Assembly: GCF_000039765.1 (NCBI RefSeq)
Contig: NC_004459.3
Coordinates: forward strand, 60,001 to 92,000
DNA: 32,000 nucleotides
DNA from: Vibrio vulnificus CMCP6
GTDB lineage: Bacteria; Pseudomonadota; Gammaproteobacteria; Enterobacterales; Vibrionaceae
Reading direction: 5' to 3'
Part shown: one piece after another, positions 1-32,000 of the stretch
Layout of the letters: each line of letters starts with the position of its first letter
Position numbering within the stretch: the first letter of the stretch is position 1
Made by a program: the position numbers and the translations under genes
The notes under the pieces: model-generated
The model's input: only the letters and a program-made list of their open reading frames with translations
The model's database searches: none
What the model was told of the DNA's origin: nothing

Positions 1-2
1 AC

Positions 3-623
3 GAGCTCAACAGCGCCAATGACAACCCAATCATCGATGGTGACAACGAACGTGTTTTACACGGCGGTCACTTCTATGGTGGTCACATTGCCATGGCAAT
101 GGACACACTGAAAACCGGTATTGCCAACCTCGCGGATCTGCTCGATCGTCAAATGGCACAATTGATGGATTACAAGTTCAACAATGGCTTACCATTTAAC
201 TTGAGCGGTGCCGAAGGGGAACGCAAGCCCATCAACCATGGCTTTAAAGCGGTGCAAATTGGTATTTCTGCCTGGACCGCAGAAGCGCTCAAGCACACCA
301 TGCCTGCCAGTGTATTCTCGCGCTCTACCGAGTGTCACAACCAAGACAAAGTGAGCATGGGGACTATCGCTGCCCGCGATTGTTTGCGAGTATTGGAACT
401 GACCGAACAGGTGGCAGCCGCGTCTCTACTTGCTGCAACGCAAGGGATCGAAATTCGCCGCCGTCGTGGTGAACTGGACGAAAACCACATGAGCGATCGC
501 CTAAAAGCCATCTGCAGCTCGGTACTCAATGAGTTTGAATTTGTCACTGAAGATCGCCCATTGGAAAAAGATCTACGCCAGTTCATCGCTCACATTCAAC
601 AGCGTCATTGGTCACTGTATTAA
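3..623 (+). CDS. aromatic amino-acid ammonia-lyase (HAL/PAL/TAL family), C-terminal part; 5' end outside window
   Basis: The frame is open from the window edge. The translation ELNSANDNPIIDG..HGGHFYGGHIAMAMD..SMGTIAARD matches conserved HAL/PAL core blocks. Stop TAA at 621-623. Confidence 0.85.
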   Translation, partial: ELNSANDNPIIDGDNERVLHGGHFYGGHIAMAMDTLKTGIANLADLLDRQMAQLMDYKFNNGLPFNLSGAEGERKPINHGFKAVQIGISAWTAEALKHTMPASVFSRSTECHNQDKVSMGTIAARDCLRVLELTEQVAAASLLAATQGIEIRRRRGELDENHMSDRLKAICSSVLNEFEFVTEDRPLEKDLRQFIAHIQQRHWSLY

Positions 624-631
624 GAGGTTCT

Positions 632-1078
632 ATGACAGACGTACTTTATCCACTAGAAGCTGAGGTAACTTTGGTGACCTCGTTTCAAGATGCCGACCCT
701 ATGGGGGTTATCTATCACGGTAATTACTTCCGATTTTTTGAAGAAGCAAGACGTGTGATGATGGAGAAAATCGATTATGGCTATCAACAAATGAGCGCGT
801 CAGGATTCATGTGGCCAGTGATTGATGTTCAGGTAAAGTACGTCCGAGCCATTCCTTTTAATCACGCAATTCGCGTCAAAGCGACGCTGAGCGAATGGGA
901 AAATCGCTTACGAGTGCATTATCAAATCTTTGATGCCGCCACTGGGCAACGCATGTGTAAAGCGCATACCACTCAGGTCGCCGTCAGCATTGAAGATCAA
1001 GAGATGCGATTAGCATCGCCCTCGGTGTTTCTCGAACGCGTCCATCAATGGCATCAAAACGGAGCGTACCTATGCTAA
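632..1078 (+). CDS. 4HBT/YbgC-type hotdog thioesterase (ApeK-like)
   Basis: ATG at 632 follows AAGAGG (622-627). The ~148-aa product has the 4HBT-like N-terminal motif DPMGVIYHGNYFRFFEEAR. The TTG at 608 in the ORF track is less likely. Confidence 0.75.
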   Translation: MTDVLYPLEAEVTLVTSFQDADPMGVIYHGNYFRFFEEARRVMMEKIDYGYQQMSASGFMWPVIDVQVKYVRAIPFNHAIRVKATLSEWENRLRVHYQIFDAATGQRMCKAHTTQVAVSIEDQEMRLASPSVFLERVHQWHQNGAYLC

Positions 1079-1704
1079 TGTCATGGCGACAACACACGCT
1101 CACTTTGTGGCTACTGGTTTGCACACTGTTTTCTCCGCTGAGCTGGGCCCAAGTGAGCAACCTAGATGAATTGCAAGCGCAGCTTTCCAAACACGATCTG
1201 GTGCGAGGCCAGTTCACCCAACAACGCCATTTGGAAATGTTTAACCAACCCTTGAGTTCTCAAGGGCAATTTGTGTTAGACAAAAGCCATGGTCTGTTGT
1301 GGCAACAACAAACCCCCTTCCCTGTGAATTTGGTTTTAACGCAAGACAAACTGCGACAAAATTTTGCTGGGCAAGCACCACAAGTGATCACGGCAGAGCA
1401 AAACCCAATGGCGTTTTACTTCAGCCGCATTTTTCTCTCCGTGTTTCATGGAGATACCTCCGCTTTGCAGCGCGAGTTCGAGTTGACGTTACACGTTGAC
1501 GACAATGGATGGCAGCTCGACCTGACACCGACGGCAGCCCCTTTAAATGCGGTATTCAGCAAAATTACCCTCAGAGGTAACGAAGAAATTGACCAACTGG
1601 AACTGGTGGAAAAACGTGGCGATCGCACCGATATTCAATTTTCACAGCAAACGCACACCCCAGAACAGTTGAGCGAAACGGAGCAAAAGCAGTTTGCGTT
1701 TTAA
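1072..1704 (+). CDS. LolA-like outer-membrane lipoprotein carrier family protein (ApeL-like), secreted
   Basis: ATG at 1072 follows GGAG and overlaps the upstream stop by 7 nt. Signal peptide MLMSWRQHTLTLWLLVCTLFSPLSWA. LolA-like body (FTQQRHL..SSQGQFVLDKSHGLLWQQQTPFP). Confidence 0.65.
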   Translation: MLMSWRQHTLTLWLLVCTLFSPLSWAQVSNLDELQAQLSKHDLVRGQFTQQRHLEMFNQPLSSQGQFVLDKSHGLLWQQQTPFPVNLVLTQDKLRQNFAGQAPQVITAEQNPMAFYFSRIFLSVFHGDTSALQREFELTLHVDDNGWQLDLTPTAAPLNAVFSKITLRGNEEIDQLELVEKRGDRTDIQFSQQTHTPEQLSETEQKQFAF

Positions 1705-4003
1705 ATCCCCGACGTTAGCCGTTAGCTGGCTTATGGCCGTGATCATGGCCGGTTTGTTGCTGAGCTATCTCTGGTTTGCGCAAGCAACGGCGCCAATCGA
1801 AACCGATATTTTAAAACTGCTGCCTAAAAATCAGCAAAATCCAGTAGCAGAACAAGCGTTTGAGCGCATTGCGGAGACGATGGGCAACAAGGTGATTTTT
1901 ATCGTATCGGGCGATGAGATCGATAAAGTTTACCAAGCAAGCGATGCGCTCACACAGCAGCTCACTCAAAGCGGTTATTTTGCCCAAGTGATGGGCCAAA
2001 TCCCTCAAGATACCCAGCAACAATGGGCGAAATATTACTTCGAACACCGTTTCCAATTTTTAACTGAGCAACAAAGAGAACGGCTCAGCCAACAACCGCA
2101 ACAGCAGGTGCAGCAGGTATTGCAAGCCCTCTACAACCCTTTTGCTGGTGTTACGGGGAGCGAGCTACAAAACGATCCTTTTCTGTTGTTTCGAGAGTAT
2201 TTGAACCAACTCTCGTCATTATCTGGCCAGTTCAAAGTTAAACATAACTATCTGAGTTTAGAAAAAGAGGGGCGCTTGTATGTGCTGATCAGCGCTGAGC
2301 TTCAAGACTCCCCATACAGCGTTGCGGCGCAGCGTTCAGTGTCAGAAATCTTACAGTGGGAAGCGCAAATTCATCAAACATTTGGCACTGAGATAGCCCA
2401 CACTGGGGTCTTGTTTTATGCTGATTTTGGTACCCAAAGCGCCAAGCAAGAAATCAGCACCATCGGTGTTGTTTCACTGCTGGGTATTGTGTTGCTCATC
2501 CTGCTGGTTTTTCGCAGTGTGACCCCATTGTTTCTGTCACTACTCTCGATTGGCATCGGACTTTTGATGGCACTCACCATCACCATTGCGATTTTTGGCA
2601 AAGTACATCTCTTTAGCTTGGTGTTTGGTGCCAGCTTAATCGGCGTCTCGATTGACTATGCTTTTCACTATCTGACCGACCGATTGGCGGCTGGTTCGCG
2701 TTGGAACGCCACAGCAGGGCTCAAGCATATCTTCACCGCAATCACCTTTGGCCTAGTGACAAGCTTAATTGGCTATTTGGGTCTCCTTATTGCCCCATTC
2801 CCGGGATTGCAACAATTGGCGCTGTTTTCCGCCACTGGCCTCATCGCCGCTTATCTCACTGTGGTGGCTTGGTATCCTTGGTTGGCCGTCAAACCCTCGG
2901 CAGATAGACCACTTCTCGGCTTGCCACTTTATCAACGCTGGCTAAGCGCGTGGCGAAAGCCCAAACTGGCGATTGGCTTGCCCGTGGCGATCGCCGTCAT
3001 CAGCGTCGCCGCCTTAACCCAAGTGCATTACGACGACGATATTCGCCAATTGCAGGCACTACCTGCCTCTCTCAAATCACAAGAAGCGCAGATCGCCCAA
3101 CTGACGGGGCTCCAATCCTCACAACAAATGTTGGTTGTCACCGCAGATAACGACTCCGCCTTGATGGAGCGCTTGGAACAGATCACCAAACTACTCGATG
3201 GTTGGCAGCAGCAAGGCGTGCTGGCGGGCTATCAGAGCCTGTCTCAATACCTGAGTTCAGAATCGCAGCAGCGGGCCGATTACCAACTCGTCGAAACCCT
3301 GTACCAAACTCAGGCGGCGCAACTGTCACGGACTCTTGGGTTACCCGCCACCGCAGAGCTCGACCAACCATTTGTGCCAATTTCGCTGCAAGACTACCTC
3401 AAGGCAGCCGTATCCGAACCTGTACGTTTCCTTGCTTTGGGCAAAGTGGACAACAAAACGGCCGCAGCCATTTTACTGAAAGATCTTCAGCAGCCCGAGG
3501 TCGTGATGACATTTGCACAGCAACACAGCGATGTCTCTTACCTCGATAAGGCACAAGAAATTTCGAGCTTGTTCAATCAGTATCGCGTCAAAGTAATGGA
3601 GTTACTGGTTGCAGCTATGGCGGTGATTTTTGCTTTATTGTGCTGGCGTTATGGCTTCCGACACAGCCTAACCATGATGCTGCCTTGTGTTATCGCCTGT
3701 ATCGCAGGACTGGCGGTTTCTGTTGTCACCGGTTCAAGTTTGAACTTGTTTAGCTTACTGGCACTGGTACTGGTTATTGGTATCGGCATTGATTACACCT
3801 TGTTCTTTGCGGAGCAACAAGGCAGCCATAGCACGCTCCTCGCCGTCACCTTATCGGCCATCACCACTTTATTGTCGTTTGGTTTATTGGCCTTGAGTGC
3901 CACGCATGCCATTCACAGCTTTGGGCTAACCGTGCTAAGCGGTATCTTTGTCGCTTGGTTGTTGGCACCGATGGCCATTCCCAATCAAGAGAAAAAACCA
4001 TGA
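1694..4003 (+). CDS. MMPL/RND-superfamily predicted exporter (ApeM-like)
   Basis: 769-aa ORF with two blocks of multiple hydrophobic helices separated by soluble domains, typical of MMPL-type exporters in APE clusters. The start is uncertain (TTG 1694 or ATG 1733). Confidence 0.8.
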   Translation: MRFKSPTLAVSWLMAVIMAGLLLSYLWFAQATAPIETDILKLLPKNQQNPVAEQAFERIAETMGNKVIFIVSGDEIDKVYQASDALTQQLTQSGYFAQVMGQIPQDTQQQWAKYYFEHRFQFLTEQQRERLSQQPQQQVQQVLQALYNPFAGVTGSELQNDPFLLFREYLNQLSSLSGQFKVKHNYLSLEKEGRLYVLISAELQDSPYSVAAQRSVSEILQWEAQIHQTFGTEIAHTGVLFYADFGTQSAKQEISTIGVVSLLGIVLLILLVFRSVTPLFLSLLSIGIGLLMALTITIAIFGKVHLFSLVFGASLIGVSIDYAFHYLTDRLAAGSRWNATAGLKHIFTAITFGLVTSLIGYLGLLIAPFPGLQQLALFSATGLIAAYLTVVAWYPWLAVKPSADRPLLGLPLYQRWLSAWRKPKLAIGLPVAIAVISVAALTQVHYDDDIRQLQALPASLKSQEAQIAQLTGLQSSQQMLVVTADNDSALMERLEQITKLLDGWQQQGVLAGYQSLSQYLSSESQQRADYQLVETLYQTQAAQLSRTLGLPATAELDQPFVPISLQDYLKAAVSEPVRFLALGKVDNKTAAAILLKDLQQPEVVMTFAQQHSDVSYLDKAQEISSLFNQYRVKVMELLVAAMAVIFALLCWRYGFRHSLTMMLPCVIACIAGLAVSVVTGSSLNLFSLLALVLVIGIGIDYTLFFAEQQGSHSTLLAVTLSAITTLLSFGLLALSATHAIHSFGLTVLSGIFVAWLLAPMAIPNQEKKP

Positions 4004-4608
4004 TAAGACAGCTTGTCCTCTGCCTGTTGTTGGCGCTCTCCATCACGGCATGCAGCATGCAACCTCGCATGCAAAGCACTCAAATTGAGATTGCCGATCA
4101 AACGTTTGTCACGCTCCCACAGCCGAGTGAGCTCGGCTTGGATGTGACGGCAAGCCAATTGATCACCGCGACATGGCAAACCGACACCGGCACACAAACT
4201 CAGCAATTGCCCGTCCAACTGCAAGTTGACCAAAACAAACTGGTTTTGGCTGGTTTTTCTTCGTGGGGAACACGTTTGTTGTCTCTCACCTACCAAGATA
4301 ATCATATTGAAACACAAGTATTGAATGGCTTAGAAAATACCCTACCTCAACCCGAGCAGGTACTTTTTAATCTGATGATCACGCTGTGGCCTGAACAAGC
4401 TTGGGAAGCGCCATTAAATCAGGTAAAGTGGCAACTCATTGACCGAGATAATCAGCGCACCATTATCGATAACCATGGCAACACGATCATTGTGATTGAT
4501 TACGAGCAAGGCCGAAGTTTTGCTGGCCCAATTCGTTTTCACTCGCTGTTAAACGACTATAAAATCGAGATTCAAACCCTGAATTATCAGTTATCGGACG
4601 CGAAATAG
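4000..4608 (+). CDS. small lipoprotein (DUF3261/ApeN-like)
   Basis: ATG at 4000 overlaps the upstream stop (ATGA). Lipobox LSITAC follows a hydrophobic leader (MIRQLVLCLLLALSITAC). The position matches the lipoprotein gene of APE clusters. Confidence 0.6.
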   Translation: MIRQLVLCLLLALSITACSMQPRMQSTQIEIADQTFVTLPQPSELGLDVTASQLITATWQTDTGTQTQQLPVQLQVDQNKLVLAGFSSWGTRLLSLTYQDNHIETQVLNGLENTLPQPEQVLFNLMITLWPEQAWEAPLNQVKWQLIDRDNQRTIIDNHGNTIIVIDYEQGRSFAGPIRFHSLLNDYKIEIQTLNYQLSDAK

Positions 4609-4617
4609 TAGAGCCAA

Positions 4618-5805
4618 ATGAATTCACACCTTTCTCAACCCATTTATATTCATGGCTGTGGCTTCCACTCAGCATTGGGGGCAACTGCAGAGCAGATCCA
4701 CCACGCACTGCAACATAATCACAGTGTGCAAATGCAGCAAGCCGTGGATCAACTCAACACTGGCACCGCCACCATCGTTGGTCGAGTGAGCGACACTTTG
4801 CCTGAGCTGCCATCATCGCTACGTGAATACGACTCAAGAAACAACCGTTTAGCCCTCTCAGCGCTGCAGCAAATTGAGCCCGCAATTCAAGAGGCCATTC
4901 GCCAATATGGCGCGAACCGCATCGCCGTGGTTATCGGCACCAGCACCTCCGGTATTGCCGACGGCGAAAACGCATTTGAGCAGAAGCTGTCACAAGAGCA
5001 CTTCCCGAGTGATTATCACTACCGCAAACAAGAGCTTGGCAACGTCAGCGACTTTATCGCCGATTACTTTCAGTTAACGGGACCTTGTTACGCGATTTCG
5101 ACGGCCTGTTCATCCAGCGGGCGTGTGTTCATTTCAGCAAAACGCCTCCTACTCAGTGGCATGGCCGATGCGGTGATCGTGGGGGGCGCAGATACACTCT
5201 GTCGCTTAACCTTAAATGGTTTTAATGGCTTAGAGGCCCTCTCAAATCAACATTGTCAGCCATTTAGTGCCGACAGAAGTGGCATTAATATTGGTGAAGG
5301 CGCCGCTTTTATGCTGCTCAGCAAAGCCCCTTCAGAGATCGCCCTACTCGGTTGTGGCGACAGCTCAGACGCACACCACATTTCCGCTCCACACCCTGAA
5401 GGTAATGGGGCTGAAGAGGCAATGGAAAAAGCGCTACTAGACGCCAATTTGAAACCAGAACAAATTGGCTACGTTAACGCCCATGGCACGGCAACTCCAC
5501 TCAACGACAGCATGGAAAGCAAAGCCATCTTTCGTCTTTTTGGCCAATCAGTGCCCGTCAGTTCAACCAAGCACCTAACAGGCCACACATTGGGCGCAGC
5601 CAGTGCCGTTGAAGCGGCCATTGCATGGCATATACTGAAATACAACTTAGATTTACCGCAACAAGGATGTCAGAACAAAGCGGATGACATAGAGGTCACG
5701 CTCGTCGAACAGCCAATGAAATTGGCACACAAGGCGATACTTAGCAACTCTTTCGCCTTTGGCGGAAATAACATCAGTCTGATATTTGGATATCCTCATG
5801 AATAA
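4618..5805 (+). CDS. beta-ketoacyl-ACP synthase (ApeO-like KS)
   Basis: Thiolase-fold KS with active-site Cys (AISTACSSS), His motifs (HHISAPHPEG, NAHGTATPLND) and a C-terminal NSFAFGGNN. Confidence 0.85.
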   Translation: MNSHLSQPIYIHGCGFHSALGATAEQIHHALQHNHSVQMQQAVDQLNTGTATIVGRVSDTLPELPSSLREYDSRNNRLALSALQQIEPAIQEAIRQYGANRIAVVIGTSTSGIADGENAFEQKLSQEHFPSDYHYRKQELGNVSDFIADYFQLTGPCYAISTACSSSGRVFISAKRLLLSGMADAVIVGGADTLCRLTLNGFNGLEALSNQHCQPFSADRSGINIGEGAAFMLLSKAPSEIALLGCGDSSDAHHISAPHPEGNGAEEAMEKALLDANLKPEQIGYVNAHGTATPLNDSMESKAIFRLFGQSVPVSSTKHLTGHTLGAASAVEAAIAWHILKYNLDLPQQGCQNKADDIEVTLVEQPMKLAHKAILSNSFAFGGNNISLIFGYPHE

Positions 5806-6262
5806 GCTGCCCAGCATTGAGACCTTGCTGCCCCACGACGCTCCGATGATCTTAATTGATCGGGCGATCAGCGTTGCGGAGGAGTCGATTCACTGTCAGG
5901 TAGACATTGGCCCTCACCTCGCCTTCTTCCATACTGAAACGCAAAGCGTACCGGGTTATGTGGGTATCGAGTTTATGGCGCAATCTATCGCGGCTTGGTC
6001 TGGCTATCATGCGCAGCAGAAAGGCCAAGAACCACCGATCGGTTTTCTCCTTGGTGGCAGGCGTTATCAAGCGATGTGCGATACCTTTCAGCTAGGGCAG
6101 ACACTCGATATCTACGCAGAGCAGTTGATGGAAGACAACGGCATGGCCGTGTTTACGGGTCGAATCGATATCTCAGGTGAGACAGTCGCAAAATGTCAGT
6201 TGAACGTTTATGTTCCAACGGAAGAAAAATTACAAGAAATGAAAATCAGGAGTCAAGAATGA
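5798..6262 (+). CDS. hotdog-fold 3-hydroxyacyl-ACP dehydratase (ApeP-like)
   Basis: ATG at 5798 overlaps the KS stop by 8 nt. FabA/FabZ-like hotdog signature (PHDAPMILIDR...GYVGIEFMAQS). The ORF-track TTG at 5786 is less likely. Confidence 0.7.
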   Translation: MNKLPSIETLLPHDAPMILIDRAISVAEESIHCQVDIGPHLAFFHTETQSVPGYVGIEFMAQSIAAWSGYHAQQKGQEPPIGFLLGGRRYQAMCDTFQLGQTLDIYAEQLMEDNGMAVFTGRIDISGETVAKCQLNVYVPTEEKLQEMKIRSQE

Positions 6263-6984
6263 CCCGTCAAGTGTTAGTCACAGGGGCCAGTAAAGGCATC
6301 GGCAAAGCCATCGCCATTCAATTAGCGAAAGATGGCTTTACCATCGTCGTTCACTACATGGGCGATAAGCAAGGTGCCGAGCAAACATTGGCCATGATTG
6401 AACAAAACGGTGGCAGTGGCCGTTTAATTCAGTTTGATATTAGCCATCGTCAACAATGTCGTGAGCGTATTGAAGCCGACATCGCAGAGCACGGCGCATA
6501 CTACGGCGTGGTCAATAACGCGGGTATCACCAAAGACACCGCTTTCCCAGCGATGACCGAAGCAGAATGGGATGGCGTAATTCACACCAACCTCGACAGT
6601 TTTTATAACGTCTTACACCCTTGCGTGATGCCGATGGTGCAAAAACGCAAAGGTGGACGCATTGTTACTTTGGCCTCCGTCTCCGGATTAATGGGCAATC
6701 GAGGTCAAACCAACTACGCCGCTGCCAAAGCGGGGGTGATTGGCGCAACCAAATCATTGGCTCTCGAGCTGGCGAAACGCAAAATCACCGTGAACTGTGT
6801 CGCCCCTGGGCTGATTGATACAGGCATGGTGGATGAGCATGTCAAAGAGCACGCTTTACCTCAAGTACCGCTACGCCGCATGGGTGAGCCGGAAGAAGTG
6901 GCTGGCTTAGTCAGTTATTTGATGTCTGACATTGCAGGTTATGTCACTCGCCAAGTGATTTCGGTTAATGGAGGCCTAATATGA
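6259..6984 (+). CDS. 3-oxoacyl-ACP reductase, SDR family (FabG/ApeQ-like)
   Basis: ATG at 6259 in an ATGA overlap with the upstream stop, with AGGAG upstream. Contains TGASKGIGKAIA (Rossmann fold), NNAGI and the YAAAKAG catalytic Y-x3-K. Confidence 0.9.
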   Translation: MTRQVLVTGASKGIGKAIAIQLAKDGFTIVVHYMGDKQGAEQTLAMIEQNGGSGRLIQFDISHRQQCRERIEADIAEHGAYYGVVNNAGITKDTAFPAMTEAEWDGVIHTNLDSFYNVLHPCVMPMVQKRKGGRIVTLASVSGLMGNRGQTNYAAAKAGVIGATKSLALELAKRKITVNCVAPGLIDTGMVDEHVKEHALPQVPLRRMGEPEEVAGLVSYLMSDIAGYVTRQVISVNGGLI

Positions 6985-8210
6985 ATCGCAGAGTTGTTGT
7001 CACTGGTATGTCTGGTGTCACTGCATTTGGCAATGATTGGCAAAGTGTCGAGCCCAAATTACGCGCGCTAGAAAATGCCACTCAGTTTATGGAAAATTAC
7101 CAACAGTACGAAGGGTTGAACACAAAACTTGCCGCTCCCGTGGTCGATTTTGAGCTCCCTTCGCATTACAAACGCAAGCAAGTTCGCGGTATGGGCCGCG
7201 TCTCCAAATTAGCCACCGTGGCGACTGAAAACGCGCTACGCCAAGCAGGCTTAATTGGTGAAGACGTACTAACGAATGGCCAAACTGGCATTGCTTACGG
7301 TTCATCAACTGGCTCAACTGACGCCATAGGCGCATTTGGCGTGATGCTGAACGACAAAACCACCAAAGCGATCACCGCGACGACCTACGTTCAAATGATG
7401 CCGCACACCACCGCCGTCAATGTCGGGCTCTTTTTTGGCCTGCGTGGCCGCGTTATTCCGACCAGCAGCGCATGTACATCTGGCAGCCAAGCTATTGGTT
7501 ACGCCTATGAAGCGATCAAACACGGCTATCAAACCGTTATGGTGGCAGGGGGAGCAGAAGAGCTTTGCCCAACCGAATCAGCGGTATTCGATACCTTGTT
7601 TGCGACCAGCTTGAAAAATGATCAGCCGAAAACAACGCCAAGCCCTTACGACAAAGATCGTGATGGCCTCGTGATCGGTGAAGGCGCTGGCACGCTGGTG
7701 CTAGAAGAGTACGAACACGCCAAAGCACGCGGTGCGACAATCTACGCTGAGATCATCGGCTTTGCCAGCAACTGTGACGCGGCACATGTGACTCAGCCAC
7801 AGATGGAAACCATGCAGATCTGTATGGAAATGGCCCTGCAAAACGCGGATCTACATCCAAAACACATTGGCTATGTTTCTGCGCATGGCACTGCGACAGA
7901 CCGTGGTGACATTGCCGAAAGTAACGCGACGCAAAATGCCATTGGCAAGGTGCCAATCAGTTCATTAAAGAGCTATTTTGGCCACACATTGGGCGCATGC
8001 GGTGCCATCGAGGCATGGTTGAGTATTGAGATGATGAACAGTGGCTGGTTTAGCCCAACCCTGAATCTCACTAACCTAGACCCAGATTGTGGTGATCTGG
8101 ATTACATTGCTGGTGCTGGCCGCGAGATGGATATTGATTACATGATGAGCAATAACTTTGCGTTTGGCGGCATCAATACTTCCCTCATCTTTAAACGCGT
8201 TCGCGATTAG
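6981..8210 (+). CDS. beta-ketoacyl-ACP synthase II-like (FabF/ApeR-like KS)
   Basis: ATGA overlap with the reductase. Contains SSACTSGS (Cys), AAHVTQPQ and SAHGTATDRGD (His/His), and NNFAFGGINTSL. Confidence 0.9.
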   Translation: MNRRVVVTGMSGVTAFGNDWQSVEPKLRALENATQFMENYQQYEGLNTKLAAPVVDFELPSHYKRKQVRGMGRVSKLATVATENALRQAGLIGEDVLTNGQTGIAYGSSTGSTDAIGAFGVMLNDKTTKAITATTYVQMMPHTTAVNVGLFFGLRGRVIPTSSACTSGSQAIGYAYEAIKHGYQTVMVAGGAEELCPTESAVFDTLFATSLKNDQPKTTPSPYDKDRDGLVIGEGAGTLVLEEYEHAKARGATIYAEIIGFASNCDAAHVTQPQMETMQICMEMALQNADLHPKHIGYVSAHGTATDRGDIAESNATQNAIGKVPISSLKSYFGHTLGACGAIEAWLSIEMMNSGWFSPTLNLTNLDPDCGDLDYIAGAGREMDIDYMMSNNFAFGGINTSLIFKRVRD

Positions 8211-8217
8211 CGTACTC

Positions 8218-8243
8218 AACGGCTGCTTTAGGCAGCCGTTTTT
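8218..8243 (+). terminator. intrinsic terminator ending the APE operon
   Basis: AACGGCTGC (8218-8226) pairs with GCAGCCGTT (8232-8240) across a 5-nt loop and runs into TTTTT, 8 nt after the stop codon. Confidence 0.6.
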
Positions 8244-8330
8244 GATTCCGTTCCCCTCAAAAATCACTGCTGTTTTTTCACACAAACTGTTCATTCTGTC
8301 GCCTAGCTTTTATTGTTGATAAACAAAGTG

Positions 8331-8359
8331 TTGACGAGTCACCTCCTTACCATTACAGT
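8331..8359 (+). promoter_or_regulatory. candidate sigma70 promoter of tRNA-Pro
   Basis: TTGACG (8331-8336), 17-nt spacer, TACAGT (8354-8359). The tRNA 5' end lies 10 nt downstream. Confidence 0.4.
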
Positions 8360-8368
8360 AACTGCCAT

Positions 8369-8445
8369 CGGACTGTAGCGCAGCTTGGTAGCGCACCGTC
8401 ATGGGGTGTCGGGGGTCGGAGGTTCAAATCCTCTCAGTCCGACCA
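8369..8445 (+). tRNA. tRNA-Pro (anticodon GGG)
   Basis: 77 nt folding as a cloverleaf: acceptor CGGACTG/CAGTCCG, D arm GCGC..GCGC, anticodon loop ATGGGGT (GGG at 34-36, G37), T arm GGAGG TTCAAAT CCTCT, encoded CCA. From memory, identical to E. coli proL outside positions in the acceptor stem and one D-loop base. Confidence 0.95.
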
Positions 8446-8455
8446 TACACCTAAG

Positions 8456-8486
8456 GCCCGTAATTCAATGAGTTACGGGCTTTTTT
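8456..8486 (+). terminator. intrinsic terminator downstream of tRNA-Pro
   Basis: GCCCGTAA (8457-8464) pairs with TTACGGGC (8473-8480) and is followed by T6 (8481-8486). Confidence 0.6.
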
Positions 8487-8491
8487 ACACC

Positions 8492-8521
8492 CTAAGAAAA
8501 CCGCCTCAAAACAAGGCGGTT
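8492..8521 (-). terminator. intrinsic terminator downstream of int
   Basis: On the minus strand, AACCGCC (8521-8515) pairs with GGCGGTT (8505-8499) and is followed by TTTTCTT (8498-8492). Confidence 0.5.
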
Positions 8522-8550
8522 CCAAAATGGTTCCAAAACTGGTTCCAATA
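8518..8550. repeat. three tandem direct repeats GGTTCCAA (candidate integrase arm-type sites)
   Basis: GGTTCCAAAAT (8518-8528), GGTTCCAAAACT (8529-8540) and GGTTCCAATA (8541-8550) lie between the int stop and attL/tRNA. Confidence 0.4.
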
Positions 8551-9717
8551 TTACCCCCAAATCGCCAGCTCAACAGCCGGTACCTGAACCCACTTCTCAT
8601 GGCCCTCTTTGTATATCTTGGTACTGCGAGAATCCGTGTGTGCAGCGCGTGCTTGAGCGTCGTGGCCAGCCTTATCGTACAAGTGAATACTCAGCCCTCG
8701 AATCTCGTGATACGTTGGCCGACAGTCTGCAGGCACACCTTTTTTGACCTTCACCTGGTCCCGTAACTTGGAAAAAAAGCGGCTCAGATATTTTCGGTTC
8801 ACCTGAGTGAGGTGATCACAATACTGGCTCACATCATTGCTGCGTTTTTCCGGCAGACGATGCACCACGTAAGGTGAATCAATATTGTCCTTGCTCGCTT
8901 CAATAATATTCAGCAGTGACCTTGTCACAGGGATAACAACTCGGCTTGCTTCCTTCTTTTTTACCTTACGGCGATGAATGCGCAGATACCCAAACACCTC
9001 AACACCATCTTCCAGAACTGGAGCATCGAGCATGGTGATATCCTCGTATTTCATCGCACATATCTCATTAACCGCGTGCGTTGTCTCGAGAGAGAGGTCC
9101 ATTGCAACCCTCATCCCACTGAGGAGCGATGCCCAAATCGATTTATATTCAGAGAGCGTTAAGTCGCGGCGTTGCTTCTCCTCCTTCGGCCTTACGTTTT
9201 TGCGTTTGGCCGGATTGTCGACCAATCACCGATTCATCGATGCGTAATCAAACACCTTCGACATAAACGCTATCCAGCGGTTGAAGACATTATTTGATTT
9301 ACCTGCAGCAACGGCATCGAGCACCAGGTTCACATCGTCCAAAGTGATGGACATACCCACTCTGTCACCAAGCAAGGTATCCAGCTTTTCTAAACGGCTA
9401 TCAAACATGGCCAACGTCTCTTTTGTCGGCTTTTCATCGGCCGCATATCGCGCCGATACTCGAGCAAAGAACGTAGAAAGCCGTTCAACAGACTTGCGAT
9501 GATGCGGTTTAATGAGGTCGAGATTGACCGGATGAGCGATTTCAGGGTCAACCCGATAAGTGGCGTTGTATCTTCTGGCCAGAGCGATTGCTCGGCTCTT
9601 GTCGTGGCCGAGAGATTTACAGCTGTTATCGATACGCCGAAAGACGTACCCTTTCTTACCTTTAAAATAGAGACCTTCAGGGAGGTCTCTATACTTACTA
9701 CTTCTTGGACGTGGCAC
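8551..9717 (-). pseudogene. int: lambda-type tyrosine integrase interrupted by an in-frame TGA (9226-9228)
   Basis: The N-terminus (PRPRSSKYRDLPEGLYF) parallels the lambda Int arm-binding domain. The C-terminus has HEIRGL (H-x-x-R) and AHTDSRSTKIY (His..Tyr). ORFs 9226-9723 and 8551-9225 are in the same frame, separated only by TGA (..ASMNR*LVDNPAKRK..). The likely start is GTG at 9717, 5 nt after GAGG. Confidence 0.7.
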
Positions 9718-9734
9718 GGTCACCTCAGTACATA

Positions 9735-9929
9735 TTAGTGAGAAAGCAGGTCATCCAAGAAAGGATCACCGCTCGATTTCTTCTCTTTTTCCAAATCAAC
9801 GTAATATGAACGTCCAATTCTTTTCCCTGGCAACGTGCCTAAATCGATTTCCCTACGACAGATACGCACATCTGGCGCACTGCCCTCAGTAAACCGGAGT
9901 TTTCGCCAAAGGCTGAGTTTCACCAACAT
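9735..9929 (-). CDS. xis: excisionase (lambda Xis-like)
   Basis: 64-aa ORF immediately upstream of int with an SD (GTGAGGA). The motif LSLWRK..RICRREIDLGTLPGKRIGRSYYVDL resembles the lambda Xis winged-helix pattern (recalled, not aligned). Confidence 0.65.
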   Translation of the reverse strand: MLVKLSLWRKLRFTEGSAPDVRICRREIDLGTLPGKRIGRSYYVDLEKEKKSSGDPFLDDLLSH

Positions 9930-10060
9930 AAAAGATCCTCACCCACAGACGTTTGAAAAAACCTCTGAACCTATGGAATGAAATTTACAGACTTTTTTGA
10001 ATTCAGTAACTTGCATTCAAATTGTTTATTTCTTCGCCCTCAAGTTGCCGCAAGAGGGCT

Positions 10061-10099
10061 TTAAAAACCTATGGGATGATCACTGGATTCCCATAGGTT
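10061..10099 (-). terminator. intrinsic terminator at the end of the early operon, upstream of xis-int
   Basis: Perfect 11-bp stem AACCTATGGGA (10066-10076) / TCCCATAGGTT (10089-10099). In minus-strand orientation it is followed by TTTTTAAA (10065-10058). Confidence 0.6.
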
Positions 10100-10129
10100 T
10101 AGTTGGAGCCATGAGCATAGTTTTGGCGC

Positions 10130-10645
10130 CTATGCCGCTTTCGAGTTAACCTCCGAGCCGATATTCTGAAGCACTACGGCCACCCAACTGAGCTCTGTTT
10201 TCAAACGATCACACTCTCGAGTAATGGCGAGAACGGACAGTTGTTCCTGTTGAGCCATTTTCTCTGCGAGCTGCTCTTGAGCACTGTCCAATGCTTGAGT
10301 AAGTTGAACTTCCAACTGCTCAAAATAGTACGCGTTAGCTAGGAACAAATGGGCCAAGGTTTCATCCTGGACACGTGAGATGGAAGGCTCAACATCCAAC
10401 GCGTCCGTCAGTTTCTGTTTACCCATTTCTGTTAGCTGATAGAGCTTCTTATCGGGCTTTCCAGATTGCAGAACCACTTCCAGAGACAAAAAACCGAATG
10501 TTTCAAGTTTAGCCAGCTCACGATAAATTTGCTGATGCGACGCTTTCCAACCTTTTGCTGGTAAACGTTTTGCTAAGTCATAACCAGTCATTTGCTGCTG
10601 GCCAACTTCAGCCATCAAGACAAGTTGCAGATTTGATATGTGCAT
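10130..10645 (-). CDS. PadR-family transcriptional regulator, AphA-like
   Basis: N-terminal winged HTH with TGYDLAKRL..WKASHQQIYRELAKLE..GKPDKKLYQLTEMG, then a helical C-terminal domain. The pattern closely parallels my recollection of Vibrio AphA (GYDITKEF..FWKASHQQVYRELNKM..GKPDRKVYSIT..RDEF). SD AGAGGG. Confidence 0.8.
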   Translation of the reverse strand: MHISNLQLVLMAEVGQQQMTGYDLAKRLPAKGWKASHQQIYRELAKLETFGFLSLEVVLQSGKPDKKLYQLTEMGKQKLTDALDVEPSISRVQDETLAHLFLANAYYFEQLEVQLTQALDSAQEQLAEKMAQQEQLSVLAITRECDRLKTELSWVAVVLQNIGSEVNSKAA

Positions 10646-10656
10646 AATATTGCCCT

Positions 10657-11277
10657 CTAATTAATGCGTTTGTTGGTTTCAAAAGTAGCGACTTCGAGTT
10701 TGGATACCAAACGTCCGGTTTCCTTCAGCTCGCTTGGTAAGTCGTTAACTCGGTTTTGGTTCATTCTCAAGTTCACAGACTGAGAGACACATTCAAGATT
10801 GGATAACTTGCAGTTCAACTTATCTCCATCAATAAAGCGCAAGATCATCCCCTTGGGGACAGGACCATGCTCTTGCTCCCAAATGACATAGTGTTTAGGG
10901 CGATAGCGAGTCTTCGCGCCGGTATACGGGTTCTGTTCCGCTACGTTGATAAGAATGTATCCATCTTTTGAACAAATACGTTCATGGCCAATAGGCTTTT
11001 TGTTGTGTGGTACCTGACCTGATTGAAAGCTTCCGGTGTTTGGTTTACACACTCCTTTGGTACCTGTATTCCATGGCAACTCACCTTTTTCAAAACAACC
11101 CGTTCGACCAGTTAACCAGCCATAACGCTTGCAGTATGCAGAGATAGCTTTCTGAGTCTGTTCAAGACCGAACCTAGAGTTGAACTGTTCAGTAAGTTCT
11201 TTCCGAGGAAGAAATGCATGGTCCTTTAAAAAAGTCTTCTGCTCTTCCGTGTATTGATGGCAGACTCCTTTAGGCAT
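10657..11277 (-). CDS. HNH homing-type endonuclease
   Basis: C-terminal RPKHYVIWEQEHGPVPKGMILRFIDGDKLNCKLSNLECVS is a typical phage HNH_3 motif. SD GGAGGA. Confidence 0.8.
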   Translation of the reverse strand: MPKGVCHQYTEEQKTFLKDHAFLPRKELTEQFNSRFGLEQTQKAISAYCKRYGWLTGRTGCFEKGELPWNTGTKGVCKPNTGSFQSGQVPHNKKPIGHERICSKDGYILINVAEQNPYTGAKTRYRPKHYVIWEQEHGPVPKGMILRFIDGDKLNCKLSNLECVSQSVNLRMNQNRVNDLPSELKETGRLVSKLEVATFETNKRIN

Positions 11278-11506
11278 GTCGCTTGTCCTCCATCATCGGA
11301 ACCTTATACTTTCCTGCGTACTCGGCTTTAAACTTCGCCCCTTCGAGAACAAGCTGAGCATTGTTGACGATCTGATTAGATACAGCAGTGATGGCTTTTG
11401 AACGAGCGACTTCCATCTCCAGTTCCGGACCTTTTAAGGATTCATCACCCAAACGTTCAATTTGAGCAAACAAATGGTCATTCAAATCCGTTAATTGATT
11501 CTTCAT
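11270..11506 (-). CDS. hypothetical phage protein (helical, 78 aa)
   Basis: SD GAAGGTAA. Its 3' end overlaps the HNH gene start by 8 nt (translational coupling). Protein-like composition. Confidence 0.6.
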   Translation of the reverse strand: MKNQLTDLNDHLFAQIERLGDESLKGPELEMEVARSKAITAVSNQIVNNAQLVLEGAKFKAEYAGKYKVPMMEDKRHA

Positions 11507-11539
11507 GGTCTTTACCTTCTACGGTCTCTACAACTTGTA

Positions 11540-11791
11540 CTAACAATGATGATTAAGCACTCGAACAGTGACATCGAGGTGCAGAGAGGAAATGCCTAGC
11601 TTTTCAGCCAAGCGCTTACGATTGCCGGCATCGAGATTGATGGCGCTGGCCAACGTCTCGAACTTATTCTCATGGCTACTCATATCGTGCTTTTTACCGT
11701 TGATATAAGGTTGATCAAGTCCTGCCTCTTCATAGACTTCAACGATCATTTTCGCGACATGGTTTAGGGGTTTTTGCTTAGATTTAGGCAT
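11540..11791 (-). CDS. hypothetical phage protein (83 aa, possible C-terminal HTH)
   Basis: Same-strand operon context, 8-nt overlap with the upstream gene, segment NRKRLAEKLGISSLHL. Confidence 0.55.
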   Translation of the reverse strand: MPKSKQKPLNHVAKMIVEVYEEAGLDQPYINGKKHDMSSHENKFETLASAINLDAGNRKRLAEKLGISSLHLDVTVRVLNHHC

Positions 11792-12038
11792 CTTTCTTTA
11801 CCTCTTGGCTGAGTTGTTCAAACTCTTCTTCGTTACAAATCAGGAAGCCACCAAAGCCAGTTTCTCTATGGAGTACTCCCTCGGCGATAATACGTCCTTC
11901 CAAAACCTCACATGCATGCTCAACAGCATCATTGAAGCTAGGAAAAGACCCAAGCTCGAGATTAATGACTTCGTTCGTTTTAGAACTTACCGAAACCGCA
12001 CCATTTTCATTTAAGTAAGCTGCAATGTAGTTATTCAA
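11784..12038 (-). CDS. hypothetical phage protein
   Basis: The ORF is open to 12149, but that would overlap the DUF3850-like gene by 119 nt. An in-frame TTG at 12038 lies 4 nt after a strong AAGGAGGA and overlaps the upstream stop (TTGAATAA). The start is uncertain. Confidence 0.45.
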   Translation of the reverse strand: MNNYIAAYLNENGAVSVSSKTNEVINLELGSFPSFNDAVEHACEVLEGRIIAEGVLHRETGFGGFLICNEEEFEQLSQEVKKDA

Positions 12039-12270
12039 TGAGTCCTCCTTCGATCCAATCAAATGAGAAAACGACATAGCCATCTTGCTGTGCGTAATCA
12101 GTGATGTACTTAATCCGGATAGTGAGATAGCGTTTTCCGTTGGTTTCAATCAGCGTCACTCGGTCACCTACTTTGAAATCACGGTCGTTCTTGCGAATTT
12201 CAAAGGTTTTGTCGCCAGCGATAATGGCTTCTAGGTGCTCGGGTTTAATCTTGAGTTGATGGTATGCCAT
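12031..12270 (-). CDS. DUF3850/ASCH-like small protein
   Basis: HQLKIKPEHLEAIIAGDKTFEIRKNDRDFKVGDRVTL matches the DUF3850 (ASCH/PUA-like) pattern as I recall it. Confidence 0.65.
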   Translation of the reverse strand: MAYHQLKIKPEHLEAIIAGDKTFEIRKNDRDFKVGDRVTLIETNGKRYLTIRIKYITDYAQQDGYVVFSFDWIEGGLIE

Positions 12271-12273
12271 GGC

Positions 12274-12837
12274 TCATTCCTTAACCTTTTCGGCTAAGCG
12301 TTGGTAAATGGCTGAAACATACTTAGCCTGGTGAACTGCATCAGATAGGGCGTCATGGCGAACACCTTCAAAAGGCATGTCACGCTTAGGATCAAAACCA
12401 AGTAGGTTTTTTCCTAGGTCAACCATCGTTCGAACATCACGTTCATTCCAGAACTGCCAAGGTACAAACTGCTCACCTAAGCACTGGATAATCGTGTTTT
12501 TCAGAATTACACAGTCAAATGATGAGCCATTGCCCCAAACTAGCGGTTGCCTTGAACCACTGTTAACAAACTCTCGAAATTCATGCAGAGAAATATTGAT
12601 ATTTTGTGCTTCTGAACTATTCAATACCGCTCGGGCATCACTGCTTTGCTTCATCCACCAAAGCACTGTACTGGCATCAATACATCCACATTCTTGAGAG
12701 CTTTCTAGAGAAATAATACGGGAGAATTTTTCTCCGATTTCTCCGGTTGAAGGCTCGAAAAAACAAGCACCAATAGCGACGATCGCTGCATTGCTGCTAT
12801 TCCCCATTGTCTCTAAGTCAATCATTAGGTTTTTCAT
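12274..12837 (-). CDS. DEDDh 3'-5' exonuclease (DnaQ/RNase T-like)
   Basis: Exo motifs MIDLETMG (D-x-E), WGNGSSFD (D) and HDALSDAVHQA (H-x4-D). Confidence 0.8.
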   Translation of the reverse strand: MKNLMIDLETMGNSSNAAIVAIGACFFEPSTGEIGEKFSRIISLESSQECGCIDASTVLWWMKQSSDARAVLNSSEAQNINISLHEFREFVNSGSRQPLVWGNGSSFDCVILKNTIIQCLGEQFVPWQFWNERDVRTMVDLGKNLLGFDPKRDMPFEGVRHDALSDAVHQAKYVSAIYQRLAEKVKE

Positions 12838-12848
12838 TAGTCATATCC

Positions 12849-15608
12849 TTACTGGTTAGTTTCTTTCTCACGAACATCGTCTGGAATGGTTGGGAACAGG
12901 CCGAACTCGCGCAGGTTCTCAACGCCCAGGGCGACAAAATTGGCAACGCGTTTGCCGTTAATCGATTTCTCGTGGCCATCTTTCAGCACCACTTTGGCCT
13001 CCTTGAGCTGCTTCTTCAGAATGCGATCGCTCTTCACAGGCAAGCTGTCAAACTTGGCTTTCAATGCAGGGCTTTGGCTTATGTGCTGCATGATGTGGCT
13101 GGTACGAACCAGCAAGCACAGCTCGCCCTCAATCCAATCGAAAGAGAACGGGTGGCGGAAATGCCCAGCATCCATCTCGCCCAGGATAAGCTCCATAATC
13201 CACACCCACGGCTCGCGCTCTGCTTCTGTTTCGCGAATGTGCGCATTCATCTCTGTCACCAAATCTTGAATAAAGTGACCATAGTTACTTGCAACGCCCG
13301 TGAATTCGCACAGCAAACGCCACGTCAGCATCAAACAGGCATAGTTATCACGCATACGGTTCGCGCCGTTGTCGTCAGGCTTAGCCATACAACGCTTCGA
13401 AAGGTAATCAACACACTCGCGATAAGCGCGTTTCATTTGTGGCCGAGTGTAAGAGGTCAGGTACAGGATCCAGTTTTTAACAGGGAAACGAGGCAACTCA
13501 TCGGGAATCATGTCGCCCTTGCGTCCGGTCAAGTCAGAACGCACCAGCTTGCCAAGCAACGATTGCACCGGCACGTCTTCACCCGCCAACAGCACTGGCG
13601 CAATACTCAAGAACTCCGTCATGTCCGTACCACGGCGAGTGATGGTGTATTGGTAGCTCTCTTGCAGCATGGCCACCGCTTTATCAATTACGCCTTGACC
13701 CTGAGCGGAGAGCTCTTCCCAACCGACCGGGTGAGAGGTGTGCGATATCGATGTCAGCAAACGGAACTCGGTTTTCAAGCTCTGGCCAGAAAACATGGTG
13801 AATGCCAACGTGCGCTCGAGCGACTTAACCAGCGTCGATTTACCCGCGCCTTTCCCTGCATTCAGCATGTAATGAGGCCAAAAGCCTAAGTAAGTTTTGA
13901 TGTGCGCACCCAAGCCCCAAACCAACAGCATCAAAGCCGCGTTGTTTTTGAATGTGGCGTGATACGCTTCAATCACACGCAATCCCTGCTCTGGAGAGCC
14001 AGATGGAAACTGCAAATTGTGGTATGGGCACTGCTGCGTTGGGTCAGTAAAGAACGAGTCCGGTCCTTCGTTTAAAATCGCTTGGCCATTGTGCCAGGCA
14101 AGCCCAACGAAATTGACCGCGTTGCGCTCGCCAAGGTGGGTGGCGCGCTCGAGTATCGAGATCATTCGGGTGAACTTGCTCGGGTTGAAAATCCCGCCGC
14201 CGACCCGACGCCAAACATCGATGTTGTAAAGCTGCTCACGTTTGAGCACAAAACGGGTTAGCTCCGTCGGTGAATCGGGCGTTTGAATCGTGGCTGAGTA
14301 TACTTTCGTCGGCTGCAAATCGGGTTCGCCTGTCATGGCTGAATTCGCCGATGAAATCGTCACTTTCGATAAGCCAGCAATGCGGAACGAGCACACATCC
14401 TGTGGGATCTTCTGCTCACCTTCTTCATTGGTCACGATTTTCAAATAACTGGTAAAGTCGGGCTTCACTCGAAACAGCCAGTACAGTGATTGATCATGAT
14501 GTGGCAGCGGCAAGCGCTTAAACTGGGAGTTCTCAAACTCCCCTTCTTGCCCTGCAATAAGCCAAGGCTCAAAGTAATCCAGCGCATACTTGGTCATTTG
14601 CGTACCGTGTTTACGTAGATAATCGTTAAGGTCGTTGATCTCGTCCCATTTGCCACCGGATTGATCAACAAGGTAACAAGGAATGTTGAGCGCCGTGCAT
14701 CGCTCGTGCACGATCCACGCGGCCTCTGGCCCTGGTCTGTGGCCTTTTCTTGGCCCTTCCGCAATAGGCTGGTCATTGTCAAAACAACAAACCACACGCT
14801 TGCCAGATAGGAATCGCCAGTCGATTTCGTCGACCGCAAGACCGCGAGTCGCAATCGCCGTCACTGGTACTTTCCCTTTCCCCTTAGGATCGTAAGCAGC
14901 AATCGCCGAGATAGCATTAATCGCAGATTCAACCACAATCACGGTTTTGGCACGCCTAAGCGCCATTTTGTCAGGGATGTACGGGAAGCCGCGTTTTTCC
15001 CCCATCGCCTTGGTTTTGTTATCACCATTTAGCGCAGGATCAAAAAATCGGAAATCTATCCCCACCACTTCATTGGTAAATAGGCATCGGCTCGGGAACG
15101 TCACGGCAGGGCCACCGTAACCCAACTCACCAGGGTTTTTGCTTGGGCTTGTCCAATCGCTGTAACCAAATGCACCGCGCTTTTGCAGCATATCCACCAC
15201 ATCGGCCGGAATGCCGCGCACATCAATCAGATAGGCTCTTGCATCACCCGCAACCGCTAACTGCTTCTCAGCAACCCACGCAATTTGGCTTTGCTGCTTA
15301 GGCTGCTGAGGGGCTAGCTCATCGGTAGGAATATTGAACTCTTCGTGCAGCCACTTCATCGCTTCACTGGCATCCATCGCCTGACCGCAATAAATCACAA
15401 GGTCGATACAACTGCCTTTTTCACCGGAAGCATGATCTTTCCACATCATGTATCCGGCTTTACCTGCCTCGAAAATGCTCACGCTTGGGTGCTTGTCAGG
15501 GCGGTTGGGTGCGCGGTAATTGCCGGATGGATCGGGTCTTTCCATACCTAAACGGTCAGCCAACTCGTGTAAATTAATGATCTGTTTTAGTTGTTCTGCG
15601 GACGCCAT
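12849..15608 (-). CDS. replication primase-helicase (degenerate zinc-ribbon N-domain + Toprim + P-loop NTPase)
   Basis: Toprim signature (VIVVESAINAIS ... CCFDNDQP) and Walker A (NAGKGAGKSTLV). ATG at 15608 follows GGAGG by 9 nt. The TTG at 15659 in the ORF track is less likely. Confidence 0.85.
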   Translation of the reverse strand: MASAEQLKQIINLHELADRLGMERPDPSGNYRAPNRPDKHPSVSIFEAGKAGYMMWKDHASGEKGSCIDLVIYCGQAMDASEAMKWLHEEFNIPTDELAPQQPKQQSQIAWVAEKQLAVAGDARAYLIDVRGIPADVVDMLQKRGAFGYSDWTSPSKNPGELGYGGPAVTFPSRCLFTNEVVGIDFRFFDPALNGDNKTKAMGEKRGFPYIPDKMALRRAKTVIVVESAINAISAIAAYDPKGKGKVPVTAIATRGLAVDEIDWRFLSGKRVVCCFDNDQPIAEGPRKGHRPGPEAAWIVHERCTALNIPCYLVDQSGGKWDEINDLNDYLRKHGTQMTKYALDYFEPWLIAGQEGEFENSQFKRLPLPHHDQSLYWLFRVKPDFTSYLKIVTNEEGEQKIPQDVCSFRIAGLSKVTISSANSAMTGEPDLQPTKVYSATIQTPDSPTELTRFVLKREQLYNIDVWRRVGGGIFNPSKFTRMISILERATHLGERNAVNFVGLAWHNGQAILNEGPDSFFTDPTQQCPYHNLQFPSGSPEQGLRVIEAYHATFKNNAALMLLVWGLGAHIKTYLGFWPHYMLNAGKGAGKSTLVKSLERTLAFTMFSGQSLKTEFRLLTSISHTSHPVGWEELSAQGQGVIDKAVAMLQESYQYTITRRGTDMTEFLSIAPVLLAGEDVPVQSLLGKLVRSDLTGRKGDMIPDELPRFPVKNWILYLTSYTRPQMKRAYRECVDYLSKRCMAKPDDNGANRMRDNYACLMLTWRLLCEFTGVASNYGHFIQDLVTEMNAHIRETEAEREPWVWIMELILGEMDAGHFRHPFSFDWIEGELCLLVRTSHIMQHISQSPALKAKFDSLPVKSDRILKKQLKEAKVVLKDGHEKSINGKRVANFVALGVENLREFGLFPTIPDDVREKETNQ

Positions 15609-15879
15609 ACAGCGTGCCTCCAATTCTGTGTAGTTCCACCCCAATCGAGACGGGGCCAAAAAGACGTTCTAAGTTCTGTTTTACCTGCTGAAACTCTTGA
15701 GATTTCAGCAGGTCAGCCATCGGTGCGTAGTCGTGCTGTATGCGTTGCCAAACCTGTTTTTTCTTGTCTGCTGGCAGCTCGCTTAAAATAACGGTCGGCA
15801 TTGCCGTACGGGTTAAAACAGGCTCGGAAAACCAAAGCGGACATTGCCAACCCTTATAGGGCTTACAGGTCGCAGGCAT
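15574..15879 (-). CDS. hypothetical phage protein
   Basis: ATG with AAGG upstream, same-strand operon context. Its 3' end overlaps the primase start by 35 nt, so the exact extent is uncertain. Confidence 0.45.
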   Translation of the reverse strand: MPATCKPYKGWQCPLWFSEPVLTRTAMPTVILSELPADKKKQVWQRIQHDYAPMADLLKSQEFQQVKQNLERLFGPVSIGVELHRIGGTLYGVRRTTKTDH

Positions 15880-16162
15880 ACAACCGCCTTAAACAAGCAG
15901 ATGCCAACCAAAGCTCAACGCTCAAATGGCAACTGTGCGTCAGCTGCTGCTGTTCAACCTGCTCTTTGGGGAGATTGTCCAGCTCTTTGCTGTCGAGTTT
16001 GATGTGTCCAGCCTCAAGCCACTGGTTGAACACAGCATCTTGCTCATCAATAAACGCATGACGGTTGATAAAGCCCTGCTGGCGCACCATTTGTTGCTCC
16101 AAGCGGAACAAGCAGGCACGCTCCGGTGCAGAAAGCTTGGTGGCCAAAACAGGGTTAGGCAT
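15863..16162 (-). CDS. hypothetical phage protein (99 aa)
   Basis: SD GAGGAAG, 8-nt overlap with the upstream gene, operon context. Confidence 0.5.
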   Translation of the reverse strand: MPNPVLATKLSAPERACLFRLEQQMVRQQGFINRHAFIDEQDAVFNQWLEAGHIKLDSKELDNLPKEQVEQQQLTHSCHLSVELWLASACLRRLYACDL

Positions 16163-16466
16163 AAAGATCTTCCTCGTAGGCTTTGGCTAAACGCTCTGAG
16201 GGAAGCAGCTGATGGCGCGCCCAAACCGAGTTCTCATTCAGCACAGCTAGCAACCCTGCCACGTGCCTCTCTGGAACGCCTTCGCTAATCAACCACAAAC
16301 GAACATCAATCGGTTCAACCGCCAAACGGTCGGCCACATATTCGTTCAGCTGTTTGGTCGAAGCCTTACCTTTAAACACATGAAGGTTGATGTTGCGTAG
16401 CGCAGCGGCCATCGCACTGCGGCGCATAATTTTGACTCGTTCACGTAATTCTGATGCTGAATCCAT
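16155..16466 (-). CDS. hypothetical phage protein (103 aa)
   Basis: SD AGGAGA upstream of the ATG at 16466, operon context. Confidence 0.55.
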   Translation of the reverse strand: MDSASELRERVKIMRRSAMAAALRNINLHVFKGKASTKQLNEYVADRLAVEPIDVRLWLISEGVPERHVAGLLAVLNENSVWARHQLLPSERLAKAYEEDLYA

Positions 16467-16476
16467 GCTGTTTCTC

Positions 16477-16692
16477 CTAGTAGAACTGCGTTTGAAAAAT
16501 AGAAACTCTGCGGTCTTTACTCACCAACATCGGCGCCTCGCCAACCAATTTCACAATCACGTTGGCGCCATTGTCCTTACACCACTCGACAATCGACGCG
16601 TTATGACGATTCCCCTCAAAACTGACCACATGGCCACGGCAAATGTGCTCGGCCGAGATATGCTGCAGACGCGGCTGAGTTAGCGAAAACAT
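16477..16692 (-). CDS. hypothetical phage protein (71 aa)
   Basis: SD GGGAGG 7 nt upstream of the ATG. Overlaps the recombinase stop by 13 nt. Confidence 0.5.
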   Translation of the reverse strand: MFSLTQPRLQHISAEHICRGHVVSFEGNRHNASIVEWCKDNGANVIVKLVGEAPMLVSKDRRVSIFQTQFY

Positions 16693-17384
16693 GTGCTGGC
16701 CTCCCGCATAGCTGACGACAATGATTCACGATCCGGCGTGGTATACACCGAGGTAGTCGCAATGTTGGAATGACCAAGCACCGCCTGAACACGGCGAAGC
16801 GCATCCGGTGATGTGGTGCGTTCCAAATAGCGCTTAGCCCAACTGTGGCGCAGCCAGTGTGGTGTCCCTTCCGGCACATTGGCCAAACGGCACCAAGTCG
16901 AAAAGCGAGATTGAAACGATCGGCGACTCATCGCCTGACGGTTACGGCTGAGAAAAAGCGGACGCTCTAAACGAGGGGTATCCCACTCAATGCCTTGGCT
17001 CATTTCGACATGAATTTTCAGCAACTGCTTGAGCGCATGAATGGCGGATTTGTTGAGAGCAATCGGGTGTTTTTTCTGGTTCTTGGCGTTTTCACTGCGG
17101 TAAATCAGATAGCCTTCTTCAAGGCTTTGCTCCGCTTCACCTACCGTTAAACCGAGCATTGGCAGGTTAAAACGCTTGGCTTTATCGGCATCGGGGCCAG
17201 CCAGCACACCGAGGCGAACGGCGGTTTCGCGCATCAGCAGCATCCAGTAATAATCACGCTGTGCATAAATGCCGTAAGTCTGCTTAACCGTGTTAAACAA
17301 CTGCTTCTCTTCCTGCTCAGTAAAGTAGTGAAGAAAGAACTGAGTCGATGATTGGTTTTGAGAGTGTGAAATTAGGGTTGTCAT
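16680..17384 (-). CDS. tyrosine recombinase, catalytic domain only (Xer/phage-integrase family, 234 aa)
   Basis: Carries the full catalytic set: Arg in RETAVRLG, HWLRHSWA (H-x-x-R), LGHSNIATTSVYT (His..Tyr). Only about 40 aa precede the catalytic domain, so there is no SAM-like core-binding domain. SD AGGAGG. Confidence 0.8.
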   Translation of the reverse strand: MTTLISHSQNQSSTQFFLHYFTEQEEKQLFNTVKQTYGIYAQRDYYWMLLMRETAVRLGVLAGPDADKAKRFNLPMLGLTVGEAEQSLEEGYLIYRSENAKNQKKHPIALNKSAIHALKQLLKIHVEMSQGIEWDTPRLERPLFLSRNRQAMSRRSFQSRFSTWCRLANVPEGTPHWLRHSWAKRYLERTTSPDALRRVQAVLGHSNIATTSVYTTPDRESLSSAMREASTCFR

Positions 17385-17413
17385 GGCCTACCTCCTTTGG
17401 CTTCGCCGTTGAA

Positions 17414-17893
17414 TTAACCGTTAACCAATGCGCGCAAACGCTCGAGCAGCTCCAGTGCCGCGGCAAACGTTTCTTGCAGTTCGCGTTCGATACGATCGAA
17501 CTCATGGCGCTCGATGTCCCCATCTTCGAGGGCATCAGCAATGGCGCGGTTCACATCGCCGATTTCGGCGTGCCAACGGCTGTAACAGTTGAGCAGCTCC
17601 ATGTCGGAAATAGCTCGGTAGTCACCAAGAAAGTAGATGGAATGGTTCAGCTCGGAAGCAATGGAGCGGAGAATTTGCACATCCCCCGTGAATTGCATCA
17701 GCTTAATAGCATCAAACAAACCCAGTTTATGGCTGGTTTGATTGGGGTTGATCTCGTTTAGCAACACACCAGGTCTTTTATTTAGGTGCTGCTCAACCGT
17801 TTCGTTATGGCCATAATCTTTTAGCGTTTGGTACAAAGCATGTACCACCTGCGGAAAAACGCAGGTAGGTGATGGGACGATAGCAGTATGCAT
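17414..17893 (-). CDS. phage regulatory protein, 186 CII-like (CP76 family)
   Basis: VLLNEINPNQTSHKLGLFDAIKLMQFTGDVQILRSIASEL parallels 186 CII (TLRNKLNPEQPHQFTPPELWLLTDLTEDSTLVDGFLAQI, recalled). SD GAGGAG. The position after the Cro/Apl analogue fits. Confidence 0.7.
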   Translation of the reverse strand: MHTAIVPSPTCVFPQVVHALYQTLKDYGHNETVEQHLNKRPGVLLNEINPNQTSHKLGLFDAIKLMQFTGDVQILRSIASELNHSIYFLGDYRAISDMELLNCYSRWHAEIGDVNRAIADALEDGDIERHEFDRIERELQETFAAALELLERLRALVNG

Positions 17894-17918
17894 CGTAAGC
17901 TCCTCAAAAATTGGTACG

Positions 17919-17947
17919 TTTCCATTTTTTGAAGCCTGCGCTACAAT
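17919..17947 (+). promoter_or_regulatory. candidate sigma70 promoter firing antisense to the early operon
   Basis: TTTCCA (17919-17924), exact 17-nt spacer, TACAAT (17942-17947). Confidence 0.4.
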
Positions 17948-17953
17948 CTACCT

Positions 17954-18075
17954 CAGGATGAAATGGTGTTGGAGCCGTGAGCATAGAGGTTGCCGCCTCG
18001 CTCGTTATCCTAGTGGTTGACTGTGAAATTCAGACTTCTACGGCCCTTACCGATTGCCGTTGGTAAGGGTTTTTT
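17954..18075 (+). ncRNA. candidate ~120-nt antisense small RNA (cis-antisense to the cII leader)
   Basis: Bounded by the promoter above and the intrinsic terminator at 18044-18075. No plus-strand gene upstream could otherwise use that terminator. The only ORF inside is 20 codons with no spaced SD. The ends are predicted, not measured. Confidence 0.35.
18044..18075 (+). terminator. intrinsic terminator, plus-strand specific
   Basis: CCCTTACC (18044-18051) pairs with GGTAAGGG (18062-18069) and is followed by T6 (18070-18075). In the minus orientation the hairpin is followed by CCGTAG, so there is no U-tract. Confidence 0.65.
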
Positions 18076-18084
18076 AATACCTGT

Positions 18085-18273
18085 TCACATCGCCTCCTTT
18101 AATGGTGGCAATCCCAACTCCTCCTCTTTCTCCGCTACTGCTTTTTTCAGAAGAATCCGGGTCATTTGTGCCGGTTTACGTTCATCTAACGTTGCTAAAC
18201 GCTCGACTCTGCGTCTTAAATCTAAATCACGCGTAGCAACCAGATCCGCATTTGGATTTTTTAAATTAGCCAC
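18085..18273 (-). CDS. ribbon-helix-helix (Arc/CopG-like) protein, first early gene; Cro/Apl/Cox analogue by position
   Basis: 62 aa, GTG start 6 nt after TAGGAG. RRRVERLATLDERKPAQMTRILLKKAV fits the helix-turn-helix part of an RHH fold. Divergent from the repressor gene. Confidence 0.6.
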   Translation of the reverse strand: MANLKNPNADLVATRDLDLRRRVERLATLDERKPAQMTRILLKKAVAEKEEELGLPPLKEAM

Positions 18274-18325
18274 TTGTTACTCCTAATATGTTAAGCTCAA
18301 TTTTTGAAGCTAACTGAAAACAAAA

Positions 18326-18383
18326 GTTCCAGATATTTAACTTTGTTAACGTTCGATGTAGATACTAGATCCGTTTCTGGAAC
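18326..18383. promoter_or_regulatory. candidate operator set in the divergent switch region
   Basis: Inverted 8-mers GTTCCAGA (18326-18333) and TCTGGAAC (18376-18383) flank a 13-bp palindrome TTAACTTTGTTAA (18337-18349). All lie within the 135-bp spacer between the RHH and repressor starts. Confidence 0.3.
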
Positions 18384-18408
18384 AAAACAAGCCGAGGAAG
18401 GTAAAAAA

Positions 18409-19215
18409 ATGGATCTTTCTTTTGATGAGCGTCTAAATTTCGTTCTTAAAGATAGAAAACAAACTCCATGGGGAAAGAGTTTGGGGTTTACTGGCGCTTC
18501 GATATCTCACATTTTTTCTGGCGGCAGAATTCCTGGCCCTGAGTTCCTCCAAGCCATCCGACGTGCCGAAAACGTTAACCTGAACTGGCTGCTGACGGGT
18601 GAAGGTGCGCCTTATATCGTTGAGTACTACCAATCTGCTGACGCTCTATCCGACTACGTCTGTGCCATGCTCCATGAAGAAGAGTGGGTGGTACATGTCT
18701 GCTCATACCGTGGAATTGCCTGCGTGGTGTTCACGCAACCAGGGCAATACGAGTTCAAAGGAAAATGGATTGATTACCGTATCGTCCACGTTGTGGTTGG
18801 CCCAGGTGATGAGGTGTTAACCAATCTGCTGCATGATTACCACAAAGGCGGTGGGCACATCTTCGTACCAGAATTGACCGAGGAAGAACGTGAAACTGTT
18901 ATCCAAGGCCAAGTCGGTACTTACCTGATGTTTGAACAAATGAACCCGATGCTAAACACCATACGAGTAGAAACTCACATAACTGAAATTGAATTTACAG
19001 GTGGTGAACGCACAGAGAAGCCGGTGGATATCACCATCATGCGTGCCGTCGTTCGTCTGGTAGACGATTGCGAGCACACGCTAGGAACATCGCTCACCAG
19101 CGACCAACGAGCAAGAGTGATCACTGCTGTGTACCGTCAGGCGGAACGCCTCAAACTGACTGAAGAAGAGATACAAGCCACCATAGAAACATCCTTCGAT
19201 GTATTAAGTGACTGA
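18409..19215 (+). CDS. CI-type prophage repressor (Phage_CI_repr-type N-terminal HTH; C-terminal domain of unknown type)
   Basis: ATG at 18409 follows GAGGAAGG. FDERLNFVLKDRKQTPWGKSLGFTGASISHIFSGGRIPGPEFLQAIRRAENVNLNWLLTGEG is the 186-CI-like HTH pattern. No S24 peptidase Ser/Lys motifs were recognised in the remaining ~190 aa. Confidence 0.75.
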   Translation: MDLSFDERLNFVLKDRKQTPWGKSLGFTGASISHIFSGGRIPGPEFLQAIRRAENVNLNWLLTGEGAPYIVEYYQSADALSDYVCAMLHEEEWVVHVCSYRGIACVVFTQPGQYEFKGKWIDYRIVHVVVGPGDEVLTNLLHDYHKGGGHIFVPELTEEERETVIQGQVGTYLMFEQMNPMLNTIRVETHITEIEFTGGERTEKPVDITIMRAVVRLVDDCEHTLGTSLTSDQRARVITAVYRQAERLKLTEEEIQATIETSFDVLSD

Positions 19216-19259
19216 TCACCTTTACGTCGATTCTCTACTGCTTGTTCCAAACGTGCTAG

Positions 19260-19295
19260 CGCCAGAGCCAACACTTGTTGCTCTGGCGTTTTTTT
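19260..19295 (+). terminator. intrinsic terminator after the repressor gene
   Basis: CGCCAGAGC (19260-19268) pairs with GCTCTGGCG (19280-19288) and is followed by T7 (19289-19295). Confidence 0.7.
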
Positions 19296-19486
19296 ATTGA
19301 ATGACCTAACCATTTGCGTCCTGATTTATGTTTTTCTCTTTTGCCGTACAGTTTACTGATTTTTGCAACGTAGATTGCAGTGCTATCGCTCACATAGCGA
19401 AACTGTAGACACTGACTTAAATATCAGAGACGGATTGTCTCCCTTCACCTTGCGGTGTTTTTTTTCCCTGTATGATGCGCAGCGAA

Positions 19487-19798
19487 ATGAAGAGCCAAAG
19501 ATTAAAACAAGCGAGAAAGGCAGCGGGGTTATCCAGGGAGCAGGTTGCTAAGGCCATGCACAAATCTCCGCATACCATTAAATCCTGGGAAACCACCTCA
19601 CGTCAGCCAAGAACGCTACGTGAGGTTGAACGCTTGTGTTCGATTTTGGGGATTACAGTGAGCTGGTATTTAACGGGCCAGCCTCCGGTGAAACCAATTA
19701 TGCCCAGTGAACGAGAGCAGGAACTGCTAGCCCTGTTTTCAGGGCTAAGCGATGAACAGCAAAGTGCGGTGTTGGAGTTGATTAAGGTGATGGGGTAG
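19487..19798 (+). CDS. XRE-family HTH transcriptional regulator
   Basis: MKSQRLKQARKAAGLSREQVAKAMHKSPHTIKSWE is a canonical XRE HTH. Alternative ATGs lie at 19472 and 19475, and none has a clear SD. Confidence 0.65.
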   Translation: MKSQRLKQARKAAGLSREQVAKAMHKSPHTIKSWETTSRQPRTLREVERLCSILGITVSWYLTGQPPVKPIMPSEREQELLALFSGLSDEQQSAVLELIKVMG

Positions 19799-21095
19799 AG
19801 ACCGGAGCCTTAGCCTCTAATTCTGGCGTCTGTTCTAGGCTTGATGACTTTGCTTTCAGTTTGTCGAGTTCAAGATTTATTTTTTCTAGCTCGTTATTTT
19901 TCCGCTGCAATAACTCTTCGTATGAGGCTCTTTGAATTTCCAACTCTTTATCTTGATACAGACTGTAAACAGTTAAAGCCACGCCAATGACCGTTGCAAC
20001 GGCCGCAATGAAGGAAATAATGAACGTCCACCAAGAAAATTTCTTCGCTGCATCACTAGATTTTTTGGTCTCTTCCGCCGTTTCGCGTTGAACATTAGTT
20101 TGCTCTTGAATGTACGAGTTGTTCTCAATACTGACATCTATAAGCGTATCCAATCGTTCGTTGGTTCTATCAACAGCTGTTGGACCGACTGTATATGCAA
20201 GGTCTGACAATGTAGGAAGTTCCAAATGAGACTCAGAGGAGATAATTGGCTTAATATGCTCAGCTTTTCCAACTTGATTCGCTGCTAATACAGCGTCATT
20301 TATGCTTTTTAGGTTGGCAGGCATAATATCGTGAATAGCTTTCAAGTGTGGCGGCAATGAAGCAAAGTACTCGATATTTTTAACTGCCGATAGAGCTGGA
20401 TTATCTTGGGATAGGAAGCTTTGAATATCACTAGTTGGGGAGTTTGGAATAATAGACTTCACGTAGTCACTCCACGTATCGCGAGCAACACTCCCTTGAG
20501 TTGCTAATCTATGCATCCACTCCTGCTCTGGCGAACTCTGCATGATATTTTTAATGGTATCATCAACCAGATAGGTACTCGATTTAATAGTTTTAAGCTG
20601 TTCCTCTAAACTCTTCCCTAATATGTTTAGGTCTTGGTACTGCTTGCCTATTTGATTAGAAAAGACTGATTCAGCATAGGTCTTCGCTCGAGAAACAGTA
20701 TCTTTATGCTGTTTCACGTGCCGTTTATGAAGAGCTTCAATTGCGTTCATCTCATTCCCGCTCGTTTTCTCCTCTCCCTTTTTCAGAATTAAGCTTGCAA
20801 TATTTTCTAGACTGCTGCGGCTCAGTTTAGCGCAGAGTTCTTCGTCTAAAACATAGCTATCAGGTCTTTGTTTATCTTCTGACAATGTATCTATTGGGTA
20901 GCAGGTAAACCGAGCCAATAACCGAAGATATTCTTCCCCAGACAGCCCCTCAATGTCACCTTTAAAAGATTTCATTAGGTCTAAATTAGCGCGAACAACA
21001 TAATTGAAAACCGCTAGCTTACCAATTTCTGTGTCCACCTCGCCTAAATAAGGTTTGAAAACTTTAAATCCTATTGCATGTAGCTTTTCTGACAT
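19782..21095 (-). CDS. 437-aa protein of unknown function with one C-proximal TM helix followed by a coiled coil; AT-rich cargo gene
   Basis: Long ORF with ATG at 21095, 8 nt after AAGGTGA. Hydrophobic segment FSWWTFIISFIAAVATVIGVALTVYSLY (DNA about 19956-20039), then heptad-like QDKELEIQRASYEELLQRKNNELEKINLELDKLKAK. No family recognised. Confidence 0.65.
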   Translation of the reverse strand: MSEKLHAIGFKVFKPYLGEVDTEIGKLAVFNYVVRANLDLMKSFKGDIEGLSGEEYLRLLARFTCYPIDTLSEDKQRPDSYVLDEELCAKLSRSSLENIASLILKKGEEKTSGNEMNAIEALHKRHVKQHKDTVSRAKTYAESVFSNQIGKQYQDLNILGKSLEEQLKTIKSSTYLVDDTIKNIMQSSPEQEWMHRLATQGSVARDTWSDYVKSIIPNSPTSDIQSFLSQDNPALSAVKNIEYFASLPPHLKAIHDIMPANLKSINDAVLAANQVGKAEHIKPIISSESHLELPTLSDLAYTVGPTAVDRTNERLDTLIDVSIENNSYIQEQTNVQRETAEETKKSSDAAKKFSWWTFIISFIAAVATVIGVALTVYSLYQDKELEIQRASYEELLQRKNNELEKINLELDKLKAKSSSLEQTPELEAKAPVSTPSP

Positions 21096-21167
21096 CGGCT
21101 CATTCACCTTCACTTAAGTAATGAAACTATATTATTACTAGACGCCAGCGCTACACAACAAGATGCA

Positions 21168-22175
21168 TTACTTTAAAGCTGGAATAAGTCCGATCTCGTT
21201 TTTCGGAGCCACAAAGCGGCCGCTGAGTAAGTGGCCGTTTGCATCTAACGTTTCGGTGACGCTCTCACACATCCACTCGCCGTTAAACTGGGAACGGTGA
21301 TGACCACTGAGCGAAATATTGCGCTCGGCAATCACGCCAGGAATGAACGGCAACTCATCTATCTCCAAGGTGTACTCTGCTCGTTTTAGATTGTGCAGCT
21401 CGGTTTCGGCGGCAGAACGCGCGGTCGCTTCATCTTGAAACAGGGTATTCAGGGTTTTGGCTTTACCGGAGCTTTCCCCCACTCGCACGGTTTTGGTTTC
21501 GGCTAAATCGGTATCTCGCCACTTGGCCACAACCGCATCAAACTTGGCCGCACCAGATAGGGTAATCGTCGCTTGCACTTGGTCGGTAAGCCGAACCGCA
21601 ATGGCCGAGAGCGTTTTACCACTCACGCTTTGGTTGTCGCCTTTGGGGAAAAACACCAGTTTGTCTTGGGCCACTTTCATAGTGGCGTTGTTTTCTGCCG
21701 CCAGTTCGGTGAGTAAGTCGGCGTCACTCTGGCCTGTCTGCAAACGATGGACGATTTCCACCGACGCATAGGCATCGGCCACCGCTGGTTGATAGCCGCA
21801 TCGAGAAGCAACGGTCTCAACCAAAGATTTGAGCGTGGTGTTTTCCCAAGTATGATCCCGTTGGTTTTTGAACTCGCCGGATAGGTTGGCCGCATCCCCC
21901 GAGAGGGTGATGGTTTGCTCTGGGCTGCTCAGTTTCACCGAGTTCACCACAAAGGTGCCTCGGTTGGTGAGTGCCTTATTGTTCTCGCCCGTTGAGATCT
22001 GCAGTTTGGCTTCAGTCTTGGGAAAGGCAATTTTTCCATCGTCCACAAGTACCAGTGTGAAGCTGTCTGAGTTTGTGCCGGCTTCATCGGTAATGCTCAA
22101 ACTGATAAAGCGCGGCTTGATGACATCGGTGATGTCTTTGCCATCGGCGACGATTTTAAACGCGGCTAATCCCAC
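21168..22175 (-). CDS. gpD: P2 gpD-like tail/late protein
   Basis: N-terminus FKIVADGKDITDVIKPRFISLSITDEAGTNSDSFTLVL is the gpD family pattern. It is the last gene of the tail operon, as in P2. Confidence 0.85.
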   Translation of the reverse strand: MGLAAFKIVADGKDITDVIKPRFISLSITDEAGTNSDSFTLVLVDDGKIAFPKTEAKLQISTGENNKALTNRGTFVVNSVKLSSPEQTITLSGDAANLSGEFKNQRDHTWENTTLKSLVETVASRCGYQPAVADAYASVEIVHRLQTGQSDADLLTELAAENNATMKVAQDKLVFFPKGDNQSVSGKTLSAIAVRLTDQVQATITLSGAAKFDAVVAKWRDTDLAETKTVRVGESSGKAKTLNTLFQDEATARSAAETELHNLKRAEYTLEIDELPFIPGVIAERNISLSGHHRSQFNGEWMCESVTETLDANGHLLSGRFVAPKNEIGLIPALK

Positions 22176-22372
22176 AAGCTAATCTCCTCTTCGGCGGTTG
22201 GCGCTTCAAGTTTAGGCAGGTGTATCTCGATACCCGCTTTCAACGGGTGCGGCAAAGCCGATAACCCTCGGTTTGCTTTTAACACCTGCTCATACGCGCC
22301 TGGTAAGCCGTTGTAATAACGGTCGGAGATATCGTCAATCTGGTCGCCTTCTTTGGTGATGTAAGTTGTCAT
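22166..22372 (-). CDS. gpX: tail protein X (LysM-like, Phage_tail_X)
   Basis: 68 aa. YITKEGDQIDDISDRYYG...VLKANRGLS...LKAGIEIHLP is the Phage_tail_X pattern. Confidence 0.8.
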   Translation of the reverse strand: MTTYITKEGDQIDDISDRYYNGLPGAYEQVLKANRGLSALPHPLKAGIEIHLPKLEAPTAEEEISLWD

Positions 22373-22764
22373 GCGCCACCTTCCGGATGTTCTTTTAGTT
22401 CAATGGTGAACTCGATTTTTCTTGCTACCCCTTTGGTAAAGAGCTCTTGCTTCTCGACTTGCAGCTGGCGAATAGTCCAGTAGCCCCAATCGCGCCCTGT
22501 ACCATCGACCAAACGCAGCGGCGCGCCTTTGTCGCCTTCGGCTTTCATTTTGTCGGTTTGCTCTAAACCGCCACGAAAATGAGGGTAGATAATGCCCATA
22601 AAGCGCAGCGAGGAAAGGTCGGGGCCAATAAACTGCGGTTTGGGTTTTGCTCCGGCGACGTTGTGATCGGTCCATCGCCAAGAGTGGGTTTCACTAATGC
22701 TTTTCAGCGCTGCGGTGTTGATGGAAAAACGGTAATCACCCAACGCCATCATGACATCTGCCAT
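22369..22764 (-). CDS. gpU: P2 gpU-like tail protein
   Basis: MMALGDYRFSINTAA...HSWRW is a gpU-type N-terminus. Lies between the tape measure and X/D. Confidence 0.8.
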   Translation of the reverse strand: MADVMMALGDYRFSINTAALKSISETHSWRWTDHNVAGAKPKPQFIGPDLSSLRFMGIIYPHFRGGLEQTDKMKAEGDKGAPLRLVDGTGRDWGYWTIRQLQVEKQELFTKGVARKIEFTIELKEHPEGGA

Positions 22765-22772
22765 AAGTTCTC

Positions 22773-24899
22773 CTAGTCTGCGAAAGCTGGGCCGCCAGAG
22801 CGACTTTGTCTATCGAGCTGCTTTTTCACTCGAATAACCATTGCTTCCAGTTTTTGGATCTGTTCGTTACTCACATCTCCGGTTATATGGAATACCGGCG
22901 CAAAGGTTGACGGTGGTGTTTTGGCTGAGGAAACACTTGGCGAAGCGGCAACAACTTGAGCACTCTTAGCAGAGTCGGCCACTTCAGTTTTGGGCTTATC
23001 ATCACCACCAAACCAGCCACCAATCCAGCGGCCAATGCTACTTCCGCCGAGCCCACCTAATGCACCGCCGATAACACCACCAATGGCCGTGCCGATCACC
23101 GGCACAACGGACCCCAGAGCAGCGCCTGCCATCGCCCCTGCGGCCATGCCGCCCATGTTGCCGATGGTGCCGCCAACTTCACGAGATTTATCTGCACCGG
23201 ATAGTGAGCTGTCCATCAAGGTAGCACCGATATCTGCAATCCCGAGCGCGGCGCCTAGATAAGGCAACTTTCTTGCAGCGCCAGAAAGCAATGATCCGCC
23301 GCTTCGCGCTAAGTTTGCTGCACTGCCTAAAGCCCCTGCTCTTGGTCGAACGGCCCGACCTCGCCCACCTCGGCGGCGGCGACCGCCTCCGGAAGAGGGC
23401 AAACCATCACTTGGCATGTTGGTGACATAAACCTTTTGCACGCCTGCAGAACCTGGCAAATCTGGCGAGCCTCCCTCACCACCACTGCCTCCACGGACAA
23501 AGTCCATAATGCTGCTGCCAACTCGCATTGCCTTGCGGGTTGCCCATATCCCCGCCAAGGTTGCCGCAAGTCCGGTCGCTACTTTTAGCGTGGTTTGCAT
23601 CGTTGAAGGGTCAATGCTGTTAATCGCATCAGCCACGGCGGCAATGGGTTCGGCTAAGTTGTCATCAGCAAAGCTCAACCAAGCGGTTTTCAAGCTCATC
23701 ATGGCAGCGTTCGCCGTCATCGCTGCTCGAGCAGAGTCCTGCAGTACTGCAGTGCCATCTCCATCAATAGCGAGGAAATCATTGAGCTTGGTTTTACCGT
23801 CGGCACTGGCCAGCACTTTCATCATGCGCATGGCTTCATCGCCGAAGAGTTCGCTGTACTGGGTAATGTCGGAATCCGTTGCATCCATGATCTCTTTGAG
23901 AATGCTTGGAATATCTCGAAACTTCTTCTCACCACGAGCCAGCGCTTCTTCATCAAACACCTGAATACCAAGCGCTTCGATATCTTCATAATTGGCGGTG
24001 ATGTCGGCTAAAACGGATTCCATCGCACTGGCGGCCTCTGCTGCAGAGCCAGAGCCCATCCGAGCGATTTGTAACATGGCCCCCATCTCTTGCACCGCTT
24101 TCGGCCCAGTTCGCCCCATTGCGGCATAGGCTGCGGAGACCGATGCGCCTTCTGCAGCTAGGTTTTGCAAGGTAAATGCACCCGCTTTGCCCTGCACCAC
24201 TAACGTATCGATGGCACTCAGTACCTCGTCGGAATTTTTAAGGCCGAATTTATCGCGCATATCGGCAAACATTTCGCCCACATCCAAACCAGCCGCACCA
24301 GTGGCTTGCATAACTCGGCCAATGTTAGCCATGTTCTCTTGTGCAAATTTGAGATCGCCCGTCTTCTCAACAATCTTCTCAACAGCTGAAAGCATCTCGG
24401 CTTGATCGACTCGAATGTCCGCTTGCTGGGAAGTCGCAAACATCTCTTTGCGCAGAGCGGCCATCTCTTCACGCGATTTTCCGGCTTGAATACCTAAACG
24501 TTCATAACGTTCTTCAAGCCCCATCACGGCGACGGCAGAGCCCGCGCCTGCAGCGCCTGTGGCCAAGGCTGACCACTGATTACCAACCAGGTTATCAATC
24601 GCTTCGCCAGCGCCAGTGGCAGAACGGCGCAGCAAGTCATTCTTACGAATGGCTTGTCCGACGCTTTGAACGTATTTTTTTAAGTTGGCTTGAGTCCGGC
24701 CAATCGAGCGCCCCAGCCCACCAACTCGGCTACCCGTTTGTACACTTTCGTTGCCAAGCTGCCGCGTATCGCGCTCGAGCTTTTGCGTTTCTCGCCCCAA
24801 CCGTTTGTTTTGCTGTTCCACATCGGAAAAAGCCCGAGAGACACTTCGGTCAACCCGGGCTTCCACTCCAATGCCGACAGTTTGAGTTTTATCTGTCAT
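22773..24899 (-). CDS. gpT: tail tape measure protein
   Basis: 708 aa: helical Ala-rich N-terminal two-thirds, a Gly-rich hydrophobic C-terminal region, position after the E/E' chaperone. Confidence 0.9.
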   Translation of the reverse strand: MTDKTQTVGIGVEARVDRSVSRAFSDVEQQNKRLGRETQKLERDTRQLGNESVQTGSRVGGLGRSIGRTQANLKKYVQSVGQAIRKNDLLRRSATGAGEAIDNLVGNQWSALATGAAGAGSAVAVMGLEERYERLGIQAGKSREEMAALRKEMFATSQQADIRVDQAEMLSAVEKIVEKTGDLKFAQENMANIGRVMQATGAAGLDVGEMFADMRDKFGLKNSDEVLSAIDTLVVQGKAGAFTLQNLAAEGASVSAAYAAMGRTGPKAVQEMGAMLQIARMGSGSAAEAASAMESVLADITANYEDIEALGIQVFDEEALARGEKKFRDIPSILKEIMDATDSDITQYSELFGDEAMRMMKVLASADGKTKLNDFLAIDGDGTAVLQDSARAAMTANAAMMSLKTAWLSFADDNLAEPIAAVADAINSIDPSTMQTTLKVATGLAATLAGIWATRKAMRVGSSIMDFVRGGSGGEGGSPDLPGSAGVQKVYVTNMPSDGLPSSGGGRRRRGGRGRAVRPRAGALGSAANLARSGGSLLSGAARKLPYLGAALGIADIGATLMDSSLSGADKSREVGGTIGNMGGMAAGAMAGAALGSVVPVIGTAIGGVIGGALGGLGGSSIGRWIGGWFGGDDKPKTEVADSAKSAQVVAASPSVSSAKTPPSTFAPVFHITGDVSNEQIQKLEAMVIRVKKQLDRQSRSGGPAFAD

Positions 24900-24907
24900 G
24901 GCATTTC

Positions 24908-25350
24908 CTACTCATCATCGTCGTCAGATTGTGCGTCGATTAGCTTTCTGCAGTCGTCAAGCCAGTCGCTGAGCTCTCCGACGCTGAGGCTTCTGAGCTC
25001 GGTGAGTGAGACTCCATTGCTGAATCGGGAAAGAGCAAGGCACATCTGGCGGCATACTGAGGCAGTGGCAATAGGAAACAGTCGTAACCCTTTCCCAACT
25101 GGGTATAGTCGTAGTACTCCAGTTGGCCGATAAACTCTCGAGTGGTACCTGTTAGCGCCGCAAACAGATGCATCTCTGCTTCTGCTTCATTCATGTGGCT
25201 TGAACCATCGGCCAGAACTCGAGTCGCGTGGTGTTGAGACAGAATGACATCGTTCGTCGTTGGAGGTCGCATCGTCAGTTGAGTCAACTCCTTACCATCA
25301 AACTCTTTGGCCACTTGCAGCACAATGTTAATCGGTAGATATTTGTTCAT
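24908..25350 (-). CDS. tail assembly chaperone E+E' fusion made by a programmed -1 frameshift (predicted)
   Basis: After slipping at G GGA AAG, the -1 frame reads GLRLFPIATASVCRQMCLALSRFSNGVSLTELRSLSVGELSDWLDDCRKLIDAQSDDDDE and stops at TAG 24908-24910, 9 nt before the tape-measure ATG. The predicted ~147 aa is similar to the size I recall for P2 E+E'. Confidence 0.55.
24940..25350 (-). CDS. gpE: tail assembly chaperone gpE-like (zero-frame product)
   Basis: Lies between the tube and tape-measure genes and contains the slippery heptamer at codons 85-87. Unusually, the zero frame stays open 49 codons past the slip site. Confidence 0.7.
   Translation of the reverse strand: MNKYLPINIVLQVAKEFDGKELTQLTMRPPTTNDVILSQHHATRVLADGSSHMNEAEAEMHLFAALTGTTREFIGQLEYYDYTQLGKGYDCFLLPLPQYAARCALLFPDSAMESHSPSSEASASESSATGLTTAES
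25090..25096 (-). other. -1 ribosomal frameshift slippery heptamer G GGA AAG
   Basis: The minus-strand sequence GGGAAAG is in X XXY YYZ register with the gpE frame (G is the third base of codon 85; GGA and AAG are codons 86 and 87). The heptamer is the same as at the lambda G/GT site. Confidence 0.6.
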
Positions 25351-25359
25351 GGTTACCTC

Positions 25360-25875
25360 TTAAATTCCCAATGCCGCGTTAATGCCGGCGCGACGGTCAA
25401 CGCCGCCAATCTCTTCTTTACCGCTGATCAGATCGATATCTGCCAAGACTTCACCTTTGTATTCCATCTTGAGTTTGGTCCAGGTGATTTTGCAGCTGAC
25501 TTCGGTCAGCTTCTTGCGCTCGAGCTCGCCCAAGTCAATACCAATCACACGGCCATAGATCTGCACTTTCATCGCATCAACTTCCGCACCAGAGCCTTTG
25601 TAAGCAGCGCGGAAAGTAAAGGGCTTTTCGTTGCCCGAGGTCAGGCCAAACAGCTTAATGGTGCTTGGGTTTGGTTCTGCCAGGGTAACTTCGACGTCTT
25701 CCGTTTCAATAGTTCCCATATCAATTTTGATTGGGCCAACCATGCCGCCTGCAATGTACTCTTCCACCACGCGAGTGAGCGGTGGCAGCTTAACTTTCGG
25801 TACTAGGCCAATCATGCCGACGCCATCTTGATACCAAGCGTAATCGACCAACATCTTTGGAGTTCTGCGTTCCAT
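25360..25875 (-). CDS. gpFII: major tail tube protein (P2 gpFII-like)
   Basis: 171 aa. The FII-family pattern (PKMLVDYAWYQDG..GLVPKVKLPPLTRVVEEY) and position after the sheath gene. Confidence 0.9.
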   Translation of the reverse strand: MERRTPKMLVDYAWYQDGVGMIGLVPKVKLPPLTRVVEEYIAGGMVGPIKIDMGTIETEDVEVTLAEPNPSTIKLFGLTSGNEKPFTFRAAYKGSGAEVDAMKVQIYGRVIGIDLGELERKKLTEVSCKITWTKLKMEYKGEVLADIDLISGKEEIGGVDRRAGINAALGI

Positions 25876-25886
25876 TGTGATTGTCC

Positions 25887-27047
25887 TTATTTGAAGATCA
25901 CGTCAGCGTAATCGTTGGTGAAATGGCTCGTTACGTGAATCGCCTGTGCAAGACCTGGCGGTGTGAAGTCGTAATCGAGATAGAAATTTCCTGAAATGAT
26001 CACTTCAGGCGGGTTGAGGTCTGGGTCTGCCCACGCCTTGGCACCGTACATGTGCCCCGCACGCGTTTCACCATCGAGACCGTTCTGCACCGACTCGACG
26101 ACATCTTCAACGAATGTGGTGAGGATCTTGCGGTCTCGTGCCCATTTCAGGCCAGCAGTGACCATATCCAGAACCATGTCATTTACCCGAACATGGGCGT
26201 TGAACTGCCATTTCGGATCATCACTGCAGCTTAGGTTCCCCCATAGGCGCAAACCGTCATCGTTGATGATGGTCGTGATTTGGTTTTCGTTCAGCAGGTG
26301 AGATAGACAGTTCGTGTCACCGTCTGCGTAGTCGATGGGGAACTCTGTGCCAAGCGCACCGTTAATACGCAGATTGGAGATTGACGCACTGTAGCCGTAG
26401 TTTGGGTCTTGGTCTTTTTGGATCTCAACGCCCAGAGCAAACGCGGACATTGGTACCAGTTCATCGAACTTGTTGCGAACTCTTGGCCAGAACAGCTCTA
26501 AACGGCGATCGCCCCACAGTTGACGATACGCCACGGCATCTTCGTAAGTGCTTCCAGGGCAGTCCGCAAAGACTTTGCAGCGCAAACGGGTCGCGATAGG
26601 CAAGAGCGCGGTCAGCACCGATTGGTTATGCGAATAACCAGCGACAGTCAGCAGGCGAGGGCGTTTGCCCGTAATCGCCTGCACATCGAGAATCGCCTCA
26701 ATACCTTGTTTTTCGCCCGTTGCTGGATCAACGCCACCAATGATATTGGCGATGGTTGCCGCTTCATCGGCGCCTTCTTCAACACGAATCACGCAGATTG
26801 AGCAGCGCTTTTGGTCGTAGACACTTGCCATGAAGTTCGGCAGGGTTCCCGCCTTATTGCCCACCATATCCAGTTTGGCCAACTTGTGTGGGTTGCCAGC
26901 AATCAGGATAGGTTTTTTAGCAGGGAAAACAGAAGGGTCTGCATCAGGAGCGGTTCCGACAACCACCGCAAAGGAGGTGTCTGCCATGAGCATTGGGCGC
27001 ACGCCGCTTTCGTCTGTAGACCCGAAGATGCCATGTTTAAATGCCAT
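25887..27047 (-). CDS. gpFI: contractile tail sheath protein (P2 gpFI-like)
   Basis: 386 aa with MAFKHGIF.. N-terminus, sheath-family blocks, and SD AGAGGAA. Confidence 0.9.
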   Translation of the reverse strand: MAFKHGIFGSTDESGVRPMLMADTSFAVVVGTAPDADPSVFPAKKPILIAGNPHKLAKLDMVGNKAGTLPNFMASVYDQKRCSICVIRVEEGADEAATIANIIGGVDPATGEKQGIEAILDVQAITGKRPRLLTVAGYSHNQSVLTALLPIATRLRCKVFADCPGSTYEDAVAYRQLWGDRRLELFWPRVRNKFDELVPMSAFALGVEIQKDQDPNYGYSASISNLRINGALGTEFPIDYADGDTNCLSHLLNENQITTIINDDGLRLWGNLSCSDDPKWQFNAHVRVNDMVLDMVTAGLKWARDRKILTTFVEDVVESVQNGLDGETRAGHMYGAKAWADPDLNPPEVIISGNFYLDYDFTPPGLAQAIHVTSHFTNDYADVIFK

Positions 27048-27113
27048 GGTTGGGTTCCTCTTGTAGAAAGAAAACTCACCTTCAGCGGCATCATTGAGTT
27101 TTTATGGTAGGTG

Positions 27114-27392
27114 TTATTGAAGTTGTTGGGAGGGATTCCCTGGCTGGCGCGGGGTTTCTTGTTCGTCGGCCCGAATGGCGCCTTGGAATTTGACTTGGCG
27201 GATTTTCAGCGCGTCAGCGGTGTGGTTGCTGATGCGGTAGATTTTCCGCGCACCCTCTTCCAAGGCTTCGGCCATGGTGAACAGATTGCTCAACATGGCG
27301 CTTTTGGTGAAGGGGATGACCCCTTTCACCGTGAGCACTTTGCCTTTGCTGCCTGTTTCAGCCTGATCGGTTGCGGATGTCTGGCCGGACAT
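27114..27392 (-). CDS. hypothetical protein at the P2 G / Z-fun position; possibly the distal part of a gene interrupted by TAA
   Basis: 92-aa ORF with protein-like composition. It is in frame with a 20-codon ORF (27408-27470) that has the better SD. See findings. Confidence 0.45.
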   Translation of the reverse strand: MSGQTSATDQAETGSKGKVLTVKGVIPFTKSAMLSNLFTMAEALEEGARKIYRISNHTADALKIRQVKFQGAIRADEQETPRQPGNPSQQLQ

Positions 27393-27479
27393 ATCTTGTC
27401 CGGCGAGTTACTGACGTACGCTGACGGTCAGGTTGTTAAGGGTGAGCTGGGTTCCGGATAGGGTTAGCATATAGATTCC

Positions 27480-29810
27480 TTAGCTAAGTTCCCTAACATT
27501 CCAATAATACGAACTCCCATCTTCAGATGTAGATTTTATAGCCAACACTATCGAACCAACAGAAGGATTTATAGTTCCACCTTTAACAATAACTCTACCT
27601 TGACCGCTCCCATTAGTAAAAGATGTAAACTCATCCTCAATCCTTATTGATATCATCTTATCTTTAATATCATTATCTTTGATGTTATTAATATTTGTAT
27701 TGGTTGTATTTGCTGTTTTAAATGTCTTTGATGAGTTTTTTAATATTGGTGATGTATTGTTTACATCAAGCGTCAGAGTTGTACTGTAATTAATTTTCCC
27801 AACAACCACATCATCACCTAATAATGGTCGCTGTGTCTTATCCTTCGCATAAACATCAAATAATGTATTATTTTTAATTACTCCAGTACCTATTTTAACT
27901 TCACTATCGAGTATTATATCTTCCGAATAAACTCCATAGTTATTCAAACTTATATCAACAGTTCCTATAATGACAGATAAAACCGCCCCACCACCTAATT
28001 GCTCAACGAATAGTCCCTTGTCATTTTCCGATAGTTTTGCTACACCAATAGTGTTCCGCTTAGTTGATTTATTTGAATCTGATGAATATAAATACAGACC
28101 TGACGCGCCATTTCCCTTACTATTAATTACCGCCGTTGTGCTATCATTATTGTTAATAAATGCCCAACCGTGCACAGCATTATTGTCAGCATCTATGGTA
28201 CCAAATGTCATGTTGTGCGTTTCTTCAGCTTTTCCTCCATTAACACCGTTCTCGTTTGTTTTTACTAAAGTAACAGTACCGTTCATGCACGTTCTTTCAA
28301 AAAGTGCTCCATTGCTGGCATTATTAAATCCTATGGCAGACAATAAGCTGAAGTTGTCCACATTGGACATTCTCAGTCCATGATTAAATTCTGAGCCATC
28401 GCCGCGCATCTCAACACATGACCAGTTTCTAGTTGGCTTACCCCCTAACAAATCGCCATCCACAGAGACGCCTATTTGTCGCGATCCTTTCGAAAATAGC
28501 CTTCCAGCATTAAAATCGGTACATGCATAAAACCCGATCCCCCCTGTATGCGCATCCAATGCAGTCACATTCCCCAAAGAGAATTCTTCACATTCTTGTA
28601 GACCTAACAAGAAAAAGTCGGCAAATGTTCCTGATGACAATCCTTCGTTTTCCTTTTTGTTTCCATCTAGCAACACATCACCCAATAAAGAAAACTTACT
28701 GCACCCATGCATCTTAATTAAAGGCTTATTTTGATTTGCAGCAAGTTTAAGCTTAGCATTCTGGTGAAAAAGAATATTAAACCCAGACAAACCAACAACA
28801 GCCGTATAATTAATCCCTGATATCTCATCGTCTATTTCTAAAATTGCTCCTGACGCAGCTGAATACTGAATAGCTGACAATAAGTCACCTGGCCAACCTC
28901 GAAAATTAAAACCATTTATTCTATCTTTTCTTTTCGGTCTCAAATCACTCACCGAGCCATCTGCCAACACCTGAGCAATCTTACAGACAAAGTGCTTGAC
29001 GCCATTTGCATCGGTGTAATCATCTTTCTCTTCGGCTGTCACCACTAAATCGAACAGGGTAACTTGCTCGCCTGTTGGTGTGCCTTTGCGGTGCGCGTCT
29101 ACGTAGATGAACGATGGTTTGTTAGGTACTTGAACATTGCGGTCAAATTCGAGTGTGACACGATTGCCCGACACATAACCGGCACCCGCTTTGATGTTGA
29201 ATGCACTCACTTGAGGCGTGACCAAGAAGCCGTCTTCGATAAACCAATCTTTGCCGTTCTGGTCGATGATGGCTTGGGCGACTCGCTCATCGGATTTCGA
29301 AACTTGTGTATTCACGTAGTTTCGACTCGCCGTAATCACATTCGGATTAATCTGAACAATCGGCTCTGCACTGGTGATCACAAACGTCATTTCAAGTGAC
29401 ACTGGATTGTTCAACTGACCATTATTGACAGGGCTAGGAACATAGATACGAGCGCAGTTTCCAATCGCATGAAAATATTCTTGACCGTTAAAAGTCGCGA
29501 CGGCAGCAAATTCTCGAATAACGACATCATGAATATCATCAGGTAACAGAGCTTCTACTGTCAGAATCGGGACGGAGTCCGGTGTTGCTTGCAAAACATC
29601 AACTGAGTTGACCGGAAGACGATACAGCTCATTGACCAGTGACTGGGATTTTCTGTCGGGCTGTACATAGGTGTCGTTGGCATCACCGAATGCAATGTGA
29701 GTGAACTCAACGGGCTTTTTCAGCATTTTGCCGTTTTGCTCAGCAGACTCACCTAATACCGTTAAAATCGATCCATATTGCTGTTCGCTTTCAGGAACTA
29801 AATCTGCCAT
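27480..29810 (-). CDS. gpH: tail fibre/tailspike: gpH-like N-terminal anchor fused to a parallel beta-helix-like C-terminal domain
   Basis: The N-terminus (FTHIAFGDANDTYVQPDRKSQSLVNELYR) is the P2 H/tail-collar pattern. From about residue 300 there are N/G/S/T-rich ~22-25-aa repeats typical of pectate-lyase-fold tailspikes. Confidence 0.85.
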   Translation of the reverse strand: MADLVPESEQQYGSILTVLGESAEQNGKMLKKPVEFTHIAFGDANDTYVQPDRKSQSLVNELYRLPVNSVDVLQATPDSVPILTVEALLPDDIHDVVIREFAAVATFNGQEYFHAIGNCARIYVPSPVNNGQLNNPVSLEMTFVITSAEPIVQINPNVITASRNYVNTQVSKSDERVAQAIIDQNGKDWFIEDGFLVTPQVSAFNIKAGAGYVSGNRVTLEFDRNVQVPNKPSFIYVDAHRKGTPTGEQVTLFDLVVTAEEKDDYTDANGVKHFVCKIAQVLADGSVSDLRPKRKDRINGFNFRGWPGDLLSAIQYSAASGAILEIDDEISGINYTAVVGLSGFNILFHQNAKLKLAANQNKPLIKMHGCSKFSLLGDVLLDGNKKENEGLSSGTFADFFLLGLQECEEFSLGNVTALDAHTGGIGFYACTDFNAGRLFSKGSRQIGVSVDGDLLGGKPTRNWSCVEMRGDGSEFNHGLRMSNVDNFSLLSAIGFNNASNGALFERTCMNGTVTLVKTNENGVNGGKAEETHNMTFGTIDADNNAVHGWAFINNNDSTTAVINSKGNGASGLYLYSSDSNKSTKRNTIGVAKLSENDKGLFVEQLGGGAVLSVIIGTVDISLNNYGVYSEDIILDSEVKIGTGVIKNNTLFDVYAKDKTQRPLLGDDVVVGKINYSTTLTLDVNNTSPILKNSSKTFKTANTTNTNINNIKDNDIKDKMISIRIEDEFTSFTNGSGQGRVIVKGGTINPSVGSIVLAIKSTSEDGSSYYWNVRELS

Positions 29811-29814
29811 GTTT

Positions 29815-30465
29815 TTACTCCAAAACTAACGGAAGCGGCCCAGAGCGGACCACGACAGCAACGCGAGACAAACACGCCATCGCGCTGCTGGATGAACTCA
29901 CCATGGAACTGATTTTCCAAGGGCCGGAACGGACTTGCAGGGCTTGCCTGCTCATCGAAATGTGTTTTTCAGGGTTCTCTACCCGACTCTTAATCGATAC
30001 ACCGACCAAACGACTGCGGGTATTTTTTGAATGTTGAATGGCTCGAACAATTTCAGGAACGGTAGACGCATCCACTGGCGATTGTTCAGAAATTAAGTCG
30101 ACACGGAACTGACCTGGAATGAGATTTTCTTCATCTTCAAACCACTCCACCGCTTTGAGCGAGTCGGCACGAATAGCTTCAATGCTCTTATCAATCGCGT
30201 AGCGGGTACCTTTATAAATATGAATATCTAGTGCAGTGGCACAAACTCGACGTTTCGTTTCAATCGGCCAACTGTCATCCCAGTCATCGACAGAAAGCTC
30301 CCATGCCAAATAAGGCAGAAGATCCTCTCGGCACGCCCACGGATTGAGAAAATCGCGAATATCGCGCTCAATCAAGCCAATCTCTTCCCAAAATATCTGC
30401 TCTAAGACGCGCTCAAGCTTTGAAGCTGAAGGCGGTAAAGTCGTTACGAATTCGCCATTCATCAT
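29815..30465 (-). CDS. gpI: baseplate/tail protein gpI-like
   Basis: LPPSASKLERVLE...LNPWACREDLLPYLAWELSVDDWD is the gpI family signature. Lies between J and H. Confidence 0.8.
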   Translation of the reverse strand: MMNGEFVTTLPPSASKLERVLEQIFWEEIGLIERDIRDFLNPWACREDLLPYLAWELSVDDWDDSWPIETKRRVCATALDIHIYKGTRYAIDKSIEAIRADSLKAVEWFEDEENLIPGQFRVDLISEQSPVDASTVPEIVRAIQHSKNTRSRLVGVSIKSRVENPEKHISMSRQALQVRSGPWKISSMVSSSSSAMACLSRVAVVVRSGPLPLVLE

Positions 30466-31322
30466 GCACCTGCCTTTCTCACCACAATTTCATAGCAATA
30501 TGGCGCTTGCGATTTGGAGCAGGCGATCTCTTCCTGCGGGGCAATCAGCTCAACTTTTGAAACAGGTTGGTAAACGCTGTCTACACTGTCGCGCTTTACG
30601 TGGGCAGCAGCGTAAATGGCGGAAAACGAGACATCGCCACCCAAGCGGTGTGCATCATCTGCCAACTTTTGTAAACGCTGCTGTGCCAACTGGAGCGTTT
30701 GTTGCTCGCCAGGGCCAGTCGGCATATGCAGGGCAACTTCTATTCGGTAACGGGAAATTTCAGCAGGTAGCACAAATAGCCGATCGCTTAATGGCCTTTT
30801 GGTTTGCGCATCGAGGTTGTCAAAAACAATCTGGCAGAGCTCTGGTGTCGCCACACCCTCATCTTTACGACTGAGGATATAAAGGTGAATTTGCAGATCA
30901 ATGGGGTTAAGCGGGAAAGCATCGAGCACATCTTCATGGGCATTCAAAGCGTGGAAAATATAAGCGCCATCTGGCCCTGCAGTACTGAATCCTTCCGGTG
31001 CCATCTGAACGCGGCGGCGATATTGCTCATCCGTTTCAGTGTCATATTTTTCAACTGGGCGAGCAGCGCCTAAGTGCTGTAAATTCGCGCCACCGGAAAA
31101 TGCCACCATGTTATCCAAGCTCATGTCTTGGAATTCTTGCCTAGCACGTGTCACTTCTTCAGACATAGCGGAAAAAGCGTTGTAGAGTGGGTCTCCCACT
31201 TTTGGAGCATCGATACCCATCAGCTGCGCATAGCGATTAAGCATGCGCGCTCGAATGCTTGCTGCATCGAGTTGTTTCACCACTTCCGGTGGCGGTAGCT
31301 GAGGAATTTCAATCTGACTCAA
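30462..31322 (-). CDS. gpJ: baseplate protein gpJ-like
   Basis: 286 aa Baseplate_J-type sequence. ATGA-type overlaps with W and I. Confidence 0.85.
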   Translation of the reverse strand: MSQIEIPQLPPPEVVKQLDAASIRARMLNRYAQLMGIDAPKVGDPLYNAFSAMSEEVTRARQEFQDMSLDNMVAFSGGANLQHLGAARPVEKYDTETDEQYRRRVQMAPEGFSTAGPDGAYIFHALNAHEDVLDAFPLNPIDLQIHLYILSRKDEGVATPELCQIVFDNLDAQTKRPLSDRLFVLPAEISRYRIEVALHMPTGPGEQQTLQLAQQRLQKLADDAHRLGGDVSFSAIYAAAHVKRDSVDSVYQPVSKVELIAPQEEIACSKSQAPYCYEIVVRKAGA

Positions 31323-31666
31323 ACTCGAAGCCCTGTGATGCGCTCAACGCTGCCATCAAACAGCAACGTTACGTCTAACGAAATGGAGACACTATTCTCA
31401 CCGCGCTCCAACCAAACCTTGTTGAGTTTTAGCTCGTCAACAAAGCCATTGGGAGGGTGTGCCAGCATCTCAGCGATATCGGCATAGATATCCATTTCAA
31501 GTTCTGGCGTGATATTGCGGTCCACTCGTTCAGGGAGATTTGAGCCAAAACTGCGATTAAGGGGCACGGTTCGGCGACGAGTTCGCATGCAACGCTGAAT
31601 GCGCTGCCTCAATTCTTCTACACCTGTGATGAGCTCACCTGTGGTTTCATGAATTCCGGTTGCCAT
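31319..31666 (-). CDS. gpW: baseplate protein gpW (GPW/gp25 family)
   Basis: 115 aa. LRQRIQRCMRTRRRTVPLNRSFGSNL is the GPW_gp25 pattern. Confidence 0.85.
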   Translation of the reverse strand: MATGIHETTGELITGVEELRQRIQRCMRTRRRTVPLNRSFGSNLPERVDRNITPELEMDIYADIAEMLAHPPNGFVDELKLNKVWLERGENSVSISLDVTLLFDGSVERITGLRV

Positions 31667-31669
31667 GAT

Positions 31670-31957
31670 TTACCCTGCGAAAACGTTGGGAGAACCTGCC
31701 GCGACAGCAGAGCCACAATCGACACTGTCGCCAATTCGTGCCAGTGCCTGACCATTCACAAACACTGTAGAGCTGCCTGTGGCTTGAGTTCCTGCGTGGC
31801 AGGAAGGAGAAGGATTACAGTGAACCGCCCATGAATCACCCACTCTTAACGCAGGCTTACCGTTTATAAAGACGTTACCGCTGCCGCTTGTTGATGTGCG
31901 AGGTGGAAAGGCGCCGTGTCCTGTACAACCGTCACCCTGTCGGGATGCTGCTGGCAT
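31670..31957 (-). CDS. PAAR-domain spike-tip protein
   Basis: Two PAAR-like repeats (KPALRVGD, QALARIGD), Gly/Cys/His-rich. ATG at 31957 follows GAGGAG by 7 nt. The TTG at 31972 is less likely. Confidence 0.8.
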   Translation of the reverse strand: MPAASRQGDGCTGHGAFPPRTSTSGSGNVFINGKPALRVGDSWAVHCNPSPSCHAGTQATGSSTVFVNGQALARIGDSVDCGSAVAAGSPNVFAG

Positions 31958-32000
31958 GCATGTACTCCTCAAGCTTTTGTTTACCTGAACTGTAATCGTG

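Follow-up and report, generated by a model that had tools for sequence, protein, structure and literature searches.

A putative second pairing site, kilobases from the first, for a cis-antisense RNA of a Vibrio prophage family

The locus described here belongs to a Vibrio prophage with P2-type tail genes and was analysed within a 32-kb stretch of DNA (32,000 nucleotides, hereafter the window). Its early operon runs on the minus strand from a cro-like gene through cII to a gene of the PadR family, beyond which lie a small ORF and an integrase gene. A small RNA (sRNA) is predicted on the plus strand, antisense to the spacer that separates the cro-like gene from cII, and an 18-nt core sequence within the sRNA recurs at the far end of the operon. 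The features on which the analysis draws are as follows, in window coordinates.

8551..9723, minus strand: tyrosine integrase gene (int), interrupted in frame by a stop codon (9226-9228); in relatives it is intact and encodes 386-395 aa.
9735..9929, minus strand: 64-aa ORF directly upstream of int, adjoining it in all relatives; a putative excisionase gene by position only.
10036..10059, minus strand: hairpin X, beyond terminator T; its minus-sense loop (10042-10053) holds GCGGCAA, complementary to the loop of sRNA helix P4.
10060..10100, minus strand: predicted intrinsic terminator T of the early operon, with a 12-bp stem (hairpin 10065-10100), a 12-nt loop and U5.
10103..10120, minus strand: distal copy of the core, where the early mRNA reads CUAUGCUCAUGGCUCCAA (the anti-core); conserved and co-varying in all relatives that reach it.
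10115..10135, minus strand: hairpin hp1 (GCAUAG / CUAUGC), spanning the stop codon of the PadR gene and the anti-core's 5' end.
10130..10645, minus strand: last early gene in the window, assigned to the PadR family ('AphA-like'), stop at 10130-10132.
17414..17893, minus strand: cII (186/CP76 family; Pfam PF06892 at 4e-25, phrog_101), first gene downstream of the cis target of the sRNA.
17919..17947, plus strand: predicted sRNA promoter (TTTCCA, 17-nt spacer, TACAAT), the only sigma-70-like site in 17800-18400.
17954..18075, plus strand: predicted antisense sRNA of ~120 nt, with helices P1, P1a, P2 and P3 and terminator P4.
17969..17986, plus strand: copy of the 18-nt core carried by the sRNA within its 5' domain, identified by sequence match.
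18042..18075, plus strand: predicted sRNA terminator P4, with loop AUUGCCGU (18053-18061) and a U run; the stem covaries.
18085..18273, minus strand: first early gene, 62 aa, in the cro/apl position; no family match.

Among sequenced phages the nearest CII proteins are those of Burkholderia phages, at ~30% identity. The 62-aa product of the first early gene may be ribbon-helix-helix-like, judging by eye from its sequence. No N-like or Q-like protein is found among the annotated early genes, several small ORFs being without annotation. The 64-aa ORF had been labelled xis in a preliminary description of this DNA, a label that holds by position only: Pfam, PHROGs and PDB return no match, BLASTP gives no alignment to lambda Xis, and the AlphaFold model predicted from the single sequence is of low confidence (pLDDT 63).

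By prediction, the plus-strand transcript has the attributes of a cis-encoded antisense RNA, namely a promoter-like site on the opposite strand and an intrinsic terminator, both placed between two minus-strand genes. The -10 element of the promoter (GCTACAAT) is conserved in relatives, and the -35 element is weak and variable. The predicted fold has a minimum free energy of -45.3 kcal/mol (z = -3.7); when 16 sequences are aligned to it, 95.3% of cells are paired and seven pairs carry compensatory changes, giving a covariation score that none of 500 shuffles reached. Many of its G:U pairs would become A:C on the opposite strand and are thus specific to the plus strand. The P4 loop is invariant across relatives except in L019, where it reads AUUGCAGU, and an internal 20-codon ORF is frame-shifted in close relatives. 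The core spans several elements of this fold: the P1a loop takes in positions 1-5 and the 3' strand of P1a positions 6-10, the outer stem of P2 follows with 11-14, and 15-17 fall within an internal loop. A covariance model built from the sRNA finds the sRNA again at 139 bits and gives no match at the distal site, which was accordingly rejected as a degenerate second sRNA gene. No Rfam family, C4 included, matches the sRNA at the gathering threshold, and what appears at E<=10 is weak, unrelated and far below the gathering scores. BLASTN of both sites against sequenced phages gave no match, literature searches found no description of this sRNA, and inspection by eye of the sRNA promoter and the int-proximal region for a common CII-binding motif revealed nothing conserved.

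The two copies of the core, TTGGAGCCATGAGCATAG (10103-10120) and TTGGAGCCGTGAGCATAG (17969-17986), are direct repeats on the plus strand, identical at 17 of 18 positions and 7.8 kb apart; reading both sites confirms the preliminary description in each of these respects. The exhaustive search that it had proposed, run on both strands of the window, returns these two sites only at up to three mismatches, where chance would give 0.04, and two or more core matches occurred in 0 of 100 shuffles. Within the window the repeat is therefore not a product of chance. The 18-mer is without dyad symmetry, which is not the palindromic logic of the protein-binding site once raised as an alternative, and it has no clear internal repeat either. 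We also rejected the core as a tyrosine-recombinase core site (the locus has a second integrase-family gene), as there are no dyad or inverted arms and the centre differs between the copies. The distal copy occupies the end of the same early operon, before the integrase genes. It had been placed just past the AphA-like gene and against a terminator, and this position is right: the PadR stop lies at 10130-10132, the core ends at 10120, and the hairpin of T begins 2 nt past the core in the minus-strand direction. The terminator hairpin itself also stands, with a 12-bp stem at 10065-10100 followed by five U in place of the 11-bp stem at 10066-10099 that had been given.

Similarity between the two sites had been claimed on both sides of the core, and only the downstream part of this claim holds. 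There, TTGGCGCCT at the distal site and TTGCCGCCT on the sRNA side follow the core after gaps of 2 and 3 nt, and core and TTG.. together make up ~30 nt of similarity with a 1-nt offset between the copies; across relatives TTG and a few further bases are all that is conserved of this block, and strict co-variation is absent. On the upstream side, ACCTATGGGATGA (distal) and ACCTCAGGATGAA (sRNA side) are both present as described. A shared upstream module was nevertheless rejected, because the 5' end of the sRNA varies in relatives (ACCT, ACCC, ACGG, ACCG, ACAA) with no matching change in the distal hairpin, and this hairpin is swapped for unrelated ones in some of them. What had been taken for a looser third copy of that module, at 9969-9981, is a real repeat of a different kind: the 9-mer AACCTATGG of the terminator arm has three matches in the window against 0.46 expected, this one included, and the repeat is a terminator-arm repeat unrelated to the sRNA.

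Members of this prophage family occur commonly in Vibrio (V. cholerae among them, going by source names) and in Photobacterium. A search based on int returned the same phage family only, and we know of no member that has been studied. The arrangement of the window recurs in assembly GCA_015820925.1, and its exact CII is listed in 90 blocks of the index searched. All related Vibrio or Photobacterium loci whose sequence extends far enough (~27, representing ~20 distinct versions) have a second copy of the core. It is found 5.9-7.9 kb from the sRNA copy, similarly oriented, where the early operon ends and the small ORF and int follow. This junction, identified in the preliminary description, is retained in all Vibrio and Photobacterium relatives whatever gene precedes it, the last early gene being of PadR, Rha-like or HNH type. 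The repeat could have been absent from relatives or have diverged freely in them; the opposite was found, in that it is always present and changes with the sRNA copy. There are four variants of the sRNA core (TTGG..ATAG, TTGG..ACAG, TTTG.. and TGTG..), each mirrored in its own distal copy, and the 15 non-central core positions equal the phage's own sRNA copy in all versions but L180, which departs at position 1. Flanks, loops and neighbouring genes diverge or get swapped while the core stays matched. Scored as an intermolecular helix, the sRNA core and the distal copy pair in 93% of cells with three compensatory pairs (U:A to G:C, G:C to U:A and U:A to C:G, at core positions 2, 3 and 16), in what is a small sample of three compensated positions in three or four lineages. 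None of 500 shuffles reached this score, and slid registers drop to 25-42% paired.

Identity-type co-variation alone fits both opposite-strand pairing and a single factor shared by the two copies, and it is the distribution of the differences that points to pairing. The compensated positions 2, 3 and 16 are all unpaired in the predicted sRNA fold, and the uncompensated differences are mostly limited to core positions 9-11, within sRNA stems, position 1 of L180 being the exception. Which core positions are strict thus appears to follow from the structure of the sRNA, with unpaired positions compensated and stems tolerant. Most of the differences between copies are G-to-A on the plus strand, and these yield a G:U wobble only if a plus-strand sRNA pairs with the minus-strand mRNA; the tolerated differences therefore support the direction of pairing, which is the one originally suggested. 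No version has a perfectly matching distal copy, and L180 retains pairing of only 7 + 7 bp. Because the copies co-vary and the uncompensated changes fit both the stems and G:U wobble, we consider that 10103-10120 is probably a selected RNA-RNA pairing site for the plus-strand sRNA, acting in trans. Copies that change together in related phages likewise indicate that the sRNA very probably pairs with both places.

A related arrangement is found in two Endozoicomonas prophage lineages. Their sRNA is homologous but differs in its seed, and each lineage has a second copy of its own in the early mRNA, 109-116 nt upstream. A G/T difference between the seeds is matched in each lineage's own second copy, and the sole mismatch in L024 is a C-to-U change in the mRNA; in L024 a hairpin with U4 behind it (early sense) comes ~25 nt after the local second copy. 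No second copy was detected in the distant relatives L025, L040, L041 and L181, though the sRNA position is present. Of two wider scans, a 15-mer scan of viral contigs (AAGGATGAAATGGTG) was dominated by chance matches, and four of the new matches from a scan for distal-type sequences are chance matches in coding DNA.

The surroundings of the distal copy are conserved in part. In almost all relatives the anti-core ends 0-5 nt before a hairpin, even where the sequence of that hairpin differs. The G:U pairs of T form in the minus sense only, and its stem has compensatory changes in L167, L177 and L178; it is swapped for other hairpins in L023, L028 and L179, of which L179 has no canonical terminator with a U tail. 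One pair of hp1 is a U:G wobble in L019, on the minus strand only, and hp1 is not essential, since it is absent in several relatives (L028, L174). Strict co-variation between the P2 loop of the sRNA and the hp1 loop was not found, L179 matching and L180 not. Immediately 5' of the anti-core, CAAAA is invariant in relatives and is not complementary to the sRNA. Upstream of hp1 nothing is conserved, the sequence varies with the preceding gene, and no promoter-like site was found. On the far side of T, hairpin X has at least eight different stems across relatives with the same loop, which is altered in L019 only, together with the P4 loop.

Duplex prediction, which had been put forward as a check, gives the distal seed duplex an energy of -39.1 kcal/mol against a background of -15.1 +/- 3.6 (4246 windows), with opening costs of 14.5 + 15.2 kcal/mol. 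The predicted sRNA-mRNA dimer is 23.7 kcal/mol better than the two monomers, and the anti-core is more exposed at the distal site than in the mirror-image cis target. Ranking duplexes of the whole sRNA is not discriminating, as the distal site comes top and is no outlier (-53.6 versus -50.4 for the next best).

These observations suggest a route by which the sRNA might act. The predicted sRNA is fully complementary to the early minus-strand mRNA at its own locus, in the spacer just upstream of cII, and the 3' end of the same mRNA has, 7.8 kb downstream and before the small-ORF/int module, a ~30-nt imperfect copy of this cis target. At the distal site, pairing may start where the unstructured CAUGGCUCCAAC of the mRNA, between hp1 and T, meets two exposed parts of the sRNA, namely the loop of P1a (GUUGGA) and the internal loop of P2 (AUA), and the duplex would then extend to ~18-22 bp. 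In transcripts that pass T, a second contact between the P4 loop and the X loop is possible; its basis is one event (L019) and a 7-mer, GCGGCAA, that taken alone is not rare in the window. The effect of pairing would most likely be post-transcriptional and negative. A duplex beside the 3' hairpin could mark the operon 3' end and the small-ORF/int read-through RNA for RNase III-type processing and decay, an outcome that we judge plausible at somewhat less than an even chance. One sRNA would in this way restrain both the cII/replication part of the operon and the read-through expression of the recombination genes. Refolding of the terminator is, we think, not the mode of action. To this explanation as a whole we would give an even chance.

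Two other readings keep the pairing and assign it a different purpose. The distal copy might be a built-in mimic of the cis target of the sRNA that serves as a transcription-length timer, each early transcript being able to neutralise, or to be struck by, a further sRNA molecule only after 7.8 kb has been transcribed; this is conceivable, and we would not expect it to be the case. It might alternatively be a decoy or sponge, such that the distal mRNA 3' end (hp1, anti-core, T and U tail), or a fragment cut from it, titrates the sRNA after transcription has run through the whole 7.8-kb operon and relieves cII repression. The module does have the anatomy of a 3'UTR-derived, Hfq-type sRNA or sponge, with a hairpin, a single-stranded seed and, 0-5 nt later, an intrinsic terminator with a U tail at the mRNA 3' end; the match is imperfect in the centre in every version, and the anti-core is more exposed than in the cis target. 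The second copy in Endozoicomonas is nowhere near int, from which it would seem that the second site serves the sRNA circuit and not int specifically. However, a separate small RNA would have no conserved 5' end, promoter or processing site, the sequence above hp1 being variable; L179 departs from the anatomy by its want of a canonical terminator with a U tail; and hairpin X is conserved though it lies beyond T and would hence be missing from a T-terminated decoy. We regard a decoy as unlikely.

Control of termination, which the preliminary description had named among possible modes of action, is not indicated by our analysis and seems to us distinctly unlikely. On this reading the sRNA would bind the nascent transcript before T and alter the stopping of RNA polymerase by attenuation or antitermination, of the kind known from plasmids pT181 and pIP501 or phage P4, gating read-through into the small ORF and int. 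The near-constant spacing of 0-5 nt between anti-core and hairpin, whatever the hairpin sequence, is what such a mechanism would want, as is the hairpin with U4 that follows the second copy of L024 after ~25 nt. Yet T is still fully folded in the predicted dimer, and the sole candidate anti-terminator, formed by the 5' arms of hp1 and T, amounts to 4-7 bp, is absent by inspection from L023, L028 and L167, and was rejected. L179 again has no canonical terminator at this place, and hairpin X can be reached only once T has been passed.

A shared factor would dispense with pairing altogether: one phage-specific protein would bind both copies, either as RNA in the manner of nutL/nutR boxB or as DNA, with a specificity that differs between phages. 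The copies are direct repeats in one transcript, one of them sits between the cro-like gene and cII in the position of lambda nutR, hairpins with constant loops and variable stems (anti-P4, anti-P2, X) accompany both, and the invariant CAAAA is unexplained by pairing. Set against this, a plus-strand RNA over one copy is independently backed by its promoter, its terminator and its plus-specific G:U pairs, and the strictness of core positions follows the unpaired nucleotides of the sRNA, for which a protein site gives no reason. The early genes as annotated also offer no N-like or Q-like candidate, and the lack of a dyad or clear internal repeat in the 18-mer counts in the same direction. We hold a shared factor to be very unlikely. 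That the distal copy is a non-functional relic of partial sRNA-gene duplication, or a chance match, can practically be dismissed: the ~30-nt similarity with its 1-nt offset is what an old duplication would leave, but a relic would drift independently, instead of which the 15 non-central positions track the phage's own sRNA copy (position 1 of L180 excepted), and chance is ruled out within the window.

Should the preferred reading, in which the distal copy is a second pairing site, be correct, one RNA would link the lysis-lysogeny decision point at cII with the excision and integration genes. The timer, if true, would couple completion of the replication operon either to the lifting of antisense control over cII or to licensed read-through into the recombination genes, and the co-varying loop nucleotides would then define RNA-based specificity classes among otherwise similar prophages. 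The natural core variants amount to ready-made compensatory mutants. More generally, a short repeat of trivial appearance in a single genome can be confirmed or discarded by asking whether its copies change jointly in relatives.

Antisense RNAs beside cII have long been familiar, and P1, P4 and N15 provide examples of immunity RNAs that act at several sites. What has not been described before, as far as we can tell, is a cis-antisense sRNA for which evolution has maintained a further site in the same operon, kilobases distant and bordering the integration module. The c4 RNA of P1 and P7 is a small phage RNA with short recognition sequences and more than one matching site in the operon that it regulates, and RNA and sites change together among related phages; multiple sites in one operon and this co-change are what the present system has in common with it. 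However, c4, with its a/b sites and the icd-ant mRNA, is of the same strand and transcript as its target and is cut out of it, whereas the sRNA described here is encoded on the opposite strand with a promoter and terminator of its own, and one of its targets is a perfect cis complement. Its complementarity is to the minus-strand transcript only, and neither P1 c4 nor P4 CI, as same-strand RNAs processed from their targets, provides a model in this respect. The CI RNA of P4, to which the CA RNA of N15 is related, is an immunity factor that pairs with two separated sites (seqA/seqC) in the replication-operon transcript. The analogy with it and with lambda sib drawn in the preliminary description survives as a functional likeness, in the case of P4 that of an RNA pairing with two separated sites, and fails on the defining features. 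In P4, seqB finds its complements seqA and seqC on its own strand; these sites lie a few hundred bases apart, and the mechanism is premature termination. Here the copies are direct repeats, so that pairing needs an RNA of the opposite strand, they are 7.8 kb apart, and there is no sign of changed termination.

Lambda OOP is likewise a short phage antisense RNA by cII, with its own promoter and intrinsic terminator and opposed to the early rightward transcript (as is the CII-dependent paQ), but the overlap of OOP with cII is at the 3' end of the gene, and OOP lacks a second site. The sRNA described here instead covers the spacer upstream of cII, stops 61 nt short of the cII start codon, and is matched by a co-varying second site. 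With lambda sib the likeness is by function only, in that an RNA duplex near int could decide the fate of early transcripts carrying int. As a cis hairpin downstream of int and beyond attP that RNase III cleaves, sib has an effect that depends on prophage versus phage topology, and nothing of this sib-type retroregulation by a hairpin across att is found here: the small ORF and int lie downstream of the element, which stays on one side of the tRNA-Pro att flank in both states and would form an intermolecular duplex. The kissing-loop antisense systems of plasmids (R1 CopA/CopT, ColE1 RNA I/II, pT181/pIP501) share recognition through exposed loops in which single-base changes are matched in the partner, stem nucleotides that are less critical, and constant loops over variable stems. 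They have a single cis target where this system has two sites, and the attenuation of pT181 and pIP501 needs alternative pre-emptor and terminator folds, which were not found here. Sponges and 3'UTR sRNAs such as SroC, the 3'ETS of leuZ and the prophage-encoded AgvB and AsxR resemble the distal site in having a terminator-ended segment and an imperfect seed match. In contrast to these known sponges, the sponge and the primary target of the sRNA would here share one mRNA.

The 18-nt core of the predicted plus-strand antisense RNA (17954-18075, the sRNA) is repeated once more in the prophage, beyond the early operon. The two 18-mers lie where the preliminary description placed them (10103-10120, the distal copy, and 17969-17986), both on the plus strand and identical at 17 of 18 positions. 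They are the only core matches in the 32-kb window at up to three mismatches on either strand (chance expectation 0.04), and two such matches appeared in none of 100 dinucleotide-preserving shuffles. The pair does not figure among the top families of a generic repeat finder, which reflects its shortness. It is not a chance match.

The prophage carries P2-type tail genes, is integrated beside tRNA-Pro(GGG) and has no close match among the sequenced phages of the phage collection. A CI-like HTH repressor gene, probably starting at 18410, is divergent from the early operon, and the remaining features are arranged as follows.

Features around the two copies of the core (window positions)
1-8300: host genes
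8369-8445: tRNA-Pro(GGG)
18273-18085, minus strand: first early gene, 62 aa, ribbon-helix-helix-like by eye
Between the first early gene and cII: spacer of 190 nt
17919-17947, plus strand: promoter-like site of the sRNA (TTTCCA, 17 nt, TACAAT), the sole such site in the region, in the spacer upstream of cII
18042-18075, plus strand: terminator-like site of the sRNA, the sole such site in the region
17893-17414, minus strand: cII, 186/CP76 family
16680-17384, minus strand: integrase-family (tyrosine-recombinase) gene, 234 aa, directly after cII in the early operon
Then, minus strand, in transcription order: several small ORFs, a 936-aa Toprim primase, an exonuclease, DUF3850 and an HNH protein
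10645-10130, minus strand: PadR-family regulator, end of the early operon
Past the operon, minus strand, in order: distal 18-mer, T, X, 64-aa ORF, tyrosine integrase
10100-10060, minus strand: hairpin T, 12-bp stem with a U5 run
10059-10036, minus strand: hairpin X
9929-9735, minus strand: 64-aa ORF
9723-8551, minus strand: tyrosine integrase (int)

Several observations concern the prophage as a whole. Its int is one 391-codon frame with a single in-frame stop at 9226-9228, through which excision may have been lost; relatives, including L173 with the layout of the window, have an intact int of 386-395 aa (L-numbers denote related prophage loci). The short recombinase-family gene after cII is retained in all relatives, at 205-233 aa in distant Endozoicomonas. 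A variable cargo slot (19472-21113), which in L170-L180 lies between tail gene D and the CI-like gene, holds SIR2, KAP NTPase, Pycsar (AGS_C + PycTM) or putative AbiC genes in relatives, and in the window an HTH protein (RmrA-like HTH by PADLOC) and a 443-aa ORF that has no match in Pfam, PHROGs or PADLOC and may be an undescribed defence gene. On the tRNA side, two host ketoacyl-synthase genes share stretches of 72-83% identity (5422-5495 with 7824-7897, and 5581-5615 with 7980-8014); they are paralogues in what seems, from the Pfam labels of their counterparts in L170, to be an aryl-polyene-type cluster.

The ~122-nt sRNA folds at -45.3 kcal/mol (z = -3.7). In the consensus of sixteen distinct aligned homologues, all from related prophages, P1 is the closing helix, P1a a small hairpin, P2 a hairpin in two parts, P3 a short helix and P4 the terminator; 95.3% of alignment cells are paired and seven pairs have changed on both sides; the covariation score was reached in none of 500 column shuffles, and pairing in slid registers fell to 34-47%. 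G:U pairs fill about one-sixth of the cells and would be A:C mismatches on the other strand, so the structure belongs to the plus-strand RNA. Since P1a and P2 are invariant, covariation neither supports nor contradicts these two helices. Prophages with 98%-identical CII have a 1-nt indel that shifts the frame of a 20-codon ORF within the sRNA; the RNA is thus non-coding. Some relatives (L170, L172, L174, L175, L180 (9291-9815); L177 (9300-9815)) carry one more gene, AntA or Bro-N anti-repressor-like, between the first early gene and the sRNA, which remains directly upstream of cII.

Related loci were gathered by three routes: searching viral contigs, genomes and metagenomes with the CII protein, exact-protein look-up, and DNA patterns. 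The CII relatives come from V. cholerae, V. cincinnatiensis, V. spartinae, Photobacterium galatheae and Endozoicomonas. Wherever a Vibrio or Photobacterium locus extends far enough past the sRNA (~27 loci, ~20 distinct distal versions), it has a distal copy, in the same orientation and 5.9-7.9 kb from the sRNA copy, and those without one all end short of that distance. The distal copy always follows the last early gene, whether PadR, Rha-like or HNH, and always precedes the 64-aa ORF and int, an additional gene intervening in some loci. Because the last early gene differs while the position is constant, the element goes with the operon end and integration module and not with one upstream gene.

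Four variants of the sRNA core occur, and in each case the locus's own distal copy shows the matching change.

Variants of the core in the sRNA and distal copies
sRNA TTGGAGCCGTGAGCATAG; distal copy with the same flanks; most loci
sRNA ..GCACAG; distal ..GCACAG; L019
sRNA TTTGAGCC..; distal TTTGAGCC..; L020, L021, L027, L037 and others
sRNA TGTGAGCC..; distal TGTGAGCC..; L023, L028, L029, L039

When the sRNA and the minus-sense distal RNA were treated as the two strands of one intermolecular helix (nine distinct pairs), 93.1% of cells paired and three pairs were compensated on both sides (U:A to G:C, G:C to U:A and U:A to C:G); neither the pairing nor the covariation score was reached in 500 shuffles, and slid registers were 25-42% paired. 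The copies differ only at core positions 9-11, where the sRNA always has GUG and the distal copy ATG, ATA, GTA, GAA or TAA, and at one edge position in L180. Most of these differences are G-to-A on the plus strand, that is C-to-U in the minus-strand mRNA, which leaves a G:U wobble with the sRNA; the opposite pairing sense would give A:C mismatches. In the predicted fold, core positions 1-5 lie in the P1a loop, 6-10 in the P1a 3' strand, 11-14 in the outer P2 stem and 15-17 in an internal loop. The strictly compensated positions (2, 3 and 16) are thus unpaired, in the P1a loop and internal loop, and the relaxed positions are buried within stems. Antisense systems that nucleate through loops, such as R1 and ColE1, have strict loop positions and relaxed stem positions. 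The direction of change and the accessibility of the strict positions both favour the pairing sense first suggested, plus-strand sRNA with minus-strand mRNA. Only three positions are compensated, in three or four lineages, identical rows reflecting shared ancestry. On this comparative evidence the sequence shared by sRNA and operon end has probably been selected, as expected for pairing.

Predicted energetics concern the same site. For the duplex of the sRNA seed part with 10091-10130 (minus sense) the energy is -39.1 kcal/mol, compared with -15.1 +/- 3.6 kcal/mol on average and -33.2 at best for 4246 other windows; maximal whole-sRNA duplex scores were not discriminating. The cost of opening is 14.5 kcal/mol for one partner and 15.2 for the other, and the predicted sRNA-mRNA dimer gains 23.7 kcal/mol in stability over the separate monomers, with T and X still folded.

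In minus-sense order, the distal element consists of hairpin hp1, CAAAA, the anti-core (the distal copy as read in the mRNA), 0-5 nt, T with its U run, and X (alignment A3). Hairpin hp1 (GCAUAG/CUAUGC) contains the PadR stop codon and is absent from several relatives; the 3' half of the anti-core is unpaired. CAAAA (plus-strand TTTTG, 10121-10125) is invariant in 12 aligned distal elements, and later loci also have TTTT, with A as the fifth base in L176, L179 and L180. It is not complementary to the sRNA, so pairing does not account for its conservation; the spacing to the next hairpin is tight. In some relatives T contains G:U pairs where the plus strand would have A:C, which makes it a minus-strand structure, and its stem shows compensatory changes in L167, L177 and L178. 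An unrelated hairpin takes its place in L023 and L028, and in L179 (V. spartinae) a single long hairpin with an X-type loop and no adjacent U run; the terminator is therefore usual, not obligatory. L179 (16078-16140, plus strand) also has a small hairpin (stem UUUCG/CGAAA) whose 7-nt loop displays GCUCCAA of the anti-core, exactly complementary to the P1a loop region of the sRNA, and the next hairpin has a CGGCAA loop and no adjacent U run. X, present only in RNA that has passed T, keeps a constant loop on at least eight different stems. This loop, GCGGCAA, is complementary to the conserved sRNA terminator loop AUUGCCGU, and both are changed in L019 only (GCUGCAA and AUUGCAGU); because the change is known from one event and matches to the 7-mer are common across the window (11, with 7.3 expected), a possible X-P4 contact is treated as a lead. 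Separately, the 9-mer AACCTATGG forms both arms of T (10066-10074, plus strand; 10091-10099, minus strand) and recurs ~40 nt upstream of the start codon of the small (64-aa) ORF (9968-9976, plus strand), there within a tandem CCAYAGGTT-CAYAGGTT. The tandem is kept upstream of the small ORF even where the terminator sequence differs (L023/L028) and may be a protein-binding site controlling this ORF and int.

The effect of such pairing is inferred. We tentatively favour a negative, post-transcriptional action, in which the 3' end of the mRNA, together with read-through RNA, would be processed in a duplex-dependent way, because pairing is not predicted to disturb T, no conserved anti-terminator pairing was found at the distal element, X lies beyond T and one relative lacks a terminator. 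The main rival, that the distal element is a decoy for the sRNA, is unlikely but draws on the sRNA-like anatomy of the operon 3' end, the exposed seed and a match whose centre is never perfect. Control of termination at T by the sRNA is improbable, as T is predicted to stay folded, and so is a nut-like site at which both copies bind a shared protein. The concerted changes of the two copies make an inert relic scarcely credible.

Second copies also occur in Endozoicomonas prophages whose CII is 45-50% identical and which have an sRNA-like unit at the same place with related 5' sequence, GAAAGUGU[G/U]CGAGCUAUC. The seed region is repeated in the early mRNA 116 nt upstream in L024/L032 (18/20 match, the sole central difference being C-to-U in the mRNA) and 109 nt upstream in L031 (11/11), and where the seeds differ, G in one and U in the other, each second copy agrees with its own seed. 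No convincing second copy was found in four other distant loci (L025, L040, L041 and L181). L025, the only distant locus re-found by the sRNA covariance model (E = 0.0034), has a 12-nt complement over the ribosome-binding site of an early-operon ORF (9797-9808 with 14566-14577; ORF start 14582), which could be a trans target of another kind, or else chance (~0.26 expected). The early operon of L181, an Endozoicomonas relative, includes a gene for a CsrA-family RNA-binding protein (11501-11815). A pair of sites thus recurs in this sRNA family, with a second location that is not fixed, which argues for a general role of the second site in the sRNA circuit; its place before int in the Vibrio clade is one solution.

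In function the Vibrio sRNA is like c4 of P1/P7 and CI of P4, RNA immunity systems with several sites, and in position it is like lambda OOP, but it is a member of none of these: no Rfam family was found for it, it lies on the strand opposite its targets, it has its own predicted promoter and terminator, and one target is a perfect cis complement. The distal element is likewise unlike lambda sib in anatomy. The sRNA with its two sites would thus be a new form of phage antisense-RNA control, in a widespread and unstudied prophage family.

What the first reader, a model, noticed from the sequence alone, without database searches (positions are those of the whole stretch)
17919..18075. Orphan plus-strand promoter and terminator predict a ~120-nt antisense RNA in the RHH-cII spacer of the lytic operon
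Every gene from 8.5 to 18.3 kb is on the minus strand, yet the 191-nt spacer between the RHH gene stop (18085) and the cII-like start (17893) carries plus-strand signals.
- Promoter: TTTCCA, exactly 17 nt, TACAAT (17919-17947).
- Terminator: about 95 nt downstream, CCCTTACC/GGTAAGGG plus T6 (18044-18075). In the minus orientation the hairpin has no U-tract, so it does not look designed to stop the early transcript.
- Nothing upstream on the plus strand could otherwise use this terminator.

The predicted RNA would be fully complementary to the cII leader. An internal pair, AGGAT (17955-17959) with ATCCT (18007-18011), encloses a core sequence that recurs elsewhere in the prophage (next finding).

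Small antisense or immunity RNAs are known in temperate phages: lambda OOP against cII, P22 sar, P4 CI RNA, P1 c4. I do not know of one at this position in a P2/186-type switch.
Basis: partly seen in the sequence, partly recalled or inferred. Interest (0 to 1): 0.75.

Follow-up and report, generated by a model that had tools for sequence, protein, structure and literature searches.

The report
Conserved prophage antisense RNA with distant target
The spacer between the repressor-like gene and cII of this Vibrio P2/186-type prophage encodes a conserved, structured ~121-nt RNA on the opposite strand, and its exposed loops match a second site 7.8 kb away, next to the excision/integration genes, so the phage probably uses a small RNA to tie its lysis-lysogeny switch to a distant part of its genome.

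Summary
TTTCCA-17-TACAAT (17919-17947, +) and a 10-13-bp hairpin plus T6 (18042-18075, +) bracket a ~121-123-nt RNA (17953/5-18075).

Chance cannot be excluded from this window alone. Comparison settles it:
- The element sits at the same place, antisense to cII, in 33 related Vibrio/Photobacterium prophage loci (covariance model, 87-152 bits).
- Its 5' domain is 89-100% identical where neighbouring genes are 69-76%.
- The terminator and a small hairpin show compensatory changes (12 pairs; 0/500 shuffles).
- G.U pairs mark the plus strand (101 G.U against 9 A.C cells).
- It matches no Rfam family.

1. The promoter sits where coliphage 186 has its CII-activated pE, and shares its -10 (TACAAT).
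2. A 21-nt core recurs once, on the same strand, at 10100-10120, between the last early gene and a candidate xis-int pair. Core and copy co-vary in three lineages. The terminator loop (UUGCCG) co-varies with a hairpin loop beside the copy.

Best reading: a pE-derived antisense sRNA acting in cis on the cII leader and in trans, by bipartite pairing, on the distal end of the early transcript. Its regulatory outcome is inferred, and no expression data were available.

This is a new variant of a known kind.

The parts
17915..17921 (+). Conserved TACGTTT motif, 27-28 nt upstream of the -10 hexamer. Candidate activator (CII) half-site.
   Evidence: Present at a fixed distance in nearly all distinct relatives (TACATTT in L069). 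It resembles the 186 CII half-site ATGTTTG. No second half-site was found, so this is an inference.
17919..17947 (+). Promoter of the RNA: -35 TTTCCA, 17-nt spacer, -10 TACAAT. Positional equivalent of 186 pE.
   Evidence: Scan. The -10 is TACAAT in the Vibrio-type loci and TACACT in L069/L084/L085; the -35 is not conserved. 186 pE is annotated at the apl-cII junction with -10 TACAAT.
17953..18075 (+). The RNA (model span 123 nt; likely start at A17955, giving ~121 nt).
   Evidence: Covariance model R1: window hit 17953-18075, 151 bits. One hit in each of 33 loci, always antisense and upstream of cII. No Rfam family.
17955..18011 (+). 5' domain, a three-way junction. P1 is 17955-17961 with 18005-18011. 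Hairpin 1 is 17963-17967 with 17974-17978, loop GUUGGA 17968-17973. Hairpin 2 is 17979-17982 with 18000-18003 and 17986-17989 with 17996-17999, internal AUA 17983-17985, loop UUGCCG 17990-17995.
   Evidence: Stems of hairpins 1 and 2 are invariant. P1 varies on one side through G.U. The domain is 89-100% identical where cII DNA is 69-74%.
17966..17986 (+). 21-nt recognition core GTGTTGGAGCCGTGAGCATAG. It spans the loop of hairpin 1 and the AUA internal loop.
   Evidence: Repeated at 10100-10120. The variable positions lie in predicted loops and are matched at the distal copy.
18021..18033 (+). Small variable hairpin 3 (CUGU / loop / UCAG in the window).
   Evidence: All 4 pairs change on both sides across relatives.
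18044..18075 (+). Intrinsic terminator: stem 18044-18053 with 18060-18069, conserved loop UUGCCG 18054-18059, U6 18070-18075.
   Evidence: Of 10 pairs, 7 show compensatory changes and 100% of cells are paired. A T-tract of 4-7 is present in every relative. Similarity between relatives ends at the T-tract.
10100..10120 (-). Distal target ('site2'). Minus-strand RNA CUAUGCUCAUGGCUCCAAC(UA) is complementary to the core. It starts 9 nt after the stop codon of the PadR-like gene.
   Evidence: One copy, on the same strand, in every locus that reaches far enough. It is the best duplex partner of the RNA among 6338 windows. Covariation.
10063..10097 (-). Hairpin T1 (CCUAUGGGA...UCCCAUAGG) followed by U5 on the minus strand. 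Likely terminator of the early operon in this lineage.
   Evidence: Sequence. Fold. Arms co-vary in L079/L102/L105. T1 is absent in L080/L103 and lacks a U-run in L069/L084.
10036..10059 (-). Hairpin H2. Its minus-strand loop carries CGGCAA, the complement of the UUGCCG loop of the RNA's terminator.
   Evidence: Stems differ between lineages while the loop is kept. L034 has UUGCAG in both the terminator loop and H2. A distant lineage, L110, has UUGGCG in both.
17414..17893 (-). cII (186-type, CP76). Its leader is the cis-antisense partner of the RNA.
   Evidence: Pfam E 4e-25.
8551..9929 (-). Candidate xis (64 aa, 9735-9929) and int (8551-9723, with an in-frame TGA at 9226-9228), downstream of site2/T1/H2.
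   Evidence: Relatives carry the same 64-aa ORF plus an intact int of 386-390 aa.

Best explanation
The spacer encodes a small regulatory RNA of about 121 nt on the plus strand.

How it is made. The RNA starts from a promoter that is the positional and sequence counterpart of the CII-activated pE promoter of coliphage 186. It ends at its own strong intrinsic terminator, so it does not run on into the repressor gene.

How it folds. A rigidly conserved 5' three-way junction is followed by a variable hairpin and then the terminator hairpin.

How it acts. It is an antisense RNA with two modes.
- In cis, it is fully complementary to the leader of cII on the early (minus-strand) transcript, and its promoter converges with the early promoter.
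- In trans, two exposed elements pair with a bipartite site 7.8 kb downstream on the same early transcript. The first element is the 21-nt core, built around the loop of hairpin 1 and the AUA bulge. The second is the UUGCCG loop of the terminator. The bipartite site lies at the junction between the last early gene and the candidate xis-int cassette.

Inferred outcome. Pairing creates a duplex of about 19 bp next to the 3' hairpin of the early operon. This marks the transcript for cleavage (RNase III-type) or altered termination. It would lower the distal early message and/or uncouple xis-int from lytic read-through. That would be a pro-lysogenic or immunity-type role, linked to CII if the promoter is CII-dependent.

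Strength of each step.
- Supported by comparative sequence analysis only (no transcript was measured): the conserved RNA gene, its strand, its structure, and the co-varying complementary sites.
- Inferred: actual transcription, dependence on CII, the pairing in vivo, and the regulatory outcome.
For: 1. Promoter and terminator are at the stated coordinates. The fold has z -2.98.
2. The element is at the same place and on the same strand in 33 loci from Vibrio, Photobacterium and metagenomes. It is absent from site2 and from loci with distant cII.
3. The 5' domain is 89-100% identical where cII and the recombinase gene are 69-76%.
4. Structure: 96.3% of cells are paired, 12 pairs change on both sides, and 0 of 500 shuffles reach the observed values. 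Slid controls give 38-48% paired.
5. Strand: 96.3% paired on the plus strand against 85.4% on the complement, with 101 G.U cells against 9 A.C cells. The U-tract is always on the plus side.
6. The distal copy is present once, on the same strand, in every locus long enough. There are none on the other strand.
7. Intermolecular pairs: 94.2% paired. Four pairs change on both sides: GUUGGA to GUUUGA to GUGUGA in the loop, AUA to ACA in the bulge, and UUGCCG to UUGCAG in the loop. 0 of 500 shuffles match.
8. Constant or recurrent G-to-A differences at site2 give G.U only if plus-strand RNA pairs with minus-strand RNA.
9. Site2 is the best duplex partner of the RNA in the whole 32-kb window (z -5.3).
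10. An independent distant lineage, L110, repeats the logic with other sequences. A 12-nt seed matches the ribosome-binding site of an early-strand gene, next to a hairpin with the same loop as that RNA's terminator.
11. 186 pE is annotated at the apl-cII junction with -10 TACAAT.
12. Precedent for antisense RNA acting at two target sites to control termination: P4 CI RNA (PMC4825925).
Against: - There are no expression data of any kind.
- The -35 hexamer is weak and not conserved, and no complete CII site could be defined.
- The centre of site2 (4 nt) varies and gives 1-2 mismatches in 5 of 14 distinct lineage combinations.
- Because the two sites are direct DNA repeats, 'compensatory' change equals the same substitution in both copies. 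A shared protein-binding site could mimic this.
- The two contact points are arranged in parallel, not colinearly, in the Vibrio lineage.
- Co-folding leaves hairpin T1 intact, so a simple anti-terminator mechanism is not predicted.
- T1 is not universal, so the outcome cannot be termination control at T1 in all lineages.
- The loop-loop covariation within the family rests on one lineage (L034). The distant lineage L110 also has matching loops, but with another sequence.
Confidence: 0.65

Rival explanations
1. The promoter is simply this lineage's pE. The structured RNA and terminator are then a cis-acting leader or attenuator of the establishment transcript for the repressor gene (18409-19215). 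Read-through is regulated, and the terminated product has no function of its own.
For: The position and -10 are the same as 186 pE. cI lies only about 330 nt downstream on the same strand. The -35 is weak and unconserved, as expected for an activator-dependent promoter.
Against: No alternative anti-terminator pairing is evident in the fold. The terminator is strong, and its stem and U-tract are kept in all relatives. In several relatives extra genes separate it from cI. This reading does not explain the co-varying distal copy or the H2 loop. It is not exclusive of the best explanation.
Confidence: 0.15
2. The 21-nt repeats and the hairpins with a conserved loop are recognition sites for a phage protein, either on DNA or on the minus-strand early RNA. 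On RNA this would be a nut-like linear box plus hairpin; lambda nutR also lies between cro and cII. The two copies co-vary because the protein's specificity changes.
For: The copies are direct repeats on one strand with conserved flanks and a free 4-nt centre. Both lie on the early transcript. The linear box plus hairpin loop recalls boxA/boxB (own knowledge).
Against: G.U statistics and the U-tract place the selected structure on the plus strand. On the minus strand the two invariant U.G pairs of hairpin 1 become A.C. The core does not follow the cI or RHH type: L075 has the same core with 49% cI and 57% RHH identity. This reading needs three-way co-evolution. It leaves the conserved -10 and terminator unexplained.
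Confidence: 0.1
3. The repeats are recombination sites, possibly RNA-guided, for the small tyrosine recombinase encoded just after cII. The recombinase would act on the 7.8-kb segment that the repeats flank.
For: A conserved 234-aa tyrosine recombinase of unknown role always follows cII. The repeats are direct and flank the cII-to-PadR block.
Against: The repeat has no dyad symmetry. The central 4 nt differ between the two copies. No recombinant junction of either kind was found in viral contigs, although few contigs of this lineage are held there.
Confidence: 0.03
4. It is a chance promoter-like and terminator-like pair, or a small peptide gene (17958-18020).
For: Hexamer matches alone are not above chance. 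A 20-codon ORF exists.
Against: Conservation exceeds that of the neighbouring genes. Covariation supports structure. The ORF frame is broken by a 1-nt indel in close relatives, and the ATG directly abuts AGGA, leaving no spacing for a ribosome-binding site.
Confidence: 0.02

Closest known systems
pE promoter of coliphage 186 (CII-activated establishment promoter, convergent with pR)
   Same: It lies at the junction between the first early gene (apl or RHH) and a CP76-type cII, and points against the early transcript. The -10 is the same, TACAAT. The -35 is poor. An A(T/C)GTTT motif lies upstream.
   Different: The 186 record annotates pE as driving the lysogenic operon and annotates no terminator in the apl-cII stretch shown. 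Here a conserved structured RNA and a strong terminator follow within about 120 nt. In this prophage int is not behind cI but at the far end of the early operon.
P4 CI RNA, with P1/P7 c4 and N15 CA (immunity RNAs that pair with two short sites on a phage transcript)
   Same: It is a small structured phage RNA whose exposed sequences match two short sites on the phage's own early transcript. Lineage-specific variants match in RNA and target. The target lies next to a terminator (P4: PMC4825925; the rest is own knowledge).
   Different: There is no Rfam C4 match. Those RNAs are cut out of the same-sense leader by RNase P. This RNA has its own promoter and terminator on the opposite strand, and it is also a full cis-antisense RNA.
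P22 sar RNA
   Same: It is a short RNA made from the opposite strand, in the intercistronic region after a small RHH repressor gene (own knowledge).
   Different: sar covers the ribosome-binding site of ant. This RNA starts about 60 nt upstream of the cII start and does not reach its SD (17899-17904). It also has a distal trans site.
Lambda OOP RNA and the paQ antisense RNA
   Same: They are antisense RNAs that damp lytic functions, and paQ is CII-activated (PMC7708051). OOP lowers cII mRNA through RNase III (own knowledge).
   Different: They sit elsewhere (the cII 3' end, inside Q). No structured conserved 5' domain or trans site is known for them.

Membership tests
Rfam C4 antisense RNA family (P1 c4 / P4 CI type) | Match to the family covariance model | tested here: not met
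   cmscan of the whole window at gathering score, and of 17600-18400 at E up to 10, gave no C4 hit.
Rfam C4 antisense RNA family (P1 c4 / P4 CI type) | RNA processed from the same-sense leader of the operon it controls | tested here: not met
   The element is on the strand opposite to the operon and has its own -10 and terminator.
Rfam C4 antisense RNA family (P1 c4 / P4 CI type) | Two short complementary target sites on the phage transcript | tested here: met
   Core with site2, and terminator loop with H2 loop, both with covariation. This is a resemblance in mode of action, not membership.
186-type pE promoter | Located at the apl/cII junction, convergent with pR | tested here: met
   186 record: pE 23400-23462, between apl (ends 23404) and cII (starts 23435). 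Window promoter 17919-17947, between the cII start (17893) and the RHH stop (18085).
186-type pE promoter | Activator-dependent architecture: good -10, poor -35, CII half-sites ATGTTTG | tested here: inconclusive
   The -10 TACAAT is identical, and the -35 is variable. One conserved TACGTTT motif exists, but no second half-site.
186-type pE promoter | Transcript continues into cI | not testable with these tools
   A strong conserved terminator lies 95 nt downstream. Read-through can only be measured experimentally.
sar-type cis-antisense RNA | Overlaps the ribosome-binding site of the downstream gene | tested here: not met
   The predicted 5' end is at 17953-17955. The cII SD is at about 17899-17904 and the ATG at 17891-17893.
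Rho-independent (intrinsic) terminator | G+C-rich stem directly followed by a U-tract on the transcribed strand | tested here: met
   10-13 bp stem plus U6. The stem co-varies and a T-run of 4-7 is present in all relatives.
nut/put-type antitermination site on the early transcript | Structure conserved on the strand of the early transcript | tested here: not met
   85.4% paired on the minus strand against 96.3% on the plus strand. The invariant U.G pairs of hairpin 1 become A.C on the minus strand.

The most novel reading that the evidence does not exclude
The RNA is a guide, not only an antisense regulator. Its core and loop would bring together its own locus and the distal site at the DNA level, for the conserved small tyrosine recombinase encoded two genes away. 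That would make it an RNA-directed rearrangement or excision of the 7.8-kb cII-to-PadR block.

The evidence does not exclude this. The RNA could hybridise to the bottom DNA strand of both repeats, and the recombinase's role is unknown. However, nothing points to it specifically.
Probability: 0.03. Interest if true: 0.95.

Novelty: new variant of a known kind. Interest (0 to 1): 0.68.

Why it matters
P2/186-type switches are textbook protein-only circuits (CI, Apl/Cox, CII).

This lineage is found in V. cholerae, V. cincinnatiensis, V. spartinae, V. plantisponsor and Photobacterium. Here the place of the CII-activated establishment promoter is occupied by a gene for a discrete, highly conserved sRNA. 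That sRNA has a co-evolving target next to the candidate excision/integration genes.

If confirmed, three things follow.
- It would show how a decision made at the switch is carried by RNA to a distant module. In lambda this job is done by the extra CII-dependent promoters pI and paQ.
- It would add a new RNA family to phage annotation.
- The loop variants give a ready-made compensatory-mutation experiment.

It also suggests that RNA-based specificity, similar to heteroimmunity, may exist in Peduoviridae-like prophages.

Tried and rejected
- Rfam at gathering and permissive thresholds: nothing.
- blastn of the region against GenBank phages: no match. tblastn of cII found only cII-like genes of about 27-31% identity, mostly in Burkholderia phages. 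So there is no cultured close relative to borrow annotation from.
- The first MAFFT alignment misaligned the 3' half, so RNAalifold gave little. It was replaced by a covariance-model alignment.
- Pairing of the hairpin-2 loop with the loop of the hairpin over the PadR stop codon: suggested by co-folding in the window, but not supported by covariation in relatives, so dropped.
- A simple anti-terminator role for site2 against T1: only a weak 7-bp alternative exists, and T1 stays folded in the co-fold.
- Shared operator between the sRNA promoter spacer and the RHH-cI region (a near-repeat, CATTTTTTGAAGC at 17923-17935 and CAATTTTTGAAGC at 18298-18310): not conserved in relatives.
- T1 as the site of the small recombinase: T1 is missing in lineages that keep the recombinase.
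- Recombinant junctions between the two repeats: none in viral contigs.
- Literature searches for a described sRNA in Vibrio P2-like prophages or Peduoviridae: nothing relevant.
- Pfam and NCBIfam on the 64-aa ORF upstream of int and on the 62-aa switch protein: no hits.

Full report
**Context**

The window holds a P2/186-type prophage integrated next to tRNA-Pro(GGG) at 8369-8445.

On the plus strand lies a CI-like repressor gene (18409-19215; weak HTH and Phage_CI_repr hits).

On the minus strand lies the early operon, in this order:
- a 62-aa gene (18085-18273). It has no Pfam hit but is 48% identical to a relative that weakly hits RHH_5;
- cII of the 186 type (17414-17893; Phage_CP76, E 4e-25);
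- a 234-aa tyrosine recombinase;
- small ORFs;
- a 936-aa Toprim primase;
- an exonuclease;
- an HNH protein;
- a PadR-like protein (10130-10645).

After a gap come a conserved 64-aa ORF (9735-9929) and the integrase (8551-9723).

**The observation**

- The spacer 17894-18084 is 191 nt.
- The scan reports TTTCCA-17-TACAAT at 17919-17947 (+) as the only promoter-like site in 16.5-20 kb.
- It reports a 13-pair hairpin at 18042-18071 followed by T6.
- In the minus orientation no U-tract follows.
- The RNA 17953-18077 folds into a three-way junction, a small hairpin and the terminator (-45.3 kcal/mol, z -2.98).

From this window alone the signals are not above chance: 1 promoter-like site against 4.2 expected, and 5 terminator-like sites against 4.2 expected.

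**Comparative evidence that the RNA is real**

Related loci were collected through cII from four sources:
- viral contigs;
- species-representative genomes;
- metagenomes;
- public assemblies of V. cincinnatiensis, V. cholerae, V. spartinae and others.

The spacer is conserved at 77-98% down to relatives whose CII protein is only 65-70% identical. The similarity stops exactly at the T-tract of the terminator.

A covariance model built from four close sequences finds exactly one hit in each of 33 loci (87-152 bits). The hit is always just upstream of cII and on the opposite strand. The model finds nothing at the distal site and nothing in loci with cII of 50% identity or less.

On the model alignment of 25 distinct sequences:
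- 96.3% of pair cells are standard pairs;
- 12 pairs change on both sides;
- no shuffle out of 500 reaches the observed values;
- sliding the partners drops pairing to 38-48%.

The terminator (7 of 10 pairs) and hairpin 3 (4 of 4 pairs) carry the compensatory changes. The stems of hairpins 1 and 2 never vary.

The 5' domain is 89-100% identical where the cII and recombinase genes are 69-76% identical at the DNA level.

The strand is settled by three points:
- 101 G.U cells against 9 A.C cells;
- 96.3% paired on the plus strand against 85.4% on the complement;
- a U-tract of 4-7 on the plus side in every sequence.

The -10 hexamer is TACAAT in the Vibrio-type loci and TACACT in the Photobacterium-type loci. 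The -35 is not conserved.

The 20-codon ORF is not conserved. A 1-nt deletion in L072-L074 shifts its frame.

No Rfam family matches.

**The promoter is the counterpart of 186 pE**

In the annotated 186 genome, pE occupies 23400-23462, between the end of apl (23404) and the start of cII (23435). It is on the strand opposite to pR, with the CII site at 23435-23462.

Its sequence shows two half-sites, ATGTTTG and ATGTTGC, and a -10 of TACAAT.

The window promoter has the same place, the same orientation and the same -10. It has an unconserved -35, and a conserved TACGTTT motif at a fixed 27-28 nt from the -10. I could not find a second half-site, so dependence on CII is an inference.

The difference here is that a structured RNA and a strong terminator follow the promoter within about 120 nt.

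**The distal site**

The 21-nt core GTGTTGGAGCCGTGAGCATAG (17966-17986) recurs at 10100-10120 on the same DNA strand. It is therefore complementary to the minus-strand early transcript.

Every related locus that extends far enough has exactly one such copy, always on that strand and never on the other.

On the early transcript the copy starts 9 nt after the stop codon of the last early gene. Three elements follow in most lineages:
- hairpin T1 with a U-run;
- hairpin H2;
- the 64-aa ORF and int.

In lineages with another gene order, the copy stays with the region upstream of int rather than with the PadR-like gene.

**Co-variation between core and copy**

The core has four variants, and each is matched at the distal copy:

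| Feature | Variant | Lineages |
|---|---|---|
| hairpin-1 loop | GUUGGA | most lineages |
| hairpin-1 loop | GUUUGA | L068, L081, L082, L093 |
| hairpin-1 loop | GUGUGA | L069, L084, L085 |
| bulge | ACA instead of AUA | L034 |

These variants are shown.

The variable positions lie in the loop of hairpin 1 and in the AUA internal loop, which are the unpaired parts of the RNA.

In a concatenated alignment of 14 distinct combinations:
- 94.2% of intermolecular cells pair;
- four pairs change on both sides;
- no shuffle out of 500 matches;
- slid controls give 28-41%.

The central 4 nt of the copy vary (ATGA, ATAA, GAAA, TAAA, against GUGA in the RNA). The G-to-A differences give G.U pairs only if plus-strand RNA meets minus-strand RNA. 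The other variants give 1-2 mismatches.

**A second contact**

The loop of the RNA's terminator is UUGCCG in all lineages although its stem changes.

Hairpin H2 beside the distal copy has different stems in different lineages. Its loop always carries the same hexamer on the plus strand, which is the complement on the early transcript.

L034 has UUGCAG in both.

**Further support**

Among 6338 50-nt windows on both strands of the 32-kb window, the distal site is the best duplex partner of the RNA (z -5.3).

A distant lineage, L110 (cII about 50% identical), has an element with the same GCTACAAT -10 and a terminator with loop UUGGCG.
- A 12-nt stretch just before that terminator recurs 4.8 kb down the early operon, at the ribosome-binding site of an HD-domain gene.
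- Next to that site is a hairpin GGGG-UUGGCG-CCCC with the same loop.
- The 12-mer alone is marginal (E 0.09), but the repeated two-part logic with other sequences is independent support.

Endozoicomonas relatives have a terminator in the same place and orientation. They carry a different short motif, repeated inside the element and just after its terminator. I did not follow this up.

**Mechanism**

The following are supported by comparative sequence analysis only; no transcript or pairing was observed:
- a conserved RNA gene;
- its strand;
- its structure;
- two co-varying complementary contacts on the early transcript;
- full complementarity to the cII leader.

The following are inferred:
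- The RNA is transcribed, probably from a CII-dependent promoter.
- It pairs with the early transcript in cis and at the distal site.
- The duplex of about 19 bp, next to the 3' hairpin, leads to cleavage or altered 3'-end formation. That would lower distal early expression or uncouple xis-int from lytic read-through.

Two results limit this inference.
- Co-folding keeps T1 intact and opens only a small hairpin over the stop codon. I therefore do not propose simple anti-termination.
- T1 is absent or lacks a U-run in some lineages, while the core copy and H2 are universal. The conserved function must therefore rest on those two contacts.

**Rivals**

The leader/attenuator reading (pE transcript to cI) is compatible with the position. 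It does not explain the distal site.

A protein-site or nut-like reading would explain co-varying direct repeats with a free centre. Four points count against it:
- the plus-strand bias of the structure;
- the core's independence from the cI and RHH type (L075);
- the conserved -10;
- the conserved terminator.

A recombination-site reading is weak. The repeat has no dyad symmetry, its centres do not match, and no recombinant junctions were found.

**Comparison with known systems**

It works like the phage antisense and immunity RNAs. The closest in logic is P4 CI RNA, which pairs with two sites to control termination (PMC4825925). The closest in location is the 186 pE transcript.

It is not a member of the Rfam C4 family. 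It is not sar-like, because it does not cover a ribosome-binding site.

I found no description of such an RNA in the literature held here.

**Verdict**

This is a real and conserved feature, and a new variant of a known kind. Interest is 0.68.

Confidence by claim:
- about 0.85 that a functional plus-strand RNA exists;
- about 0.65-0.7 that it acts by pairing with the distal site;
- about 0.5 that its promoter is CII-dependent;
- about 0.35 for the proposed outcome.

Noticed in passing
window 9226-9228 (within int, 8551-9723, minus strand): The integrase reading frame is interrupted by an in-frame TGA (ATG AAT CGG TGA TTG GTC). Relatives have one intact gene of 386-390 aa. The prophage may be unable to excise, or the stop may be a sequencing or recoding matter.
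   Followed up: partly
window 16680-17384 (minus strand): A 234-aa tyrosine recombinase (catalytic domain only; XerC/XerD-like and invertase-like hits) follows cII directly inside the early lytic operon. It is conserved in all relatives, including distant Endozoicomonas ones. Its site and role are unknown.
   Followed up: partly
window 9735-9929 (minus strand): A conserved 64-aa ORF lies directly upstream of int, with a good SD and no hit in Pfam or NCBIfam. By position it is a candidate excisionase.
   Followed up: partly
window 18070-18084, and the same point in L072, L075, L076, L102, L104: Similarity between related prophages stops exactly at the T-tract of the RNA's terminator. Beyond it, different cargo is found between the RNA and the RHH gene (Bro-N in L102, AntA in L104). 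The terminator therefore marks a mosaic junction.
   Followed up: partly
window 9968-9982 and 10066-10099: The arm sequence of hairpin T1 (AACCTATGGGA) occurs a third time, as AACCTATGGAA, about 95 nt away and upstream of the 64-aa ORF. This third copy does not follow when the T1 arms change in L079/L102/L105. It may be a protein-binding site.
   Followed up: no
window 9999-10026 and relatives: A further hairpin or inverted repeat lies between H2 and the 64-aa ORF (TTTGAAT-N12-ATTCAAA in the window). Its arms differ in L034 and L067 but stay complementary. It is either an RNA hairpin or an operator.
   Followed up: no
L070 about 10560-10690 and L071 about 10570-10710 (coordinates on the reverse-complemented loci used in the script; these loci are stored in the opposite orientation): Endozoicomonas relatives lack the Vibrio core but have a strong terminator in the same place and orientation. 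A short motif, GTGT(T/G)CGAGCTATC, is repeated inside the element and again just after the terminator.
   Followed up: partly
L110 4253-4300 and 8950-9075: In a distant relative, the RNA-like element's pre-terminator stretch ACCTCTACTCAG recurs at the ribosome-binding site of an HD-domain (YfbR-like) gene. A neighbouring hairpin shares the terminator's loop, UUGGCG.
   Followed up: partly
window 17348-17761 (+): A 137-aa ORF runs antisense inside cII. It has no support and is taken as spurious.
   Followed up: no

Follow-up and report, generated by a model that had tools for sequence, protein, structure and literature searches.

Background

P2-like phages and P4 satellites carry hotspots of defense genes, namely the old/tin locus near cos and the Z/fun locus (Rousset et al. 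2022, PMC9122126; PMC13586616). A P2-like prophage of Vibrio vulnificus CMCP6 has a gene for a 437-aa membrane-anchored protein at a different place, between the phage immunity region and the tail gene gpD. What does this gene do, and is the place where it sits a slot for anti-phage cargo? We refer to the gene and its protein family as FAM, and to the whole 32,000-nucleotide stretch of DNA that was analyzed as the window. The original prediction, made from the letters of the window, proposed a defense or exclusion module composed of FAM and an adjacent small XRE-family gene.

On balance, we read FAM as a mobile single-gene anti-phage cassette that occupies a recombination hotspot, with gpD on one side and the immunity region on the other, and that probably acts as a membrane sensor-effector. 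Below we describe the slot, the gene, its neighbor and its family, and weigh this reading against four alternatives.

The interval between gpD and the repressor

The features of the locus are listed in Table 1. FAM is flanked by the 108-aa XRE gene on one side and by gpD on the other; PF05954 was recorded for the L001 orthologue of gpD. The hairpin that follows the repressor gene was overlooked by our consensus scan because its loop is longer than 8 nt.

Table 1. Features of the FAM locus and of the encoded protein (positions in the window)
Feature	Coordinates	Strand	Remarks
cI-like repressor, conserved left flank	18409..19215	+	probable start M36 of 303-aa ORF
Terminator-like hairpin after the cI-like repressor	19260..19296	+	9-bp perfect stem, 11-nt loop, T-run
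XRE upstream region	19297..19471	+	inverted repeat TACAGTTT (19347-19354) / AAACTGTA (19400-19407)
XRE-family HTH gene, 108 aa	19472..19798	+	DicA/RstR-like; converges on FAM
FAM CDS, 437-aa membrane-anchored protein	19782..21095	-	ATG start at 21095, annotated form
FAM alternative GTG start	21113	-	ORF 19782..21113, 443 aa
C-terminal tail, residues 378-437	19785..19964	-	coiled-coil helix to 421, then Pro/Ser-rich; predicted periplasmic
Single transmembrane helix, residues 355-377	19965..20033	-	hydropathy
Conserved helix adjoining the membrane, residues 306-354	20034..20180	-	motif RLDxLIxxS...NxxQxxIAxEIKxSGD....SKxN
Variable middle insert, residues 191-305	20181..20525	-	low-confidence model
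Conserved N-terminal domain, residues 11-108	20772..21065	-	beta-hairpin and helices; predicted cytoplasmic
Spacer from gpD stop codon to FAM ATG	21096..21167	-	imperfect inverted repeat 21116-21128 / 21161-21173
gpD (tail/baseplate hub), conserved right flank	21168..22175	-	phrog_52 1.9e-83
Cassette, 1405 bp	19795..21199		35 bp in its place in L018, backbone 97% identical (blastn)

We compared the interval in about 16 distinct related prophages of the P2-like Vibrio/Photobacterium lineage (L002 and L020 count as one, as do L003 and L021). The genes for gpD and the cI-like repressor are conserved and the content between them differs, in agreement with the original prediction of a variable cargo slot. 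The interval can be as short as 169 bp and as long as about 3.6 kb, and its contents are of at least eight different kinds. It is empty in L019 and L028 and contains XRE alone in L018. FAM is found there together with XRE in the window, L001, L002 and L026, and without XRE in L014; L016 also has FAM, its contig ending within the gene. Genes of known defense systems are present in several relatives. The slot of L005 contains 2TM-TIR (8e-50) and 1TM-TIR (2.5e-61) components, a 309-aa protein, FAM and XRE, that of L003 contains PycC (1.2e-134), PycTM (5.7e-23) and XRE, and a KAP NTPase (PF07693 1.4e-38, PDC-S20 1.6e-83, PifA 2e-14) occupies the slot of L017, L022 and L023. Other cargo was found in L024, L025 and L027, in the case of L025 an apparently non-defense lipoprotein. 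As judged from these alignments, the comparison shows a true hypervariable slot with known defense systems in sister phages.

The right edge of the cassette is at 21200, within the 3' end of gpD, and the same breakpoint is observed for L017, L018 and L019. Several relatives do not carry FAM, and the exact 1405-bp indel relative to L018 rules out that it is a core phage gene. Because FAM is missing from otherwise intact phages at 96-97% identity, it has no core virion or lysis function; structure prediction did not assign such a function either. A megablast search of the 17-23 kb part of the window against phages gave no match.

The slot resembles the P2/P4 hotspots in its fixed position between conserved phage genes and in its swapped content rich in anti-phage systems. 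Moreover, the system whose 2TM-TIR and 1TM-TIR components are found in L005 was described from P2/P4 hotspots. It differs from them in location, as it lies between gene D and the repressor whereas the sites described for enterobacterial P2 are cos, Z/fun and the neighborhood of the integrase, and in that its FAM cargo belongs to no described defense family. The slot between gene D and the repressor is an undescribed defense hotspot of Vibrio and Photobacterium P2-like phages, which helps to mine defense systems in marine pathogens.

Composition, selection and expression of FAM

The original prediction described the locus between the repressor and gpD as AT-rich and its segment from 19.8 to 21.1 kb as compositionally foreign. 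A foreign composition applies to the 437-aa gene: the GC content of the cassette is 0.406 and GC3 of the FAM ORF is 0.379, compared with a GC content of 0.526 and GC3 of 0.595 for gpD. It does not apply to XRE, whose GC content of 0.502 is like that of the phage backbone.

A dN/dS of 0.25 relative to the V. cholerae allele shows FAM, as a sequence, to be under purifying selection. This value together with the conservation of the family described below rules out a spurious ORF. Synonymous divergence shows FAM as swapped between V. vulnificus and V. cholerae phages later than the flanking genes were: dS relative to L001 is 0.26 for FAM and 0.47 for XRE, and reaches 1.6 for gpD and 3.7 for cI.

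In its spacer and protein lengths the original prediction combined two start codons. The 54-bp spacer initially reported between gpD and FAM is correct for the GTG start, which gives a protein of 443 aa; for the ATG start of the 437-aa form the spacer is 72 bp long. The consensus scan predicted no sigma-70-like promoter in this spacer, and alignment combined with the scan revealed nothing convincing as a conserved promoter at the gpD boundary. FAM follows immediately after the late tail operon and is transcribed in the same direction, so that late rather than lysogen expression might apply.

The XRE gene

The XRE protein is recognized by HTH_31 (1.1e-13, 51.7 bits with a cut-off of 27) and HTH_3 (35.6 bits with a cut-off of 23), and the DicA and RstR subfamily models score it under their cut-offs. 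The inverted repeat upstream of XRE may be an operator; this candidate is kept in L018, whereas L001 and L026 retain part of it. The convergent overlap of the 3' ends of FAM and XRE is 17 bp (19782-19798), exactly as predicted, so the final codons of the FAM tail are antisense to the 3' end of XRE. The consensus scan found zero terminator-like sites between the two genes, again in line with the prediction.

In one alternative the two genes would form a regulated module or a toxin-antitoxin-like addiction pair, with XRE as the dedicated repressor or antitoxin of FAM. The convergent overlap is kept in all lineages that have both genes (the window, L001, L002, L005 and L026), dS relative to L001 is low for both, and XRE has weak matches to defense-linked HTH regulators, among them capH and the N-terminal part of RmrA. 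However, XRE is backbone-like in GC content and is not part of the indel. It stands alone in L018 and accompanies Pycsar in L003, and L014 and all of the non-P2 contexts have FAM but no XRE. The convergent layout is also atypical for toxin-antitoxin pairs: those of type II form a co-directional operon and co-occur obligately, and FAM and XRE do neither. We therefore regard such a pair as very improbable.

The original prediction of a dedicated HTH regulator is not supported, as XRE has a backbone-like GC content and each of the genes occurs without the other. In the best reading XRE would be a neighboring accessory regulator of the phage, often co-inherited with FAM and not its obligate partner. 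We also noticed that FAM and XRE share a motif, TAYAGTTT..., in their upstream sequences. It was discounted as evidence of co-regulation because it was derived post hoc from both sites and is found upstream of FAM only in the close relative L001.

The FAM family and its genomic contexts

The original prediction assigned the 437-aa protein to no family, and this is true with regard to named models. The best Pfam-A match of the protein is SseC with 14.8 bits and a cut-off of 30.2, its single NCBIfam match is far under the cut-off, and PADLOC-DB v2.0.0 gives 0 families at E ≤ 1. Nevertheless, the protein is a member of a broad unnamed family. Word-indexed homology searches retrieved only alleles with at least 86% identity, and it was an exhaustive profile search that exposed the remote family, with at least 122 clusters at 50% identity (E ≤ 1e-3, two conserved blocks matched). 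Among 102 members, Pfam revealed no recurring family, only scattered weak matches, and PADLOC models gave scattered matches of the coiled-coil type in one or two members each.

A tblastn search with the window protein found nothing in GenBank phages and PLSDB plasmids, and a search with the family member P0014 found nothing in phages; the member P0044 has one plasmid match. The A9 sub-alignment of the family gave 0 matches in viral contigs and nine metagenome loci. A literature search by the accession numbers of the proteins found no mention of them.

By raw count, the family member lies beside or inside restriction-modification (R-M) or other defense genes in all 10 of the chromosomal contexts whose flanks could be read (L006, L008, L010/L011, L013, L015, L030, L032, L036, L037 and L040). 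In L010 (Mariprofundus) the order of genes is HsdM-HsdS-TIR-FAM-Abi_2-GmrSD-HsdR. Other R-M neighbors are a type I system in L013, a type IIG system in L032, an HsdS gene directly downstream of the family member in L036, and a ResIII helicase with a methyltransferase in L040. Further neighbors include DarT/NADAR, a methyltransferase with Vsr and SIR2 in L015, an Old-like protein (1e-60) and patatin in L008, HEPN, GmrSD_N and Mrr+nSTAND3/PDC-S73 (2e-157) in L030, AbiH (5.5e-39) in L037, and a GIIM gene in L006. In addition, a family member occupies the gemA–mor slot of a Mu-like prophage (L012), and another one lies in the accessory region of a MOBH plasmid (L039).

The association of the family with defense islands is correlative. 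FAM is a good candidate for a phage-defense gene because its family sits among known anti-phage genes wherever the flanks are readable. An anti-phage function of some kind is likely on the strength of this association, and a family that has no Pfam, NCBIfam or PADLOC model is thereby nominated as a defense gene.

FAM could instead serve lysogenic conversion or host fitness, acting on the envelope or in stress, or be an accessory lysis or morphogenesis protein. Its position immediately downstream of the co-directional late tail operon, with no promoter of its own predicted, would suit such a role, as would the lipoprotein in the slot of L025. The part of FAM that comprises the transmembrane helix and the coiled coil also matches a holin PHROG and phrog_6664, both weakly. 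Yet nearly identical intact phages do without the gene, which speaks against a core virion or lysis function, the family is also found outside phages, embedded in R-M operons, and the same slot holds Pycsar, 2TM-1TM-TIR components and the KAP NTPase. We find a non-defense role improbable.

Protein architecture and topology

The predicted architecture of the protein, a soluble N-terminal region followed by a single transmembrane helix and a Pro/Ser-ended tail, was supported: a single hydrophobic stretch covers approximately residues 356-377, and the tail is 61 aa long. The family shares this plan. According to hydropathy analysis, exactly one transmembrane helix is present in 100 of the 102 members, with most of the protein N-terminal to it. 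The content of K+R is higher before the helix than after it in 74 of the 102 members and lower in eight. The topology inferred is N-in/C-out, with the N-terminal part of about 355 aa, which comprises the conserved chaperone-like domain and a helical region, in the cytoplasm and the coiled coil in the periplasm; the cytoplasmic share of the protein is predicted at about 80%.

Across the family, conservation is comparatively high in the N-terminal domain (N-domain) and in the helix adjoining the membrane. The tail is the least conserved part, with lengths down to 40 aa; in the family member P0117 TSP3_bac repeats (6e-39) are located C-terminal to the transmembrane helix. The middle insert comprises 115 aa in the window protein versus a family median of 30 aa, and it is among the more variable segments when close alleles are compared. 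Neither a catalytic motif nor a known effector domain is present in FAM.

An AlphaFold2 (AF2) model built with eight close alleles only had a pLDDT of 39.6 and was unusable; the alignment of 102 sequences was needed, and with it the pLDDT of the N-domain is 83-98. The best domain-sized Foldseek matches of this domain are tail assembly chaperones (TACs), namely 2ob9 with a TM-score of 0.46 and BFVD entries with a probability of 0.8-0.95, the E-values of 0.04-0.45 being below significance. The modeled N-domain thus weakly resembles the TAC fold. Homology to TACs at the profile level is ruled against: hhalign gave a probability of 0.5% (E 0.12) for the N-domain profile with that of HK97 gp13 and 0.3% with that of the window's own TAC, a Pfam scan of the domain at E ≤ 5 included no TAC family, and a PDB profile search was empty too. 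The phage in the window has its TAC in a separate gene (24940-25350). In this lineage the TAC gene (PF10109) is flanked by those for the tube and the tape measure, whereas FAM lies downstream of gpD. Compared with TACs such as HK97 gp13 (PDB 2ob9, PF06222) and those of the lambda gpG type, FAM may be alike in the fold of its N-terminal ~100 residues, which are modeled with high confidence, but it has no sequence or profile similarity to them, is located outside the tail operon, has no frameshift partner and is fused to a membrane anchor.

The fold resemblance bears on two alternatives. The first is superinfection exclusion at the envelope, in which FAM in the inner membrane would stop the entry of an incoming genome and the infected cell would survive; while the phage injects, its tape-measure or ejection proteins might be bound by the coiled coil in the periplasm or by the chaperone-like domain. 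FAM is prophage-encoded and adjoins the immunity region, it is predicted to be anchored in the inner membrane and to extend a coiled coil into the periplasm, and the weak TAC-like fold suggests an affinity for tape-measure proteins. Precedents are tape-measure-linked exclusion (PMC10884400 with its references 27 and 28) and inner-membrane Sie proteins (PMC10883804). But the predicted cytoplasmic bulk of the protein is on the wrong side to intercept injection, and the portion predicted to face the periplasm is the least conserved and sometimes very short. Besides, the family is frequent in chromosomal R-M and defense islands that have no prophage nearby, which is atypical of phage-specific exclusion proteins. 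Exclusion of this kind is unlikely.

In the second alternative the N-domain would titrate the tape measure or tail tube of the invader so that no tails are made, and the anchor would only localize or restrain it. The TAC-like fold of the N-domain is in favor of this, and there is a precedent of a prophage protein that blocks tail assembly via the tape-measure protein (PMC10884400). This protein, Tab of Pseudomonas phage JBD26, is soluble and is encoded between terminase genes on the opposite strand with an anti-Tab partner (PMC10884400). FAM would be similar to it in that one prophage-encoded protein gives protection from other phages, with a target linked to the tape measure or tail assembly as its N-domain would suggest. 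However, the fold match is weak and has no profile homology behind it, and no partner like the late-operon anti-Tab gene is evident for FAM. The strongly conserved membrane-adjoining helix and the transmembrane helix argue that the membrane part is functional and not a tether. FAM is also membrane-anchored and found outside phages, and its gene layout differs from the one described for Tab. There is little probability that FAM works as such an assembly blocker.

Possible mode of action and comparison with known systems

If FAM is a defense gene, we give about an even chance to a mechanism that combines a sensor with a membrane effector. The cytoplasmic part would detect a phage component; the fold resemblance points to the tape measure or another tail-assembly protein as a lead for this trigger. 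The conserved helix adjoining the membrane would then relay the signal, and the oligomeric part formed by the transmembrane helix and the coiled coil would compromise the inner membrane, leading to abortive infection. A single transmembrane helix is unusual for a pore-forming effector, which counts against this mechanism. Judging from the alignment, the conservation of the N-domain would suit a sensor that evolves fast no better than a conserved role as effector or in partner binding.

A more elaborate version is speculative and rather unlikely: FAM would be a widespread family of single-protein sentinels, in which a captured TAC fold is tethered at the inner membrane as bait for tape-measure or tail-assembly proteins, the coiled-coil oligomer switches to a membrane-breaching state and the lineage-specific insert (residues 191-305 in the window protein) tunes specificity.

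The candidate is readily testable. FAM is a single 1.3-kb gene, an L018-type prophage is a natural near-isogenic knockout, and the fold hint directs the search to one class of triggers, the tail-assembly proteins. If the mechanism is true, it would be a new kind of link between the membrane and the recognition of structural proteins of phages.

Among known inner-membrane proteins, SieA of P22 is a superinfection-exclusion protein (PMC10883804). Like SieA, HK97 gp15 and T4 Imm, FAM is a non-enzymatic, prophage-encoded protein with a predicted place in the inner membrane, and its gene is found close to an immunity or moron position. As compared by description, those proteins are small or polytopic, phage-specific and act on genome entry, whereas FAM is mostly cytoplasmic with one transmembrane helix and its family is common in chromosomal R-M islands.

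PycTM of Pycsar and the 2TM/4TM effectors of CBASS are likewise inner-membrane defense proteins with no enzymatic domain, and a Pycsar pair occupies the slot of L003. They depend on a nucleotide-binding domain and on a cyclase as partner; FAM, in contrast, is a single gene with a large cytoplasmic region of its own and no match to the models of those effectors.

KwaA of the Kiwa system is a membrane-embedded defense protein of the sentinel type. Kiwa and Zorya are multi-protein complexes of known families, whereas FAM is a single protein with no homology to them according to the PADLOC models. Its likeness to ZorAB of Zorya (PMC11946911) consists in the inner-membrane anchor and the long helical or coiled-coil extensions, which are thought to couple envelope events to the cytoplasm.

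Composition and family of the 437-aa protein

The 437-aa protein gene (hereafter FAM, a name also used for the family of its homologues) and the XRE-family HTH gene (XRE) are convergent and overlap by 17 bp. ORF calls, together with a terminator scan that found no terminator-like site between the two genes, bear out the arrangement described in the original prediction. The 54-bp spacer claimed after gpD is true for the GTG start, while the annotated product, which exactly matches AAO08623.1, has 72 bp. The proposed foreign composition holds for the large gene but not for XRE: GC is 0.406 in the FAM-bearing segment (the cassette), 0.526 in gpD and 0.502 in XRE, and GC3 is 0.379 in the FAM ORF vs 0.595 in gpD. 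Only one stretch of the 437-aa protein is hydrophobic (about residues 356-377); behind it comes a 61-aa tail, predicted to be helical up to residue 421 and then Pro/Ser-rich. This confirms the earlier observation of a single transmembrane (TM) helix and a Pro/Ser-ended tail.

Features of the window (positions in nt)
Feature	Position	Strand	Remark
Host chromosome	1-8210	+	MMPL, two beta-ketoacyl synthases, SDR/enoyl-ACP-reductase-like gene
Integrase	8551-9723	-	in-frame stop 9226-9228 ("...FDYASMNR*LVDNPAKR")
Lower-GC stretch	9600-12840	-	GC 0.42-0.47
PadR regulator	10130-10645	-	in lower-GC stretch
HNH_3 endonuclease	10657-11277	-	in lower-GC stretch
Rv2179c-like 3'-5' exoribonuclease	12274-12837	-	in lower-GC stretch
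Short tyrosine-recombinase-family gene	16680-17384	-	234 aa
cI-like repressor	18409-19215	+	
13-mer TACAGTTTACTGA	19347-19359	+	5' of XRE
XRE	19472-19798	+	108 aa; HTH_31 at 1.1e-13
FAM ORF, GTG start	19782-21113	-	443 aa
FAM, annotated	19782-21095	-	437 aa; ATG at 21095
Cassette	19795-21199		1405 bp
13-mer TATAGTTTCATTA	21119-21131	-	5' of FAM
gpD	21168-22175	-	tail genes on this strand
Tail-fibre ORF	27480-29810	-	776 aa
Lowest GC of the window	27601-28800		GC 0.305-0.415

Pfam, NCBIfam and PADLOC gave no match for the protein, and word-indexed searches returned nothing beyond alleles from V. vulnificus and V. cholerae (at least 86% identity), all annotated as hypothetical. In this sense the family is unknown, as had been stated. 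An exhaustive profile search nevertheless found 122 representatives at E<=1e-3, 38 of them at 1e-10 or better, mostly of 330-450 aa and matched in two blocks. Together with a dN/dS ratio of 0.25 between V. vulnificus and V. cholerae FAM alleles, this marks FAM as a genuine gene that has a family.

An alignment of 102 sequences shows conservation in the N-domain (residues 11-108), in a helical region (113-190), in a membrane-adjacent helix (306-354, motif RLDxLIxxS...NxxQxxIAxEIKxSGD....SKxN) and in the TM helix; G25, P78, L91, E116, R124, F145, S146, G160, Q336 and E342 are nearly invariant. The alignment contains no conserved catalytic motif, and its members show no recurrent match to a Pfam or PADLOC model. 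The Vibrio protein carries a lineage-specific insert at residues 191-305 (115 aa vs a family median of 30 aa). Close alleles differ more in the insert, the TM helix and the tail than in the N-domain and the helical regions.

Of the 102 members, 100 have exactly one TM helix. Lys and Arg residues preceding the helix outnumber those following it in 74 members; the reverse holds in eight. In the 801-aa metagenomic member P0117 the periplasmic tail is enlarged after the TM helix by TSP3_bac calcium-binding repeats (6e-39), with a weak match to the peptidoglycan-binding PG_binding_1, which suggests that some proteins of the family extend to the cell wall or bind to it. The single helix, the charge bias and the position of these repeats indicate a predicted N-in/C-out topology.

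A variable slot between gpD and the repressor

Related prophages were collected via gpD and family members and mapped with profiles of gpD, FAM, XRE, cI, Cox and CII. The contents of the gpD-to-cI interval (the slot) differ among them, as was expected from the original prediction of a variable cargo slot.

Contents of the slot in the window and in related prophages (L numbers)
Prophage	Content
L019, L028	empty
L018	XRE only
Window, L001, L002 (=L020), L026	FAM + XRE
L016	FAM; contig ends inside the gene
L014	FAM only
L005	2TM-TIR (8e-50) + 1TM-TIR (2.5e-61) + 309-aa protein + FAM + XRE
L003 (=L021)	PycC (1.2e-134) + PycTM (5.7e-23) + XRE
L017, L022, L023	KAP NTPase (PF07693 1.4e-38; PDC-S20 1.6e-83; PifA 2e-14)
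L024	multi-TM protein + 315-aa + 123-aa proteins
L025	252-aa lipoprotein
L027	113-aa protein

The window differs from L018, whose backbone is 97% identical, by the 1405 bp of the cassette, where L018 has 35 bp. The stretches of L017, L018 and L019 that are homologous to the window share one end point, base 21200, some ten codons short of the gpD stop codon. Against the V. cholerae phage L001, dS is 0.26 for FAM and 0.47 for XRE, well below the values for gpD (1.6) and cI (3.7), so the cassette region was exchanged more recently than its flanks. The slot is a recombination hotspot with bona fide defence systems.

Prophage defence hotspots with swappable cargo are a known kind of feature. Those of enterobacterial P2 were described at other positions (PMC9122126; PMC13586616); the gpD/cI slot is of the same kind but lies elsewhere. 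We found no description of this slot or of the FAM family in Pfam, NCBIfam, PADLOC v2, PHROGs function labels, GenBank phage annotation or the literature searched.

Several occupants deserve separate mention. The Pycsar pair of a Photobacterium salinisoli prophage is complete (L003 8075-10055). The KAP-family P-loop NTPase (543-552 aa; L017 7044-8702, also L022 and L023) is encoded on the opposite strand and replaces both FAM and XRE. In L005 (5991-9203) the 309-aa TM/coiled-coil protein and the FAM homologue follow the 2TM and 1TM components with no TIR protein there; the locus may encode a chimera of 2TM-1TM-TIR, with FAM acting in place of the TIR protein or complementing it. The L025 lipoprotein (7165-7923) has a "GQSNMVGM" motif, resembles SGNH/sialate-O-acetylesterase enzymes by eye and could serve conversion by modifying a receptor. 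The L024 trio (7021-9262; its multi-TM protein has 301 aa) has no PADLOC match.

Family members outside this phage lineage

Defence genes surround the family member in every chromosomal context with readable flanks. In Mariprofundus ferrooxydans (L010/L011) the order is HsdM-HsdS-TIR-FAM-Abi_2-GmrSD-HsdR. Elsewhere the homologue adjoins a type I R-M system (L013), precedes an HsdS gene directly (L036), directly follows a ResIII helicase and a methyltransferase (L040), or occurs with a type IIG R-M enzyme (L032). Other neighbours are DarT/NADAR, a methyltransferase with Vsr and SIR2_2 (L015), an Old-like ATPase (1e-60) and patatin (L008/L009), HEPN_RiboL-PSP, GmrSD_N and Mrr_cat+nSTAND3 (PDC-S73 at 2e-157; L030), AbiH (5.5e-39; L037) and a GIIM-domain gene (L006). 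One member lies between gemA and mor of a Mu-like prophage (L012), and another is in an accessory region of a Pseudoalteromonas MOBH plasmid. In strain PV-1 (L010 9084-11203) the type I R-M operon includes the FAM homologue and, 5 bp ahead of it, the gene of a 303-aa TIR-domain protein, with Abi_2 and GmrSD next in order; TIR and FAM may form a two-gene unit in some lineages.

The association with defence islands is strong but qualitative; a role unrelated to defence is one of the rival readings of FAM. FAM is a well-supported candidate defence family, judged from sequence, with an unusual architecture; this candidacy is directly testable, and the family is one of many such candidates.

XRE and transcription

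The original prediction regarded XRE as a dedicated regulator of FAM, and an XRE-controlled two-gene module would be a rival arrangement. The convergent 3' overlap is retained wherever both genes occur. Against such a module, XRE is found without FAM (L003, L018), and FAM without XRE both in L014 and in all contexts beyond this lineage; XRE also has backbone-like GC, lies outside the 1405-bp indel and shows 65-88% identity across the lineage, parallel to gpD. The description that fits XRE best is an accessory regulator in the neighbourhood of FAM; it may influence whatever occupies the slot, e.g., via convergent transcription. An inverted repeat TACAGTTT-N45-AAACTGTA 5' of XRE is a candidate operator. 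The two 13-mers listed among the features are similar; their pattern was derived post hoc, and the copy 5' of FAM is shared only by L001, a close relative.

FAM lies directly 3' of the late tail operon, which makes the lysogenic expression assumed in the original prediction putative. The gpD-FAM spacer contains an imperfect 13-nt inverted repeat and no predicted sigma-70-like promoter. The FAM homologue starts 3 bp after the 309-aa gene in L005 and 5 bp after the TIR gene in L010; judging by these gaps, FAM can be co-transcribed with other defence genes.

Predicted structure and possible mechanism

The AF2 model built with a deep alignment has a mean pLDDT of 77. It comprises an N-domain of a beta-hairpin and helices (pLDDT 83-98), the low-confidence insert and a single continuous helix 307-421 crossing the membrane (pLDDT 85-98). 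Full-length fold matches are generic long-helix ones. At the size of a single domain, tail assembly chaperones (TACs) of phages match best: HK97 2ob9 (E 0.45, TM score 0.46) and several BFVD entries (probability 0.8-0.95, E 0.04-0.4). Homology was not confirmed by hhalign of the N-domain with the HK97 gp13 profile (probability 0.5%) or with the phage's own TAC (0.3%), and Pfam and PDB profile searches for it found nothing. Because these profile tests are negative, the modelled resemblance is a lead rather than a finding. Titration of the tape measure is a rival on this side, with Tab as a precedent for tape-measure-linked blocking (PMC10884400).

We favour a sensor-effector. The cytoplasmic region would recognise a phage component, tail-assembly proteins being the prime suspects; the signal would be relayed via the conserved membrane-adjacent helix, and the oligomeric TM/coiled-coil element would then damage the inner membrane, leading to abortive infection. 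Two features count against this scheme, namely that the N-domain is highly conserved and that there is only one TM helix. A rival is a phage-specific block of DNA entry like that of SieA/gp15; the sensor-effector is favoured over it because family members are found in chromosomal R-M islands and most of the protein is predicted to be cytoplasmic.

The prophage

The prophage is P2-like. Besides cI, a small gene at the Cox/Apl position, a CII (CP76) gene and a primase gene lie left of the slot. Since the left 8.2 kb is host DNA, the prophage end and the att site are placed at about 8.2-8.55 kb. The integrase, broken by a stop here, is intact (388 aa) in the V. cholerae relative L001; the CMCP6 prophage may have lost excision and be cryptic or domesticated. 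The short tyrosine-recombinase-family protein, additional to this true integrase, adjoins CII and is kept in all relatives (233-234 aa in L001/L014, 224 aa in L002/L003). The lower-GC stretch, whose other genes are of unassigned kind, lies between primase and integrase and is the counterpart of an accessory hotspot that PMC13586616 notes for P2 under the name "integrase-primase". The lowest-GC segment, within the tail-fibre ORF, is probably a swapped host-range-determining segment.
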